Below, piece after piece: positions 1-64,000 of a stretch of DNA of 64,000 nucleotides. The position numbers and the translations under genes are program-made. Source of the stretch: Psammoneis japonica. Its lineage: Eukaryota. How positions within the stretch are numbered: the stretch's first letter is position 1; each line of letters opens with the position of its first letter. Location of the stretch: contig QPGO01000028.1 in assembly GCA_008632985.1 (NCBI GenBank), positions 367,598 to 431,597 on the forward strand, read 5' to 3'. A model generated the notes under the pieces. The model ran no database searches, had not been told where the DNA came from, and was given only the letters and a program-made list of their open reading frames with translations.

Positions 1-1445
1 AGTCGGACGAGTCCTTGGCTCGTGAAAGCAGGCGCTTGTCCTTTTGTTGTTCTTTTTGAATGCACTTGAAGCTAATGGGCAGAGACACGTCGTCTTGCGC
101 GTCTGCATTAAAGGCTTCATGCAAAGGACGACTTGATGGAGTGTCTTTTACATCCGGATTGGCCTTGGAAGGCAAGCTGGGTGCCAGCCAAAGGCGACTA
201 AGAGCGTCAGCGACTGGGTCATGGGCACCCTTGACATGGCGTAATTCGGGACCGCATTCTTCGCATGTCAACCGCCAGCGCACAACGCGCTCGGCATTGA
301 ACACTTTGTGCGCAAGGTTTTTATGATCAGCACATGCAATTGTGCGATGACCAAGGAGAATCGTTCGAAATTCTTTCAACGTCTCCACAATGGCGAGCAA
401 TTCTCTCTCCGTTGTTGCACAATTTAATTGCGCGCTGTTGAGCTTTCTGCTGCAAAAGGCGACAGGTTTGTTGTCTTGGGACACAACTGCTCCCAATTGA
501 CATTTAGAGGCATCGGTGTGCATCTCAAAGGGTTCACTAAAATCAGGATGTGATGACAAAACATCATCCGACATCACCCGTTTGACGGTTTCGAATGCCT
601 CGTCTTCAACGGACATCCACTCCCACCTGACAGTCTCGCTTGCGAGTCGTGTCAGCAGAGCCAAGACTTCAGAACGTCCAATCCACGTGTCACGGCAGCA
701 CTTCACCATGCCAACAAATGAGCGCAGGTCGCATTCATTGGTTGGGGTTGCGACTCGCTTGATGGCATCGACTTCATTGGGTGTTGGTCGCACTCCGTCT
801 CTGTTGACCAGATGACCCAAGCACTCCAATTGGGTTTGACAGAAGTGAGATTTAGTTGCATTGACTTTTAGCCCTGCTTTCTGGACCCTCAACAAAACTT
901 CTTCAAGTTTGTTGAGGTGATCTTCGTGGGTGCCTTTCGTCACGACGAGAAGGTCATCTGAGCACGTTCGAATGAACGATGGATCTTCAAATGAGCCTGA
1001 CATGCGTTCTTGGAAAATGTCTGGCGAGTTGCACAATCCCATGGGCAATGCCTGCATCTCATGCTTGCCCCACGGGAAGATGAGCGTGCAGAGCTTCTTG
1101 CTGTCAGTGTCCAATCGGATGTGACAATGGCCCATGTTTAAATCCAGCGATGCAGCCCACATGAAGCCTTTGAGCTTGAGTGGCATGTCTTGGATGTGAG
1201 GAATCGGATGAGGCAATCACTTGATCCATTTGTTCAGCTCTCTGAAATCATCAACAAAGCGCACCGTTGAGTCTTTCTTCGGTGTGATGAATGATGGAGC
1301 TGCCCATTGGGATCGGTTGACGTGTTTGAGAACACCGATGCGCACTGGGCGTTCTACTTCTTTACGTAGCGCAGCTTTGTGTGCACGAGGTGCTTCACAC
1401 GGACGAGCGTGGCATGGTTCTACACCCTCCTTGAGTTGGACATGG
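1..1445 (-). pseudogene. Ty3/Gypsy element 1 pol, RT + RNase H portion (degenerate; runs off the window)
   Basis: ORF 1217..1456 has WAAPSFITPKKDSTVRFVDDFRELNK. Minus-strand reading gives RTCSDDLL (YxDD equivalent, 953-964) and an RNase H HTDAS motif near 510. Confidence 0.9.
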
Positions 1446-1945
1446 AACGTGCACACCAGACACTTGGCAACATGGTGCGTTCCTTCTCAGCACAGGACAT
1501 GGAGCTGGACGAAGATGACTCATGGAGTGGCATCCTCTCCGCAGCAGCCTTCGCCATTGGGGCTACAGCACACACGACCACGCGTGCAAGTCGCGTGCAA
1601 TTGGTCTTCGGACGCGATGCGGTTTTGTCTGTTGCCCATCGTGCTAAGTGGAAACACATAGAAACCAGAAAGCAGAAGCTCATCCACTTAAATGACAAGC
1701 GTGAAAATCAGAAATGCAAGGAGCACCAACAAACCGCAGGGCAATTGGCACTTGTCAAACAGGAACAATCCTCTAAGTGCGGTTCTGACAGCTGTGCAGG
1801 ACCCGCCAGAGTTGTCCGTGTGTGTGACAATGGCACGTTGCGCATCCAGAACGGAGCGCTGACAGATGCGCACAATCTACGGCAGATTGCACCCCATCAC
1901 CAGCAAGACATCCTGTCACTTAACGGCCCTGATCATGGGGGAGTG
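1446..1945 (+). pseudogene. Gypsy 1 integrase C-terminus + polypurine tract, inverted relative to the rest of the element
   Basis: ERAHQTLGNMVR...WSGILSAAAFAI...QLVFGRD...GP..VVRV.DNGTLRIQ in ORF 1379..1990. PPT catgggggagtg at 1934-1945 directly precedes an LTR. Confidence 0.85.
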
Positions 1946-2377
1946 TGCAGCATGCCTCGCCACTGGACAACACAGCGAGACCGTGCATGAGCCTCTTGTG
2001 CGTGGCAACGTAGTGTTGTTAACGCGCACCTGGGAAGCACGACCACAGGAGGGCGTGGCTCCAGGTCTTGGGCAATTCCAGAAGGATGCTAAGAGAGCAT
2101 CCGTGTGAAGCACACTGGCCCGTCGTCTGGCCCACGATGGTGGCGTGATTCCACACGATGACATCACTCGTGCATGGCGCGTGATGGCTTGATTCGCACG
2201 ATCCATGATGCGAATGCACGATCGATTTGATGCGATCCAAATGCGAACGAACAGGGATTTGGCAAGATTCCCCATTTGCATGATCCCACTTTCTCTGCTC
2301 TAAACTGGCTCGTGATTTTCACAATGACAAAGTCGCAACACATCTTCTTTTCAGTGCCTGGCACATGCGTGGGGCAC
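1946..2377 (+). repeat. Gypsy 1 LTR (3' LTR, truncated a few bp before its end)
   Basis: Reverse-complement match to 4209-4647; starts TG right after the PPT. Confidence 0.9.
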
Positions 2378-4152
2378 CATGGTTCTGCACCCTCCTTGAG
2401 TTGGACATGGCAGGGTTCTCCCTGCCATTCTCCCAGTGTCCCATCAAATGAGGACTCATGGCATTTCAACAGTGCCAAAAGGTGGTTTTGTTGAACTGCA
2501 GAAAGTCCTGTTGCCCCTCGCATTGTGTCCTCGAGGCAGGCCGGCGTGCACTTGGCGTCCAAAATGCATGAAATCCGGTCGGTTTCCGACGATGAGGCTT
2601 CTGGATCTTGAAGATAGAAGGAGGTTTCTACCGCAGCATCTGCGTGCCTCATTGGCACTTCTCCATTGACTGATGGCCACTCTGTCATCTGTTTGGAGAA
2701 GACAACATCAATGCCTTGTGTCTCCAGAATGTCACGTCCAACAATCATGTCGCACTTGCCCAACTTTCCATTGTGTGCATGGACGGCATGTTTAAGTTCT
2801 GCAGTTTCGGACAATTCTGGTGACCGAAATTTAACGGCACAGTCGCCAGACGTGCTGAACGAGCCTGCCACCGTAGCCCAGTTTGTCTCAGCCGTTGGGC
2901 GGCTTCGCAGACGCTTGCAGTGTCGACTGTCAAGTAGAGTGCTGCTGGCGCCACTGTCCAGCAGTGCCTCAATGGTTTGAGTCTTGCCCTTGCCATGTTC
3001 AGCACTCACAGCCATGAACAAGATTGGAGCAAGATGAGTCTTTTTAACTCGTTTGCGGGATTGGCCTGCAACACGTGTACGATGGCAATTCAGTTGTTCA
3101 TCAATGCATTCATCCAATGCACCAAAACTGCCTGCATCGTGTCGGCAAGTGTCCGAATCTTCGGAATCACTCAAGTTGAGGTCGCGGAAGTGACTGAGCT
3201 CCTCCTCGCATGCCTTGTGCTTTTTCTGAGTGTTGGCAAAGAACTCCTCGACCTTCGATCCGATGAGAGCATCAATGTTTTCCTCATTCCGAGGTTTTGT
3301 GTTGGGCTTGCTGCCTCCGTCACTGGAATGTCCAGTCTTGACACGTTTCACGTGGGTGTTCGGTTGGGTCGTGATCAACGACTCAGGATTGTCCATTCTA
3401 CGTCCCCGCTTACGTGGAATCTTGGTGTGTTGGTCCAGGTTGCGTTCGGCAAGCTCGACCTGCTCGATGCGCTCGCAGAACTGCACAAATTCGGTGACAG
3501 CATGCGCCAACGGGTCAAAATTCTGTAGCATCATGAACTTCTGCCATGCGTTTGGCACACCGCACTCGAACACATCGCATGGTTCATCACTGGGTGATGG
3601 TGCCGGTGCTTCTCCATCCTCCGTCACGGGTGGAAACTGAGAGATGTGGCCGTTAATTTCAACAGCCCTCGCGACGTAGTCACGAGTGGAAACCTCTGCG
3701 GGCTTGCGCATGAAGCGCCTCAGACAACGCTTCTGCAATGGTGCCGCCCCATGTGGGAAGATACTTTCCTTTAGCTTCGCGACGCATGCTGCACACGCAG
3801 CGTTGGTTTGGGATGCCTGCTTGTCAGCGGCATCATTGAATGACGTCAGAGCATCGCCCTGTGGCAGGTCACACACAAGGGCAAATTTCGCTGGCCCGGT
3901 CGTCATGTTTTGTCCTTCGTGCACGCGATCCACTTTGCATAGAAAGATCAGGAGTGTCTCGCATGTAGCCGTAGAAAGGTGCGGGATGCCCATCTCGTGC
4001 GTTGGACTGTCCGGATCAGCAGGGTTGTTGCGCAGTTTGAACATCTGGCACTCGCCCTGCTGCAGCTCTTTCTTCTCCGGCCGTGCGAACGGAATCGGCG
4101 GCTTGATCCGCTTCTTCATGGTCGTTTTGAGATTTGTCGGTCCTGCCAACAT
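2378..4152 (-). pseudogene. Gypsy 1 gag + aspartic protease + start of RT
   Basis: ORF 2164..4152: gag-like N-terminus, protease ALLDSGASS and DMIVGRD, then FDGTLGEW...HVQLKEG, which continues at 1445. Confidence 0.88.
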
Positions 4153-4208
4153 TTCGTGGTTTCGTTTCTGCAGATTTCGTTGCCTCGCACAACATGAAGG
4201 GGGTGCAA

Positions 4209-4647
4209 TGTTGCTGTGCCCTGTGTGTGCACTGGGCGCTGAAAAGAAGATGTGTTGCGACTTTGTCGTTGTAAAAATTATGAGCTAGTTTAGAGCAGAG
4301 AAAGTGGGATCGTGCGAATGGGGAATCTTGCCAAATCCCTGTTCGTTCGCATTTGGATCGCATCAAATCGATCGTGCGCTCGCATTGTGGATCGCGCGAA
4401 TCAAGCCATCATGCGCTGTGCACGAGTGATGTCATCGTGTGGAATCACGCTGCCATCGTGGGCCAGACGACGGACCAGTGTGCTTCACACGGATGCTCTC
4501 TCAGCATCCTTCTGGAATTGCCTCAGACCTGGAGCCACGCCCTCCTGTGGTCGTGCTTCCCAGGTGCGCGTCAACAACACTGCGTTGCCACGCACAAGAG
4601 GCTTGTGCACGGTCTCGCCATGTTGTCCAGCAGCGAGGCACACTGCA
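4209..4647 (-). repeat. Gypsy 1 5' LTR
   Basis: TG...CA termini on the minus strand, upstream of gag; matches 1946-2377. Confidence 0.9.
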
Positions 4648-7600
4648 GGATGCTCCTCCACCACTGATGCGGAACGGCACTCGACATGCAACGACCACAG
4701 CTGCGACACCAACTCATTCCTTGTCGGTGTTGATGACCATGCCTCCTGTTGCCTGACCAACTCAATGTCGGACTTCATCAGGACACCAACAAAGGTCAAC
4801 GTCAATGTCAAGGGCATGTCCGGCAACACATCAACCTCATGCAAAGGAACTGTTTGTTGGCCCATCCAAGACAACCTCGGATGAACACACAACTTGAATG
4901 TGCCCGGCGTCTGCTGTGCACCCGACCTCCCGATTCGGCTCCTGTCTCCGCAACACCTGGCTCAAGCTCTCAAGCCACAAGAGCGCACCCAGGAAGGGAC
5001 TCGTGCAATGACCACGAGCAACCGCATCGCATTAGAGTGGATGGACCGAAAACACACACGGTCGGTTCAACAAAAGTGATGTCGGTGTCTTTCACTCGGC
5101 CCCTTCTTTTACGTCCCTTCAGGCGTCATGCGAAACATGCGACTGTCATCATGACGAAAATTTTTGTGCATTCCGAGCACACCTCATTCCGCCCGACGAC
5201 GATGCACCCGACGCCACTGTTGCTCACAATCATGCTCCTCTGCCCAACGGGGTCTCGGATCATGCCAAGCAACCCACTGTTCCGACTCACATTCCGGTTG
5301 ACGAAGCACCCGACGACACAACTAGCCTGAACGAGGAAGCTGTCCACACGGATCAATCAACACCTCCGTCCAACCCCAATGCAGTCAAATTCAACCCATC
5401 AGAGGACGGTTCAGAGGATGAAAAATTCATCGAAAACGAAGAAATCATCACGCCTGTGAATCTGTCCCACGAATTGCTGCTTTGGCACTGTCGACTCGGT
5501 CATCTCCCATTTTCGCGCATGCAAGCTGTGGCTCGCAGTGGAGACCCACCTCGTCGTCTGTCAACGTGCCATGTCCCTCAATGTGCTGCCTGTCGATTCG
5601 GAAAAGCGACAAAAGCACCATGGAAAGTCAAAGGGGACAACAAACAAAACAAAATGTTCAAGGCTGCTGAGCCTGGTCAATGCGTGTCGGTGGACCAACT
5701 CGACGCGACAACACCAGGTCCAACAGGCCAATTGAAAGGCTGGGCAACAACAAAACGCCACAGATGCGCTGCTGCATTCGTTGACCACTGCAGTGACTTC
5801 TCTTTTGTCCATTTACAAACAACTTTGACTGGAGCTGAGACAGCAGCAGCGAAGCGCGCGTTTGAAGCATGCTCCCGATCACTCGGAGTTCACACTCGTC
5901 ACCATCACGCGGACAATGGTCGTTTCATGGACAATGCATGCCTTGAGGCAATGAAGGATGCAAACCAAATGACATCCTTTTGTGGAGTCAATGCACACTT
6001 TCAAAACGGCATTTGCGAGAAAAGAATCCGCGACCTCCAAGATTCAGCTCTCACACAACTCACACATGCCAAGCATCGATGGCCAGCAGCAGCAGAGGTG
6101 GCTCTGTGGCCCTGCGCCATTCGATGCGCGAATGCTGTGCGCAACTGTGTGCCAAGAACTGGTCAGCAAGTGTCGCCGATCGAACTTTTCTCGAAAGTGC
6201 CAGTGAAACCCAAAATTCGGCACTTTCATCTGTTTGCCTGCCCAGTCTACGTTTTAAACAGCAAATTGCAAGCCAACAACGCTGCACCCAAGTGGGACCC
6301 TCGCTCTTGAGTCGGTCTGTGCCTTGGACCATCACCAAGACACTCTCGTTCAGTTGCTCTGGTTCTAAATCTCGCCACGGGGATGGTCTCACCACAATGT
6401 CACATGAGGTTCAACAATTCGTTCGAAATGCTCAAATCCCAACGTGTGACTGAGTCCCGCTGGCAACAGATCTGTCACTTTCTCCAAGACTCAAAACTTC
6501 AACCACGAATCACCAAGAAGACCGGAACGGTGGACGTCAAATGCACACCATGGTGCCGAACCCACCAAAATGCCTGAGGAGGTGACCGCACCGGACGAAT
6601 TGGTGGAAGACAAAGAAGATGCGCCAAATGCAGCAAATGAGGGAGCCTCTGAGACCCCAGAATCACTGCCGGAATCCGAAGCACCCGAACCAGAGCCTCC
6701 ACCAGTGGCATGAACGACACGGTCTGGACGCACTGTTCAGCCAACACAGTGCATGATCGAGTCAGAACTGCAACGGCAGTCTAATGTTGTCTCATGCACA
6801 GCCGACTTCGAAGTGCTGGACCAAGACATGTGCTCAGAACAAGATTTTCAAGCAGATCTTGATGATCCTGTCGCTCACTCCTTGAAGGCCTCTGCTGATC
6901 CTGATGCCATGTGCATGCACAAAGCTGTGAAGCAGCCAGATGCAGAGCAGTTCAAAGAGGCCATGGTGAAGGAAATTCAAGATCATGCTGCCCGTGATCA
7001 CTGGGAACCATGCAAGAAGTCCGATGCACCCGACGACGAGATGATCCCACCAGCAGTGTGGTCAATGAAGCACAAGCACCGAATTCACACACGAGAAGTC
7101 TATGAGTGGAAGAGTCAACTTAATCTTGGCGGGCACAAGCAGATTCCCGGAAAGCACTGTGACCAGACCTGTGCACCAGCTTTGTCCTGGACAACGATCC
7201 ATCTGTTTCTGTGTCCATGTGCCATGCATGGATGGCATTCAAGACAAGTTGATTTCGTCCTTGCATGTCCACAAGTGGACATTCCACAACCAACCTTCAT
7301 GGAGCTACCTGAGGGAGTGACATTTCCTGGCATTGATCGCAACAAGTTTTGTCTCCGCATTAAGAAGAACACACACGGCGGACATGACAGTGGACGAATT
7401 TGGCACAAACATCTGTGCGCCGGTTTGATGCAACTCAGTTTTGTTCCATCGGAGTTCGATGAATGCGTCTTCTACAGAGGAGCCACAGTCCTCCTGGTCT
7501 ACACAGATGATTGTCTTGTCTTTGACAAAGAGTCTGCGGCAAACATTGACAGAGTTGTCAAGTTGATGCAAACCACATTCGATGTGGAGGATGAAGGAAC

Positions 7601-8868
7601 CATTGACGAATGCCTTGGAGTCAAGTTTCAGAGGGAGAAGGATCGGCATCACTCAGCCCAGCCTCACCTCATCAACGGCACTCTTGTTGATCTCAGACTT
7701 GTCAATGAGGACGGAACACCAAAGAAAGTGGCAACCACCAGGGAGCTTCCAGCCCTCTCTGCCAGGCTCATTGAACCTGACTTTGACGGCAAACCTTTTG
7801 ATTGTGATTTCGACTGCCGATTGGTTGTGGGCAAAGTCAACTTCCTTGAGAATTCCACTCACCTGGATGTCGTGCACACAACTCATCAACTGGCTCGCTT
7901 CACTGCCAATCCAAAGAAATCCCATGGCGTGGCCCTCAAGCACCTTGGTCGGCACCTGTTGCTGACTCGTGACAAGGGTTGCTACATTCAGGTCCCTCCA
8001 GATGGCACCAAGAGCTTTGAGTGCTACGTGGACGCCAATTTCTGTGGCAATTGGGACAAGACGATTGCGGCGGAGGACCCCAACACGGCAAAGTCTCGCA
8101 GCGGCCATGTCGCCAAGCATGGAGGGGCTCCTCTCTACTGGTCATCCAAACTGCAAACTCAGTTTGCTCTCAGTGGCAGTGAGAGTGAACACTTGGCCTT
8201 GTCGGCTGCCACCAGGCATGTAAAAGCATCTGTGCATCTCCTTGAGGAGGTGAACGAGAAGTTCTGCCCTGTGGCGACCACACCAACGGTTTGCTGCAAA
8301 TTGTCCGAGGACAACTCGGCTGCACTTGAGATTGCAAAGGTGCCCAAGATGCATCCAAGAACACGTCATGTCAACAACATCTGTCACCACTTCCGCTCTG
8401 AAGTCGCCAACGGACGTCTCCTGATTGAAGCCATTGGGACCAAACTCCAACAGGCTGACATCCTGACAAAAATGCCGGACCTAGCGACGTTCATTCGCCA
8501 TCGTCTCTCGGTTCAGGGATGGCGACAACTCGGACATTTCGGTGTGAAGGAGTGTGAGAACATGCGTGCATTCATGAGTCAGCGTGCCATCAAGTCCTGC
8601 GTGTGACAATGACCACTCAGAAACCGCCATCAACCACCATCAACGACTCACCCAATCACAGCTCAAGAAACGAATGAGATCGGAGGTCTTGGGTTCAAAT
8701 CGAGAATTGAGCCGCACTTCTTCTTTTCTTTTATGCAATCAAGAACTTCTCGTTCCTGCCAAGTCTTTTCACTGCGTTCATCTGTGTTGAGTTTGGCACA
8801 AATGCGGGTCACTTCTCGTTCTTTACAAATTCTCATTGGTTGTTGAGCAGAGTGGTTTTGTTCTCACA
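4648..8868 (+). mobile_element. Ty1/Copia (CoDi-like) element 1: protease, GAG-pre-integrase, integrase, RT, RNase H, 3' LTR; interrupted at 4648 by Gypsy 1
   Basis: LLWHCRLGH, SVDQ, HADNGRF and AHFQNGICEKRIRDLQ (5456..6310). QVDFVLA.PQ, LLVYTDDC, YVDANF.G, EDNSAA and QQADILTK (6753..8606). INT precedes RT, the Copia order. Confidence 0.92.
8553..8868 (+). repeat. Copia 1 3' LTR
   Basis: Follows the purine run gaaggag; 10-bp inverted termini tgtgagaaca ... tgttctcaca. Confidence 0.7.
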
Positions 8869-8899
8869 ATTTAGCGACTGGTCAATTCGCACCTCCTAA

Positions 8900-11200
8900 A
8901 TTGTCCATTGTTGCCATTTCCATCTCTACGGCGTAAACTGCCGTGTGCCCACAACTGACCACAGCAACTCACCAACAAGCATCATGGAGGAAGGTGGATT
9001 TGGCATTTTACAAGAGCCCGTGCATGTCAAGAATGGAGTCGAAGTAGACGGCGTGAACATCAGAGGACATGATTTCATGCAGGCAAGCACTCACGTTGCT
9101 TCGACGCAGCGCATTCTTCTGCATTGTAACTCTCTGTTCACGTCTGCATCCGATGCAGGATTTCCAAGTCCACGTCAAAACAGATGAGAAGTGCACTGCC
9201 AAGTTGGCAGATGTTGTCGTCGGCTGCGTGGGCGCCCCGCTGGAGTCAAATGCACGCATGGATGCCTCCTTTCAAAAACATTGACAATTCGGAATGCTGG
9301 ACCGGCCATGGTGCAGGCTGCCGTCAATGCAAATCGGGTCAAGATTGGGAATGCAGCACAAGGTCAAGGATCACATGAAAAGACAGCATCCGCCACTGCA
9401 GCATCAGACAGCACAACCGTTGCCATGACCGGCGGACAAGTGAAAGAACGAGGAATGCCACCTTTGATCGTAGATGCAGTGGCTTTTATCATGAGGGGAA
9501 TTGGCCCAAAATCAGTCAGCTTTTCCAGACACAGCATCGACTGCCACATTCTGAAAATCACTTGCACGTCCTTGATGCATGGGGTGGGGAGAGAGCGCAG
9601 ATTGCTTTGCCACAACATGCTCGAGACAGATGTCATTGAACGGTGCTTGGCTTCTGATTACAAGACACTGGAGACTCTGCGAGAGGAAGTTGTTTCAAAG
9701 CGGTGAACAACACCAGCGTTGTCATTGAACAATGAACTGTTGAGAATGCATCTCCGATTGACATGCCATGCTGCTTGATGTGTGACGTAGACCAGAGTCG
9801 ACTGCAGCTGCCGGCATTCATCATCATGAGCTGTCAGTCTGACTCTGAACCAGAACCGTCCCCCCCTGAGAGTCCACCAAGACCATTTCCACCATTGTCT
9901 GCCTTGGTGGTGGTGGTGCCTTTGGTCTTCTTCTTGGGTGGAGGAGGTTTTTCGCTTTTCGTTTCCGCTTCACTTTGATCAATGGCACAGAGGATTTGTT
10001 TGGTTTTTGCTTTTGTCAAGAGCTCCTCCTGCTGACGTTTCAATGTCTCTGATTTTTCCTTCCTTTGTCTTTCAACAATTTTCTCATCTTCTTCATCCAG
10101 TCGCTCAATCACACCGCTCAAGCTTTTCATCACTCCAAATTTAATCTCCTTGGCCAACGCCTCCTCCTCTTGTTTGTCTCGACAGCTCCACATGAAACGA
10201 GACAGCTCAAAATGCTGGCCAACGTGGAGTCAGTCTTGCTGCTCGCTCAACAAATGCATCGACTGATGTGCCACTCAGAACCTCAAATGCGATGAGACAG
10301 TGCTTCTCGAGAACTGGTGATGCGTCAGGCACAAATGCACCTGCAAGGCAGGGTTCATGGAACAGAAAGCATGTGGAAGGAAGAAAACCTTGGTGAATGG
10401 CCAACAAGCGAATCACCGACAAAGACGCTGGTTTCATTGCTGTCCAAAGACCAGACCGTCATGGGAACCACAATGTTTTGACCCCACAGCATTGCTGGAC
10501 ACCTCCCATTTCTTGGGCTCTGATTGTTTCTCGAGAATCGGCATCCCAGACCCATCCTTGCCAAACTCACCACTGATCATGTCAACCTCTCTGGGAGCGA
10601 CAGCGCATCAATGAGGAGTTGCTGTTCGGAAGAGGCGGCAGTCAGCGGGAAGCTTCGAGTCAAAGAGACCACATCCAGACAGTTTGGCAATCCCCAACAC
10701 CTCATGACCCTGTGTTGGCACCGCAGCACCTCGCTCTCCCACCTGGAGAGGGCAAGGTTCTGTCTGTGCAGCAAACAAACAACGATCCGTTTTCTTCAGA
10801 ACTCGTTGACAGAGATCGTGCACACATGCTTCAGCTTGATTCATCTGGCTTGCCACAGTCAATTGTGGGTGAGGCACATGATCAAGCACCGGTGCTTGGA
10901 ACATGTCCAGTGCTTGATCCACGAGTTTCAGAGTTGGCACAACAGAGCGGACAAATCAAAGTTTTTAGCAGGTCGGGCCCAGTCCCCTGGTGCATCCATT
11001 GCAAACGTTTCAATGCCCTTCATTGCAAGCAGCATCTTGCCCAATCCTGGTGGTGGCGCACAGCAGGGTGATCTCAAGATTTTTTTTTGTGTTGCATTTG
11101 AGATTGTTCAATGCCCTTTCTCCTCCATCTGATGACGATTGAGCTTTGCAACAGTGTTCAACAATCGAACCCGAGATCATCGTGGCGACCATCTTGCTGT
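8900..11200. pseudogene. Unidentified TA-depleted coding relic(s)
   Basis: Protein-like fragments on both strands (9191..9706 +; 9834..10193 - and 10350-11130 -) with in-frame TGA stops. No family recognised. Confidence 0.35.
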
Positions 11201-12143
11201 TGACAATCGTTGTCAATGTTCCTGAGAGCAAGCAGGCAGCACAGTGGAAACCAATGAAAGATTTCCATCGCCCTTGTATCTAGCAAAGCTTGTTGAGGCG
11301 TAATCTTGAATCCTTGATGACGCGATGTGAGTGTTGTCTCCGAACAGTTGGTCCGGTGTTTCCTTGTTTCGGATGAAATGATGCGCCGGATCCATCTTGG
11401 AATTGGGAGGAGTGATTTTGTGACAGCTGGGTTGTTGAATTGGTTTGACAGTGCCATTGTGACGTTCAAAACGGACTGCATGTATTGCACATTCCGTTGT
11501 TTGGCTGTTGCGCACCCCGCAGCACAGCGTTGCATCACAACCTCTCAGTGCGACAGTGCTGCCGAAGCAACTGACGCATGTTGCACATTTGTCGGCACAA
11601 CCCAGCTCATAACAACTTTCAATTGAAGTGTACATTGCATTCTCACAACTTGTACACGTCTTCTCGACGAATAAAGCGATCCGAGCTCACATTCAACAGT
11701 CACCCCGTTTGACCGAGACGAACCACCGTGCACTCTCCGAGCCCTTTTCTTCGATGACATTGACATCCTGTGAAAAATTTGAAGATGCAGTGTCACTTGA
11801 GTGTAGAAGAAGAAACGGTTCCTTTAGTATGACTGTGACAAGCCTTGTAGTTATTGTGAAATAAAGGTCCGCAAGACGGCGCTCGTCATGGCGTGCGTTT
11901 TTTTGATGTTTTTCAAAAAGTGCTTTTTTGCAGTACCCCGACGAAGTCCAGACGGAACCGCTGCGCGCGGCGCCAGTTTCCAGAAGATGAAACTGCTCTT
12001 TTTGTGCGATCTTTGACCATTGCCGCGAAACTGAAAACGAGCTCTGTTCTCTGCGATCTGTACGGTAGTCTATGACATCACAGCATCGAACTCATCTCTC
12101 GTCTTCGTCTTTCGTCTTCGCGTTTTCGCCACAAGCATGCACA

Positions 12144-13090
12144 ATGGCAGTTTGTGGTCGTCGTCGGTTGTTGGTCCTAACAGCAGTGTTGTATGCATTG
12201 GTTTTGTGGTGGGCACGAGACGGGCCGCACAAGAGTAAGCTGTCTGATGGAGCTGCTGCATCAGATCGGCCGCAAACGGCACAAGCCCCGGAGACGTCTT
12301 TGCTCGAGCTATCCCGGAACTTTCGGCTGCCGCCGTCCAATGTAACTGCTGCCGTGTGTCTCAGAACAATCTTTGGAGGACCCAATGGAAGCATCATGGA
12401 GTGGGTTCTCCGCTGGGTGGCGTACAATCGGTTGTTGGGATTTGACGAGATTCTGGTGTGGTACGTACAAGACTTTATGCCTCCCGGCTTTGAGCTGTTG
12501 AAAACGCTGCCCTACGTGACATTGGTGGAGAACAAGCGGTCTCGTCATCCTTCTGAAATCATGACGCAAAAAGAGGACATTGCCGAGTGCTTGAATTTGA
12601 CCAAGAATCAGTTTGATTGGGTGTTCTTGATAGACGCCGACGAATTTCTGTGGTTCGACGAGAAGATTCGATTGAAAGACTTTCTCCTAAAGCACAATGA
12701 CAAGAAATACCTCAGTTTTGGGAAATGGTTTTATGAGCCACAATCCCCATACTCTGATGCTGAAAGTAATTTGTTTGGACTGGAAAAGGTGAGCAGCAGT
12801 TGACATTCTGCTTGTCTTTGCTTCTCATCCTCACTTCTGTTCTGCAGTACCCTTACACGTATAAAAGCTACTGCTGGAACGACAGGCAGAACAAGCTCTG
12901 TCCTGGTTGGCTCGGTAGATCCAAAGTAATGTTTCGCAGAGACTCATTCGACCATATGCTAATTCATGGAATCGAACACTTCCTTAGCAAGGGCCGCCCT
13001 TGTTTTGCGGACCGCTGTCATTTCAATACTGATGTTGCTCACCTTAAGGAGTGGAGACATTTAGATAACTTAACCACAGGCTGCACTTGA
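12144..13090 (+). CDS. Type II membrane glycosyltransferase (GT92/GT-A-like); exons 12144-12788 and 12848-13090
   Basis: N-terminal TM (RRRLLVLTAVLYALVLWW), WVAYNRLLGFD and WVFLIDADEFL (DxD). A 59-bp GT..AG intron (12789-12847) joins the two ORFs in frame. Confidence 0.82.
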
Positions 13091-13439
13091 GATGAACACA
13101 TTGATCCATGATGACAATTTGCAAGACTGGCTTAACTTCCTCTCGAGCAAACCGAACAGTACAGAGTCGTAGATTCAGGTTTCGTATCTGCTGACACTTG
13201 GGCAGAGCATCTGTGACATGCACTTGTAGCTTCAATGAATGCATGGTGTTAACACACCTGGTAATTCATAATCTAGTTTCTTCATGAATGCTTACTTGTA
13301 CGCATATAGACAATAGACAGCGCACGGCGCGACACGCTGCCCAGTCCATTCACTACCTGCTAGCTAGCAGCAACCGTCACTGAATGATTAATCATTTTAT
13401 GGAATTCTTTATAACATCTTCGCCATCAAATCGATCTAT

Positions 13440-14009
13440 TCACAAGCCAAATTCAGCAAAGAAATCTGTCGAATCTCTCTCTGTTTGGACTTTGCTCTCA
13501 AGATCAATGAGATTGGCAGTTGGAACTGACCTCATCGTCTTGTTTGATCCTACTTCAGTTATTTCATCAGGAACTAAGATTTTGGGCGCAAAAGTCTTCA
13601 TCTCATACTTTTGTTGAATGTGTGCAAGCCACACAGAGTCGGAAGCATCCTTGGATGGTCTTTCATTGACTCCTCCATAAATCTCATTGGCTTTTGCATT
13701 TCCCATTGCTTTCATTCGATCCAACTCGTCCTCACCCCACAAATAAGTTCCGGTGCATCCTTTGGGCTTTGAAACATGCGTTCCCAGTGCTCGATGCAAC
13801 GACCCACACCGGAGACAAAGAAAGACGCCTAGATTGACACTGCTCCAAACCGTTCCGTGGTCGCCGCAGTCGGCACAATGCGAGTTCTCGTGCGAACGAC
13901 GCAATTCGAGGAGCTCCTTCATGGTTTCATCGTGACGGCTCTCAATCTCCTCCTTTGGATACTTGTTTCCAAGCTTGGATGTCCAGATGGTGCTAGTTGG
14001 TGTCGACAT
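13440..14009 (-). CDS. ArfGAP-domain protein (~189 aa)
   Basis: CADCG...WSSVNLGVFLCLRCGSLHRALGTHVSK, MGNAKANEIY and IQQKYE. Likely start is MSTPTS at 14009. Confidence 0.92.
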   Translation of the reverse strand: MSTPTSTIWTSKLGNKYPKEEIESRHDETMKELLELRRSHENSHCADCGDHGTVWSSVNLGVFLCLRCGSLHRALGTHVSKPKGCTGTYLWGEDELDRMKAMGNAKANEIYGGVNERPSKDASDSVWLAHIQQKYEMKTFAPKILVPDEITEVGSNKTMRSVPTANLIDLESKVQTERDSTDFFAEFGL

Positions 14010-14380
14010 GTTGTTTGTATCAATGGGAATGAATCGAGAAAACACCGTATTGCGGCGATTTTGTGAAGCACGACTCAAAGCGCGCAGTTTCACTCCGTCC
14101 ACGACTAAAAGCGGAGTCGGGGTTGAGGGCAGGGCAAGTCGTTGCGCTACATCAGCAGCAAACAGTTTGCTTGGATATTCGTCCTCTCTACGTCTCTCTG
14201 TAAACCACGTAGTGCTGGTCTGTACCTGGGGCTCTATCAGGATATTCTGGATTCTCCAATTCGCTGCCGCGGCGCGAGCGACACGCTGCTTGCCATCGTC
14301 GCATAGCAGACTTTCTTTCCGAACCGAAATTACGAACATGTTTTCACACGCTTACAAACAATCAAACTCGTCGTCATTCT

Positions 14381-15668
14381 CTACACTTTCTTACAAATCT
14401 GTACAATATCCTCATCCTGTAACACATGATCCTTTCCACAACGCTGCGGTTGGTGCTTGGCCGACTTTCCCCAAACAAAGGCATGAGAAAACTCATCAAT
14501 AAGCGATTTGTGAAGCCTGTTGCAAAACTGCTCAATGGTTGGATTGCGTTCGGAATGGAGAATGACTGGTTCGTCATAGTCTGGTATCTGCCCCTTTGGT
14601 TTAGTGTAAATGCGAAGCATGTTGCAGCGACTACGTGAGCAAGTGAATCGATGGTGAGCACCACATGAAACAACAACCAGCAGACACTTAGAAGAGCTCA
14701 AGACATGAGACATAGCAAACTCACTTCCATATTTCTTCCATGAGCTCGTCAAGATTCCATTCGTGCTGAGATGATATTGGCACGTAATTGGGCATCTGAT
14801 CTAAGATATCCAGCTCCTCAATCGTCAGTGCATCAATCTTGTTGAATACATACAAGACGGGAATATAAGCTCTGTTGCCCTCAACAACATCAATAAATTG
14901 GTCGACCGTAATGTCTTCTCTCAGAATAATTTCGGCACAGGAAATCCTATACTCTTTTAAAACCAGTCGGGCTGCATCCGCCGACATGCCCTTGGTTTGT
15001 GCCGCAATTTCTTGATAGCCAATGCCGCCCTTTTCCTTCTTGATAAGCTTGACTTCCGGGGGCTTTTGGTTGATGCGAATCCCAAAGCTGTACAACTCCT
15101 GTTCAATAATTTTCTTGTGGGTAACAGGCTTTGCAGAGTCCAGTACAATGAGAATGAGATTGCTACATGATAGAGAAAGAAGGTGAGTTTAAATAATTCA
15201 ACGAAAACAAAAATCATATGATCACAAAACGTACCATGTTCTTGCTGTTGAAATCACTTGTCGCCCACGACCCTTGCCATCAGCAGCACCCTCGATAATT
15301 CCAGGTAAGTCCAGCACTTGAATCCGGGCTCCCTTGTATTTCATGGTTCCCGGAATGCACGTGAGCGTCGTAAACTCGTAGGCGGCCGCTTCGGATCGCG
15401 TTCCCGTCAAGGTGGTGAGTAATGTGCTTTTCCCTACCGACGGAAACCCCACCAATCCCACACGCGTGTCTCCACTCTTGGTGACATCAAAGCCGCGTTC
15501 CGCGTTCTTGGTTCCCGCCGATTTGCCACCGGGGCCATTGATTAGTTCGGAACGCAACTTGGCGAGTTTGGCTTTCAAGGTTCCTAAATGGTAGCTCGTG
15601 GCTTTGTTCTTTTGTGTACGAGCCATTTCATCTTCGATTTCTTTGATTTTTTCTTGAATGTCCGTCAT
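14381..15668 (-). CDS. DRG1: Developmentally regulated GTP-binding protein (DRG1/Rbg1 type); exons 15668-15235, 15162-14725, 14630-14381
   Basis: [39 protein letters not shown] and IYTKPKG, with a TGS-type C-terminus. Two GT..AG introns restore the frame ([20 protein letters not shown]). Confidence 0.95.
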
Positions 15669-16747
15669 GGTTGCAGTTATGAGAACGAGTGTTTGGATGG
15701 AAGTACAAGTTTCGTTTGGTTCTCGCTAGTAGATAGAAGTAGGTTGTGAATGGTGAACGAGATTAGTGGAATGCCATCGTGCAATAAACGAAAAAAACAA
15801 AAAAATTGAAATTTCGAACCATCTTCACGCGCGTCCGCGCGATAACCAAGTTCGTGTGGCTACGGGGTACGGTACCGTACCGTACACTTGGTACGAAAGC
15901 TACGTTGGATTTTTCGGCGGACAGACTTTCCTCCAATCACCAAAAACTCTGCCCCTGCGGCCAACCCTCCCTCGGCCCCTTCGGCAATTGTGCCATTGTA
16001 CGACCCAAAATGCACAAAGGACCCCTTCCTGGTCACATCCGTGGTGCTGTCTGCTGCAATGTCATCGGACCCTTGCCCCCCGTCCCTTCCTGAGCCGCGG
16101 CCTGGCTGTGTGCCCACTCCCATCAACGCTCCATCCTCAAGCAGCCATTCAGCCTCTCCTCCCTGGCTGTCCCTTCAAATGTCCCACCAACAGTTGAGTC
16201 AAGTTCATTCCTGACTCCACCCCTCCCAATGCACCATCCATGCATCACATTCTTGCCGTTGATCATTGTGGTGCTGCTGTCCCTCCAGCTCCTCCTGGCC
16301 CTGTGCCTGTTTTGCCTGCTCATCCCACCAACCTCCTCACCCCAAGGCTCACCTGTGCAGCACCCAAGACAAGCCATCAGGCCACAACACACCCACCTCT
16401 GACAGCTCATCTGTCATTGCCACCACCAACAATGCCAGCCTCTTTCTTCTCTCCTTCACCATTGACTGCCTTTTGACGGGCATTGGCTGTCACTTCCCCA
16501 CGCCTTTCTTTTTGGCCTCTCCCAGCTTGCCCTCACCCTCCACTCCCTCGCCCCTGCCCAAGCAACCCTGGATCAAACCACCCAATTTCTCTAATTCCCA
16601 CCCTTCTTTCTCCAACTGCCAGACCTCCCTTTTCTCCCCCCTGTCAAACCTGCACTTCCAAGCACGAACCAGCTCTCCACACCCTGGGGAAACACATTTC
16701 TGCTGTGGAGTGCCCCAGCTCCTGTGTGAATGATGATTGGTCAGCTG

Positions 16748-17144
16748 TGCACTGTGCTCAAAGAACAAGTGCAAATGAAAGTGCAGCAGAACAAATCATG
16801 AAAATTGGAAATTGCAAGATTGGCTTTTGCTCTGCGATTTTGGGTTTCTCCGAATGAGCTCTCAATGGCGCAAAGCATTTGCACTGCTCCTGCAGAGCAA
16901 AAGCCTTTTGGAAAATCCAGCCATGATGACAGCATGTCCACAGATGCAACCAACATTGACATCTTGTGTGTCATCATTGTCCATCGATCGTGTTTGCAAT
17001 TTTAGACATCTGACCAATTTTGTGTGATCGATCGTCTGCTGACCTTTGCACAAATCCACAATTGTCGCGCGATTGACATTTGTGCAATGATGTGCAATCA
17101 TTGCGAACATGCACAATTTCTTCCACTTGACAATGCACACTGCA
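16748..17144 (-). repeat. Solo LTR related to Gypsy 2
   Basis: Diverged reverse-complement match to 22911-23297; TG..CA ends; flanked by GCTG on both sides (16744-16747, 17145-17148), a probable 4-bp TSD. Confidence 0.8.
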
Positions 17145-17359
17145 GCTGGACAATTGTGGCAGCTGCAGTGTGTGGTGTCTTGCAAAAAGGCAAAAAAATG
17201 AAATTCGAGTGGGCGAGTGCTGGATGCCCCGGCATGCTGTGTGTGCACGCCTCTCTGTGGCTTTTTGTTGGCAATCTCAAGATCCAACACTCCAGCTTTC
17301 CAGCTTTGGCTTGAAGTTCCTTTGGCCTTGGATGATTGATGGTTGGAGCACACATCAAT

Positions 17360-18039
17360 CAAGCATGACACCACCACTGGAGAAGAAAGCAATTGAAAAA
17401 GAGCACAGCTGCTGGAACAATTTCATTCCAGATTTGACATTGCTGTTCCCTTGCAGTTTGGAGTTTTGGTTGCAACCAAGGCAGACAAGCGGTGGCCTGT
17501 TGTTGAGTTTGGATGTGGCAACGAACGGGTGGGACGTCATTTGCCTCTCCTGGAACAAATTCAACGCATTGGCCTGTGACTTGAGCAACAGAGCCATTGA
17601 CCACAACATCGCCAAAGAAAAGGAAAGTGGCCACCCTGATCCAGTTACGTTTGAACTGTGCAATGTGGGGCGGGCCCAGCAGGTGAAAGACCTCATCAAA
17701 AAGGCCAGCCTTGAAAGCAATGGAAACCTGGTGCTGTGCAATCATTTCTTCCTGCATGCTTTGGATGAAACCCAGGAGGGGACTTTCTTGATGGCCTTGT
17801 CCAAAGCTGCCATGACAGGTGACAAGCTCTGCGTGGAGCACAGGTGCTTGTTGGATGCCGCCATGGACCATTTGTGCAAGAACCGCTGCAGAAGATGTGT
17901 CAACACAGATGAGTTGGTTGAGAAATTGGACCGACTGGATTTTGATGTCATCTGTCAGATTACAGGGCAGGGGATGGCAAAGCACAAGGACAAAGATCCT
18001 TTCATCAGCCACATTGTTGCAGAGAAGCATTGGGATTAG
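17360..18039 (+). pseudogene. Class I SAM-dependent methyltransferase-like gene relic
   Basis: EFGCGN motif I at ~17503-17520 (frameshifted), then FFLHA, GDKLCVEHR, CRRCVN and GQGMAKHKDKDP, which read as Tyr->Cys/His versions of a methyltransferase family. Confidence 0.6.
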
Positions 18040-18429
18040 AACAACACACACAAGAGCTGTGGCTTGCTTCCTTCTGGAGACCTTTCGTCTTTCTCAAACT
18101 GTTGGTTTTGCTGCTCAGATGTCATGATTGCCTCAATGTTAGATTGGTGCGACTTGCAGGCATCCAACAGGTCTAAGACTCACAGGTTAAAGCACTGCAT
18201 GAGCTCTTGATTTGGGCACTGTCGTCTTCTTGATGATGCCATCCTGCAGGGCCCCAGAACAACAAATTTTAGCAAGCCCTGTAGAAAATCTCCCTTGCTT
18301 GTGTCTGCTTCACTCTCTAGATTGATTGCAGAGATGAAAAACATCCAATCTGAAAAAATGATGCAGGGTGGCTCACAACTCACAACTGAGTTTCCATGGA
18401 TTGCTTGCACAGTTTTAGCATGAAAGAGG

Positions 18430-21400
18430 TGGGGCACAGTTGTCATGAGGTCAACAATGAATTGCAAAACAGTGTGTTGCCAGAATTGTTCAATCTCATG
18501 TTTTCCACTTTTCATCATTTGGGCCACTTTTGTTTGCACTCATTCTTTGACAACAGCGCATTGTGCCTGAAACCACAGAAGGTAAAAACACAAAAATGAA
18601 GCTTTCACCTCATGTTGCTGCTGCCAAGTCTGTCATCAAGCAGAAGAAGGTCACACCGGTGCTGCTGGAATCAATTTCTGAGCCAAAGATGCTCAAACCA
18701 AGCCTGTGAAGATGGAACAGTGTTTGCAACCCAGAAGACAAGAAGAGTCACACCTGCACACAATCAATGTTGAGTGCCACAACAAGCAGGGAGTTCCCAA
18801 GTGCATCAAATTTTTGAAAAACTGCGGCAAGCTCTTTGTTGGTCAGAGTGTCAAGAAACAAGCCAACAACAAGTTCTGTCTGATGTGCATGTTGTTGGCT
18901 GCAGGGAGATGCTTTGCGAGTTTTTGAGAACAAGGCAACAAACACAGATGATGAAGAAGATGAGGAAGCCTTTGAAAAATGCCAGTGTTTCTCAAGCCAT
19001 GTCTTCCCAAAGAGTGCACTTCAGAATCAGAAATGGCATCTGCAATGTGATCTCAAGAAGCCAGAGACCACAAAGATCTGAGAAATTGCTGCTTGCACCC
19101 AGGAGGTCAACGAAGATCTCAAGTGTCATCCTCCCTTCAAGTCTGGGCAGAGTTTGGACAGAGACAAGCTCTGTGACATTGTCTGCAATCTTGCACCCTG
19201 TTGATGGCATTGTCAGTCTACCCTGAAAGGTTTTGAAATTTTGGACCAGGCCTTTGACAATTTGGTGGAGTTCTCACAGAATGTTTGGAGGTTTCAGGGG
19301 GAACATTTGACCAAATCCATGTCAAGGGCAATGCTGACAGCAAGTCTGGTTCCAAATCCAAGGATGGATCTCAACATGGTCCCAAAAATGGTTGCCAAGC
19401 CAGTGCCAAGCATTCCAAATCCAACAAGTGGTGCAGCTGTTGTGTGAAAAGACCACTCACAATGCAAGGAAATGCTGGGTCATTGAAAAACCAGCAAAGG
19501 AATGCTGTGAGAATTCTGAGCTGCATCTGAAATGGCAACGTTCATGTGGCAACACACATGGTCATGTTGCAACACTGACAAGGAAGAAATCAATGTCATG
19601 ATTCAACAGGCAGTCCATGAAACTCTCAAGGCAAGTTCATTGAAAAATGACAGAAAGCAAAAGGGCAAAGATTCTGACTCTGACACTCTCAGTGACAGAA
19701 ACCACCAATTTGACTGAATGATTTTCAGCGAATCTGAAGAATGACCATCTCCTGTTGAGGAGTCTCATGCATTGCTGGATGTTGGGAAGCCTGAAAAAAG
19801 GCCAAAGTGGCACTCATCCCAGTCTCCAGCAGTCATGATTGCTCACATGAACACTTCCTTGGGAAAGGAGAAAAATGTGCCTCTGCACATTCTTCTCAAC
19901 AGTGGAACATTGTCAACCACAATTTTGCACAAATTCATGAAGAAGTTCAAGGGCAGCCTCTTTGCGACTGACAATTGATGTAACATTTAATTCTTGCTGC
20001 CTGAATTTGACAAACACAAGTTGATTGAGAAGACAGCACATGTTGACAACTCCACTGCTTCTTTAAGATGCAATGTGATTGTGCAACATGATTCAATGAC
20101 AAGCAGAGGAATCATCCTTGATTTCATGAACAAAGAAATCAAGTGGGAAGATGCAACTGCACCAACAAAGAATGTTGACACACTTTTTGATGCTGAAGTG
20201 TTCAAGCTGATTGCCGATCACACTGAAGAGTCTCATGCCATGAACAGCTTTAATGACAGGATTCACAAAATCCTCAACGCCAACTGTCATGCTGCCATTC
20301 TCAATGATGTGACTGCTGCAGCTGCTCATCTGAGCAGAAGCAACTGAGCTTCCTCCTAAAAAGGTTGAGCCCCTTTTTGATGGTTCTCCAGGCAAGTCAA
20401 CAAAAAACTGGTTGATCTTGCACTGAAATCAGATGCAACTCTGTGCACCATGTGCAACCATTTCCAGCTCTACAAGCCTTGGAGGTGACCATTTGAAAGG
20501 TGAGGGGTGGACAGAATGTTGAGCCATTCTGAACGGGCAGCTTCAACCTTCATTCAGCCAAAGAAAAATGGCAGAGTTTGGCTCCCATCCCACTTCCATG
20601 AGCTTGACAGAAGGTCAACACATGCTCCATGTCCTCTGCCCAAAATTCAGGATGTGGCTGCCACAGAAGCCAGAGGGTTTCATGCATGCAACCTCACTGG
20701 ATTTGAACATGGGACACTGCCATGTTGATTGAGTTGACACCACACGCACATCATTTGTGCAAGATTGTGATGCCCTGGGGTAAATGCAAGTGCTGCTGCA
20801 GACTTCCAATGGGGATCTGTGGAGCTCCAGATGTTTTTCAGGAGCATGTGAGTGAGCCCATGTGGTGGGATTAGAAATTGTCAGAACTTGTGTTGATGAC
20901 AAACCGTGCCTGACAAAAGGTGACTTCAAAGATTGTTTGACAAAACTTGAGACAACATTCACACAGCTCAAACAAGCTGGGTTGAAGGTCAATGCCAAAA
21001 AGTCATTTTCACTGAGCCTGAAGCACATTGTCCAGGCTTTCATGTCACATGAAATGGCATCAGACCAACACCTGAGAAAGAGGAGACAATTCAAGCAATT
21101 GCAGCTCCCACAACTTGCAACAAATTGCAGTGTTTCATTGATGTGATCAATTGCTGTTAAGACATGTGGCCTCAACCATCTCATGCACTTGCTCCTTCAG
21201 TTAAACTCACCTCATCTAAGGTCAAGTGGCAATGGACAAGCACAGAACAAAAAGCCTTCAAAAATGTGATGCAGATCATGTCATGAGACACATCATCATC
21301 ACACCTTAATTTCAATGCACCTTTTGAGATGTGGGCCAATGCAAGCAATTCTCAATGGGGAGTGGTCACAATGCAGAACAACAGCCAGACCTGTTGCCTT

Positions 21401-23297
21401 CTGCTGCCACAAGCCAAGTGGAGTGCAGACATGCTGCGCCGCAATGGAAAACAAACTTCTGTCCACAGTGGAAACACTCAAGGAATTCCAGTTTGGCCAA
21501 CAGATTGACACACGCACAGATCACACAAGAATCTTGCCCACAAGAATTTCACAACAGACAGAGTCATGCATTGACATCCAACAACAGAAGAACACTGCTC
21601 CAAAGTCATTCACCTTGAGGGCAGGGAAAACGTCATCACAGATGCAACCAGCCAACTTGCTGTGAAGAAAATGGGGAACCCATGGAAAACCTCAGCAATG
21701 AAGAAGAACTGGCTGACAAGGTTGCACCCAAATCCTGCAACAATGTCTTTCTGTTGATGTGCAAAGTTCTTGACACTGAACAAAAATGAGAGGGTGAAGA
21801 CATTTTCTCCAAATTGTTGAACACAACACATCACACAAAGACTTTTGTGGAGGCCAGCAAGATCAAATGTGCTTGCATGTCTAAAAGAACAAAATTGTTT
21901 CACCAAAGATGTTGCAAAAGACAGTGACAGACTGGTGTCACATGCAGCTTCTGCACCCCGGCACCCGGCACAAGTGAAACAGAAGAGACGACATCACAAC
22001 ACTCATGGCAGTCTGCCTTGTGTGAAGACACACATGAAAAGGTGTGTCGAAATGTGAGACATGCCAGAAATTCAAAAAGAAAAAAACAAATGCTGACATT
22101 TGCCTCCTGAGTGCACTGAATCAGTGCCATGGAAAGACCATGTGTGGATCTTGTTGGGCCATGCAAAATGCATGGCAAGGGAAGAAAAAAAACCTGAAAT
22201 GATAGATCCAGCAACAGGAGGATGGTTTGAAGCAGTGGAAATTTCCAAGTGAGGAGCCCACAACTGTTTCTGGACTGTTGGAGTGAAGTTGGCCAAGCAG
22301 ACATTCTCAGCCATCATCATTGGTTGCTTGCAATCATGGAAGTGAACTCATTGGACATCAACTCAGAGCTGTGGTCCACGGTGATCATGGCATGAAGTAA
22401 ATGCAAGCCCACAACTGCACAAAATCCACATGCAAATGCCACAATTGAGTGTGTGCATCAAGCACTGGGCAATGAGCTGCGTGCATTTGATTTGCAAAAT
22501 GCCCCCCTTGATGCACAGAATCCATTTGAAGGAATGCTGTCAGCAGCTGCTTTGCAGTGCATTTGACACAGCAGCATGCTGCACCAGCACAATTGGTCTT
22601 CAACAGACATGTTTTCAACATCCAACATGTGGCTGACTGGAAGTTCATTCAAAGACAAAAACAAGACACAATGAATGAAGACAATGCCAGAGAGAACACA
22701 TGGCACACTCCACACACATGAAAAGATCCTGCTGCCAGAGAAAGACTCTAAAAAAATGGAGCAGCCCTGTGCTGGACCCCACGTGGTGACAATGGCACAC
22801 ACCAATGGCACAGTGCAGATCAAATGTGGTGATGTCATTGACACAGACAATGTCCATTGTCAGACAACTCCATTCAATGAATGACTCCGATGTGCAATTG
22901 GGGAGGTGACTGCAGTGTGTGGTGTTGACCAGAAGAAATTGTGCACATTCACAAATGCATTGTGTCATGTGTGTCAATTGCACGATGATCGTGGATGTGT
23001 GGGAAGGTCAGATCAACCACACAGAATTGATCAGATGTCTAAAATTGCAAACGCCAGTGTGTGGTTGACAGACAATGCTGACACACAATGTGTCAATGTT
23101 GATTGCATCCGGACAATCTGTTGTTGCAATTAGATTTTCTGAAAGACCTTTGCTCTGTGGGAGCAGTGCAAATGCTTTGGGCCATTGAGAACTCCTTTGG
23201 AGAAACCCAGAATCACAGAGCAAAATTTAATCTCATGTTTTCCACTTTTCAAGATTTGTTCTCCTTTTGTTTGCACTCATTCTTTGAGCACAGTGCA
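18430..23297 (+). mobile_element. Ty3/Gypsy element 2, near full length and heavily degenerate
   Basis: Partial 5' LTR ending at 18560. Protease ILLNSG (~19890). RT FIQPKKNGRV, PLPKIQD and RTCVDD (20889). RNase H PVAFC..K, LLSTVETLKEF. Integrase PWK..CVDL, GPHVV..HTNGTVQI. PPT ggggaggtgac before the LTR at 22911. Confidence 0.85.
22911..23297 (+). repeat. Gypsy 2 3' LTR
   Basis: TG..CA termini, follows the PPT; its 3' end matches 18490-18560 and the solo LTR at 16748-17144. Confidence 0.82.
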
Positions 23298-24199
23298 GGA
23301 GATTCTTTGGCACTTCTGTTTCTTTGCAAACATGAAAGGCAGTGACCTCTGCTTGCTTTGCACAGCCCATGGCACCATTGAAAATCTTGCAAAATGTGCC
23401 AATCAAGTTCATCTTGGCAGCCAAACTTGGACATTTGGAGATGGCAACACTGAGCAATTTGGGAGAGTCAAGTCAATGCCTGGACTGAGAGAGCATGAGT
23501 CATTTGGCATTCTCACAATCGCACCCCCACCTTGATCTGCACTTACATTGGAGCTTTGGCATCTTGCACCCAGCCTTGAACTGCTCTGCAATGACAGAGG
23601 GTGGTTGGCAATGCCCACGACACTCAGACGACATTGGACACATGGTGCATGATGACAGCAAACAAGATGGTGACAAAAAAGGTCCCAAACAATGGTGCTG
23701 GAAATTGATGAAAATGGCAGTGTTTAGTGGTGCAATTGTTGGAGGTGTTGCAGTGCTTTTTTTTGTGTTTTGCAGTTTAGAGGAGGAGCTCTGATGATGC
23801 CAAAGAAAAAAGCTCCAGTGTGCCCCACACAAATTCTGTAATGCACATCTTGCTGACATTGAAAGCTGCAGTGGGCAGGTCATTCCTGTTTGGACAGTGG
23901 GATTGCTCTCAAGTCATGGGCCACACTTGTGCTGCAAGCAAGCTGGGCCCCTCTGCCACATCATGGAACAACAACAAAACACCTTTGGCACATTGTCAAA
24001 ACTGTTGGCGAGTGTTTCTGATGCACCAGCCACCTCTGCTCTGTCAGTGCAAATGGTGTGTGCATCATCCTTCTCATCATTGCTTTCATTGACATCATCA
24101 GTCAATGTTTTGTGAGTCACAGCATGGTGCAAGCCCTGCTTGTGCATCTGCAGGATGTCAGTTGTGCCATCAAGGATTGGGCTCCAACTGGCAATTGTG

Positions 24200-26300
24200 C
24201 AGTGCAGTTGTCCTCATGTGCAATGTCCCCCACCCATGGCACCCATTCAAAGATTGCACAATCATGGCAAGCAAAACTCTCATCACTCCAGGCTGCTCTG
24301 TCACTGACACTGGCCCAAGATGTGAGCTCACCCCCATCACAGCACCAACTGGCACCAACTTCATGACAATGGCAATGGCCATGTTTGCAGCAGCCCATGA
24401 TGCTGTTTGCCCTGCATCCCCACCTCCTCATGCTGCTGTGCATGCAACTGGCTACCACACCTGTGGGAGATGTCCCAGCCCCAACATTGCAAGTGAGGCC
24501 CTGCCTCCAGCCTCTCCTGCCTGAGCAGCCACACTTCCTCTTGTGCCATCCCTTCTGAGTCAATCTCTGTGTCCACCACCCACTCTTCCTCCAAATTGGC
24601 CTCACACACCTCCTGACAATGGCACCTGACCAGCCAACCAGCATCCCAGCCCCCCCGCCCTTGCCCATGCATTGGCCACCAACCTGACAGCATGATGCCA
24701 ACAACAACTTGATGAGGCATTTCAACAAAAATGGGCCAATTCCAAGCCACTCCTTTTGCAAAATTCCATGGCAGAAGTTTGTTGGCTCAGACAGATTTTC
24801 CTCAACAAGACAGCCAACAATGCTGTGACAAACTCCAGAACAACCCTGCATGCATCTCTCCCAGCAGACCTGCAAATCTCAACTGTTGAACACTGTTTGC
24901 ACACACATGACAAATCAACTGGATGCCTGTTGCAATGAAGCCATTGCCCTGGCAGTTGATGCTGCCAATGCTGCTGTTGCCTCATGTGATGACATCTTCA
25001 TTTGACAATTCTGAGTGGGGCACAATGATGCCCAAAATCAACAAACGTCTCCTTGCAGGATGTTGCCAGAGATTGAGGCTGGCCTGTTCATTGTCCTCAA
25101 ACAGATCAAATCTGCTGTCCAAGAGCACAAGACCCACACAGACACAGCAGCACCCAATGGCCTTCACCAACTTGGGGATCTCACCAGCAGCCAGCAGCAG
25201 TTGAAAAAATCTGGGAAATCGCACAACAAAATTCACCCAGGAGATGACTCAGGAAATGAACCTCCTCCATGCTTGCCTGGAGGCAATGCAGGACATGACA
25301 GAATCTGTCATTCAGAGCAGGCTGGTCCATCCATGGCAAACATGATGGCAAGCAGAGGCTTGACCTGCAAGGTGTGGGCAACAGATCCACTGCCCTCCTT
25401 TTTCCATGGATGCACACATTGACAACCCCATGCATCCTTGTTTGTTGCAACTGATGAGGAGCTTGTGGACACCCTGTGCAAACAGTTCAATGGTGTGATG
25501 GCTGAGATGGCTCAACTTGTGGCACAGCAATGTGACACTGTTGATGCCATGACAACTCAAGCAACAGAGGTGCAGAAGGTCTTGTTTGCCATGTGGCACA
25601 TGGCAAAGAATGGGGCAATCACAAAAAGAGCTTCAACCATCTGCCAATCAATGAAAACCTCACACTGGAATTTTTCAGCTGACTGACTCTTTCCACAAAT
25701 CCCCAAAAAGCCATGCACTCAAGGACATTTGCGCACACTGCTGTGCCATGTCCAATTCCAATGGCAACTTGAGCACCTGTGACAACACCATGGACAACTG
25801 CATGTTGCTGCCGCCCCACCCTCCATCTTGTCTCTCCATGCACCAGAGCCCTCCACTTCACTCCCTTGCCTGCTCTCTCTCCCCAAACCAATGCGTCCCA
25901 TCAGATGCCTTTTTCCATCTCATGCTGCAATGCAGACTTCACCTTCCAACCTCTCCCAACCAATCTGAGTCCATTCATTGCCCCTCCAGCAGCAGTGGCA
26001 CCACTGATCCCTGTGGCAAGCATGCCTTCTGCTGTTGCTCACTGGCGCACAAAACCACAATGTTTGGCCTCTCTGCACAGAGCAACAATTCTTCTGCCAT
26101 CCACCACACAAACCTGCAAATCTTGTCCCAACACTCTCCCCTCAAGCACCTGGCTGACATTGGTGTCAAACTCCCCCCCCCCATGCTGCCAGGCCACCCC
26201 AGCAGCACAACAGGGGGCCTGCAGAGCCTCACCAGCCTCACAGAGTCACTTTGTCCCTTGCCAAAAACTGCGCGCTCAACTTGCTGCTCCCTCATCCAAA
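24200..26300 (+). pseudogene. Possible non-LTR (CRE/RLE-type) retrotransposon relic
   Basis: F...LQCRLHLP...C....DPCGKHAFCC and LADIGV in ORF 25748..26494 resemble the CCHC/RLE C-terminus. Very degenerate. Confidence 0.35.
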
Positions 26301-26646
26301 AACCAGCCATGTCCCACCTGCATGACCCAATTGTCATGTGTGTTGTGTCGGTCATTTCCACTCGACTTCACCCTCCTTGCCATTTCAATTGTCGCAGACA
26401 CGAAGCCGCCCCATTCCTGTGCCCTCGTTTGTCGGAAGTCGAACGTGGCCACGATCACAATGGACAACATCCGACAATGTGGAACTCAAATTGACTTGAT
26501 GAATTGTGTGTTGTGCAAAATGATTGCTGCAAGCAGGGATTCAGCTAAGTCTCTGGTCAAATCTAAATCAAGGTTCATGCGCTGGACTTGTTGGAGGGAC
26601 TCTTTGGCATTTTTGATGCCGCACTTGACTGGCACAGTTTGACCAG

Positions 26647-28686
26647 TCATGATTGAAGGGAAATGATCATCTTGGGCTTGGTGCGCATTTGCACACGACC
26701 TTTTGTAAAGTTCTCTTCAAAGCATGGATTGCATCGGTCCGTCGCAATTTGGGCTCCTCTTCCCCGCTTTGGAGGGCGGCAATCCACAACTGTGTCCCCG
26801 CTCGCGCTGTGCATGGCATGCTGTGCACAGACATTTTTGCGAATTGTCACCAAAATCGCGCATGTGCATGGCATGCCATGCACAACTCAATTTTTTGGCG
26901 CCTTTTGGTCACCCTGTCAATCAACTGCTTTGAAGTGTCTGGAAAGACCTCATTGTGTCAAACATGTCAGACGCCTTTGACGTTCTCATTGACCCACTTG
27001 AAACGGTTGATGTGGCACACGTGCAATGAGATTCAGCGATGCACGCAGAAATGATGTAGAAAAATGCTTGTGCAACTCCTCGCACAAAAGCTGCGCGTTG
27101 GCCTCGCCAACAAGTGACTCCACTTCCAAGGTCATTGGAACAAGAAAGCTGCCATTTTAAAGGCTGTCCATCAAACATGCTAGCAAGCATTGACTCATCG
27201 TCAACAAACGCTATCCATGTCCTGCAGAAACGAGGCACTTGGAACTTGAGTGACTCAAACCTTGTGCATGGCATGCTGTGCACAACGTAGAATTCTGCGT
27301 AAAAAATCCCGCCAAAATTGACCAAATTCTGTGGCATTAAACAGCCATGTAAGCCCCATGGCAGAAGCTGTCCTTTTCAGCCTGTTTCGACCGTCGAGTG
27401 TGCTGAAAGGTTCGGCATGTCTCAAGAAATGTAATGTCTCGGGGAAGTTTCGCGACACCTCTGAAACATTGTGCATGGCATGCCATGCACAGTGCGCGCG
27501 GAGTGGGGATGTGCTCCTTCGCCTGTACATTTCTGTGCTTGCCAGTGCGAGGTTTGAACCGCGCCAAGTGCTCACCGATTTTGTCACCATTCCGCAAGAG
27601 TTCTACACACCACTGCAATTCCCCAGTGACAAAGAAGTCAAGTTCACCACTGATTTCTTCTCCGTTCTCTCCGGCAGCAAACGCATTAAGCTCCGGAATG
27701 AGACAGTTTGAGTTTGTTAAGTGCATTGACATTGCTTCGTTGAAAACATGCTGAAAAGCTGCCTCCTTTGGAAAATCGTCCTGAAGACTGTCACGCAAAC
27801 GGGAAGCTGACAGCTTCTGAACGGACAAAGTGATCAAGTCATCAAGGCTGTTTGGTGCAGTCAATGCTCGCAAAGGAAAACATCTGAAGTTGTAGAACCA
27901 AAATGCAGCTTGGCAACTGAAATTCCCATCCCGTCCAAGGATTCCGGCTCGGGCACACGGAACCAACGCGTTGTCGACTACTCCACGCCCCGTTGTTGTT
28001 CTATCTGGCGTCAGGATGGCATCCACAATGCGAAGACGACCGGCTTCTGGAAGATTCTCTGGGAGCTCATAACATCTCTTCAGCAACAGAGTGCAATCAG
28101 ACGATCGAAGCTTGGTTGCTGCAGCAGCTTCGTCTTTGTTGTCGACACCCGTCTCCTTGATCCAGTCCTGTAAGAGACGCATTCCTTGCACAACCGCGCC
28201 GATGTGATGTGAGTTCTCTGCCGAGAGCTTACTTAGCATTTTGATGTTACCCAAAAACATTTCCCAATTGTGCATTGCAGGATCTGCAACATGCATCCGA
28301 TAGAGCTGATTGAGTTCATCTTCTTCGATGGACGTATGCGGACAATGCGGCAAAACCGAAAAGTGAACAGGACTTGTGTGGGTGGATAGATCATAAGTTG
28401 CAGCGATAACAACGTAAAAGGTTGTCTTACAAGTCACCGGCAAGGCTTTCACAAGTGACTGCCAGAACCCCCAATGCTCCTGTCCACACCAATTTTGAGC
28501 ATCGTCTAAAAGAAACCACGTCTCTTTATATTTTCGGCTTTTGCTTTCTTGTTCACCGTCGCTGCCGCTGCTGCCCTCTCCCTCCGTGACGCCGAGTTCC
28601 TCCATTCGCTTTTTGACGTCCGCCACTTGAGTCATCACATTTAAGACCCGGTGCAACACCTTTGTGCCATCCCTTTGTCCCCGCAA
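26647..28686 (-). pseudogene. Crinkler(CRN)-like NTPase + PD-(D/E)xK nuclease gene, split by a MITE and lacking its 5' end
   Basis: Walker B-like WFLLDDAQ; EAAFQH.F, GELDFFV, WCVELLRNGDKIGEHLARF. The C-terminal VVDCR..R...F resumes at 26790 on the far side of the MITE. Confidence 0.7.
26797..27502 (+). mobile_element. ~705-bp non-autonomous TIR element (MITE), copy A
   Basis: Termini cccgctcgcgctgtgca... / ...tgcacagtgcgcgcgg; whole-length inverted match to 34316-34463 + 43362-43926. Confidence 0.88.
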
Positions 28687-29399
28687 CTGACATGTCCTTC
28701 AGCCAATCAAAAATGTCCTCGGCCGGTGACGGTCGGCTTCAGTCGTCACTCTCGCCAGTTATTTACAGAAGCAGCTAGCGAAGCAGTGATCTCCATTTTG
28801 GGAGAAAAACAATCTAGTGGATGTGTTTCAATGATCACATCTCCGCCGCAAACCCCATCATCCGAACAAACCCTCCGTGCCTTGCCCCCCTTTTTATGTG
28901 ATGAATTCGTTTCACTCATTCTCTCTGTCGGAAAATGCCATCTGAGCAAAATGGCATAGACTTGGCACAAATTGCGTGTCGCATGATGGTCAATTGCTTC
29001 CACAGATCCGGGTCATCAACTGCGTTCATCAACGCACCATCCGCAAATTTGGATTGCCGCAAACACCCACATGAATCCAATGGACAAAAAAAGTGTGTGT
29101 GTTGTGAAAGTTCACATTGCTTTAGCGACAAGTGACATGGCTGCTGTGCTCGCCAAAATTGCCAATGTTTTTAATCGTGAAATGTCAATGGAGAGTTTGT
29201 TGCGGAACGACATTGACTGATCACAAGTGATCATGAGCGAGCCAAACTGATCAAAACCAATCAAAAGCAATCACAGACAATCAAGACAAATGAGTGTCCA
29301 CAGACAAACTGAAACTGCAGCCCTTCAAATCTGACCATCACCCTCTGCCCAGTTGAATGACATCATTGACGGAAAATTGTTTTGTCCTCCGTTCAACCA

Positions 29400-30400
29400 A
29401 AACGAAGCTTCACAAAATCAAAGAACACCAACCATGGTCGTTGTTGTCTTGCCGCAGGATTTCCTCAAAGCAGGCCTTGATTCTGTTGGTTTCAATCAAG
29501 GGGAGGTAAAACCTGGAGTGGCTGCACTCTTCACTGCGGCAACCATGGTTTTGCTTTTGGGGCTTTGCTGGCTGTTTTTTGAGCAAAACAGTTTGAAGTT
29601 GATGTCAGTCAATGTGTCCTTTCCATCTTCTCATGTTGATGATTTTTTTTTGCACAAACAGACAGCTGAGCCATTGGATGACAAAACCCAGAGCAACGAC
29701 TTGTGCGCGAAATCAAGAAAATCGCAGTTCTTTGTTTTTGCATGCAAGGTGCATTTTGCAGTGCTGCCTGTGTGGGAACATGCTGGCTGAAGAGCACCAA
29801 GCCACCAAAAAGCTTCACCTGACAATGAAAATGAAAGTTTGGTGCCACTGCTTCTCATTCAGCCATCCATGATGATGTCATGGTCAAACAAACCCAACAA
29901 TCAACAACTGTGGAAAGAGATCCGGCATCTGCACAGTGCCGCAGGGAGACATTTTGTGATTGATTGTTGCACCACCCCAAGACAGAATTCAGGGCATGGC
30001 TGATCATTCATCAGGGCAGGCTGCAATGAGCAGAAAGCCTTTCACTGTGTTCTTGCAAAAAACTTGTGCTTGTGCTTGTGGATTTGGTTGCCATGCAACC
30101 CTGAAAAAAAGACTAGAATGTGCTGCATCATGGCCAACCCCTCTTGGCCGTCACATTGGTTGTCAGAGCTTTGTTTCCTGGCACTGAAAATCACGTGGAA
30201 ATTGCACAGAAAATGATTTTTGTTCGGCTCAATGGGGTGAAACTTTGTCTTAGAACCACCCTCTGTTTTGACCATTTGCATCGTTGGAAAGCTCTTTCAC
30301 TCCACTTTTCAGTCATGTGTTTTTTGCAAAAAGTTGGAAAAGTCAATTTCCCATGTTTTGTCATCCAGTGGTTCAGCTGGCTGTTCTTCACATGGGAGCC
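29400..30400. mobile_element. Probable DNA-transposon relic (possibly PIF/Harbinger-like) with an internal inverted repeat
   Basis: MVVVVLPQDFLKAGLDSVGF fragment; 29660-29690 matches 30352-30382 in inverted orientation. Confidence 0.3.
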
Positions 30401-30419
30401 ACACACTCAACTTTCAAAA

Positions 30420-30530
30420 CCAATCACAAGCAACCACACAAGCAAGAAAAAGTGGCAAGTGAGAAAAAGCAATCACAAGTGAGAAAAAGCAAACACAAGC
30501 AAGAAAAAGCAACCACAAGCAATCAACAGC
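30420..30530 (+). repeat. Degenerate ~20-bp tandem repeat (caagYRagaaaaagcaaHca)
   Basis: About 4 imperfect copies are directly visible. Confidence 0.7.
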
Positions 30531-31839
30531 CCTCACAACTTGCAACACAAACAGATGCAACAAATGAAAAATTTGTTGACAATGTGTTCTTTGCCAAACA
30601 AGACCAATTTTCAACAGACAATCGCTGTGAACTGTGTGACACAAATGACTGAAATTTCCATTGGATTTGTGTGAATGTCCACAATGGACAAAAATTTGTG
30701 GACGGCACCACCAGTTTCACCCAACTTGCACAGCAAACTGCTCCTTCCCACAGAAGTGTGCACATTTTTTGCACCAGTTTGCCATTTGCTTTGTCATGAA
30801 TCATGATTCCTTCGAGGTGCGCCATGGTCTCTTTTGCTTGCCACTTGTGCTGCTTTGCTCTCAGTTTGATCAACTGCACATTGTCCATCTCAGTCATTTG
30901 TTCTGGACATGTCTGCAATTGTGACAAGCATTGGTGTGCACAAGGGTCTGTCTGTGATGCTTTTTTTGTGGAAAAGCTCACGGCCAATGTGAAGTCCAGC
31001 ACATGGTTGGTGGCTGGCAAGCCGAGCTGACAAGAGCCGTGTTTTTGCACCACACCTTGAACGCGAGGGTTGATGGACCTGGGTGAGTGTGGTGCCAAGA
31101 GCATTGTTCTGGTGACAGCTTGCATCATGTGTCTTGTCATTGACCAATCCAACCAATTGTCCCACCATGTTCAGTTGCCAGAAGTGCTTTTTTGAGCTGT
31201 TGCCATGCGCCACCCATCTCGGCCAGTGTTGCCCCTCTGACTCTGAAGAGTTGTGTGAATGATCTCTTTGGTCCAGTGCTTCAAATCATGAAACTTTTGA
31301 CCTTTGACGATGCCTGGAATCAATGATTGAGAGCGCGGCTTGGCCTCGTCTCTCTTTGCCGAACAGCGCTGCTTGGTTGAGCGTGCCACGCAGAGATTTG
31401 CTCTTTGGAGAAACGTGTGCCAATTGCTTTCACTTTTAAGATGTTCATGGATTTCATGCCAGATGGCAGTGGTGGCAATGATGGAAAGCATGGACTCTGA
31501 ACTTGTGTTTTTCCCCACTTTCCCGCCATCTTCATGCGCGACTTGAGACCGCGCGCGCGATCATTGATTTTCTTGTGGTTACGTGGTGCCTTTAGGGCTA
31601 CAGCACCGTACGTGGACATGGCCCAAAACCTGCGTACGTTAGAATCTTTCGTCGGACAGACTACCCTCCAAGCACCCCTGCCTGCCTATGATACCGGTAC
31701 GCCTGCGTGCTGCCCACCGCCCGCCCACCCTCCAAAAATTGGAATAGCAATGTAGACCAAAGAGGTTCACAAGAAACAACTACAACGCAAAGACAAACAG
31801 TATTCCAACAACACGCCAGTCTTAAGCCATACTATTGCT

Positions 31840-32526
31840 ATGAGCCGAAATGAAGAGATTCTGGTTCTCTTTGGATCTCAAACGGGAAATTCCGAGCAGG
31901 CCGCGCAAGACTTTTGTAACGCCGTCCCCGAAAAGCTCGGCATCACGGCTCGGCACATGCAACTCGACGACTTTTTAGAAATAGAACAAGCTCCATGGAC
32001 ACGTCTTGTTGTGATTTTCACCAGCAGTTATGGTGTGGGACAAGCACCGCTCGGGTGTTATCGGTTTCGAGACTTGTGCGATGCGCTCGTGGAGCGATAC
32101 GAGGAAACGCCTCGCTCGGAGAAAATACTCGAGGGAGTCACCTATGCCATGTGCGGTTTGGGGGATTCCATGTATACGACATTTTTTGAAAATCCAACTG
32201 TGATCGACACTGCCATGCAAGCGGCGGGGAGCAAGCGGATTGGGCCACTCGGTAAGGCAGACGCAAGTGGTCAAGGAGAAGACGATCAGCAAAAGGTTAT
32301 TCAAAATTGGATTCAAAATATATGGCCGGTGTTAAAAAAGGAACTTGCAACTGATCCGCCACCAGCAGAAAACTTGGAACGAGCCACCAAGGAGACGGTC
32401 AAAATCTGTAGTGAAATCAACCCTGAATTTGAAACGGGGCAAAGCAAGAAATCTGGTGGTTTGTCGCTTCTTGTCCCTATTGTGGTTGGAGCTGTTGCAG
32501 TTGGATGGTACTATCTACAGAAGTAA
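31840..32526 (+). CDS. Stand-alone flavodoxin-like (FMN-binding, CPR/NOS-type) protein with C-terminal TM anchor
   Basis: LFGSQTGNSE, FTSSYGVG and YAMCGLGDSMY motifs; hydrophobic tail LLVPIVVGAVAVGWYY. Intact ORF with normal TA content. Confidence 0.9.
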   Translation: MSRNEEILVLFGSQTGNSEQAAQDFCNAVPEKLGITARHMQLDDFLEIEQAPWTRLVVIFTSSYGVGQAPLGCYRFRDLCDALVERYEETPRSEKILEGVTYAMCGLGDSMYTTFFENPTVIDTAMQAAGSKRIGPLGKADASGQGEDDQQKVIQNWIQNIWPVLKKELATDPPPAENLERATKETVKICSEINPEFETGQSKKSGGLSLLVPIVVGAVAVGWYYLQK

Positions 32527-33062
32527 CAGGAGAGCTTGTCTGGAGTTTAAGGCAGGAGAGTTGCGGTTTTTCTTGCAGCAGACGCGGCAAACAGATAGCA
32601 GAGCTGGCAACACACTAATAGTCCAAGTTATGGAAGCGCTCCTACATTAGATAAGTCGAGCTACTGTCAGCTTCTCAAGTGCAAAACAAGACGCTCAGAA
32701 GGTCTCCTCCACATGCGCCATGTCCGATTGGCCATTCCATTTTGCGGTGCCCCGTCGCTTGATAGCACTGGTACCGCAGTGCAGTCCGTGATGGCGAGAA
32801 AAAGCTCATCTGTTCACCACATGCCACTGAACCTTCAACTTTACCATTACTACAAATGTCGAAGCTTTGCTGCTCGTGGACTCCTTTGGCCTTGTCCTCT
32901 GTAGCTCTGTAGGGCTCGTCGTGGGTCATTGTCTTCTTGAGACGCGAAAAATCCGGTGCGATGCCTACTACATAATTTCCTGTGCTGTGCATTCCGCATT
33001 TCTCCGGCCAGCCAACAGTGACAACGCGACAAGCATCAAAACAAGGGAAAAAAAAGTCTGAA

Positions 33063-34211
33063 CTATTGAGCCTTACATTGCAGTGTGCATGCGTAACCGG
33101 TTGAATTACCCGGGAGATCACAGATATCTTTGAAACAGGCACCCACATAAAGGCCGGAGGATGCATCGCGGGGCCCCAGGGGCCAGTCTAAGCAGAGCGC
33201 GCTTTGGAAGCGTTTGCAGCGTTGCGGGTTCATGTCGTGATCGACGGCCGTGTGCTTGACTCGGGGCCACACATATCGCGCCAAAAAGTTTTGATCGTAC
33301 GCACAGCAACCGGGCACTCTGTCGGGAAACTCCTTCAAGGCTGTTCGGACCAACTCTGTCATGGTAGTAGTAGGAGTGGTCGTATTATGACTGTGCTTTG
33401 CCGTCCCCAAAGCGCTACGTTTCATACCAAACATGCCACCCATGATCGGCACTACATGATACTCGTGATCACGCATGGTATGGAATTTCAAGTCGGAGTA
33501 GCTCATCCATTGATGGACTGCCAACAGTTCGCGTGGACTGAAGCGGCCATCGACATCACGGACAATGGTATAGTACACTGTCGGATCATCGTACGGCAAA
33601 AAGCGTACCAGCATTCTGTGTCCTGGCGATTTGATGATCCGAGCGTTGGATGCGTGACACTTGACAACCTCAACAGAATCAGTGGAGAGGTTCAAAATTT
33701 CTTGGATGGTTTCTTGCGAAAGCCCAATCGCATGCACGCGGACAACCCAATCGGGATAGTAGAGCTTGGCTCCCTCAACATTGTGCTGGAGACCTTCGAT
33801 CAGCCAGTCTGCCAATGACCCACTGTCACCGTCACTACTGAATAAAGCATAGGATATGATTTTCTTTCTCGGATTCCAAGTCTGCTTTTCACCAAGAATC
33901 TTGGTATCGCAGAATTCACCGTAGGGGCGTGCTTCTGATGCAGACGTAGCTCTGAATGATGCTGACCATTCGCTGCGGTTCAGCAGCCGTTCTGATGACG
34001 CCGCTTGTTGACATTTTTGGTTCTCGATGTTGCGGTGCTCATTGAGCAATGTAAGGTACACAAGAATATAAGCGAGCGTCACAACAAGAACACCACGCCA
34101 CCTTGGCAGTAAAGTGCGAATACGCATCAGCACTTTGCGGACGCCGCTGCCGCAGCTCTCCATCATGGTCATCCGAGCTCTCATAGCAAGCCCCTCGCTA
34201 TTGTATGGCAT
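33063..34211 (-). CDS. Type II membrane protein of an uncharacterised glycosyltransferase-like family
   Basis: N-terminal TM; KIISYALF, WVVRVH, RFLP, VRDVDGR..RE..AV..W, FHTMRDH..H..PIMGGMFG and DQNFL..YVWP. Start codon uncertain. Confidence 0.75.
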   Translation of the reverse strand: MPYNSEGLAMRARMTMMESCGSGVRKVLMRIRTLLPRWRGVLVVTLAYILVYLTLLNEHRNIENQKCQQAASSERLLNRSEWSASFRATSASEARPYGEFCDTKILGEKQTWNPRKKIISYALFSSDGDSGSLADWLIEGLQHNVEGAKLYYPDWVVRVHAIGLSQETIQEILNLSTDSVEVVKCHASNARIIKSPGHRMLVRFLPYDDPTVYYTIVRDVDGRFSPRELLAVHQWMSYSDLKFHTMRDHEYHVVPIMGGMFGMKRSALGTAKHSHNTTTPTTTMTELVRTALKEFPDRVPGCCAYDQNFLARYVWPRVKHTAVDHDMNPQRCKRFQSALCLDWPLGPRDASSGLYVGACFKDICDLPGNSTGYACTLQCKAQ

Positions 34212-35511
34212 GGAAGTTCGTTGGGAGTTTGTTCACTCCTCTCTCTCCACTCTCCACTGTTCAACGCACGATCTCGATCAAGGTGCGCGCTCCGAACGCA
34301 GCATCCGAAAAATACCCCGCGCGCACTGTGCATAGCATGCTATGCACAACGTTTCAGAGGTGTCGCGAAACTTCCCCGAGACATTACATTTCTTGAGACA
34401 TGCCGAACCTTTCAGTACACTCGACGGTCGAAACAGGCTGAAAAGAGCAGCTTCCGCCATGGGATTCGATATAGTGCGCCGCCGATTCCAATCTGGCACA
34501 GACCTGGACTGCCGCACCAAGAACCACCAAGAAGAAACTTGGCATTAGAACACTTGGGAGTCTCACAGAGCAGAGCTTTCGGTGACACTCTGCTCCGCAC
34601 AAGGGGGGTTGGGAAAAACCCATGCCCTCCGCAGGGTCTCGAGTCTAAACTCGAGGGCTCCCGAATGGGACCTGCTGGGATCCACTCAGGGTGATTCCGG
34701 CTGAGCCTGGGACGAGGTGCCTTCGGCGCTGCGCGACGTCGGCACCCCGCACGAGGTGAGTCTCGAACCGGAATCGCAGACATCGCCAGACGCTGTTCCT
34801 TTGGTTTCGTAGCAGTGCGTCATCATGAGCAGATCATTGGTGGAACTGTTCTGGACTTTGCCGGTGGACTCCCGTGGTCGAACCAGCAAAGTTGAGCACA
34901 AATCCAGGGAGTGGTGGGTGGGTTGCAAAAAGAAGCTTTTCCACTGCTTTGGTGTGATCCAGTCACGTTGATCAGGGTTCCTGTCTCAACAAAGATGGAA
35001 AAGCAAAGGCAAAAACGCCGAGCAGGTTTGACCGGTCACTGTGACCGGCAATCTTGGTCCAGAAGTGCCCTCTTCTGGAAGGGCCACAAGTCTGAGGTCT
35101 TGTCAGTTGGGGAGTCTTGCACGGCACGGTGCGTCTCCATCTAAACTTGGGCACGAGGAGGATTCGACACAGTGCGCCACCGACTCCAATCTGGCACAGA
35201 CCTGGACTGCCGCACCAAGAACCACTGAGAAGAAACTTGGTGTTAGAATGCTTGGGAGTCTCACAGAGCAGAGCTTTCGGCAACACTCTGCTCCGCACAA
35301 GGGGGGTTGGGCAAAACCCACACCCTCCGCAGGGTCTCAAGTCTAAACTCGAGGGCTCCCGAATGGGACCTGCTGGGATCCACTCAGGGCGATTCCGGCC
35401 GAACCAGCAAAGTTGAGCACAAATCCCCCCCTGTGAGAACTCCCCGGCAGTGGCCACCTGAAGAAAACGATCTAGAAACTTGAGCCGTCGGATCGAGTCG
35501 ATGATGTTGAC

Positions 35512-36814
35512 TCACATTTCCTGTGTGTATCTCAAGAAAGAAGGAAGGAGCAGTGAGACATCTGCACAGTGCTGCCTCATCTTGTGTGTGGGTCAGGCAG
35601 CTCCAACTTGTTCCTTCTTCTTCCATCGATTCACCACGTCCATGTCATCCTCTGAAACATTTCGCGAAATGGCTCGGGAATCGGACACCCGCCGAAACGA
35701 CCTGCACACGTCGCATTTATCCTCGATGTCACTGTGGGAGGTGATGTCGGCTCCAAACAGAGCCGGGTGGTTGTCGAACAGCTCTGACAAAACGAGGTGA
35801 AGGAGGGAGTTTAAATCCCGAGTGCGAACCACCTTGCCACCAGCATCGGACATGGCAGGCCCTGGGGTGCGTCCTCGCGAAGCCTGTAACGCCACAACTG
35901 CTTGGGCCCATTGCTGCAACCGAATGCCGGATCCGGTCACATTCACACTTGGGAGAAGGTGCTGCCGCTCTCCGTGTTCTCCCTTGACCCGACCAAGCAA
36001 TGGGATCACTGCGTGCGAGTCGTGGAGAGGGAGGTGCTCCCTCAGGGCTCCCAAGTCGATGAGCAACCCTTCGGGGCCCCAGAGGGAGAGCGCGAAGCTT
36101 GTGGCAAAATGGGGCCCGCCAGTCAAGTGTCTGAACCGGTCCCCAGGAGTTGTGGCTCAAAGGAACTTTTCTTTGAGCCTTGGGAGAAGGTGTTGCATGA
36201 TCTGGGCCAAAATGGCCCTGTCGGGTCTCCAGTCCTGACCCATTCGCCTCTTGCATCCTGTCATGAACCTCTGGAACCACAAGGAAGCGCACGGGTCTTC
36301 ACATGTCCAAAGGTGTTGCTTCCCTTCGAGATCCGCTAAAGCAAGAGCTCATGAGTCAGCAGAAGCTGAAGCCCTCACCTGGTTGGAACAGGCAGTTCAA
36401 AGTTTCCTGACACAGTGTCGAGCTGAGTGCAAGACCCCGAGTGCCGTCCGGGAGAGGTCAACGCCAAGACGATCTGCATTGCAACCTTGCACCGTAGCCA
36501 CAATGGTCATGAGGAGGAAGAGGCCCTGGCTCTAGATGAGGGCCGTGAAGTCCCAACCGCTCCGACAGGGCCAATCCCCGCGCCACCTTGGAGGCGTTGT
36601 TTTCCACCGCAGTGCTTTCTCTGCTCCAAAACGCATCCAGGTTTACCCGCCTGATGCAAGCCAGTGCCATCTCATCGCATGGGGAGGAGGTTCCCGGGTC
36701 TCTGTGTGACACAACTTGTGAAACATGCACGAATCGCACTCGAACGCCACCATCAGATGGTCTCCTGTTCGAGCTCGGGTGAACTTGTGTCAGTCCTGAG
36801 GCTTCCGAAACCAA
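35512..36814 (-). pseudogene. Tyrosine recombinase of the YR element
   Basis: IRRVNLDAFWSRE, LWGPEGL (LRGxEG-like), LLGRVKGE, RSFRR, VNRW and MRQHCAD (probable catalytic Tyr now Cys). Confidence 0.8.
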
Positions 36815-36841
36815 GGGTTGTCTTCAATTCGGGCTGCATCT

Positions 36842-39800
36842 TCACCCAGCTGCTCCCCGTCGTTCTTTCATTGGTCGGGCTGAAGAATCCCGCCCAGGTG
36901 GAACATCGCGCTTGCGCTCGAAGCATGACACCCTGGACACCATGCCTTGCGGCACGCGGGCCAGTCCCCAACACTGTGAACAAAATTGGCACAGAATGTC
37001 CCTCGAGTCCACTTCAGCATCCTCCCACATTCTTTGCAGCGTCCGCTCCATAGAGTGCATCTTTGGGGTTCCTCGAAGCTGCCACGGACTGTGTGAAATG
37101 AAGGGAAAAACAAGACCGATGAGAAGGGGTTCGAACATTTCACCAGGCCAAAAAGGCCCAGCTCCGGCCGGCACTGGAAAAACGATGTCCGCTGCCTTGC
37201 ACAATTGTTTTTGCCACTCGGGGGTCATGAGTCGGGGACACACAAAGATGTGAAATGACTCCTGGCGCTTGAGCCGTGCAATTCGCAATTCTTCGAGGGC
37301 CGCCCTAGCCGCAGCTGGGGGTGGTGCCCAAATCCAAGTCCCCGACCAGAACACGGGCATCTCGACTGCCTCACAAAGCAGGCAGTGCCACCCAGATGCG
37401 TCATGTTTCTTGTGGCACCAGTCCAGCGGTGAGAGCAGTTCTGCCACAGGTGATCCCGCCCAGGAGCGTGTCCACTCTAACAGCGAAGGGGCTCGCTCCG
37501 TTGCAGCCAGGTGAAGAGGCACGAATGAGAGCATCCTGGCTCCATTCATGACTCCTTCGGTCAGCGCGCCTCGTGACACTCCATCTGTGCCCTGGGCTGT
37601 CATCCGTTTGCCCGACACATGGACAAGGTGCAGCATGAAGCCGCACCTGGCCTCAAGCACCCTCAACCGAATCACCTGTTCCAGGAGCTTCGGATTCGAT
37701 GAAGTCCCCTCATACACGGCAATCTCTGAAACGGAGTTGTCAGTAAAAAAGCAGAGAGTGGCTCCTTCAAGCTCGCCGGATTCAGCCAGCTCCTGAATGG
37801 CATCGATTGTGTTTGACAGCTCCTTCCAATTCGACGAGTTTGACTGGTCGTCATCACCCCAGACGCCAATCCGGAATACAATCGCGCCGTCCTTAGTCTG
37901 GACTGAGGATCCCAGACCTCTTCCAGACGCATCGCCAAATCCGCGCAGGACCACCACGACCCTCGACGATCGGATGACCCTTGCTGTTGGTTTTTCGGGC
38001 TCTAGAATCCATTGTAGTGCTTTCAAGTTGGAGAATGAATGTGGCACTGCTCGAACCGACTCGGGGTGCTTGCCGTCTCGAAGGGTCTCGGTGAGTTCAC
38101 ATGGGTTGACTCCAAGCTTGTCTGCCTCATGATGAATCCACGATGCGCATTCCTTGTCAGCCATGGCCCACCCGTCTGCCTTTCGGTTGGGCGCCAGCCA
38201 TCCAAAGTCAAGTGAATCTCTTTGAGAAAAGGGGTTGGGAAAGGGTGGGTCATGGCCGCATGGACTAGAAAGCCCCGTTTCCGCTCGAGATCCTTGAAAC
38301 CAAAGTCCAGGAGGGCGAACTCGTCCATCCCGTCATGGTGAGACAGAAGAAACTTGATCATGTCCTTGCCCTTGTCCCACTTGGCCTGAGAGAGTGATTG
38401 AGTGACGTTTGGACCAAGGACACGAAAAACAGCCCCCGCCCAGGCGCCAGTCTCTTGCTGTGATGGGGGGCGGACCTTTCGAGGGGCGTTCTGGAGCCCG
38501 AAACATTGCAGCCTGGAAGCCATTTGATGGGCCACTTGCCAAGCCGCTTCTTCACTGGCTCCCATGCCTCGCAAGTCGTCAACGAAGGTTTTGATGTCAC
38601 CGGCGATGATTTTCAGCACAGAATTCCATTTAATCACAGCAGGGTCCTGAACTTTGTGGTTGGGATCCCCTGGTGGGTTGAGCAGGACTTTGTCGAAACC
38701 CATTGGATTTCCAGGGCGGCTGGGGTCGCCACGTGCCACTTCGTCCGCCCAGCAGCAGGTTCGCACCGCGTTGTGAGGGCTGGGCTTCATCCCCACAAAC
38801 AGTCGGTTCCAACGCTCCATGCCTGCTGGAGATTCATTCCCCACTGGGTGGGGGAGGTGAGCCCGAAGCGGCGACAAGTCGATGCCGGCATGCGGACGAA
38901 TCTTAGGGTCCACAAAAAAGTTGAGAAACATGTCCCCGAGATCAAAATCAATGGAAAAGGTAGAGTCGGTCATGCACCCAAGCACCGATGCCGCGGCAGG
39001 GAGGAAGAAGGAAGGGGCCCATAGAGCGTCATTGAGCCCAGACGAGGTGCCGTTGTGCGCCATTCTAATGTCTTCAATCACTTCCTCCATCCTTCCGTCG
39101 GGACCCGGGATCAAAGACACAGCCTTGGGCACCCAAAAACAGTCTGTGAGACTCATTGCTGGCCCAGCCTCAATGCACCCATGGTCCCGGACCTTCTGCA
39201 TTTTCGCAGCCATGCGCTGGACCTCGGTGGTCGAGCCACGAACACGTTGCCGCCTGCAATTCCGGGGAAGCGTGCCTCACACAAATGTGGGGAGCCCACC
39301 CCGTGCCACCTGGCGTTGCTCGGGTGAAGGCCAGCGCCAAAAGAAAAGAGATGACCCCCGGTCCCAGTTCCACCAAGAACTTGCCAGAGTCTGCGAGAGA
39401 ACGTCTGCGCCAAGGTTCCCATCCAGCAACAAAGATGGGAGTGGTGGGTCTCGGCACAACCCCCCCCCCCCCCCCCCGATGACTCAACAAGGAGTCCCCC
39501 AACCATCGCCGCCAGCCAACCAGGCGAAGTGGCCAAGCAGGGCCATGACAACTCCGCAAGCATCCCAAAAAAGAGCGTGTTGACCGCCGCCACCACCACC
39601 GGAGAGTGAGCACTCGCAGAGCTGGGAGGACAGGTCCAAATGTGGGAAACAGAAGGGTTGTGCGCTTGTCCCACAGGCGAAATGGCGGCAGTGCAGAGTC
39701 CCCTTTTGCCGCCTTGGCAGTGACAAGGGTCAGGTCAATCCATTCATGCGACAGGTGTTGGCCCAGAGCAGGTGGCCAAGTGGCAGTGGCTGGCGCAAGG

Positions 39801-39943
39801 ACCCGGGTAGACCCGGCCGCAGGGAGCTGCACTGAAGGTTGTGAGATGCCCCTCGATCGTTGCACAATGAAATGGTCCGTCACTGTGGTGAGGAGATTGA
39901 GAGGAATCAACAGCTTCAAAATCTCACCAGATGCCAGACCCAA
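36842..39943 (-). pseudogene. RT + RNase H of the YR element (frameshifted)
   Basis: DFDLGDMFLNF, GMKPSP and TFVDD (38023..39213). GFGDASG, SSNWKEL, FTDN, HVSGKRM and QGTDGVSR (36842..38164). Confidence 0.88.
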
Positions 39944-40701
39944 AAAATCCTGGGTCCGAAATCAAAGAGGGAAATCCCATGCGGCAAGGAGTTTGTCCTC
40001 AATCAAACTCCTTGGGATCCACCCCGTGTGAGATCGATGAGATTGGCGCACCACAGGTCACTGGGGGAATTGATCTGGGGAACTCGCCTGTCCCGCCAAC
40101 TTGTGGTCAATGACATGCCCGATGGATTGATCCAAGCCCCGGGTCACATCAGGGAGTGAGGCACCAACACCAAAGAAGGACGTGCGAAAGGTCGTGATGC
40201 CACCAGTCCCCGCATGGGCAAGGGTGGCGCAAGGTGGGTGTCGCAAACCCCGCAAGCTTCGTCTCGAGACCCGTCCGACCGGAACCAAGTGCATCAGGGA
40301 TTCGCACTCCAAACGAGAGATCCGCTCCAAAAACACAGGGTCCCCAGAGACCAAGATGACATTGCTAGATTTCGAAGCCTCAGCAATGCCGGACGACGAG
40401 ATGCACTGAAGCGATGCACCCACTTGGGCCTCAAAGAGATCTGTCAAAAGAATCTCCAACGGCGATGGCAGTTCATTGTCACAACACAGGACAACACGAG
40501 GCCACTCAGAGCACCTGAGAGCCAAAAGCCAAGTGGGGGGCCCAGTGCAAACAATCAAGCAGGAACCGCGGAAGGAAAACACTTTGCGGCCACGAATGAC
40601 GAGCCCTTTGTTTTCCCCTGGGGGTGACTCCTCCCCCATTGAGCTTCATTTCTTGGACTCTAAAGCCTTGAGCCGCTGGTTAACTTCCTTCAACTCCGTC
40701 T

Positions 40702-43130
40702 TTAGCTTGTTGACCTCCTGGTGAGCCATGTCCACTGAGCCTGTGCCGACTTTGCCTCAGTTCCTGCGTTCTTTGCTTTGTCCGTCAGAGCAGTCACCGC
40801 AGCTTGAAGGGCGGTTGCTGCCTCAAATCCAGAGTTTGTTGCAAGGAATTTCACATGCTCCGAGGCCATCGACGGGTGGTCCCTAAAATTGTGGGCCGTG
40901 CACTCAGCCATCATGTCCTGGGAGCGAAAAACCGCCCAAAGGATTTGGCTGCATGCTGCACCCGGATCCGTGCCCGCGATTGATGTGAAGACCCCAGATC
41001 GGACCTGATTGAGATCATCAAAAATGCGGTGCACTGGCTTTGACGTTAAAGACCAAGCCTGCTTGTGTGAAAACTTGCTCAACTGCACTGAGTTGTCGCA
41101 GGTTTCATCCATGAACTGGATCAGTCCCTGCACAAATGCCACCGACTTAGACAGCGCGTCTCGAACCACCTGACCCTCGAAAGACCCGCCAGGGATCCTC
41201 TGGCCGATGTCACTCAGAATGTTCCTTTCGACAGTGCCAATCTTTTCCACAATGAAGTGTTTGGTCCCTGTCGACCCAGTCGTCCAGTGGTCGTGTGTTG
41301 CCACCTTGTCCAGGAACGAAGGATGCAGACCCGGGGACTGGGCACCTTTTGCTGAACCCGAGTCGAGGATCCCCGGCATGCTGTGCTGGAAGCTGGCCAG
41401 AGTTCTTGCGTCCTCTTCTGTGCTGATCTTTAAATCCATGCGCTTGGACAAACCCGCCAAGAAATGGTGCAGTGCTGCAGGTTCGGCACCCACAATCCAG
41501 TGCAACAGCAAGTTTGCGTCCGTGAGGCAACCATGCGCTCTGGACGAAAAATGTTGGACCATCCAGGCTTGGCATTCCCCAAAGGACGACACACCTGCTC
41601 CCGAGAACTTGATCGCCGACGAGTCAGACTTGGACTTCAACTCGTTCACCGCTTGGCCAAGGTCTCGGACCCGATTCTCGAGCGATGCCGAGATTCCAGT
41701 CCCCAATCCACCACCCAGGCCTGGTGAGCCAGAGTTTTCCAGATTCTGGACTCCACTGACAAGCTGGTTGCACACCCTCAAGATCCCCGCTCTCAGAGAG
41801 TCCATGTCCCGTTTCGCGGCCATCCCCAACATTTGGGCTTGTAGTCCCTGAATGGCGGCGTTGACTCTTGAAGCCAGGCCATTGGAGCCAGCCCAAAAGT
41901 TGCTTTCCATGCACGACAACTCGGACGAGAAATCCCAAGGTTGGTGATCCAATGCACCAACAGCTGTCAAGTTGGCGAGTGTTCCCCAAATCGTCGGGGC
42001 TTCCACGCGCTGGTCAAATTCCGGCGGAGGGGAACCCAGAGAGGCGTCAAGCTGCTCCAGCTTTTGACTGAGAACGTTGATGAGAGAGTCCATCTCCTTG
42101 AACTGCATGCAGGCTTTGTTTCCCAGGTCACCAAGTGTGTTGTTTCCCGTCTCCGTCAAGTTGCGTTCAAGGGATTGGACCACGCGAGCCAGGGCTGCTG
42201 GGCTCTTGTTCGCCGCAAGGAACTGAGATGGGGTGGTGGAGATCACTGGTTGGTGAGGCAAGAATTGGCCAAACAAGGATCCCGGGAAGCCTTGCTGAAG
42301 GGGTCTTTCCTCTTGGCTGGGGTCTTGAAAGCCGCCGCCTCCTCATGCTGTTTTAAGGAGGCTCCGAACTCGTCCTCTGTGGGGCAGCGAGTTTCGCTGT
42401 TTTCCAGGACAAGGAATTGCTGGCGCCATCCCGCCAGAGTGTCGGTGGTGGACTCCCACTTCACTGACACATCCGCCAACACAAGCAATCCGTTCAACGC
42501 AGGTTGGCAAAACGCTGTGTCTGGTGTCTTCAGAATCGACACCATGCCGTTGGACGGAAGGCCTTTCTTCGAACCTTTGTGTTTGACCTTACAATCCGTG
42601 GCCTTCTTAAAACAAAAGGTTGCGCCCCCTCCAACAATGCCCATGCAACGCAAATTGTCAGCACCTTCCATCCAAATGACACGAAAACGAGGTGCATCAG
42701 ACGAAGGAGACGCACCTTCCTCCTTCATTGCAGACGCACCTCGAGGAGCTCCCTCATCTTTTGGAGCGAAGAAATCAATGTGAGGTGCACGCTCTTCAGC
42801 TCCTTCGCCTGCTCTAGATGGCAGAGCGTCAAAAGCCGAACCCGGGTTGGGGGAAATGACTTCCCCCAATTCAGCCTGCTCAATGTCCGAATGTCCGACA
42901 TCGCCGGTCATTTCGCCCAGGGTTGAGCCCCCGAGAGAAGGGTTCAAGCCCTCAACCCCCCCTTGATGACCCAACGCGGACGGTGGGGCCCGACAAGAGG
43001 GCGACGAAGGAGAACGAGTTGAGAACGGAGAGATGACATCCACCTTGAGCGTACGAGCGATGTTGACAAAGGCGCCGTCGTCGCCGGAGGAGAAGCAATC
43101 AGGCATGAGCGAGAAAAAGAGAGGGAGCAA
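40702..43130 (-). pseudogene. gag-like ORF1 of the YR element (frameshifted near 42260)
   Basis: ORFs 42243..43130 (C-x-G...FC....C...H) and 40702..42276 (coiled-coil rich) lie directly after repeat A1. Confidence 0.7.
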
Positions 43131-44029
43131 AAAGAAGCTTTTCCACTGCTTTGGTGTGATCCAGTCACATTGATCAGGGTTCCTGTCTCAACAAAGATGG
43201 AAAAGTGAAGGTAAAAATGCCGAGCAGGTTTGACCGGTCACTGTGACCGGCAATCTTGGTCCAGAAGTGCCCTCTTCTGGAAGGGCCATGAGTCTCAGGT
43301 CTTGTCAGTTGGGGAGTCTTGCATCGCACGGTACGTCTCCATCTAAACTTGGGTACGAGGAGGGCTTACACAGCTGTTTAATGCCACAGAAGTTGGTCAA
43401 TTTTGGCGGGATTTTTTACGTAGAATTCTACGTTGTGCATGGTATGCCATGCACAAGGTTTGAGTCGCTCAAGTTCCAAGTACCTCGTTTCAGTAGGACA
43501 TAGATAGCGTTTATTGACGATGAGTCAATACTTGTTAGTATGTTTAATGGACAGCCTTTAAAATGTCAGCTTTCTTGTTCCAATGACCTTGGAAGTGGAG
43601 TCACTTGTTGGCGAGGCTAATGCGTAGCTTTTGTACGAGGAGTTACACAAGTATTTTTCTACGTCATTTCTACGTGAATCGCTGAATCTCATTACACGTG
43701 TACCACATCAACCGCTTCAAGTGGGTCAATAAGAACGTCAAAGGCGTCTGACATGTTTGACACAATGAGGTCTTTCCAGACACTTCAAAGTAGTTGATTA
43801 ATAGGATGACCAAAAGGCGCCAAAAAATTGAGTTGTGCATAGCATGCTATGCACATGCGCGATTTTGGCGATAATTCGCAAAAATGTCTGTGCATACTGT
43901 AGCATGCTATGCACAGCGCGAGCGGGCCGGTAGGTGCCGTAAGGTGTACCTACACTAAAGTTGCACGGCCCAAAAAATAAGACGGAAGTAGAGAACGATC
44001 ACATCCGAACCAATCAAATCTCAGAAGCC

Positions 44030-44246
44030 CCTGCTCACGATGATCGGGGTTCCTGTTCCAACAAAGCTGGAAAAGTGAGAGAATAGAAAACCGAGTTGTT
44101 GACCGGACATCTTTGTTTGAAGGTGCCCTCCTCCAACACACGAACCTGGCATCGAATGATCGATGGGCAGGCTTGCTCTTAGCTTCGCGTGTCTCCATCT
44201 AAGAGGGTTTCTAATGTAATTCTAATAAACTTGGGTACGACGAGGG
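44030..44246 (-). repeat. Diverged relic of a YR-element A repeat
   Basis: tgatcggggttcctgttccaacaaagctggaaaagtg, gtctccatcta and taaacttgggtacga match blocks of 43127-43361 in the same order. Confidence 0.7.
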
Positions 44247-44480
44247 CGATACTGTAGGTAGTTTCCTGTGCTCAAGTGCACTGGCTGGAGAGTGCGTGGC
44301 TGTGCATCTATCTGCCTACCCGATCTATCTGCCTGCCGTGTGTGCGTCGTCCGTATTGTTGCCGGAGGCCGCTGAAGTAAATACGGTACCGGTAGAGCGA
44401 GATGCACACGCGGCAAAACTTTTCCCCTCAAAATGATGGATTCACGGTACGGCTATTCCCACGCCCTGACTATTAGTACA

Positions 44481-46647
44481 TTAACCTTGACGTGACCTTT
44501 TCGTACCGCGTTCGACTTCCTCCGAAGCAAATTCGTCTCCCTCGTCACGTTGATGCTCATTCTGCTGGAGAAGCAATTCCGTGAGTCTTTCACGATCCAA
44601 CAAGGATTCACCCTGCAGATGTCTTCTCGAAGGGTTTCCCTCGAGACGACGAAGCAATGATGCTAGCTCTGCACGATCCACGGCATCTGTCAAGGAGTGC
44701 TCTGTAGCACGCCTTCCTGGTATCTGCTCCATACCAGATAACTGCGGTTGCACCAGCATATTTCGTGACTGAAGAGGCAACCCTGCCGATGAGAAAGGAA
44801 GTACTGATGCCAGTGTCGGCATTCCAAGGGGTAATGATTGGCCTTGGCCCAGTGAGAACAACCCCGGATAAACGGCATACGGAGGAAATGCTTGTTGATT
44901 AATTGACTGTATTTGACTGGCAAGCAAAATGTCCTGCTGTTGCTGCAAGATCTGCTCCCTCTCCATTGCACGCAGCAACCGTTCCTGCTCGGCCCCTTCC
45001 TGGAGTGCCATCATCATTCTACGCTCTTGTTCTCGTGCTGAGGGATTTATGCTACCTCTGGCAGCTAGCATGTCGCTGGATAACCCCCGGAGATGCACCG
45101 GAAGCCGAGCGACTCCATCAACTCCGCTTGAAGACTCAGAAGATGGCATTGAGGCTATTCTTCTTGTGTCGCGAGGCAATCTCTGAAGATGCTCCGGGAG
45201 CCGAGCAACTCCATCAACCCCTCTTGAAGGCTCAACAAACGGCATTGAGGCTACTCTTCTTGTGTCATGAGGCAATCTCCGAAGATGCTCTGGAAGCCGA
45301 GCAACTCCATCAACACCGCTTGAAGACCGCTTCATTGGCACATTCGGACCTGGTTGACTTGTTTGTTTTCTATTACCTCCTCGCTGAACTTCCCAGGCAA
45401 AGCCCAGATCTTCTAGAATTTTGACTTTTTTCGAGTCTAGTCTCGATGGACGTCCATCGTCGAACGCTTTCTTTTCTTGCCGCTGAGTCGATACCCAGTT
45501 GGAGAGCTTCGGATTTGGCTATGCGAAGCAGGTGAAAGCCGTACATACAAACAAAACGAAGCAACAAGAAGCGTTATTGGAACAGGGCGCGACGGGGGAA
45601 GAAAAATATCATGAAAATATCTTGACACGCATCCTTACAGGATATCCCACTGGGACTTGACAGTGGCCATGAAGACTTTTGAACTCAATCAGTTGTTTAA
45701 TCCGAGTTCCCCAAGGTACGTGTCTGGGATCCTTTGTCGCCCAGACGAAACCGATTTCATTCAAGCGAGCGGCACGTTGAGGAGTCATTGGTGTAGATTG
45801 TGCCTGTATTTATTAGCAACAAGACAAAAGCAGAAGTGCATTGCAGTGAGTAACGACAATTCTACTTCTTGCGACACCGACACTTCCTGACCGGCATGCA
45901 GCAATAACACAAGAATCGATTTTGACAACATATTGTGACACATACGTTTCCTTCGGCAAGAATCTTATACTGTCGCCTCTGGGTCGAAACCCAAGAGCCG
46001 AGAGATCTGTCCTCCTTGTATCGATTTGGAACAAGCGTATGCCCGTGCTTTTCCCTAAATTCGACCAGTCTATCAAACATAATGTCCCATCGATCCTTAA
46101 TTTCACCATTTGGCATGACTTGATTTAAGGGATACTGAACCACTTTGCGTTTCTTTTTCTTCTTTTCTTCAGGCTTTGTTTCCTCGGTTGCAGCCGGTTT
46201 CTTATCCTCGTCATCATCTTCAGGCTCGTTGTGTTCCTTCTCTATGGCGGTGCCTGCGGCCTCCTTGTCAGATTTATCAGCGGCGGGGGCTTCTTCTTGC
46301 TCCTTTTCTCCTGCTGGACTTTGTCGTGATGAAGCGGTGGTGTCGTCACTTATCAGTATACCTGGAGGGCCGGGAGACTTACGTGACGAAGCAGTGGTGT
46401 CGTCACTCACCAGCCTATCTGGAGGGCCGCGAGACTGTCGTGATGGAGCAGTGGTGTCGTCACTCATCCGAGGGCCACAGGCTGCTGGAGCAGCAGTTAT
46501 ACTCTGGTGGCTCGTGGTCGCGCCCTCAATACTACCAAATCCCTCTTTGTTGCTGCCCTCCTCGAGCTGCTGAATTGCTGGTGATTTCGGGGCACTATCG
46601 TCCTCACGCGGCGCGCCACCGTCACCTTCCGGCGAGGAGGGTCTCAT
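44481..46647 (-). CDS. Helicase-associated (HA) domain protein, 2 HA repeats, ~634 aa; exons 46647-45946, 45803-45639, 45518-44481
   Basis: WDIMFDRLVEFREKHGHTLVP...LGSWVSTQR...RLNEIGFVW and WGTRIKQLIEFKSLHGHCQVP...LSNWVSTQR...LEDLGFAW. Two phase-0 GT..AG introns join three in-frame exons. Confidence 0.88.
45085..45325 (-). repeat. 96-bp coding tandem repeat (~2.5 copies; GVDGVARLPEHL...)
   Basis: gccgagcRactccatcaac recurs at 96-bp spacing. Confidence 0.9.
46315..46470 (-). repeat. 57-bp coding tandem repeat (~2.6 copies; SDDTTA.SR.S)
   Basis: gtggtgtcgtcact at 46337, 46394 and 46451. Confidence 0.9.
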
Positions 46648-47986
46648 TTCCTACGTATAATCGTTTCGTTCTTCGGATGGACGACAGTGAACCTGGAGAT
46701 GCTCGACCCTGCTGCTGCACACACTTTGCCCTTGTCAGTGAAGAAGCGAGTGCAGATATGCAAGTTTACTATAGAGAAGCTCTGCGTAGCTATGGCCTTC
46801 TTGAAGCTTCCCCCGTCGAGTCCACCGTTGCTACTGCATTCACCTACTGAAGTGTATGCTGTCCTTGTGCTTCTATTCTATACTCTGTCAGGCTGCACAG
46901 ATGATAATGTTGTAACCTGTTGGAGACCCACTGTAGAGCAAAGGGAGAAAAGAATTAAGCAAAACACGCATCGTCAGACATAAGGTGTGTTCTGCCGAAG
47001 GCTCCATTATCCGCCCCGCGGCTGGCTCCTCCTTTACGCATCTGCGCATGCTTCAAATAAAATGATGCTGCTAGTTGGAGGAAGCATGCAAAGGATGATC
47101 AAAGAAGCACGCCAAGAAACTCAAACAACAACAGTTCCTCACACGCCCTGTGCTGCATCATTTTTCTCCCCCAAATAACTCATCACGCATCTCGAGCAAA
47201 AGTAAGAAGAACTGATTACCCTCACTTACACTGTAAAGCAATCTGATGGATGACTTTCAGCAGCGATAGTATCGTACTTGAAGGTGATGTTAGCAACACA
47301 CTCTCACGGTGGTTTTACCATCCCTGGTACATACAAACGCACTCTATCGCGTCTTCGGCGGAACGGCGGGTCGTTTGCGAGTACGAATAGGTAAGCACAC
47401 GATAAAGCGTGCAAGAAAACCCGAAGGAAAGCTGGGTGTCGCCTTTGCTTTGGAAGAACATCGACATCACGTAACGTCCGGGCCCATAAATGTAGTCGTA
47501 GAAACACAGTCATAACAAAAACAAAAAGAGTGCCGGCCCTCTATGTAAAAAATGAAAAGACATCCACCGGCATTGCAAACACGAAACATATTTATTATGG
47601 CTCGAATATAATCACTACGTGGAAGTCTTGATTACCAATGGAGCCGGTGACGTAAGTTAGGCATATTGCAATGTATATCTTCTTGATTTCTCGACGTTGC
47701 CGCGTTCTCCAACCGCCACTGATAAAAAACTACATACGTCATAATACGTAATTCCTTTCTAAGTACAGTACTGTACTCGAACCTATGTACTACATACAGT
47801 ACAGTACATACAAACAATGATGTATCACTTGTTGAGCACAGACCGTTATTGACTCTATTTGTTTATTATTGAACTCAAATTACAAATAATGATTTTGCAG
47901 TAAAACGTGACGCAGTCAGTGTATGTACAGTACATACTACTCGTACAAACCGTCCGTATGTACAGTGCAGTACCGGTATACAGATA

Positions 47987-48295
47987 CCATTCGCTGCGGT
48001 GAAAGAATTTTTTATATTATTAATTACTGAATGTTTTTAATCCAATTTTTTGAGAATTTAGTGATGAAGCACGTGATAAAATCACGGGATGTCCCGTTTT
48101 TAAAAATGCTTGTCTCCCTTACCGCATTTGCAGTGTTGTTTGTTGACACACCTACATAGAGGAACACTGCAAAACCGGTAAGCGAGACATTCATTTTTGA
48201 GCAAAAGGACATCACGATGAGAACACTGGATAAGTTCAGTCGAGTTAGCCCCATTTCTCGAAGAGCCAAATGATTTTTTTCGCCGCAGCGAATGG
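47987..48295. mobile_element. ~310-bp MITE, probably Tc1/mariner-type
   Basis: TIRs ccattcgctgcggtgaaa / tttcgccgcagcgaatgg; flanked by TA on the left and CA on the right. Confidence 0.7.
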
Positions 48296-48299
48296 CAGT

Positions 48300-51200
48300 C
48301 GTAAGCAGGTCAACCACTGCCGGTGCCGGCAGGCATGAATGGAGCATGGTTCGGAAGAACAAACAACAGTTGCCCCTCCAATGGCCGGCGCGTGGCCCCA
48401 CTCTCCATCGTGAGTCGTTGGAGTTGCGCGCATGCGTCGACCAACACACACGCGCTTCGGACTCCCCCACTCCCTCGGACCACAACATGTTTCAAGGGGG
48501 GTCATCCCCACATTTATCCTAAAATTACTGTTGCATTTGAACAAGGTTTTTTGTGGTGTTTGTTTTTGAATGCAAGAATTGTTCACAGTCACACCCGATC
48601 GCGCACGAAAACGAGAACCATCAGCGCCGAGATCGAAGCACAACGATGACAATCATCGACATTTCTCAAAAACGCAGTTTGCCGTCTGCCAACTTTTCAT
48701 GTGTGTGCAATCTCTGATGCACGACAAACACAGAACAAATGAGAGTCAACAGATGGACCACCTTTGTCACAGACTTGTGGCTTGTTGTTTTCACCATGGT
48801 GAAGCACGGTGAAATTCAGGAAAAATCATGCAAAACACGAGCCATTCGGCTGAATTCGAGCTGAAAAAAGCAGCAACTGACCACCCTCAACTGGCGCACA
48901 GACAGATTCCTGCGCAATTTCTACACACCTCGTGCAAATCACGCAGCCATGACAGCACAAAGCGTCTGCCCTCCACCCCGATGTGAAGTGTTGCGATGAT
49001 GGATTTTTCGAATTCAGGAAACTGGTGCGAGGCAGGGAGTCAACACTGCACTTGCAGGGGCCCCAGCACGGAAGTCAAAAGCTTGTCAAAAGGAGGCCCA
49101 CAAGATGACAGAACAAACAAAGAGCCAAGCCCAGTGTCAAAGAATCATGACAAAACTGTGAAAAGACACCAGCTCGATTCTGAGGTGACGGTGACTCTAG
49201 ATGCAAAAAATCGATGCTGCTCTTCAAATGGAGTGTGCTGTGTGATGAAACCCCAGCCAGACACATGCTGCTTTGCACCTCCGACAAGAACAGTGTGTGA
49301 CATGCAGTTTGCCTGGATCTGGAGCTTGGTTTGGTTTCACCCATTTGGGGATTCCCCAAAATGGCAAGGGCAAGGGGGAACTGCCTCACCCTTCTGGAGA
49401 ATTCCCGGGAAACAAGGGCAATTTAGCAGGAAGGAACAACCAAAAGGGCTCAGGGGAGGGGGGAACAAAAAACAAATGGAGTGCGGCAATGTGCGGCAAT
49501 TGCAGTCAGGCGGGTGTGCTTTTGTCCTCATGGCGACCGGCGGACACGCGACGCGCCAACGCGACGCGATGAGAAACGATGCACGACAATGAATCTGCAC
49601 TGCACTGGCAGATGTCTGATTCTAGAAAAGAGCAAGATGTTGTTGCTGTGCAAAAAGCAAAATTACAAGGAGCCATGGTGTGTTCATTGGCTCTGCTCAA
49701 AGTCTTGAGACTGAGTCAGCTTTGGTGAACTGTTCTGAGTCAGGCTTCCAAGATGTCTTTTGGATCTTTGAGAGCCGATGTTCATAGAATGCAGGTGAGC
49801 GTGTTGCAGAATCCATCGACAAATCGACACAAAGCGGCCCCTTGTGGCAGAGCAAGGGAAGAATGAACTTTGCCACTAAATCATGCACATTGACATTGCT
49901 CACATGTGGCTCTGTTTTTGCCTTGGCCTTTGCTCTAGAGCTGTTGTGGTTTGCATTTGTGACCACATGACACAAGAAGGAAAAAATGATGCACTGCACT
50001 CTGCACATGAGACAGGTCAAAGGGAAGAACAAACATTGTCAATCAATCTGCCACATTTTTGTCAGCCTTGTGAGGCTCCACTTTTGCCTCAGCCTTTGCT
50101 CTAGATGCCTCACAGTTTGCATTTGCAGCTGCACGACAACAAAGTGATTCCAAATGATCCGCTTCATTCTGCACATGAGATGTGTCAATTGGAAGAATGA
50201 GGGTGACCATTCAATCCGCCATTGTTTCATTGGCGATGATGTGCGGTTCTGCTTTTGCTTGGACTTTGCTACAAATGCCGCATGGCTTGCATTTGTGACC
50301 GCAGGAAAGAAAAATGAGCACAACGATCAGTGCACCAGTTTTCCACTCAACATCATCTGTCACACTTCTGTTCATTTTTTGTTCTGCACTTTCGATCGTA
50401 ATCTTGTTCACTGGATTGACTGGCATCATTGTTGTTTGACAAGAGCCATCATAAATGGGGTGCGAACGCTCCATGGCATGTTGACCATTTTTGTTGCGGT
50501 CGGTCGACTGTGTGTGGTTCCGCACATGCCGGCACGCAGAATGCACAGAAATGCACGAGAAGGGAAGCACGGGGAATTGCCAATGCATTGCCTTTTTGTT
50601 CATGCATTGAGCACATGCACAACGAACGGCAATTCGTGGCGATTCCCCGGGAATTCTGTCAGTGGAGAGGGTCATTCCCATGCAGACAGTGGATCACTCT
50701 CAGGTTGTGAGCCTCGCATTTGCTTGGTGCGAGGAGGGGCCACACCACATCGCAAAACAACAAAAACTCTTCAGCACGTTATTGTCGACACCGGCGGTGA
50801 GCGTTTTCAACGTAAACACTTTCGCTCTGTCGACGTGAACGGCGCTTTCATTGTCGTTCATTTTGTCGCTTTCGTTGGTTTCATCCGCCGACGTTTCGCG
50901 TGTGGCGTGGCACACATTCTACTTGCGTGACGACCTTGTGTGAGGTGCACCAGCGAAGTGTCGACACCTGCTGCCACGTGTGCGGCTGGTGCATCTTTGG
51001 ATGCAACAAACACCCTCCACGATGGCCAAAGCCGATGGCGCCCGATCGAAGAAGGCACCCACCACCTCCTGGCGAGAGAAAATCTCGTCCTTGCATGCGG
51101 CCTTGTCTCCAGCATTGGCACAAGACGAGACATCGCCCGCCACCCCGGCTGCTGCTGCCGCCAACGCAGAAGTTGCTACGACAACAACTGACCCCGCAAA

Positions 51201-52150
51201 CGGCACCTGTTTGAAGACGGCGTTGTTCTCCTGGCGAGCAAAAGTGTCGTCACCAGTGTGAGCCGAGATTGCTGCTGCCGCTCTGTCCCAGGCACCGGCT
51301 TAAGATGGCAATTTGCCGATTACAACTGCAACCGACACCCCATGCGGACCCTCAGCTGTCTCCACTCCATCCGCCGAGTTTGCCACTGCACGCGACATGG
51401 CTCGCCCTGTCATTGCATTGTGTCCAACAGCAACAACTCCATCTCATACAACCACCACCATCGACCTGGAACTCAACCACATTCCAGCCTCCAATGCCTC
51501 TGCTGCTCCCAAGAAGGCTGCTGCCACCTTGTTTTGCCGTGGACGTACGTGGGCCCAGAATTTCTCATGCCAAGTTGATGCCCCCACCCATGCTGCCACT
51601 CCGTTGGCGACCACTCCACCAGTTGACCCTTGTTCTTTTTCTGAGAATGTCAAGCCTGACCCATTGGCTATTTTTAAGATTGCTTTGGGCAAACTTGGCA
51701 AGCCAATTGAGCACCAGAAAGCTGATGTTGCTGTTGACCGAGCAGCAACAGTGTGTGTTGTGAACAAGGTGATTGGCTCAATCAAAATGCACTCCCTTGA
51801 TGCTCATCAACGTGTTGCATGGCACAAGCTTCTGTCAGTGTGCCGCATGCTGACAGCTTCTCTGTGCACTGCGAAAGAGGTGAATGAATCCATTGTCTTT
51901 TCTGGGAAGTCAATTGTCTCGGATTCTCCTCACCCCAACCCTGCCAACATTGCAAGCCTCCCATTGTGGGGGGGTTGCACCACTTGGAGTCATTGTCAGT
52001 TGTCACCTTGGCCAATCCCTGGCAACTTGCTGCTGCCAAATTGGCGTTGCTCCTGACAGAAAATGAAGATGACTGGGTGGAAGAAAACAACAACCCCTTG
52101 CTGCTGTCTAAATGGCAGATGAGTCTCCGTGAAGAGACCGTTGCAGGAGC
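48300..52150. other. TA-depleted block of unidentified repeat relics
   Basis: Same TG/CA-rich composition as the TE nests; degenerate direct repeats near 49930-50340; no recognisable domain. Confidence 0.4.
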
Positions 52151-52164
52151 CGAAAGACTGGTGT

Positions 52165-54044
52165 CGTGATGTCGGTGCTGCTGTTGTCATTCTTGTGAGC
52201 TCTGTGGCTCAAAAGCAAACTGCATCGCACGACGTGCGCGGAACCAAGAGCACACACAATTGTGCATGACAAACCAAAATCTTGTTCAAATCCTGTCACT
52301 CCCCAGTTTGCTTGAGGGGTCAACAGCGACAGATTCGAGGTCAGATTGGTTGAAAGCCTCGGGGTCGAAGTTCCAAAACATTAGAGGATGAAGGAGGTTC
52401 CAGACTTGGGAGCAACCCCAATGCTTGCTGAGGATGTCAGCCAGGTTGCGGGAACCTTCGACAAAGTGAAACTTGAGGAATCCGGAGGCAATCGCCTCAC
52501 GCACACAATGGAACGAGAGGGCAGTGTGTCGCTTGTGTGGCTTGGAGTGCGGGATGGTGGCACTGTCCACAACCGACTTGTTGTCTCCAAACATGCAACA
52601 TGTTTCACGAATGGGAACGCCAAGGCAACGCAAAGTGATGCGCAGATCAATGATCTGCTCAACGCACGTCCTTGCGGCAACAAACTCGGATCCACACGCA
52701 GCAGTCTCGACTGTCGCTTGTTTCTTAGAGAACCAATCAGCCAGAAACTTGTTGAGGAAATGGAGGATGCCGGTGACAGAGTGTCCAGTGAGCATGCAAT
52801 GGAACAAGTTCGCATTGACGCAGTGCGCGGTGGTGACGAACTTGCCAAGCGGCTCAGGTGCAGGACCAGCTCTTCTGCCTCCCCATGTGCGGATTGAGCC
52901 CAATCGTACACAGGCTTGGGAAGGTCCGAACAGTCAGGCTCCTCAGTGCACACTCGAAGGGTGCCATGATGCATCTTGGAGAGGAATCCGCAGATGCATT
53001 TGGCACGGTCCAGGTGGCCTTGACGGGGCGCTGCACGGAAGCCAGACAGGGACATGACAGCCGCAGCAATGTCAATGTGGCCTGGAGATGCGGCCCATTG
53101 CAGGGATCCAATCAAGGATTGGAGTTGGTGGATGCCATCCGGTTTGAGCAATTCTGAGGTGTCGAGTTCAGGGTGGTCACCCTTGTCAAGGGGTGAAAGC
53201 ACATCAGTGCGGGGCTTCTCCCCAAAGAGGCGTGCGCAGTTGTCAACCATGCGCTCAATGCACTTGCGGGGAGCAAGGCACAGAGTGCCGTCTGGGTCAT
53301 GGGTGAAGTCGCAGCCAAGATGGAACTCCAATGGTCCAGTGCCCTTGAGCTTGAACTTGCACTTCTCCATGAGGGTGTCTGCAAAAACCTGGGGGTCCTT
53401 CATGGCGAAGGCTGGGTCGTCCACATGCACTGCCACGCATTCGCAGTGGTCACCATTCCTGCACAGCCAGATGTTGGGTTCAGCCTTGCATGGGAAGAAG
53501 CCTTCGGCACGCAAGCAATTGGCAAAGCGTTCATGCCATCTGAGACCAGAGCTGCGGAGTCCGTACAAGGCCTTGTGGATGACGAGGATGTGTCCTTCCA
53601 GGTCGCCAAACTTGGGGCCTGCTGCAATGCACAGTTTCTCCTTGGTCGTAGCTTCAAGGCAGGCATTGCCAATGTCAGTGGCCCAGGTCTCCAGTTCATT
53701 GAGTTTGGCCAGGAAGATCATCATTCGCAGGCCACGGAGGGACACCACTCCGGAACAGACACTGTCGACAGGCACGTCTGTGAGGTGTCCATCGGCGACA
53801 AGCCTTGCTTTGTGCCGTCCGTCATGTTTGACGTCATGGACGAGATGCACCCGGATCTTCTTGTGTCCTGATGGAGCGCTGGAGTCCTTGTGGTGTCCGC
53901 AGTCGTGGAAGACCTTGCACTCATCAAGTTGGGTCATCTCGAGGTCTGTTGCGTCTCCCCACTTGCGGTTGCCATTGCGCTCATCAAGGGTCATGGCATG
54001 CTTGTAGTCCCGTGGCACTTCACACCCGCACTTGCATCGTGGCG
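52165..54044 (-). mobile_element. Copia element 2, 3' part: RT, RNase H, PPT and start of 3' LTR
   Basis: HDGRHKARLVADGH, DIGNACLEA, KALYGL, HVDD, GSEF, FGDNKSV and NLADILSK. PPT ctggggag precedes TGACA at 52298. LTR end uncertain. Confidence 0.9.
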
Positions 54045-54046
54045 CA

Positions 54047-57000
54047 CTTTTCTGCGTTCATTGGCATTGAATTTACCTGCGTGTTTTCAATGCCAGGCTC
54101 GCCGCAGAAACACCGATCACCATGGTGTCGTCTTCCGCCACTGCCGGCAGCAATGCCGCTGATGCAAACAAAGACACAACCACCGCTGACAACATCACTG
54201 TTGACCTGGCATCCCTCAAACCGTCATCTAAACCGAAAGAACGACAGTTTGAAGAGATGACTGTTCGTTTTGACATTCGTGGTCCTGAAGCGACTTGCAA
54301 GCCAATGGCCCTCGTAACATCCCATCTTCAAATCCTCAGTCAGATCCTTTTTACGTTTCACAACGAAGTCCAGGTTCTCGATGACTACAACACCAGAATT
54401 GCAAATGTCAACGTTGCCGAATGGGTGTCGACTCTCCAGCATGAACGTCACTTTCAGATCTCCACGACTCGCAGTGGTGAGAACCGTCCGGTTGCCCACC
54501 GTTCATGTCATCGTATCCTTGCGAAAGCACCCCTTCGCGACATTCGTTCTCATCCCAACATTCAAAGTGTTTTGGAGGCAAACAATGCGGGTTTGAAACG
54601 TCACTGTTGGAACAAATCCGTCATCGACACGGCTAGCCCAGCACATTTCATTGCTGCCGCTTCAAAGCATGCTCCCATCGATGCTGCCACTGAGCTGTTT
54701 GTCAAAGATCTTGGGGAGTTAAAAACCAAGATGCCAAAGTTCCGTTTAGTCCCCACTTCCGTTCGAGCAGATGACAACAAAACATCAGTGCCCATCCGCA
54801 CGGTGACCTTTTCGGTCGAAGTCCAACAAGATGACTACCGCACTGCGGCAAAAACTTTGTTGTGTGCATCCAAAAAACTTCCGACTCACGTCCTTGTGGC
54901 AAAAACTTGATGCCTGTCTCCTCTGGCCTTCTACAATGCGGTCAAAATGCAAGCCCAATGCAACAACAACACCTTTGTTGTGCTGTCATTGCATGCGTCT
55001 GCGGATGTGATGTTCTTCTTGGAGAATCACATCAAAGCGATTCAGGGTGTGATCGATGTGTTTCCCTCCCCTGACGTGTTGTCCACCGGCAGACACAATG
55101 TTTTGGTCCATCGAACTCATTTTCAAAAAGGCCCGAGCGGAGATTTCTGCATGCATCTTGAATGAAATTCCGAATCTTTGGAAAGAGTCCTGTCCATCCC
55201 CTCCTTTTGAAGATCTTCCTCAGGTGCCCGGGGTTTTAGACAAAGCTTCAGATGCAAGCAAGTCTGTCATGTCGGCTGGCATCCATGGCTTGGAGTCCCT
55301 TGCTTTCTCAGATGTGTCTCCCTCAACCAATCAAGATGCACCTCGATCCAACCGTCTTCCCAATCCTTCGTCCGGCAGAGGTTGTGGCCGATCCACTCCT
55401 CCCGGTCGCGGTGAATCAGCAGCTTGTCTTGTTCCTCCTCAGATGTTTACAAACCCTCCATCATTTCAATCTCCAAACTTCGGTCATGCTGGATGTCCTG
55501 GTGTCACGTCTCCGCAAGCGTCTCATGCTCAAATTGCTCAATCTTCCTCGAGTTCATCAATTGCCTCCGTTCAGTTTGCAGAGGTCCAGCGCACCATGAA
55601 CCAGATGCAATCCTGCAATGAAAAGGCCCTTCATGATCTGCGCGATGAACATGCACAAGAAATGCAAAACATGCAATCGCAACATGCGGAGAAATTGTCA
55701 GGCATGCAAGACCAGATGAATCAGATCATTCAGATGCTACAAGTGTCTCATTCTGTCTCTTCTGTCAGTCCTGCAAGAAAGCAACAAAACCAAAATCAAA
55801 CTCTCGAGCGCAGCGATGATGGAAAAGACTCGGATTTTTAGTGCGGAGATGGATCTCGCCACCTCCATCTCCACAAAATGTCAGGCCGCCCTCCAGACAT
55901 CCATCAGAAGACTTCTTCACTGTCCCTGGCACATGTGTTTCGACGCACTCGCCGGTGCCGGGCTTTCTCCTTTCATTGCGGATCCACCCGACTTCATTGC
56001 CACAAGCCCCAGCCTTCTCTTTGGAGGAGCATGAACCAATCATGAGCAATGCCCCTTCCTCCACAAACGTGTCTGCATGGCAATTTCTCTTGAACGGATG
56101 AACTCATCAACCGCCGGCAGATCGCCGCATAGATTTTTCGTGTTTGAAAAGCAATGAGCCTGTCGGCGATGGCCTTCTGCCCAAGTCACAACATCACACA
56201 CGTCTGTGTGCCTTTAACGCCAACGGTTGCAAGTTTGACAAGCGTGGCGGTGACATCAATGAATGCTGCCAAGTGGCCAACGAAATCCAGGCCGACATTG
56301 TGGGCATGTCGGAGGCATGTTTGGATTCTGCCCAATTTGACATTTTGTCTGCATGCAGGTCGACTGTCTCCAATTCTCTGCTGCACGGGTGGAGCACCTT
56401 TTTGACCAGTTCTGCCCCCTTTTCAACACAGCACAAGCCTGGCGTAACTGCTCTCTTTTTGTGCAATTCCGTGTCGGCGTGACACCGGTCTCAACATTCT
56501 GATCCCCTTGGGCGTTGGTCTGTTCAAGCATTCGATGGCCGCAATGGACGACAGGTTGTGTTTGTTTCGTGCTGCAGAGTCTGCACCAAGAACCAGCAAC
56601 AACCAGGAAAAACCACAGCTTTTGCTCAACAACAATGTCTCCTCCGACAAAACGGAAATAAAGTGGTGGACCCACGCAAAGCCTTTTGTACGGATTTGTC
56701 TCGCGTTCTTCAAGATTTCATGGCTGAACCCAACAGAGAAGTCATTTTGTTCGGTGATTTCAGTGCGGACTTCGAATTTGATGCTGACTCTTTGGCAAGT
56801 TTAGCGCAACGATTTAATTTGTCCGACGTCTTCTTCAGTGTCATTGGCAACACTGACTTCTCCACTTGCACCCGTGGATCAAAATGCCTTGACTTTGTCC
56901 TGGCCTCGCCAGGAGCATCATTGGCTGTCAGATTGGGTGGGTGCGAGGCCTTTGGGCATTGCATCACTTCCGACCACAGAGTGCACTGCATGGACTTTGA

Positions 57001-60000
57001 CACAACAGCTTTGTTTGGCAACCCTGCAGTTGATCTCCCCAAAGCATGTTTCCGAGACATCCAAGCGTCATCCAAGCCCCAAGTTGCAGCTCATTTGAAA
57101 TCCATCGGTCCTGTGTTGGAAAGTCGTTCGGTGTTGGAAAGATCAACACGGCTTTTAGAACTCAGCGAACCCAACCACGAACTGGCAGAGAGACCAGATC
57201 GAGACATTTTACAGTTTTCCTTGTCGGCGGCCAAACATTGCAGACGACATCGTGAACCTGACTGGTCGGTGGAACTGGTGGATCTTTGCCATCGTGTTTG
57301 CATTTTCTCCCAAACAGTTTCCATGATGCACACCAAGATCGATCATGTGTCTCAGATTCAACGGATTTGTGATGACCTCAAAGGCTCCTTTGTCATTCCT
57401 GAGACATTCCAAGACTGCCCAGCAGCCTTGCAAGAAGCTCAATCAGAATGTAGAAAGCTTGCAGCGGACAGCGTCGTGCATCGAGAGAGAGAAATGTCGA
57501 CCAAAATTGCTGCCCTTGATTTGGAAGGAACCAAACAGTCCCGAAAGCAAGCTTCGATCCTTCGCAACGTTCGAAAAGCAGAGGAAATGGTCAGACTTTT
57601 CAAGAAGATCAAATCGTGCAAGGCAGAACGAGATGCCGGCATTGACAGCGTTCAAGTTCCTCGAAACCCGAATGTGCATCCTAAAGAATGCGACGACTGG
57701 ATGACTCTCGATGCTCCAGAAGACGTTGCCATTGCTCTTCGTGTGCGGAACCAGAAGCACTTCGGACAAGCACATGGTGCTCCTCCAACCGTTCCTCCTT
57801 TGTCTGTGGACCTTGGATTCAACGGCGATGCTGTCATGGCAGAACTGATGTCAGATGGCGATTACGATGCTTCATCCCTCAACGATGCTGCTGCTCAACT
57901 GATTGCCTGTTTAAAACGCTGATCTCCTGTTTCAGTGTCGGATCATTTGACTGAGGCAGAGTTGGAGGGCAAGATCAAAAGTTGGAAGGAGTCAACCTCT
58001 GCATCCCCACATTCTGGTTTACATTCGGACATTGGAAAGCCATGCATGCACCTCATCAATTTTCAGAAACCCCTGTGTCGAACCAAGAAGATGACTCCGA
58101 TCGCACCCTTTTGGACAACATCCAACAAACCTTGATCCAAATTTGCCTCAATCTTCTTAATTGTGCCTTACGTTGGGGTTGCTCTTTTGACCGGTGGAAG
58201 GACATGGTCAATGTGATGACATTCAAGGAGCCCGGCAACAACAAAATTCACCGTCTTCATGTTGTTCACATTTACGAAGCCGACTTTCAGCTTGTTGCAG
58301 GCGCAAAGTGGAGAGCCCCAGCTCAAAACATGGAACATCGGAGGTTGTGCAATCCCGGTGTTTGTGGCACTCGTCCCTTCCAAAATGCCCATGCTCCAGT
58401 TTATCTCGAAGAACTTGTGCTCGAGACCAGTCGAGTGTCGCGCAAGTTGGCCATTCACAGCGACGACGATTGTGCGTCATGCTGTGACAGGAACATCCCA
58501 GCTCTAGTCACGGTCCAGAACCGCAGTGACGGCATGCCCAAGAAGGTCACCCAAGTCGCCAACACTGTGCTTCACGAGGCTTGTCACTGGTTGAAAACGG
58601 TCCTCGGATTGTCTCCAACATCACACTCCCATTCTGAAGAGTTGCCAATTTTTGGGATGGGGCAAGGCAGTGGCAGATCGTCCTTTGATTGGAGCCAAAC
58701 ATGTGACAGTCTCTTTGATGTGTTTGATCACAATGCTCACGGCGCGTTCTTTGAAACCCCTGACAGAACTGCGTCCGGTGCGAATGTTCAACCGAGGCTG
58801 CGTGGATGACACGTCCAAACAAGTCAACGATTTTTGCTTGTCACCTCAGCCTTGCATGCTTGAACTTGCTTTCAAAATGCAAGAGGATGATCAATTGTGG
58901 TGCGATCTCTTGAACGCTGCAGGCCGCAAACTGGAGCTGCCCAAATGTTCATTTCATGCCATCGAATGGATGTTTGCGGACAACGGTGAGCCTTGTCTCA
59001 GACCTTGCAATGACGAACTCATCATTGAGATTGCATCTGCTGACAGGACCACCAGCCGACGGAGCAAACAGCTTTCTGCACACTCGTCCCACAAAACATT
59101 GGGCAACCACAAAGCTCCCATTGGCAGCCAGAAGATGCAACATTCGGTGCTCAAGAAGAAAAGCGATGACATTGCCATGTTCCTCCGATCCTGTCCATTG
59201 GACCGACATGAGGCTTGGACCCATTGCTTTGCCTGCCACTTGTCCTCCATGACTTACGTTCTCCCAAATGCGCGCTTTCTTCCAAAGGAACTTCTGGAAA
59301 TTCAACGAAAGGCAGCCCGTGTCATCGTCGCAAAATGCGGGTGTAATCGGAGCACGAAGCGCGATGTCTTGTTTGGGCCATGCTCCCTGGGCGGAGGACG
59401 ATTTCATTCTTTAGATGTGGAGCAAGGTGTCGCCCAAGTGTTGCAGTTCTTACGACACTGGCGTGGATCGGGCCAACCACAGGCCATGTCCCACATTGCC
59501 GTCTGTTGGATTCAGTTTCATTTGGGTGCGGGCATCAGTTTCCTCCGTGATGTGACTTCGAAACTGCCTCACGCCGAGTCAAAATGGTTTGTGTCCTTGC
59601 AATCATTTCCAGCAAGAGTGAATGCCTGCATCGACTTTGTCAACACTGGCATCCTTCCGCTGCAGAGAGACAATGATCAACATGTCATGGATGTGGTTTT
59701 GGACTCAGGAATTTTTACAGATCACGAGGTCAGGTGGGCAAACCATTGCAGATTGCACCTCAATGTCTCAGCTGTTTTGGATGTCACTCTTCCAGATGGT
59801 CGGTCTGTCGATCGATGCACATTGGAGGGCGAACAGTCTCTTGTCAGCGGAGTCTCGATGTTGAACCCAGTGGAGCAACAACGCCCGTCTGCACGTGCAT
59901 GGAAGCAATGGAAGCGGTTCTGTTCACTTTTGTGTGCAGGGAGTGTGACAAAACTCAAGGGTCCATTGGGACAGTGGGTTGTTCCCTCTTCGGACATGCG

Positions 60001-62053
60001 AATGGCCCACCCGGCATGCTGCGAACCAGCCGAAGACTGCTCACACATTCGGACTGACTCCGGTTTTCAGGTTTTTCCAATGCAAGACAATTGCATGGAA
60101 TCCGTCTCTGAGTTGGAGACATTGCATGATTTGTCCCCTTCGGCTGCTCCTGTCATGGTCTCCGCTGCGAGTGATGGCCGTTGGAGATTGGCTTCTGTGG
60201 CATCTCCCATTGCGGCTCCTGTGCATTTGCCTGTTCCGAATGATTTCTTGGCGATGCCATGATCGCTCCCACATTGGGAGGCTTCCCTGTTCGCAGACAT
60301 CACCGCACATGTGTCGACATTCGAGATTGTTGAGTGGCTCCAGTCATCACGTGCTTCTGTTGGCAGTGACGGATCAATTGTCGAATTTCAGGGTGCCTTT
60401 GGATGGACCCTCACAATTTCAGGTGCACCTTTGGTGGATTGTGCTGGCCCCGTGTTCGGCTTCCGTCCGTCTTCGTGTGGGGCCGAAGCGTGCGGTGTCT
60501 TTTCCGTGTTACGATTTATCCTTCAGATGATGGAATGTTGTCCATCAATTTTTTTGCTCGGATTTGATCTACATTGCGACAACTGTTCATTTGTTCAGCA
60601 CATTGTGGACTTTGCAGCAGCGCCTCCCTTGCCAGACGATCTGGGTGAATCCAACCAAGTCCGTGACCACCACCAACGACATCACGTGGCGAACACCTTG
60701 TCAGCAGAATGGGATCCAGTTGCACAAAACACACCAGTCCACTCACGCCATCTCAAGCTGTTCTGTTGGAGAGTCTTCCGGAACTTTTGTCGATGTCCAT
60801 TGGGTGAAAGGGCATCAAGACGATGAAGTCCCTTTCAAATTGCTGTCATTGCCAGCTGAACTGAATGTGCGTGCGGACATGCCAGCTGGTCGACATCACG
60901 GACAACACTCGTTGAATGCATTGGTGGCTCCCAGGACACCTCATTGCATGGCAAATTTGGTCATTCAAAATGCGACTGTAAACTCAAAATTCAAGCCCAC
61001 TCTCCGCTTCGAGGCATCCAGCCCTGCACTCATCAGCTGCATGAAAGAGAAGCATGGGTGGTCTGACGTGGTTTGTGAGTCTGTCGATTGGACAGCACAC
61101 TCCAAATTGATGTCAAGAAACATCAGAAGAAAGGTGAGCACAGTTGAGTTGGTCCAAGATTTACTTCCAACTAACAAAATCGTCCGCCGGCATAATCCAG
61201 TGTGGCCCGACTGTTGCATTCACTGCCAGCATCCAATGGAGGACCGGGATCACATTCTACAGTGTCCCCACAATGAAGAATGGCGCAGAAAGTTTTTACA
61301 AGGCCTGCGGAAAAAGTGCGACGACATTCACACATCCCCATCCATCCGTGATTTGATCATTTCAGCAATTGAGACATGGTTTCGAGAGGAAATTGTGCAC
61401 TCCGATGGTCTTCATGGGAGTGCAGTGGCTGCACTCCGATCCCAGGATGACATTGGTTGGAGGCATGTCTTCAGCGGACGTTTTTCCCGCGAGTGGAACG
61501 AGACGCAGCGAGCTCACCTGTCATCCAGTGGATTGCATCAGGATCTTTTGGACAAAGAGCGGCATTTGGACTGGGCAGAAACGGTTGGCAATCATGTTTG
61601 GGAGCAATGGTGGGAGTTGTGGGACTCTCATGACGACGATGTGCACGGCCACGATTCGGACACTGGGAAGTCATCCCAGTGGAGAGACGCCAAGGCAGAG
61701 GTTCAGGCCATTTGTTCAAGATCAGACAAATGTCTTGCAAAGGACAGGTCACAACCATTCGACTCGGTTGAAGAACATCTCACACATTCCACTCATCGCA
61801 TTTGAAACTGGCTGGCTGTGGTTAGACCGATGTTCAAGTCCAGCATTAAAGAAGCCAAGCGTCTGGCTGCACGCGGAACTTGAACTGTTGCAAGTTGCTT
61901 TGGCGCGGCATCGCCTGCGGGTGATGCCAATCCTGGCCAATTGTTGTGTGCTCCTGCCGCACTGTCAGTGTGCTGGGGGTGTGGGTTAGCTTGTTGCCGG
62001 AGCTGCGGGGTGGAAGCGCAGCAGCACTTTAAAGACAGAATTTTGGTTTTGTT
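54047..62053 (+). mobile_element. Full-length APE-RT-RNase H non-LTR retrotransposon (Ambal-like), inserted in Copia 2
   Basis: ORF1 ~54122-55841. APE: NANG, GMSE, FGDFS, LDF, SDH. RT: KEPG, EADF, GQGSG, GCVDD. RNase H: SDGS, AE, CDN, HWVKGHQD, LNVRAD. CxxC..E..DHILQC knuckle. TSD ttgcatcgtggcg at 54032-54044 and 62054-62066. Confidence 0.92.
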
Positions 62054-64000
62054 TTGCATCGTGGCGTGGTGCGAAAGGAGCGCAACTTGGCTTGGTTGGC
62101 CATGCGGAACAGCTTCTTCTGATGAAGTGCCATCTTGCAAAAACATCTCCATCCTTCGGTTTCTAGAAGGCCGTGCTCACATGCGCAGATGGCGCAGGTG
62201 ACGGGATCATCCTTGGCAATGATGGCAAGGGGTTTGGACGTGATCTCCCCATTCTCCCATTCAAGCATGACATTGTAGCTTGAGCCTTTCCAAGAGGGAT
62301 CATGGGGTCGCAATGGTCCTTCATGAGATGCGATGCATCGGAACTTCCTGAGAGTTGAGTCCTCGTCTTCTTGCTCAATGTGGTGCATGATGTCATTGCA
62401 GGCCAGGACTTCCTCGTGTTCATCATTGTTGACGGAGCAAATGAACTTGACCAGTTCAGGATTGCCTCCGATTTTCCAGTCGTGGTCCTCAACGGCTTTG
62501 ACGATGCGGGCTCTGTGGCATTGTCCATCCTCTTGTGGCTTCATGAGGAAGGTGCGTCCCACGACATCCTCAGGGTCAAAGACCAGCATTTTGGGCATCC
62601 TGATCGCCTCCCCATCTGGCGAATCTGGCGAATTCTTGGAGTTGTGGTGGGATTTAATGACAGGGTCAGCAGATTCCTCATCAGGAGGATCAAGACGCAG
62701 GTTTGGAGCAGACGGATCACGGGTGGAGTGCACATTGGAATGGCAGAGAATCTTCTGAGTGTCATCAGAAAGAATCTTAAATGTCATTTGGTGACCAATG
62801 TGTTCGGCGATGCCAATGAAGCGACCACATAATTCACGGGATTCGGACGGCCAGTCAGAATCATCCAGGTGGCAGTGCACGGGTTCCCACCATTGAAAGT
62901 GGAGGAGCGGGCTGATGTCGGGAGCAGAGCCGGACAGCACCTCGGTGGGGGTGCGCCAGTGGAGCTTGGCGGACGCCGTGTGGTTGAGCACAAAACACAC
63001 GCACATCAGGGCAAGCAGCCAGGTGCAAGCCGGGGACCCGAAGCAATCCATGATGGTGTTGGCCGTGGTCTTCACAGGTTGGTGGTGGCGTTCAGCAAAA
63101 TTCTGGTGCTGGTGATGGGGCTCGCTTTGCCAACTAGAGATGAAGAGGGTGCAAAGGATGCCAAGAACCTTGTTGCTGATCTCAACCTGAGCATGGTCGC
63201 TGATGAGCTTGGACGGGGCACCACGGTCACGAATGTTGTCTTCGAGGGTGTTGACAAATTCTTTGTCAGTTTTGGTGCCACACACGTCAGCGACGAGAGA
63301 TTCCGTGCCAACAAAGAGCTGGGCGCTGGTGCAGCCAGAGTCAATGGCAGGGGTGTTGGAGCAGACCGTCTTGGTGGCAACGGGTTCATTACGTCAGTGG
63401 ACATTGAGAGCTGGGTTGGGCGATTTGTGCGGCCTTTTTCAGGTGCGTGCTGGCTGGCATGCGGGCGCACTGCGTCGTGCAATCGAAAGTGCGGCGGACA
63501 GTGTCCTTTGGGAGAAAGCCAAAGCAGGGGCAGAGGGACTCAAAGTCGGGATCCTTGGGATTGAGTTCGCGCTCATGGCATTCATAGAAGAAATCAGACG
63601 TCGGGAGCAGATGATCATCAAGGACGGAGTCGGCAAGCATGGCATTGTTGACGACATGGCGGTGACGACAGTTGCCGAACTCATCGAAGAGGTTGGCAGT
63701 CGGGTCATCTTGGAGGTCAGACACGGCATCATGCCACGTCTCATCTTCCGTGAACTGGTGGTCAAGGACAGATGGATCCCATGTGTCATCACCAGTGAGA
63801 ATGACATGCGGCAGAGTGTCCCATTCGGCGTCGGTGTGTGGGCGCATGGCGATGTGCGGGAGGCCGGCTTTAATGTCAATGGGAATGATGCATCCATCAA
63901 TGGTGGTGATGTGCTGCAGACCATTGGGGACCTTGATGGACCGATCATTGACATCGTGTTTGCACCACTCGAGTTGGCCGCAAGAGTGTGTCGTCTTCCC
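62054..64000 (-). mobile_element. Copia element 2, 5' part: integrase and chromodomain-like linker (runs off the window)
   Basis: LEDNIRDRGAP.KLISD.AQ.E and SEP...HQNFAE. The reading frame ...RTTPRCK continues as CGCEVPRDY at 54031 once the LINE is removed. Confidence 0.9.

Follow-up and report, generated by a model that had tools for sequence, protein, structure and literature searches.

Organization of the locus

The window, i.e., the whole 64-kb stretch of DNA that was analysed, comes from a diatom-like genome and, as our data support, carries two copies of a 712-bp MITE-like DNA transposon with TIRs, referred to here as copies A and B. The features around the two copies are as follows.

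26797..27508, minus strand: MITE copy A, complete at 712 bp, the mutated "after" copy, delimited by the depth of family contigs (TpA o/e ~0.2)
26798..26829: one TIR arm of copy A, with a palindromic GTGCAYRGCATGCYRTGCAC-type motif, pairing with 27470-27501
27470..27501: the other TIR arm of copy A, pairing with 26798-26829
27511..28686, minus strand: gene-like ORF adjoining copy A, member of a diatom protein family (63 homologs), partly TA-stripped
34315..34463, plus strand: left 150 bp of MITE copy B, 95% identical to 27355-27504, inverted
34464..43362, minus strand: 8.9-kb retroelement-like insertion with split direct repeats, recognised by its repeat architecture (TpA o/e ~0.1)
34462-34707 (D1a), 34925-35161 (Ya), 35160-35405 (D1b) and 43127-43363 (Yb): repeats of the insertion, from a repeat search and BLAST
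43364..43926, plus strand: right 563 bp of MITE copy B, probably the near-ancestral "before" copy (TpA o/e 0.76)

The first-pass annotation had described these sequences as two copies of one MITE of about 560 bp. Both copies do lie where it placed them, but the element is 712 bp long, and copy B is whole but split: its left end begins with the CCCC...GCGCGCACTGTGCAT terminus, as in copy A, and 34315-34463 together with 43364-43926 make up a complete MITE interrupted by the 8.9-kb insertion. The TIRs of copy A span 32 nt and are 88% complementary in an inverted-repeat search, and its termini base-pair in a DNA fold (z = -4.7). Family contigs have a summed depth of ~60 in the flanks and of 444-1466 within 26797-27508, i.e., 7-24 times the flanks, with the rise at 26796/7 and the drop past 27508; contigs have loose ends at 26795/6 and 27508, which differ beyond both boundaries. 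The element is non-coding, the sole overlapping ORF entering from the flank and belonging to no Pfam family. TIRs, length, non-coding content, multiple copies and discrete ends all agree with a MITE, whereas a target-site duplication was not found at the flanks of either copy. The loss of TA could blur such a duplication at copy A, and copy B should still show one. No Rfam match was obtained within the 64-kb window. The palindromic TIR motif returned 44 metagenome loci, which were rejected as chance hits, the BLAST match being limited to the 20-23 nt motif.

The insertion that splits copy B reads, on the minus strand, in the order Yb, ORFs, D1b, Ya, D1a. The split direct repeats of DIRS/Ngaro/PAT-type elements are arranged as A1-ORFs-B1-A2-B2, and the insertion matches this order. 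The ORF at 38023-39213 resembles a reverse transcriptase by language-model features (score 0.93-0.95). Among the eight ORFs of the insertion no meaningful Pfam match was found at E values up to 1, a PDB sequence search with one of them gave no match, and no recombinase was found in the insertion. The element is thus tentatively called DIRS/Ngaro-like on the basis of its repeat architecture and the language-model lead. The insertion could have arrived TA-poor, and its sharp edges are no proof of action in place.

TA-poor blocks and TA-normal islands

Within this single 64-kb window, TpA is distributed in two compartments. TA-poor blocks (51,402 bp, ~80% of the window) have a TpA o/e of 0.10 and alternate with islands (12,598 bp) at 0.61, and the edges between them are sharp within ~100 bp, so that the TpA deficit is confined to blocks. 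The o/e of CA/TG is 1.56 in the blocks vs 1.21 in the islands and that of CpG 0.61 vs 0.97. TpA/ApT ratios range from 0.01 to 0.2 across the affected blocks, and copy A has a ratio of 0.22. Retroelements are the source of most of the affected sequence in this window. The islands relevant here are the following.

11501..16000: TA-normal island with an ArfGap gene (TpA o/e 0.27-0.66 per 500 bp; sharp edge at 16000)
31501..34461: TA-normal island ending at the left half of copy B (TpA profile and edge analysis)
43364..48500: TA-normal island starting with the right half of copy B (TpA profile and edge analysis)

Copy A is located in a transposon-rich block and copy B in a gene island, and the TpA o/e of 0.76 in copy B is in line with that of gene islands.

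Comparison of the two MITE copies

The inverted-repeat search paired 546-nt arms of copies A and B at 92% complementarity. In the 565-column BLAST alignment of 26797-27356 to 43926-43362 the identity is 91.9%, with 41 substitutions (37 transitions and 4 transversions) and 5 gap columns. At 26 of the 41 substitutions the 43-kb copy has TA and the 26-kb copy TG or CA; four belong to two double sites, at which TG of one copy faces CA of the other, four set CG against TG or CA, and seven are of other kinds. The word pairs quoted in the first-pass annotation (aagtacc/aagtgcc, cataga/catgga, ttatt/ttgtt, aatac/aatgc, agtatg/agcatg and ttaatg/ttgatg) were all recovered in the alignment. Over the full element, the copies are 92% identical with 49 substitutions, and TA occurs only in copy B at 29 sites, where copy A has TG or CA, and only in copy A at none. 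A two-sided sign test of 29 vs 0 gives p ~4e-9; the asymmetry is therefore far beyond chance.

The change is specific to TpA. In copy A, 31 of 40 TA sites (~78%) and 5 of 38 CG sites (13%) have changed, while the remaining ~556 positions show 10 changes (<=1.8%) with the lineages of copies A and B pooled. The claim of a direct before/after view holds in that copy B is near the "before" state, but a few changes arose in copy B itself, among them those at the two double sites.

Ancestral state of the TA sites

The pairwise differences can in principle be read in either direction. Under a RIP-like C-to-T process, copy A would be ancestral and the TAs of copy B derived from CA/TG, and the differences taken alone (16 C/T and 15 G/A in CpA/TpG context) are what RIP would leave. 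The polarity was addressed with family contigs, which are fragments rather than entire copies and come from one read set, possibly the source sample of the assembly itself. Among the 26 of 49 A/B differences listed in the family table, the copy B letter is present in other copies at 26 of 26. Fourteen of the 26 are TA-type; letters other than that of copy A account for at least half of the depth at 10 of these 14, and all three states (TA, TG and CA) occur in the family at 7 of 14. At 27476-7, for example, copy A has TG, while the first base is C in 10 contigs and the second base is A in 13. Where 9-10 contigs share a state, they may belong to one subfamily and need not represent independent hits.

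Family copies thus have either TA or the opposite-strand product, and since TG cannot become CA by C-to-T change, the three-state sites exclude C-to-T mutation from the copy A state. A family consensus with TG or CA, named by the first-pass annotation as the finding that would reverse the direction, was not observed among the 26 of 49 differences listed, and the family states, including the three-state sites, back its proposal that TA came first. RIP also raises the TpA/ApT index, whereas the values in the blocks are far down at 0.01-0.2, and the TpA o/e of copy B is merely island-like. We therefore consider a RIP-like origin of the TAs in copy B highly improbable.

The products TG and CA are equally those of CpG decay, in which sites that were originally CG would have become TG or CA by deamination of methyl-cytosine, with TA as the result of two hits. 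Independent decay does yield TG-vs-CA doubles, the blocks are CpG-depleted (o/e 0.61 vs 0.97), and 6 of the 49 differences are genuine CG/TG or CG/CA pairs. The two copies nevertheless share 32 CGs and differ at only these 6 CG sites; the family retains CG at CG-type sites in 43-95% of the depth, whereas contig counts at the three-state sites are compatible with zero CG-bearing contigs. The inverted pair 1946-2358 / 4235-4647 contains 7 TG-vs-CA double differences. With 26 CGs in common and 8 single CG differences, CpG decay would be expected to produce ~0.3 doubles, while 1 common TA and 6 single TA differences lead to an expectation of ~4.5; the doubles are thus too numerous for a CpG origin. 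A second, strongly diverged inverted pair, 16748-17145 / 22910-23297 (74% identity, 18 doubles), was discarded as a polarity test, TA and CG ancestry both being saturated there.

Conserved protein columns provide a further reference, for which the ORF adjoining copy A and one additional feature were used.

53029..54018, minus strand: Copia-type reverse transcriptase, used for polarising (Pfam RVT_2)

At the 12 conserved Tyr columns of the Copia reverse transcriptase there are 2 Tyr, 7 Cys, 2 His and 1 Leu, the Cys and His codons being TGC, TGT, CAC and CAT; Tyr is thus retained at 2 of 12 columns vs 170 of 183 for the other conserved columns. The same Tyr-to-Cys/His pattern is found in 2 of 120 Copia reverse transcriptase homologs in the protein database (P0149 and P0187). 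The seven conserved Tyr columns of the ORF at 27511..28686 have 2 Tyr, 1 Cys, 3 His and 1 Phe. The replacement of conserved Tyr by Cys or His (TGY/CAY), and not the reverse, supports TA as the likely ancestral state and speaks against the RIP-like direction. The same ORF bears on CpG decay, since its conserved Arg columns with CGN codons are retained at 10 of 10 in contrast to Tyr at 2 of 7. As CpG decay is in addition incapable of removing TA, it is an extremely improbable sole explanation. The family contigs, repeat pairs and protein columns, together with the contrast in TpA o/e between blocks and islands, support TA as the probable ancestral state and TG/CA as the derived one, which sets the direction of the change.

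Action on DNA and sequence context

The preference for adenine after T recalls adenosine deaminases, and A-to-I editing of transposon RNA by an ADAR- or ADAT-like enzyme with a 5'-U preference could be fixed by reverse transcription, a MITE being included when it lies inside a retroelement transcript. Such enzymes have this neighbour preference, and the affected sequence in the window is mostly retroelement-derived. Editing of the plus strand, however, predicts an excess of TG over CA in the sense direction, while the TG/CA skews on the sense strands of the retroelement ORFs range from -0.13 to +0.09 with both signs, i.e., the change is strand-symmetric. Copy A is a TIR element flanked by single-copy DNA, and the neighbouring gene-like ORF is affected as well, its first 290 nt being single copy by contig depth over the stretch covered. 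The terminal repeats of the 8.9-kb insertion differ by 7 double and 5 single TA differences; differences at TA-derived sites suggest change after integration, a reading which assumes that the repeats were identical at insertion and applies to an element of putative class. The first-pass annotation had argued that a non-coding TIR element should have no RNA intermediate and so dismissed RNA editing and reverse transcriptase error; the balanced sense-strand skews and the affected single-copy ORF support and extend this argument. RNA editing is therefore a very unlikely source of the pattern, and the process acts on DNA, as supported by the TIR element, the single-copy neighbour and the absence of a retroelement sense skew.

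An artefact was also considered, in which modification of transposon DNA would cause TA to be misread as TG or CA during sequencing or assembly. The signal is limited to chromatin-like blocks, and the read set has no recorded chemistry or library type. On the other hand, contigs of accurate reads (k-mer depth ~60, exact 31-mers) match both TA-poor flanks of copy A with 0 differences and no variants listed. Symmetric modification also predicts a TG/CA mixture, whereas there is one product per site, and the fixed products differ between copies of one family, which makes an artefact scarcely credible.

The loss of TA depends strongly on the flanking bases. RTAY sites retain 0.02-0.04 of their normal share vs 0.42-0.51 for YTAR. 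Of the 40 events with an assigned polarity, 19 have C at position +1, RTAR sites gave 9 CA and 5 TG, and YTAY sites gave 4 of each; compartment counts likewise show equal gains of TG and CA at YTAY. A symmetric duplex preference for RTAY is the simplest summary of the data on a purine at position -2 vs a pyrimidine at position +1 of the mutated strand.

Passive processes in silenced chromatin have to be weighed against this dependence. A TpA lesion, spontaneous or caused by damage, such as oxidised thymine or a TA photoproduct, could escape repair in silenced chromatin or undergo biased repair there, with no dedicated enzyme involved. The signature does track blocks rather than repeat identity, copy B having escaped and single-copy DNA beside copy A having been hit, and the co-occurring CpG loss is a mark of methylated chromatin. 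The extreme rate excess in copy A (TA 78% vs CG 13% vs others <=1.8%), the step-like edges within ~100 bp and the strong, symmetric dependence on flanks, which resembles sequence recognition, all argue against it, and we regard a purely passive origin as unlikely.

Discussion

We hypothesize, with a probability of roughly 0.75, that the TA-poor blocks were produced by a mutation of DNA that turns TpA into TG or CA, is confined to these blocks and proceeds far faster than CpG decay or background substitution, the MITE pair being one instance of it. The value of this pair is that the process can be seen in isolation on a DNA transposon, with a nearly untouched copy as the reference. About 78% of the TpA in copy A would have been lost by A:T-to-G:C transitions, in which a change of adenine on one strand would convert TA to TG and a change on the other strand TA to CA. 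An enzyme is probably responsible, and the process is probably linked to the silencing of transposon chromatin. The simplest chemistry would be deamination of adenine to hypoxanthine at 5'-TA-3', and a mutagenic modification of thymine could be an alternative. The step is presumably recognised in the duplex, because RTAY is hit hardest and YTAR least. Tyr codons, including that of the YXDD box of reverse transcriptase, and TA-containing transposon signals would be destroyed as an outcome. As copy B, a member of the family of copy A, was largely spared, repeat homology alone is unlikely to be the trigger.

These properties invite comparison with RIP, known from Neurospora and other fungi. As in RIP, the hypermutation of DNA is dinucleotide-specific, consists of transitions only, affects both strands and leaves ruined transposons in sharply bounded blocks of odd composition. 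Unlike RIP, which converts CA/TG to TA (C:G to T:A), the change observed here runs from TA to TG/CA (A:T to G:C), the TpA/ApT ratio is 0.01-0.2 instead of being raised, and the host is diatom-like and not a fungus. Furthermore, a family member was spared and a single-copy neighbour hit, and repeat homology is not an evident trigger. The decay of methylated CpG acts in the same blocks and gives the same products, TG and CA, but its substrate is CG and not TA, the loss of CG in copy A is ~6 times less complete, and the neighbouring ORF shows no CpG decay and yet has lost its Tyr codons.

ADAR/ADAT-type adenosine deaminases convert A to I on RNA and cause A-to-G hyperediting of retroelements and viruses. 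The A-to-G change with a 5' T/U neighbour is common to both, whereas editing by these enzymes is on RNA, strand-asymmetric and inherited via reverse transcription only, and the process described here shows strand symmetry and extends to a TIR element. The TadA-derived adenine base editors are engineered laboratory enzymes that deaminate adenine in DNA with a preferred 5' pyrimidine, and the conversion of TA to TG resembles theirs. We are not aware of any description of a naturally occurring eukaryotic enzyme that deaminates adenine in DNA and is directed at transposons, and all transposon-directed mutators that we know of (RIP, APOBEC and methyl-CpG decay) deaminate cytosine. In the literature searched, with subscription journals mostly outside it, we found no description of a transposon-directed TA-to-TG/CA mutation or of extreme TpA loss in diatom repeats.

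Going a step further, we tentatively propose, at somewhat less than even chances, that a dedicated genome defence exists in diatoms, or in this one at any rate, in which an enzyme that deaminates adenine in DNA or modifies thymine would attack RTAY-type sites of duplex DNA on either strand in silenced transposon blocks, with chromatin state and not duplication as the trigger. Such a system would be a mirror of RIP and would erase Tyr codons, TAA/TAG stops and TA-rich signals. If the process is real, it would represent a new form of DNA mutagenesis, either programmed or linked to chromatin, and would imply that an enzyme acting on adenine or thymine of eukaryotic DNA occurs in nature, which could be of interest for base editing. 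Transposon ages based on divergence would then be unreliable, and TpA o/e could serve as a simple index for the mapping of silenced compartments. The annotation of diatom genomes would also be affected, because TA-stripped DNA is poor in TAA and TAG and could give rise to spurious long ORFs. The 64-kb window contains 81 ORFs of at least 150 aa, and its stop triplets in six frames number 2802 for TGA, 469 for TAA and 391 for TAG.

TpA depletion and the two copies of the element

Sharply bounded, transposon-rich blocks of the window have undergone a DNA-level, strand-symmetric, TpA-specific A:T-to-G:C hypermutation. The observed/expected ratio (o/e) of TpA is 0.21 in the whole window and 0.00-0.10 across long stretches, and its 500-bp profile is bimodal. 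Three islands, delimited by this profile, have values mostly of 0.4-0.9 and contain gene-like ORFs, among them the ArfGap gene:

11.5-16.0 kb, TA-ordinary island
31.5-34.46 kb, TA-ordinary island
43.36-48.5 kb, TA-ordinary island

The o/e values of TpA, CpG and CA/TG are 0.10, 0.61 and 1.56 in the depleted blocks (51,402 bp) and 0.61, 0.97 and 1.21 in the islands (12,598 bp). The edges are step-like: near 16 kb, TA occurs every ~15-20 bp up to 15901, once at 15999 and not beyond 16500, while at 43364 there are 6 TA in the final 660 bp of an 8.9-kb insert vs. 42 in the next 630 bp. The block 16001-26796 (CpG o/e 0.03-0.4, TpA 0.00-0.21, CA/TG up to ~2) is probably older or more exposed than the rest of the window; its inverted pair 16748-17145 / 22910-23297, 74% identical, has 18 doubles, i.e., sites at which one copy has TG and the other CA.

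A BLAST self-comparison of the window aligns 26797-27356 with 43926-43362 (91.9% identity, 565 columns), and a repeat search gives inverted arms of 546 nt, 92% complementary. The first-pass annotation rightly saw here two copies of one MITE but drew them too short: the element has 712 bp, and one copy is split in two. The 150 bp adjoining the TA-poor copy A as first drawn (27355-27504) recur inverted at 34314-34463 with 95% identity. Public read-set contigs placed on 26500-27800 have a summed depth of ~60 in the flanks and 444-1466 over 26797-27508, and family contigs from other copies have loose ends at 26795/6 and 27508. The depth step and the loose ends at both limits thus define copy A; copy B is the TA-retaining copy.

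26797-27508, copy A, full element, 712 bp (contig depth, loose ends)
34315-34463 and 43364-43926, copy B, complete but in two pieces
34462-34707, insert repeat D1a
34925-35161, insert repeat Ya
35160-35405, insert repeat D1b
43127-43363, insert repeat Yb

The element has terminal inverted repeats (TIRs) and no coding capacity. At its termini, copy A has inverted arms of 32 nt with 88% complementarity, which pair with each other in a DNA fold; in the read-set contigs, the DNA directly outside copy A is single copy at 80% likeness. No target-site duplication was found at either copy. A perfect palindrome of 20 bp occurs four times in the element (26808-26829, 26863-26885, 27262-27288 and 27466-27494). 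It reads GTGCATAGCATGCTATGCAC in copy B and GTGCATGGCATGCCATGCAC in two instances in copy A, where both TA steps changed mirror-wise, so that the palindrome stays intact.

The 8.9-kb element between the halves of copy B has its ORFs on the minus strand. Read on that strand, its repeats run A1, ORFs, B1, A2, B2, which is the split-direct-repeat architecture of Ngaro/PAT-type (DIRS-order) retroelements, its putative class. A Pfam search of 8 of its ORFs gave no matches, nor did a PDB search with one ORF; one ORF is reverse-transcriptase-like solely by language-model features (score 0.93-0.95).

Within the extent first drawn, copies A and B differ by 41 substitutions, 37 of them transitions, and 5 gap columns. 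At 26 sites copy B has TA and copy A TG or CA; 2 sites are TG vs. CA (4 substitutions), 4 are CG vs. TG/CA and 7 differences are of other kinds. Every word pair quoted in the first-pass annotation is present in the alignment, and the TA vs. TG/CA pattern it described is real.

Direction of the change

That TA is ancestral and TG/CA derived, as first proposed, is supported by four independent lines which concur: family letters, repeat-pair doubles, protein conservation and composition. Family states were taken from contig letters at 26 of the 49 substitutions between the full copies, those among the matches listed, and at all 26 other contigs carry the copy B letter. Among these matches, letters other than that of copy A make up at least half of the depth at 10 of 14 TA-type sites, and 7 of the 14 are three-state (TA, TG and CA). 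At 27476-7, where copy A has TG, C stands at the first base in 10 contigs and A at the second in 13, hence most copies have CA and some TA; the further three-state sites are 26915-6, 26926-7, 26987-8, 27172-3, 27216-7 and 27401-2. A C-to-T change cannot make CA out of TG, but independent A-to-G changes, on one strand or the other of a site that was TA, can give both. These sites are not decayed CpGs, since the counts there need no CG-bearing contig; at the CG-type sites 26849, 27055, 27251 and 27468 the family has CG in 43-95% of depth. The derived letters of copy A are mostly private (at 16 sites among the matches listed, other letters make up 70% of depth or more), which fits mutation within its own lineage.

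The inverted pair 1946-2358 / 4235-4647 has 7 doubles, for which CpG decay predicts ~0.3 (26 shared CGs, 8 single CG differences) and TA loss ~4.5 (1 shared TA, 6 single TA differences). This pair (413 bp, 92% identical, CpG o/e ~1) lies on both sides of an ORF of 662 aa that weakly matches an aspartyl protease, and 28 of its 32 substitutions, the doubles included, fall within shared YR dinucleotides. The D1 and Y repeats of the 8.9-kb insert show this excess too: the D1 pair has 5 doubles against 10 shared CGs and 4 single CG differences, and the Y pair has 2 doubles against 6 and 2.

The Copia reverse transcriptase (RT) at 53029-54018 was aligned with 120 homologs, and the 12 columns with Tyr in at least 70% of them were taken as Tyr columns. 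There it has 2 Tyr, 7 Cys, 2 His and 1 Leu, with the codons TGC, TGT, CAC and CAT, while other conserved columns are intact in 170 of 183 cases, Phe in 10 of 10 and Arg in 9 of 12, the lost Arg (1 Cys, 2 His) carrying the signature of CpG decay. Its catalytic box reads HVDD, and that of the Gypsy-type RT at 2-1216 reads CSDD. Transposon ORFs of the window contain 0-1% Tyr, 3-7.5% His and 1.5-4.8% Cys. Two of the 120 homologs, P0149 and P0187 from environmental assemblies, retain 3-4 of the 12 conserved Tyr, with Cys/His instead, so the phenomenon may extend beyond this record.

27511-28686, ORF adjoining copy A (63 homologs, the named ones diatom)

At 7 conserved Tyr this ORF has 2 Tyr, 1 Cys, 3 His and 1 Phe, and its other conserved columns are intact in 125 of 141 cases. 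With Tyr lost and conserved Arg intact (10 of 10), TA loss is here uncoupled from CpG decay. It also affects DNA without evident repeat character.

In TpA o/e, copy B (0.76, in an island) matches the ordinary DNA of the genome and copy A (0.21, in a depleted block) matches the blocks, a match that the opposite polarity would make a coincidence. Repeat-induced point mutation (RIP; CA/TG to TA, with copy B as the mutated copy) is ruled out as the main story by the composition of the window.

Level and place of action

If retroelement transcripts had been edited as RNA, A-to-G changes would be confined to the sense strand. Measured on that strand in 11 transposon ORFs or ORF regions and in the whole insert, the TG/CA skew is -0.13 to +0.09, with both signs; moreover, the non-coding TIR element with single-copy flanks and the ORF 27511-28686, with no evident repeat, are also hit. 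We therefore reject this explanation and uphold the earlier exclusion of RNA editing and RT error. A sequencing artefact, in which a polymerase-confusing modification makes TA read otherwise, is contradicted by exact 31-mer contigs of depth ~60 that have no differences to 26500-26837 and 27438-27800; they come from a read set possibly of the assembly's own sample, whose library type is not on record. Each site has one fixed product and different copies have different fixed products, where polymerase confusion would yield mixtures.

Together, the D1 and Y pairs at the ends of the 8.9-kb insert contain 7 doubles and 5 sites where one repeat alone has TA. At each of these five the outer-edge repeat has TA and its inner twin TG or CA, never the reverse, which is suggestive of in-place action weakening toward block edges, given few sites and repeats assumed identical at insertion. 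The entire insert may already have been TA-poor on arrival.

Rates, mechanism and comparison with known processes

In copy A, 31 of 40 ancestral TA sites (78%) and 5 of 38 CG sites (13%) changed, with 10 changes at the other ~556 positions, both lineages pooled (at most 1.8%). TG and CA products alternate along the element without long runs, thus hits were independent per site and per strand. The effect of flanks on TA loss is strong and symmetric: the TA share among YR steps in blocks, relative to islands, is 0.02-0.04 at ATAT, ATAC/GTAT and GTAC and 0.42-0.51 at TTAA, CTAG and CTAA/TTAG. TAs kept in both copies of repeat pairs number 7 at YTAR, 5 at YTAY, 1 at RTAR and 0 at RTAY.

Of what we propose about the mechanism, the likeliest point is that the process is enzymatic, as the rate excess and sequence recognition indicate; the main rival is a passive lesion with repair bias in silenced chromatin and no dedicated enzyme. 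With somewhat less confidence, we infer targeting by chromatin state and not by duplication, given that the process spared copy B yet hit a neighbor present in single copy. The chemistry is our most tentative proposal: adenine could be deaminated to hypoxanthine at 5'-TA, or a mutagenic thymine modification could pair as C. TadA/ADAT and ADAR enzymes have a 5'-T/U-A neighbor preference.

The outcome resembles that of RIP, but its defining tests, direction and index, both fail for the present process. Methyl-CpG decay shares products and location but differs in substrate, and A-to-I editing shares the base change but differs in level and strand pattern. The listings returned by a literature search contained no description of such a TpA-directed process. 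On the evidence of this one window, the process could not be placed in any known category, and the two copies give a good, not pristine, before/after view of it. The initial observation is thus confirmed and its interpretation supported, with the anatomy corrected.

Coding content of the window

Six-frame stop counts are 2802 TGA, 469 TAA and 391 TAG; the loss of TAA and TAG leaves TGA nearly the sole stop and results in 81 ORFs of 150 aa or longer, many of which overlap across frames and match no Pfam family. Over-prediction by gene callers is to be expected here. Reverse transcriptases of both the Copia and the Gypsy type are present. The sequence is diatom-like: the best named matches of the ArfGap ORF, the Copia RT and the ORF adjoining copy A are all diatoms (Eucampia, Odontella, Cylindrotheca, Nitzschia, Seminavis and a Bacillariaceae MAG). 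In a TA-normal island, tandem repeats at 45071-45358 (96 nt x3) and 46325-46495 (57 nt x3) lie inside or beside ORFs, and the ORF 45862-46647 has a helicase-associated (HA) domain.

Follow-up and report, generated by a model that had tools for sequence, protein, structure and literature searches.

A retrotransposon insertion in the diatom Psammoneis japonica has been stripped of about 80% of its TA dinucleotides by hypermutation, which raises the question of whether the loss took place before or after integration, and whether it weakens towards the edges of the insertion. We analysed it within a window of 64,000 nucleotides, the whole stretch taken from contig QPGO01000028.1 (assembly GCA_008632985.1), to which all positions refer. 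The insertion is a single degraded copy of a tyrosine-recombinase (Ngaro-like) retrotransposon, is flanked by gene-like regions of normal TA content and splits a MITE-like host repeat, an intact copy of which represents the empty site (Table 1). The joints are consistent with conservative recombination in a short G run, in that the four Gs of the empty site plus the two of the internal junction equal the three plus three of the occupied joints. Comparison of the window with itself gave 95% identity between the copies of repeat A (34925-35161 and 43127-43363) and 92% between those of repeat B (34462-34707 and 35160-35405). About 177 bases of B2 (34701-34877) are absent from B1, the final 27 bases of B1 match 34878-34905 in B2, and A2 and B2 are spaced by about 20 bases. 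The window offered no other hypermutated element with paired repeats for comparison; a self-search in purine/pyrimidine coding yielded no LTR pair.

Table 1. Features of the insertion and of the host repeat that it interrupts (window positions)
Feature	Position	Strand	Remark
Whole insertion, A1-[ORF1, ORF2, ORF3]-B1-A2-B2	34464..43361	-	uninterrupted copy of the split host repeat at 26797-27504
A1, outer repeat A, element 5' end	43127..43361	-	holds 4 TA
A2, inner repeat A	34925..35159	-	holds 1 TA
B1, inner repeat B, abuts A2 directly	35162..35427	-	holds 2 TA
B2, outer repeat B, element 3' end	34464..34905	-	4 TA in 34464-34700
Left piece of interrupted MITE-like host repeat, nearly unmutated	34314..34463	.	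95% identity to 27355-27504
Right piece of interrupted MITE-like host repeat, nearly unmutated	43362..43926	.	92% identity to 26797-27356
Intact MITE-like repeat copy (0.7 kb), hypermutated, empty site	26797..27504	.	same repeat as interrupted copy
Left terminal stretch, no detectable TA loss	34464..34527	.	TA kept at 34470, 34472
Right terminal stretch, no detectable TA loss	43291..43361	.	TA kept at 43332, 43344, 43354
ORF1 remnant, Gag-like by position only	40705..42342	-	32% identity, E 1e-47, to ORF1 of related locus L003
ORF2 remnant, reverse-transcriptase part	38026..39276	-	105 homologues, E down to 2e-98
ORF2 remnant, RNase H and C-terminal part	36845..38332	-	44% identity, E 5e-105, to L003 ORF2
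ORF3 (tyrosine recombinase) remnant, best-preserved piece	36479..36712	-	50% identity, E 1e-23, to L003 ORF3

ORF1, ORF2 and ORF3 each have homologues in 80 related loci. The ORF1 remnant matched no Pfam family in a Pfam search. The two parts of ORF2 lie in different frames; the reverse-transcriptase motif boxes and the RNase H D..E..D..H/D pattern were identified by eye, and ORF2 also has a conserved N-terminal region to which no kind is assigned. An ORF2 homologue (P0020) matched Pfam RVT_1 with E 1.9e-5, weaker than the curated cut-off, and Pfam recognises reverse transcriptase weakly throughout the element family, E ≤ 0.01 being reached by one member of 36. The family's recombinase had no Pfam match at all. 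The predicted structure of L003 ORF3 matches Cre, XerH and the Tn1549 and lambda integrases; the ORF3 fold match to tyrosine recombinases, Cre included, has E 1.2e-5 and probability 1.00 with a model pLDDT of 79.8. We class the element as Ngaro-like, a term that here spans both Ngaro and PAT elements.

TA was the ancestral state, converted to TG or CA. Between the two MITE copies, we found 29 sites with TA in the interrupted copy and TG (14) or CA (15) in the intact copy, and none in reverse (p = 4e-9); nine TA are common to both. The TG and CA outcomes form no strand runs (16 runs, P = 0.65), and the context most frequently lost was TA preceded by G or A (hand count). Within the element, conserved tyrosine is retained in one of nine columns (cysteine in three, histidine in two), and other conserved residues in 267 of 356. 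TA o/e is 0.11-0.12 in the insertion, 0.5-0.97 in the neighbouring genes and 0.40-0.84 in all 80 related loci; in the insertion, TG and CA o/e reach 1.35 and 1.26. CpG o/e is 0.69 in the insertion and 0.75-0.82 in its flanks. Across the window, every repeat block is short of TA rather than rich in it, with o/e below 0.25 in 49 of 64 1-kb bins (hand count). A mispairing thymine modification would leave the identical signature of TA changed to TG or CA.

Much of the TA loss arose in place, after insertion, because the repeat copies changed independently, oppositely at seven sites (TG in one copy, CA in the other), and the flanking MITE is almost untouched. Scorable TA were lost at 12 of 15 sites in the inner repeat copies, at 7 of 15 in the outer copies and at about 2 of 40 in the flanking MITE pieces, the right of which has 10-16 TA per 200 bp. 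The outer and inner copies differ almost exclusively by transitions, since the pairs are 99.2-99.6% alike in purine/pyrimidine coding; five mismatched bases are of other kinds. These comparisons take A1 = A2 and B1 = B2 at integration, a premise drawn from published work and from a single relative, L017, whose own repeats are 99.87-100% alike. The bounds of the mutated tract are those of the insertion, and the MITE DNA on either side lies outside it. Tracts are not invariably bounded by one element, because the intact MITE copy is also mutated, though it is no insertion of the retrotransposon kind. A sequence-only reading of this locus had proposed one insertion with split repeats, TA changed to TG or CA independently in the copies, and mutation in situ. 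These proposals are borne out: the empty-site copy lies in the window, the repeats are where they had been placed, every word pair quoted is present, and the polarity agrees with the MITE pair, the tyrosine columns and the relatives' normal TA content.

There is some indication that mutation is milder at the edges of the insertion, in an effect confined to about 30 bp of the ends and to five sites. At these sites (34470, 34472, 43212, 43332 and 43354) the outer copy has TA and the inner copy TG or CA, with no site in reverse, and at three sites TA is kept in both copies. Within 30 bp of the ends, a cut set post hoc with the data already seen, TA was kept at five of five outer sites and at one of five equivalent sites of the internal junction (p = 0.048); farther in, three of ten and two of ten were kept (p = 1.0). 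On the left, scorable loss in the outer copy begins at 34528; on the right, the last such loss falls at 43289-43290. Each terminal 200-bp bin has four TA, compared with about one in the interior, and the terminal bins together hold 8 of 51 TA in 400 of 8,898 bp (binomial p = 0.002), although their ancestral density may differ. CpG opposes TpG or CpA at five sites in the compared repeat stretches, with the loss in the outer copy at three and in the inner copy at two; changes of this type show no protection of the outer copies.

The alternative that we take most seriously, while still thinking it doubtful, is that in-place hypermutation is real and struck both copies at equal rates, the asymmetry being sampling noise. 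The 5:0 ratio gives p = 0.0625 in a two-sided sign test, all 15 scorable sites (eight TA kept in outer copies, three in inner) give a Fisher p of 0.13, and the copies are alike beyond the post hoc cut. Chance fits less well with the placement of the outer-only TA, four of five of which are no more than 30 bp from an end, with both ends behaving alike. Nor does context favour it, as the T of the outer-only TA follows G or A, the context most frequently lost in the MITE copy, whereas a pyrimidine precedes the three TA retained in both copies.

Unlikely, in our judgement, is a chromatin-guided process that weakens near block edges through protection by neighbouring active genes, which was how the earlier reading had explained milder mutation at the edges. 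The milder mutation itself survives in part: the 5:0 ratio agrees with it, but at p = 0.06, on five sites and solely in the last 30 bp. Protection by genes would suit an insertion that sits between gene-like regions and retains more TA in its outer copies, and also the mutated MITE copy, in which all nine kept TA face the less depleted side (9 of 26, versus 0 of 12 in the other part; p = 0.036, post hoc). However, the effect extends over tens of bases rather than over nucleosomes, and beyond 30 bp the outer copies are mutated like the inner ones. Two older hypermutated blocks contain no TA in their 100-bp bins as far as their sharp borders, at about 16.0 kb and about 31.45 kb, with genes a few hundred bases away, and the CpG-type changes lack an edge effect. 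The gene-proximity part of the earlier reading finds no support in the window.

We consider it very unlikely that the differences between outer and inner copies pre-date integration, through RNA or cDNA editing, or were inherited through a read-through transcript of a mutated parent. ADAR-type editing favours U before the edited A, as noted in a preprint on Bigelowiella natans (bioRxiv 10.64898/2026.01.13.699255), and, going by passages of two papers (PMC8547959, PMC4157794), the replication model of Ngaro-like elements is not settled. Editing of one RNA strand would, however, be one-sided, whereas TG and CA are balanced in both MITE and insertion, and the MITE, which has no RNA intermediate, carries the identical signature. 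According to the same preprint's main account, the mutations of B. natans arise in culture, in DNA that is already integrated. If the asymmetry had been inherited, the parent would itself need to have had an end effect.

Marginally less probable again is that gene conversion or unequal recombination renewed the outer repeats with sequence from a copy carrying fewer mutations, or that these repeats are assembly chimeras of paralogues. Related copies are numerous (635 aligned contigs, 497 of them below 99% identity), and because all aligned contigs carry a letter differing from the window at two positions of the inner A2 (35084 and 35122), the assembly of the repeats is not beyond doubt. But the outer copies have seven independent TA losses of their own and therefore do not derive from unmutated donors, and a conversion tract restricted to the final 30 bp at both ends is improbable. 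Hardly credible at all is the opposite polarity, with CpG ancestral, decay of C to T (5mC deamination or RIP-like) and TA marking the more mutated copy: ancestral CG would predict the TG-versus-CA pairs equally well and five CpG-type differences exist, but the pervasive TA depletion, a CpG o/e close to that of the flanks, the 29 double hits that an otherwise intact-looking MITE copy would need and conserved tyrosines that changed to cysteine or histidine, never the reverse, refute it for the window.

On balance we lean towards in-place TpA hypermutation of the integrated Ngaro-like element with sparing of its ends, not protection by gene proximity. In this account, a Ngaro-like element inserted into a MITE copy beside genes, after which a TpA-specific host process acted on it in place, with TA to TG or CA representing an A-to-G change on either strand. 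The structure, polarity, in-place action and sharp outer limit are established. The tract seems to end 10-70 bp within each element end, so the outer copies keep the few TA of their last 30 bp while the same sites at the internal B1-A2 junction were converted. We infer that this end-sparing is real and not chance. A pre-integration circle would have no ends, and sparing at the ends therefore speaks for action on the integrated element. The sparing may reflect target recognition through the element's own sequence, transcript or mark, and such recognition would require element DNA on both sides of a site.

In fungi, repeat-induced point mutation (RIP) changes CpA to TpA. It is likewise a host process that peppers mobile DNA with transitions at one dinucleotide, spares genes and kills element frames, but it works in the opposite direction, making TpA where the diatom process destroys it and raises G+C, and the present host is a diatom, not a fungus. 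Copy number is not in itself a trigger here, as the interrupted copy of the multi-copy MITE was left untouched. ADAR and APOBEC in animals also leave clustered transitions in retroelement copies, but they target RNA or single-stranded cDNA with one-sided strand patterns, whereas the diatom process affects both strands equally, has also mutated a DNA transposon and keeps to the borders of the integrated copy. Ngaro elements (DIRS order) of the stramenopile Cafeteria burkhardae resemble the diatom element, in the parts of the paper that describe them, in their split direct repeats (A1-[ORFs]-B1A2B2), in having a Gag-like ORF, an RT/RNase H ORF and a tyrosine-recombinase ORF, in being inserted into another mobile element and in G+C richness relative to their surroundings (Hackl et al. 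2021, PMC8547959). The diatom element differs from that account in its weak Pfam RT match, its lack of a Pfam recombinase match, its conserved ORF2 N-terminal region, its A2-B2 gap and its extra bases in B2.

The closest likeness is to viral DNA in B. natans, a chlorarachniophyte, in which a mutation-accumulation experiment saw TpA change to TpG or CpA directly (Mettrop et al. 2026, bioRxiv 10.64898/2026.01.13.699255). As set out in the preprint's abstract, Results and Discussion, which do not address tract ends, the two systems share these transitions on either strand with integrated DNA as the target, a long-term signature of clustered 1-kb windows in which TpA is low and CpA+TpG high, and an enrichment of reverse-transcriptase and DDE domains among coding sequences poor in TpA. 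Adenine deamination is suggested there as the chemistry, and the hypermutable virus region is single-copy. The host here belongs to another lineage: among the matches listed for a neighbouring host protein (at least 120), the eight organisms named in full are all diatoms. By the same account, the targets in B. natans are giant-virus and virophage insertions, here retrotransposons and a MITE; the depletion here (TA o/e 0.00-0.2) is far deeper than the Rho of 0.45 in the B. natans NCLDV region, and it extends over 49 of 64 kb, compared with 124 clusters in the whole B. natans genome. De novo events were seen in B. natans culture, whereas in the diatom the signature is known from sequence alone. 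A TpA hypermutation process in a diatom is a more interesting outcome than the edge effect.

The block at 34464-43361 on the minus strand is a single insertion that splits a repeat of ~710 bp. A repeat search revealed split direct repeats in the order A1-[ORFs]-B1A2B2, which is the layout of Ngaro retrotransposons in passages of Hackl et al. 2021 (PMC8547959) and Szitenberg et al. 2014 (PMC4157794), the latter stating that A1 and A2, and likewise B1 and B2, are identical in such elements. The empty site carries four G, each occupied joint three and the internal B1|A2 junction two. This arithmetic at one site (4+2=3+3) fits a conservative exchange without target-site duplication, or alternatively a 2-base GG duplication. 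At positions 35084 and 35122, in the inner A2, all aligned contigs of one DNA run differ from the window (G and T), which may reflect either paralogous contigs or an assembly error of the window in this copy. Aligned at 80% likeness, the contigs of this run include many paralogues and empty-site joints, and joints across the insertion site point to further empty copies of the interrupted repeat elsewhere in the genome. That repeat is MITE-like, with inverted copies of one sequence at its two ends and three copies of a ~22-base palindrome inside.

Positions of the features discussed in the text
Feature	Position	Setting	Detail
A1 (outer)	43127-43361	minus-strand reading, first repeat	95% identity, 34925-35161 vs 43127-43363
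Internal sequence	between A1 and B1	minus-strand reading	~7.7 kb
B1 (inner)	35162-35427	minus-strand reading, adjoins A2	92% identity, 34462-34707 vs 35160-35405
A2 (inner)	34925-35159	minus-strand reading	then ~20 bases before B2
B2 (outer)	34464-34905	minus-strand reading	includes 177 bases absent from B1
Interrupted MITE copy	34314-34463 and 43362-43926	holds the insertion
Intact MITE copy	26797-27504	inverted relative to the interrupted copy	hypermutated
Outer TA vs inner TG/CA	34470, 34472, 43212, 43332, 43354	repeat pairs	5 sites
Tract limit, left	34472-34528
Tract limit, right	43290-43332
Older-block border	~16.0 kb	beside DRG-type GTPase gene
Older-block border	~31.45 kb	~400 bp before start of flavodoxin-like gene
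Tandem repeat	45071-45358	within an ORF matching the HA domain	96 bp, 3 units
Tandem repeat	46325-46495	within an ORF matching the HA domain	57 bp, 3 units

The element was identified through its homologues, as Pfam searches with the insertion ORFs of at least 70 aa, and with six frames read through stops as X, returned no match at E<0.01. The ORF at 38026-39276 (minus strand) has 105 relatives, with E values down to 2e-98 and a best identity of 49-50%, in proteins of 731-2085 aa; one of these bears the name of the diatom Cylindrotheca fusiformis. Eighty related metagenome loci have three ORFs, of ~760-790 aa, ~1260-1325 aa and ~470-500 aa. ORF1 of the insertion is 32% identical to that of one of these loci, L003 (E 1e-47); ORF2, strongly homologous to a family of ~1300-aa proteins, is 44% identical to its L003 counterpart (E 5e-105); and the ORF3 remnant shares 50% identity over 78 residues with L003 ORF3 (E 1e-23). 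Pfam RVT_1 was matched in homologues of ORF2 only below its curated cut-off, in P0020 at E 1.9e-5 and in 1 of 36 members of the family at E<=0.01, and the putative RT and RNase H motifs of ORF2 were discerned by eye; the family also has conserved regions N-terminal to the putative RT and beyond the putative RNase H. Ngaro elements are set apart from PAT and DIRS1 elements by lacking a methyltransferase-like domain. No credible match came from searching PDB sequences with either the ORF2 or the ORF3 profile, and Pfam found nothing in ORF1 and ORF3 of the related loci. A model of L003 ORF3, built with 29 relatives (pLDDT 79.8), matches Cre (E 1.2e-5, probability 1.00) as well as XerH, Tn1549 Int, lambda Int and Flp, and in an alignment of 29 ORF3 sequences R, K, RxxR and W are invariant and Y is near-invariant. 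The predicted fold of this relative, together with the homology of the window remnant to it, indicates that the insertion carries what is left of a tyrosine recombinase gene. The family of tyrosine-recombinase retroelements to which the insertion belongs (L001-L080 and proteins P0005-P0109) is abundant in metagenome contigs, a relative being encoded by 471 of 599 matched stretches, and is hardly detected by Pfam.

A sequence-only reading of this region had proposed that TA was the ancestral dinucleotide and was lost to TG or CA in place, after insertion, and every outer and inner word pair that it quoted is found in the sequence. A TG facing a CA is ambiguous by itself, as the ancestor could be TA or CG, and the polarity is fixed by four other comparisons. 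In the MITE pair, 29 sites are TA in the interrupted copy and TG (14) or CA (15) in the intact copy, with none in the reverse direction (p=4e-9); the copies have 9 TA and 32 CG in common. Of their 49 mismatched bases, 33 are TA-related (29 one-sided losses and 2 losses in both copies), 6 are CpG-type and 10 are other. In an alignment with 36 homologues, nine columns hold tyrosine in at least 70% of these; at them the insertion kept one tyrosine and has cysteine at three and histidine at two, and it retains 267 of 356 conserved residues other than tyrosine. TA observed/expected (o/e) ratios are 0.40-0.84 in all 80 related loci, among which we found no hypermutated copy, versus 0.11-0.12 in this copy. 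The composition of the window, described below, gives the same polarity. The changes are almost only A-to-G or T-to-C at TpA and fall on both strands alike: the 14 TG and 15 CA of the MITE show no runs (16 runs, P=0.65), and TG and CA o/e in the insertion are 1.35 and 1.26. In the A and B repeat pairs at least 19 of 29 mismatched bases lie at ancestral TA, and in purine/pyrimidine coding these pairs are 99.2-99.6% alike. By hand count in the hypermutated MITE, the T follows a pyrimidine in 8 of 9 kept TA and in 10 of 29 lost TA (p=0.007), which hints at a sequence preference of the mutator beyond TpA.

By hand count, TA o/e is below 0.25 in 49 of the 64 1-kb bins of the window, where TG and CA lie at 1.3-2.5. 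The gene regions at 12-16 kb, 31-34.4 kb and 43.4-48 kb are the exception (0.36-0.97), and depletion is partial in two bins, 28-29 kb (0.35) and 48-49 kb (0.28); blocks with retroelement domains have 0.00-0.23, compared with 0.45-0.97 for gene regions. Hypermutation is confined to mobile DNA and spares genes, with a sharp border at the insertion. The neighbouring flavodoxin-like protein has a best identity of 61-65%; an organism is named in 10 of the 120 matches listed, and the eight names printed in full among them (Entomoneis, which we checked to be a diatom, Mayamaea, Thalassiosira, Seminavis, Phaeodactylum, Eucampia, Amphora and Epithemia) we take to be diatoms. The hypermutated window is diatom DNA, not that of Bigelowiella natans. 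It also holds ORFs with a helicase-associated (HA) domain, which is common in diatoms, and Copia-type RTs, both in keeping with a diatom. TA forms part of two of the three stop codons, and as a result long open frames abound in all six phases of the hypermutated blocks (42 ORFs of at least 100 aa in 12.5 kb), so ORF length there is no sign of a gene.

Several stretches stand apart from this general pattern. The block at 16001-26800 is the sole one low in both TpA (o/e 0.00-0.12) and CpG (0.03-0.38), and on its plus strand TG (1.7-2.5) clearly exceeds CA (1.5-1.9), a strand bias absent from the Ngaro-like insertion; it looks like an older block to which CpG decay has been added. At 27505-29000, TA o/e is intermediate (0.23-0.35) and a 453-aa minus-strand ORF has no Pfam family; the stretch is either an element that has been mutated in part or a gene that hypermutation has affected. 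Just downstream of an HA-domain ORF and 0.7 kb past the insertion, 44035-44078 (extending to ~44200) is 86% identical to part of repeat A and may be a remnant of the terminal repeat of a related element. The units of the two tandem repeats in the table are 63-82% alike.

That mutation took place in situ is well supported, by the divergence of the split repeats and by the sparing of the MITE pieces that flank them. Assuming that each pair of repeats was alike when the element integrated, 12 of 15 scorable TA have since gone from the inner copies (A2 and B1) and 7 of 15 from the outer copies (A1 and B2). Among the relatives in which we examined repeat identity (L017, L014 and L055), where many repeats are 127-base assembly overlaps, L017 has paired repeats that are 99.87-100% alike over 1.3-1.5 kb. 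The inner copies have lost 80% of their TA, the same proportion by which the element as a whole is depleted compared with its family, and therefore most of the TA loss could have been made at this locus after integration. The interrupted MITE copy has lost ~2 of ~40 TA (two TG/CA sites) and keeps 10-16 TA per 200 bp directly beside the insertion. The borders of the insertion delimit the mutated tract. Contig alignments show that the MITE family is multi-copy, although summed depth is not a copy number, and as this flanking multi-copy repeat is spared, copy number alone is not the trigger.

The same reading had held that mutation is weaker at the edges of the block, near genes, as expected of a process guided by chromatin. 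We counted pyrimidine-purine dinucleotides over the 237 and 235 aligned bases of the repeat pairs. Beyond the five sites where the outer copy alone has TA, there are none where the inner copy alone has it (5:0, two-sided p=0.0625), seven with TG in one copy and CA in the other, three with TA in both, five CpG-type differences and five remaining mismatched bases. Over all 15 sites the outer copies kept 8 TA versus 3 in the inner copies (p=0.13). The five outer-only TA lie 6, 8, 7, 29 and 149 bp from the nearest end, and the seven sites lost in the outer copies lie 64-159 bp from it. With a 30-bp cut picked post hoc, when the data had already been seen, the outer copies kept 5 of 5 sites within 30 bp of an end and the same sites at the internal junction 1 of 5 (p=0.048), versus 3 of 10 and 2 of 10 farther in (p=1.0). 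As all losses in the outer copies are at least 64 bp in and their sites in the last 30 bp are kept, the contrast arises only from the terminal 30 bp. Local context does not explain the sparing of the ends, because inner and outer copies share it; by hand count the T of the spared outer TA follows G or A, the context in which loss was most frequent in the MITE, and a pyrimidine precedes the T of the three TA that both copies retain. A purine/pyrimidine-coded self-search of the window found no LTR pair, and the window holds no other hypermutated element with paired repeats. The inverted pair 1946-2358/4235-4647 (92% identity), with seven opposite TG/CA, 3 versus 3 one-sided TA and eight CpG-type sites, was set aside for this comparison, as its loss is symmetric and an outer and inner copy are undefined. 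From five decisive sites in a single element, edge protection is suggestive only, and its range is much shorter than had been proposed.

The part of the proposal that tied this protection to genes or chromatin is unsupported. One observation leans towards it: in the mutated MITE all 9 kept TA face the less depleted side (0/12 versus 9/26, p=0.036, post hoc). The two older blocks argue against it, with 0 TA per 100-bp bin right up to gene-side borders that are sharp within ~100-200 bp; any shielding by a nearby gene would therefore be at most a lower rate overcome by time, or would reach less than 100 bp. Nor does the outer position protect CpG-type sites, of which the outer copies lost three and the inner copies two within the aligned stretches. 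Decay of methylated CpG is rejected as the main signal, since CpG o/e is 0.69 in the insertion versus 0.75-0.82 in the flanks. Targeted hypermutation of invading DNA is familiar from RIP in fungi and from APOBEC/ADAR editing in animals; RIP has the opposite polarity, as it would turn CpA into TpA and TpA is depleted here in all repeat blocks (o/e 0.00-0.2).

TpA hypermutation in diatoms did not turn up in any of our full-text searches. The first report of a TpA-specific hypermutation that raises G+C is a 2026 preprint on one chlorarachniophyte, B. natans, in which the signature arose de novo in the DNA of integrated giant viruses and virophages (Mettrop et al., bioRxiv 10.64898/2026.01.13.699255). 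According to the preprint, 230 of 231 mutations are A-to-G or T-to-C, these all at TpA and on both strands; RT and DDE domains are enriched in low-TpA coding sequences, and adenine deamination is proposed (bioRxiv 10.64898/2026.01.13.699255). The signature in the window is of the same kind but much deeper, covers most of 64 kb and affects diatom retrotransposons and a MITE; whereas de novo events were seen in B. natans, action in place is deduced here from the divergence of split repeats. What stands out is that a diatom shows deep TpA hypermutation whose bounds are resolved to one insertion, with two internal controls: the paired split repeats place mutation after integration, and the interrupted and intact MITE copies fix its polarity and the limit of the tract.

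Hypermutation would act on integrated double-stranded DNA, which is favoured because the strands are equally hit, a DNA transposon is hit too and a circle before integration has no ends. The element itself would define the target, perhaps through recognition by RNA, homology or a mark, and efficiency would drop where element DNA stands on one side only. Either adenine deamination or a mispairing modification of thymine would be expected to leave this signature. It is possible, though we think it rather unlikely, that diatoms have a TpA-directed DNA defence, the mirror image of RIP, which would recognize insertions to within tens of bases and be guided by element sequence and not by spreading chromatin. 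The tract appears to stop 10-70 bp short of the borders of the element and does not run into the flank, which would fit guidance by the element's own sequence, through RNA or homology, with element DNA needed on both sides of the target. Sparing of the ends, if it proves genome-wide, would narrow down the ways in which the mutator could locate a target. For the study of diatom genomes, hypermutation hides transposons from domain searches, by replacing tyrosine with cysteine or histidine, and inflates ORF calls. If a defence of this kind exists in diatoms, the same signature in a rhizarian and a stramenopile would point to an old defence of the SAR lineages.
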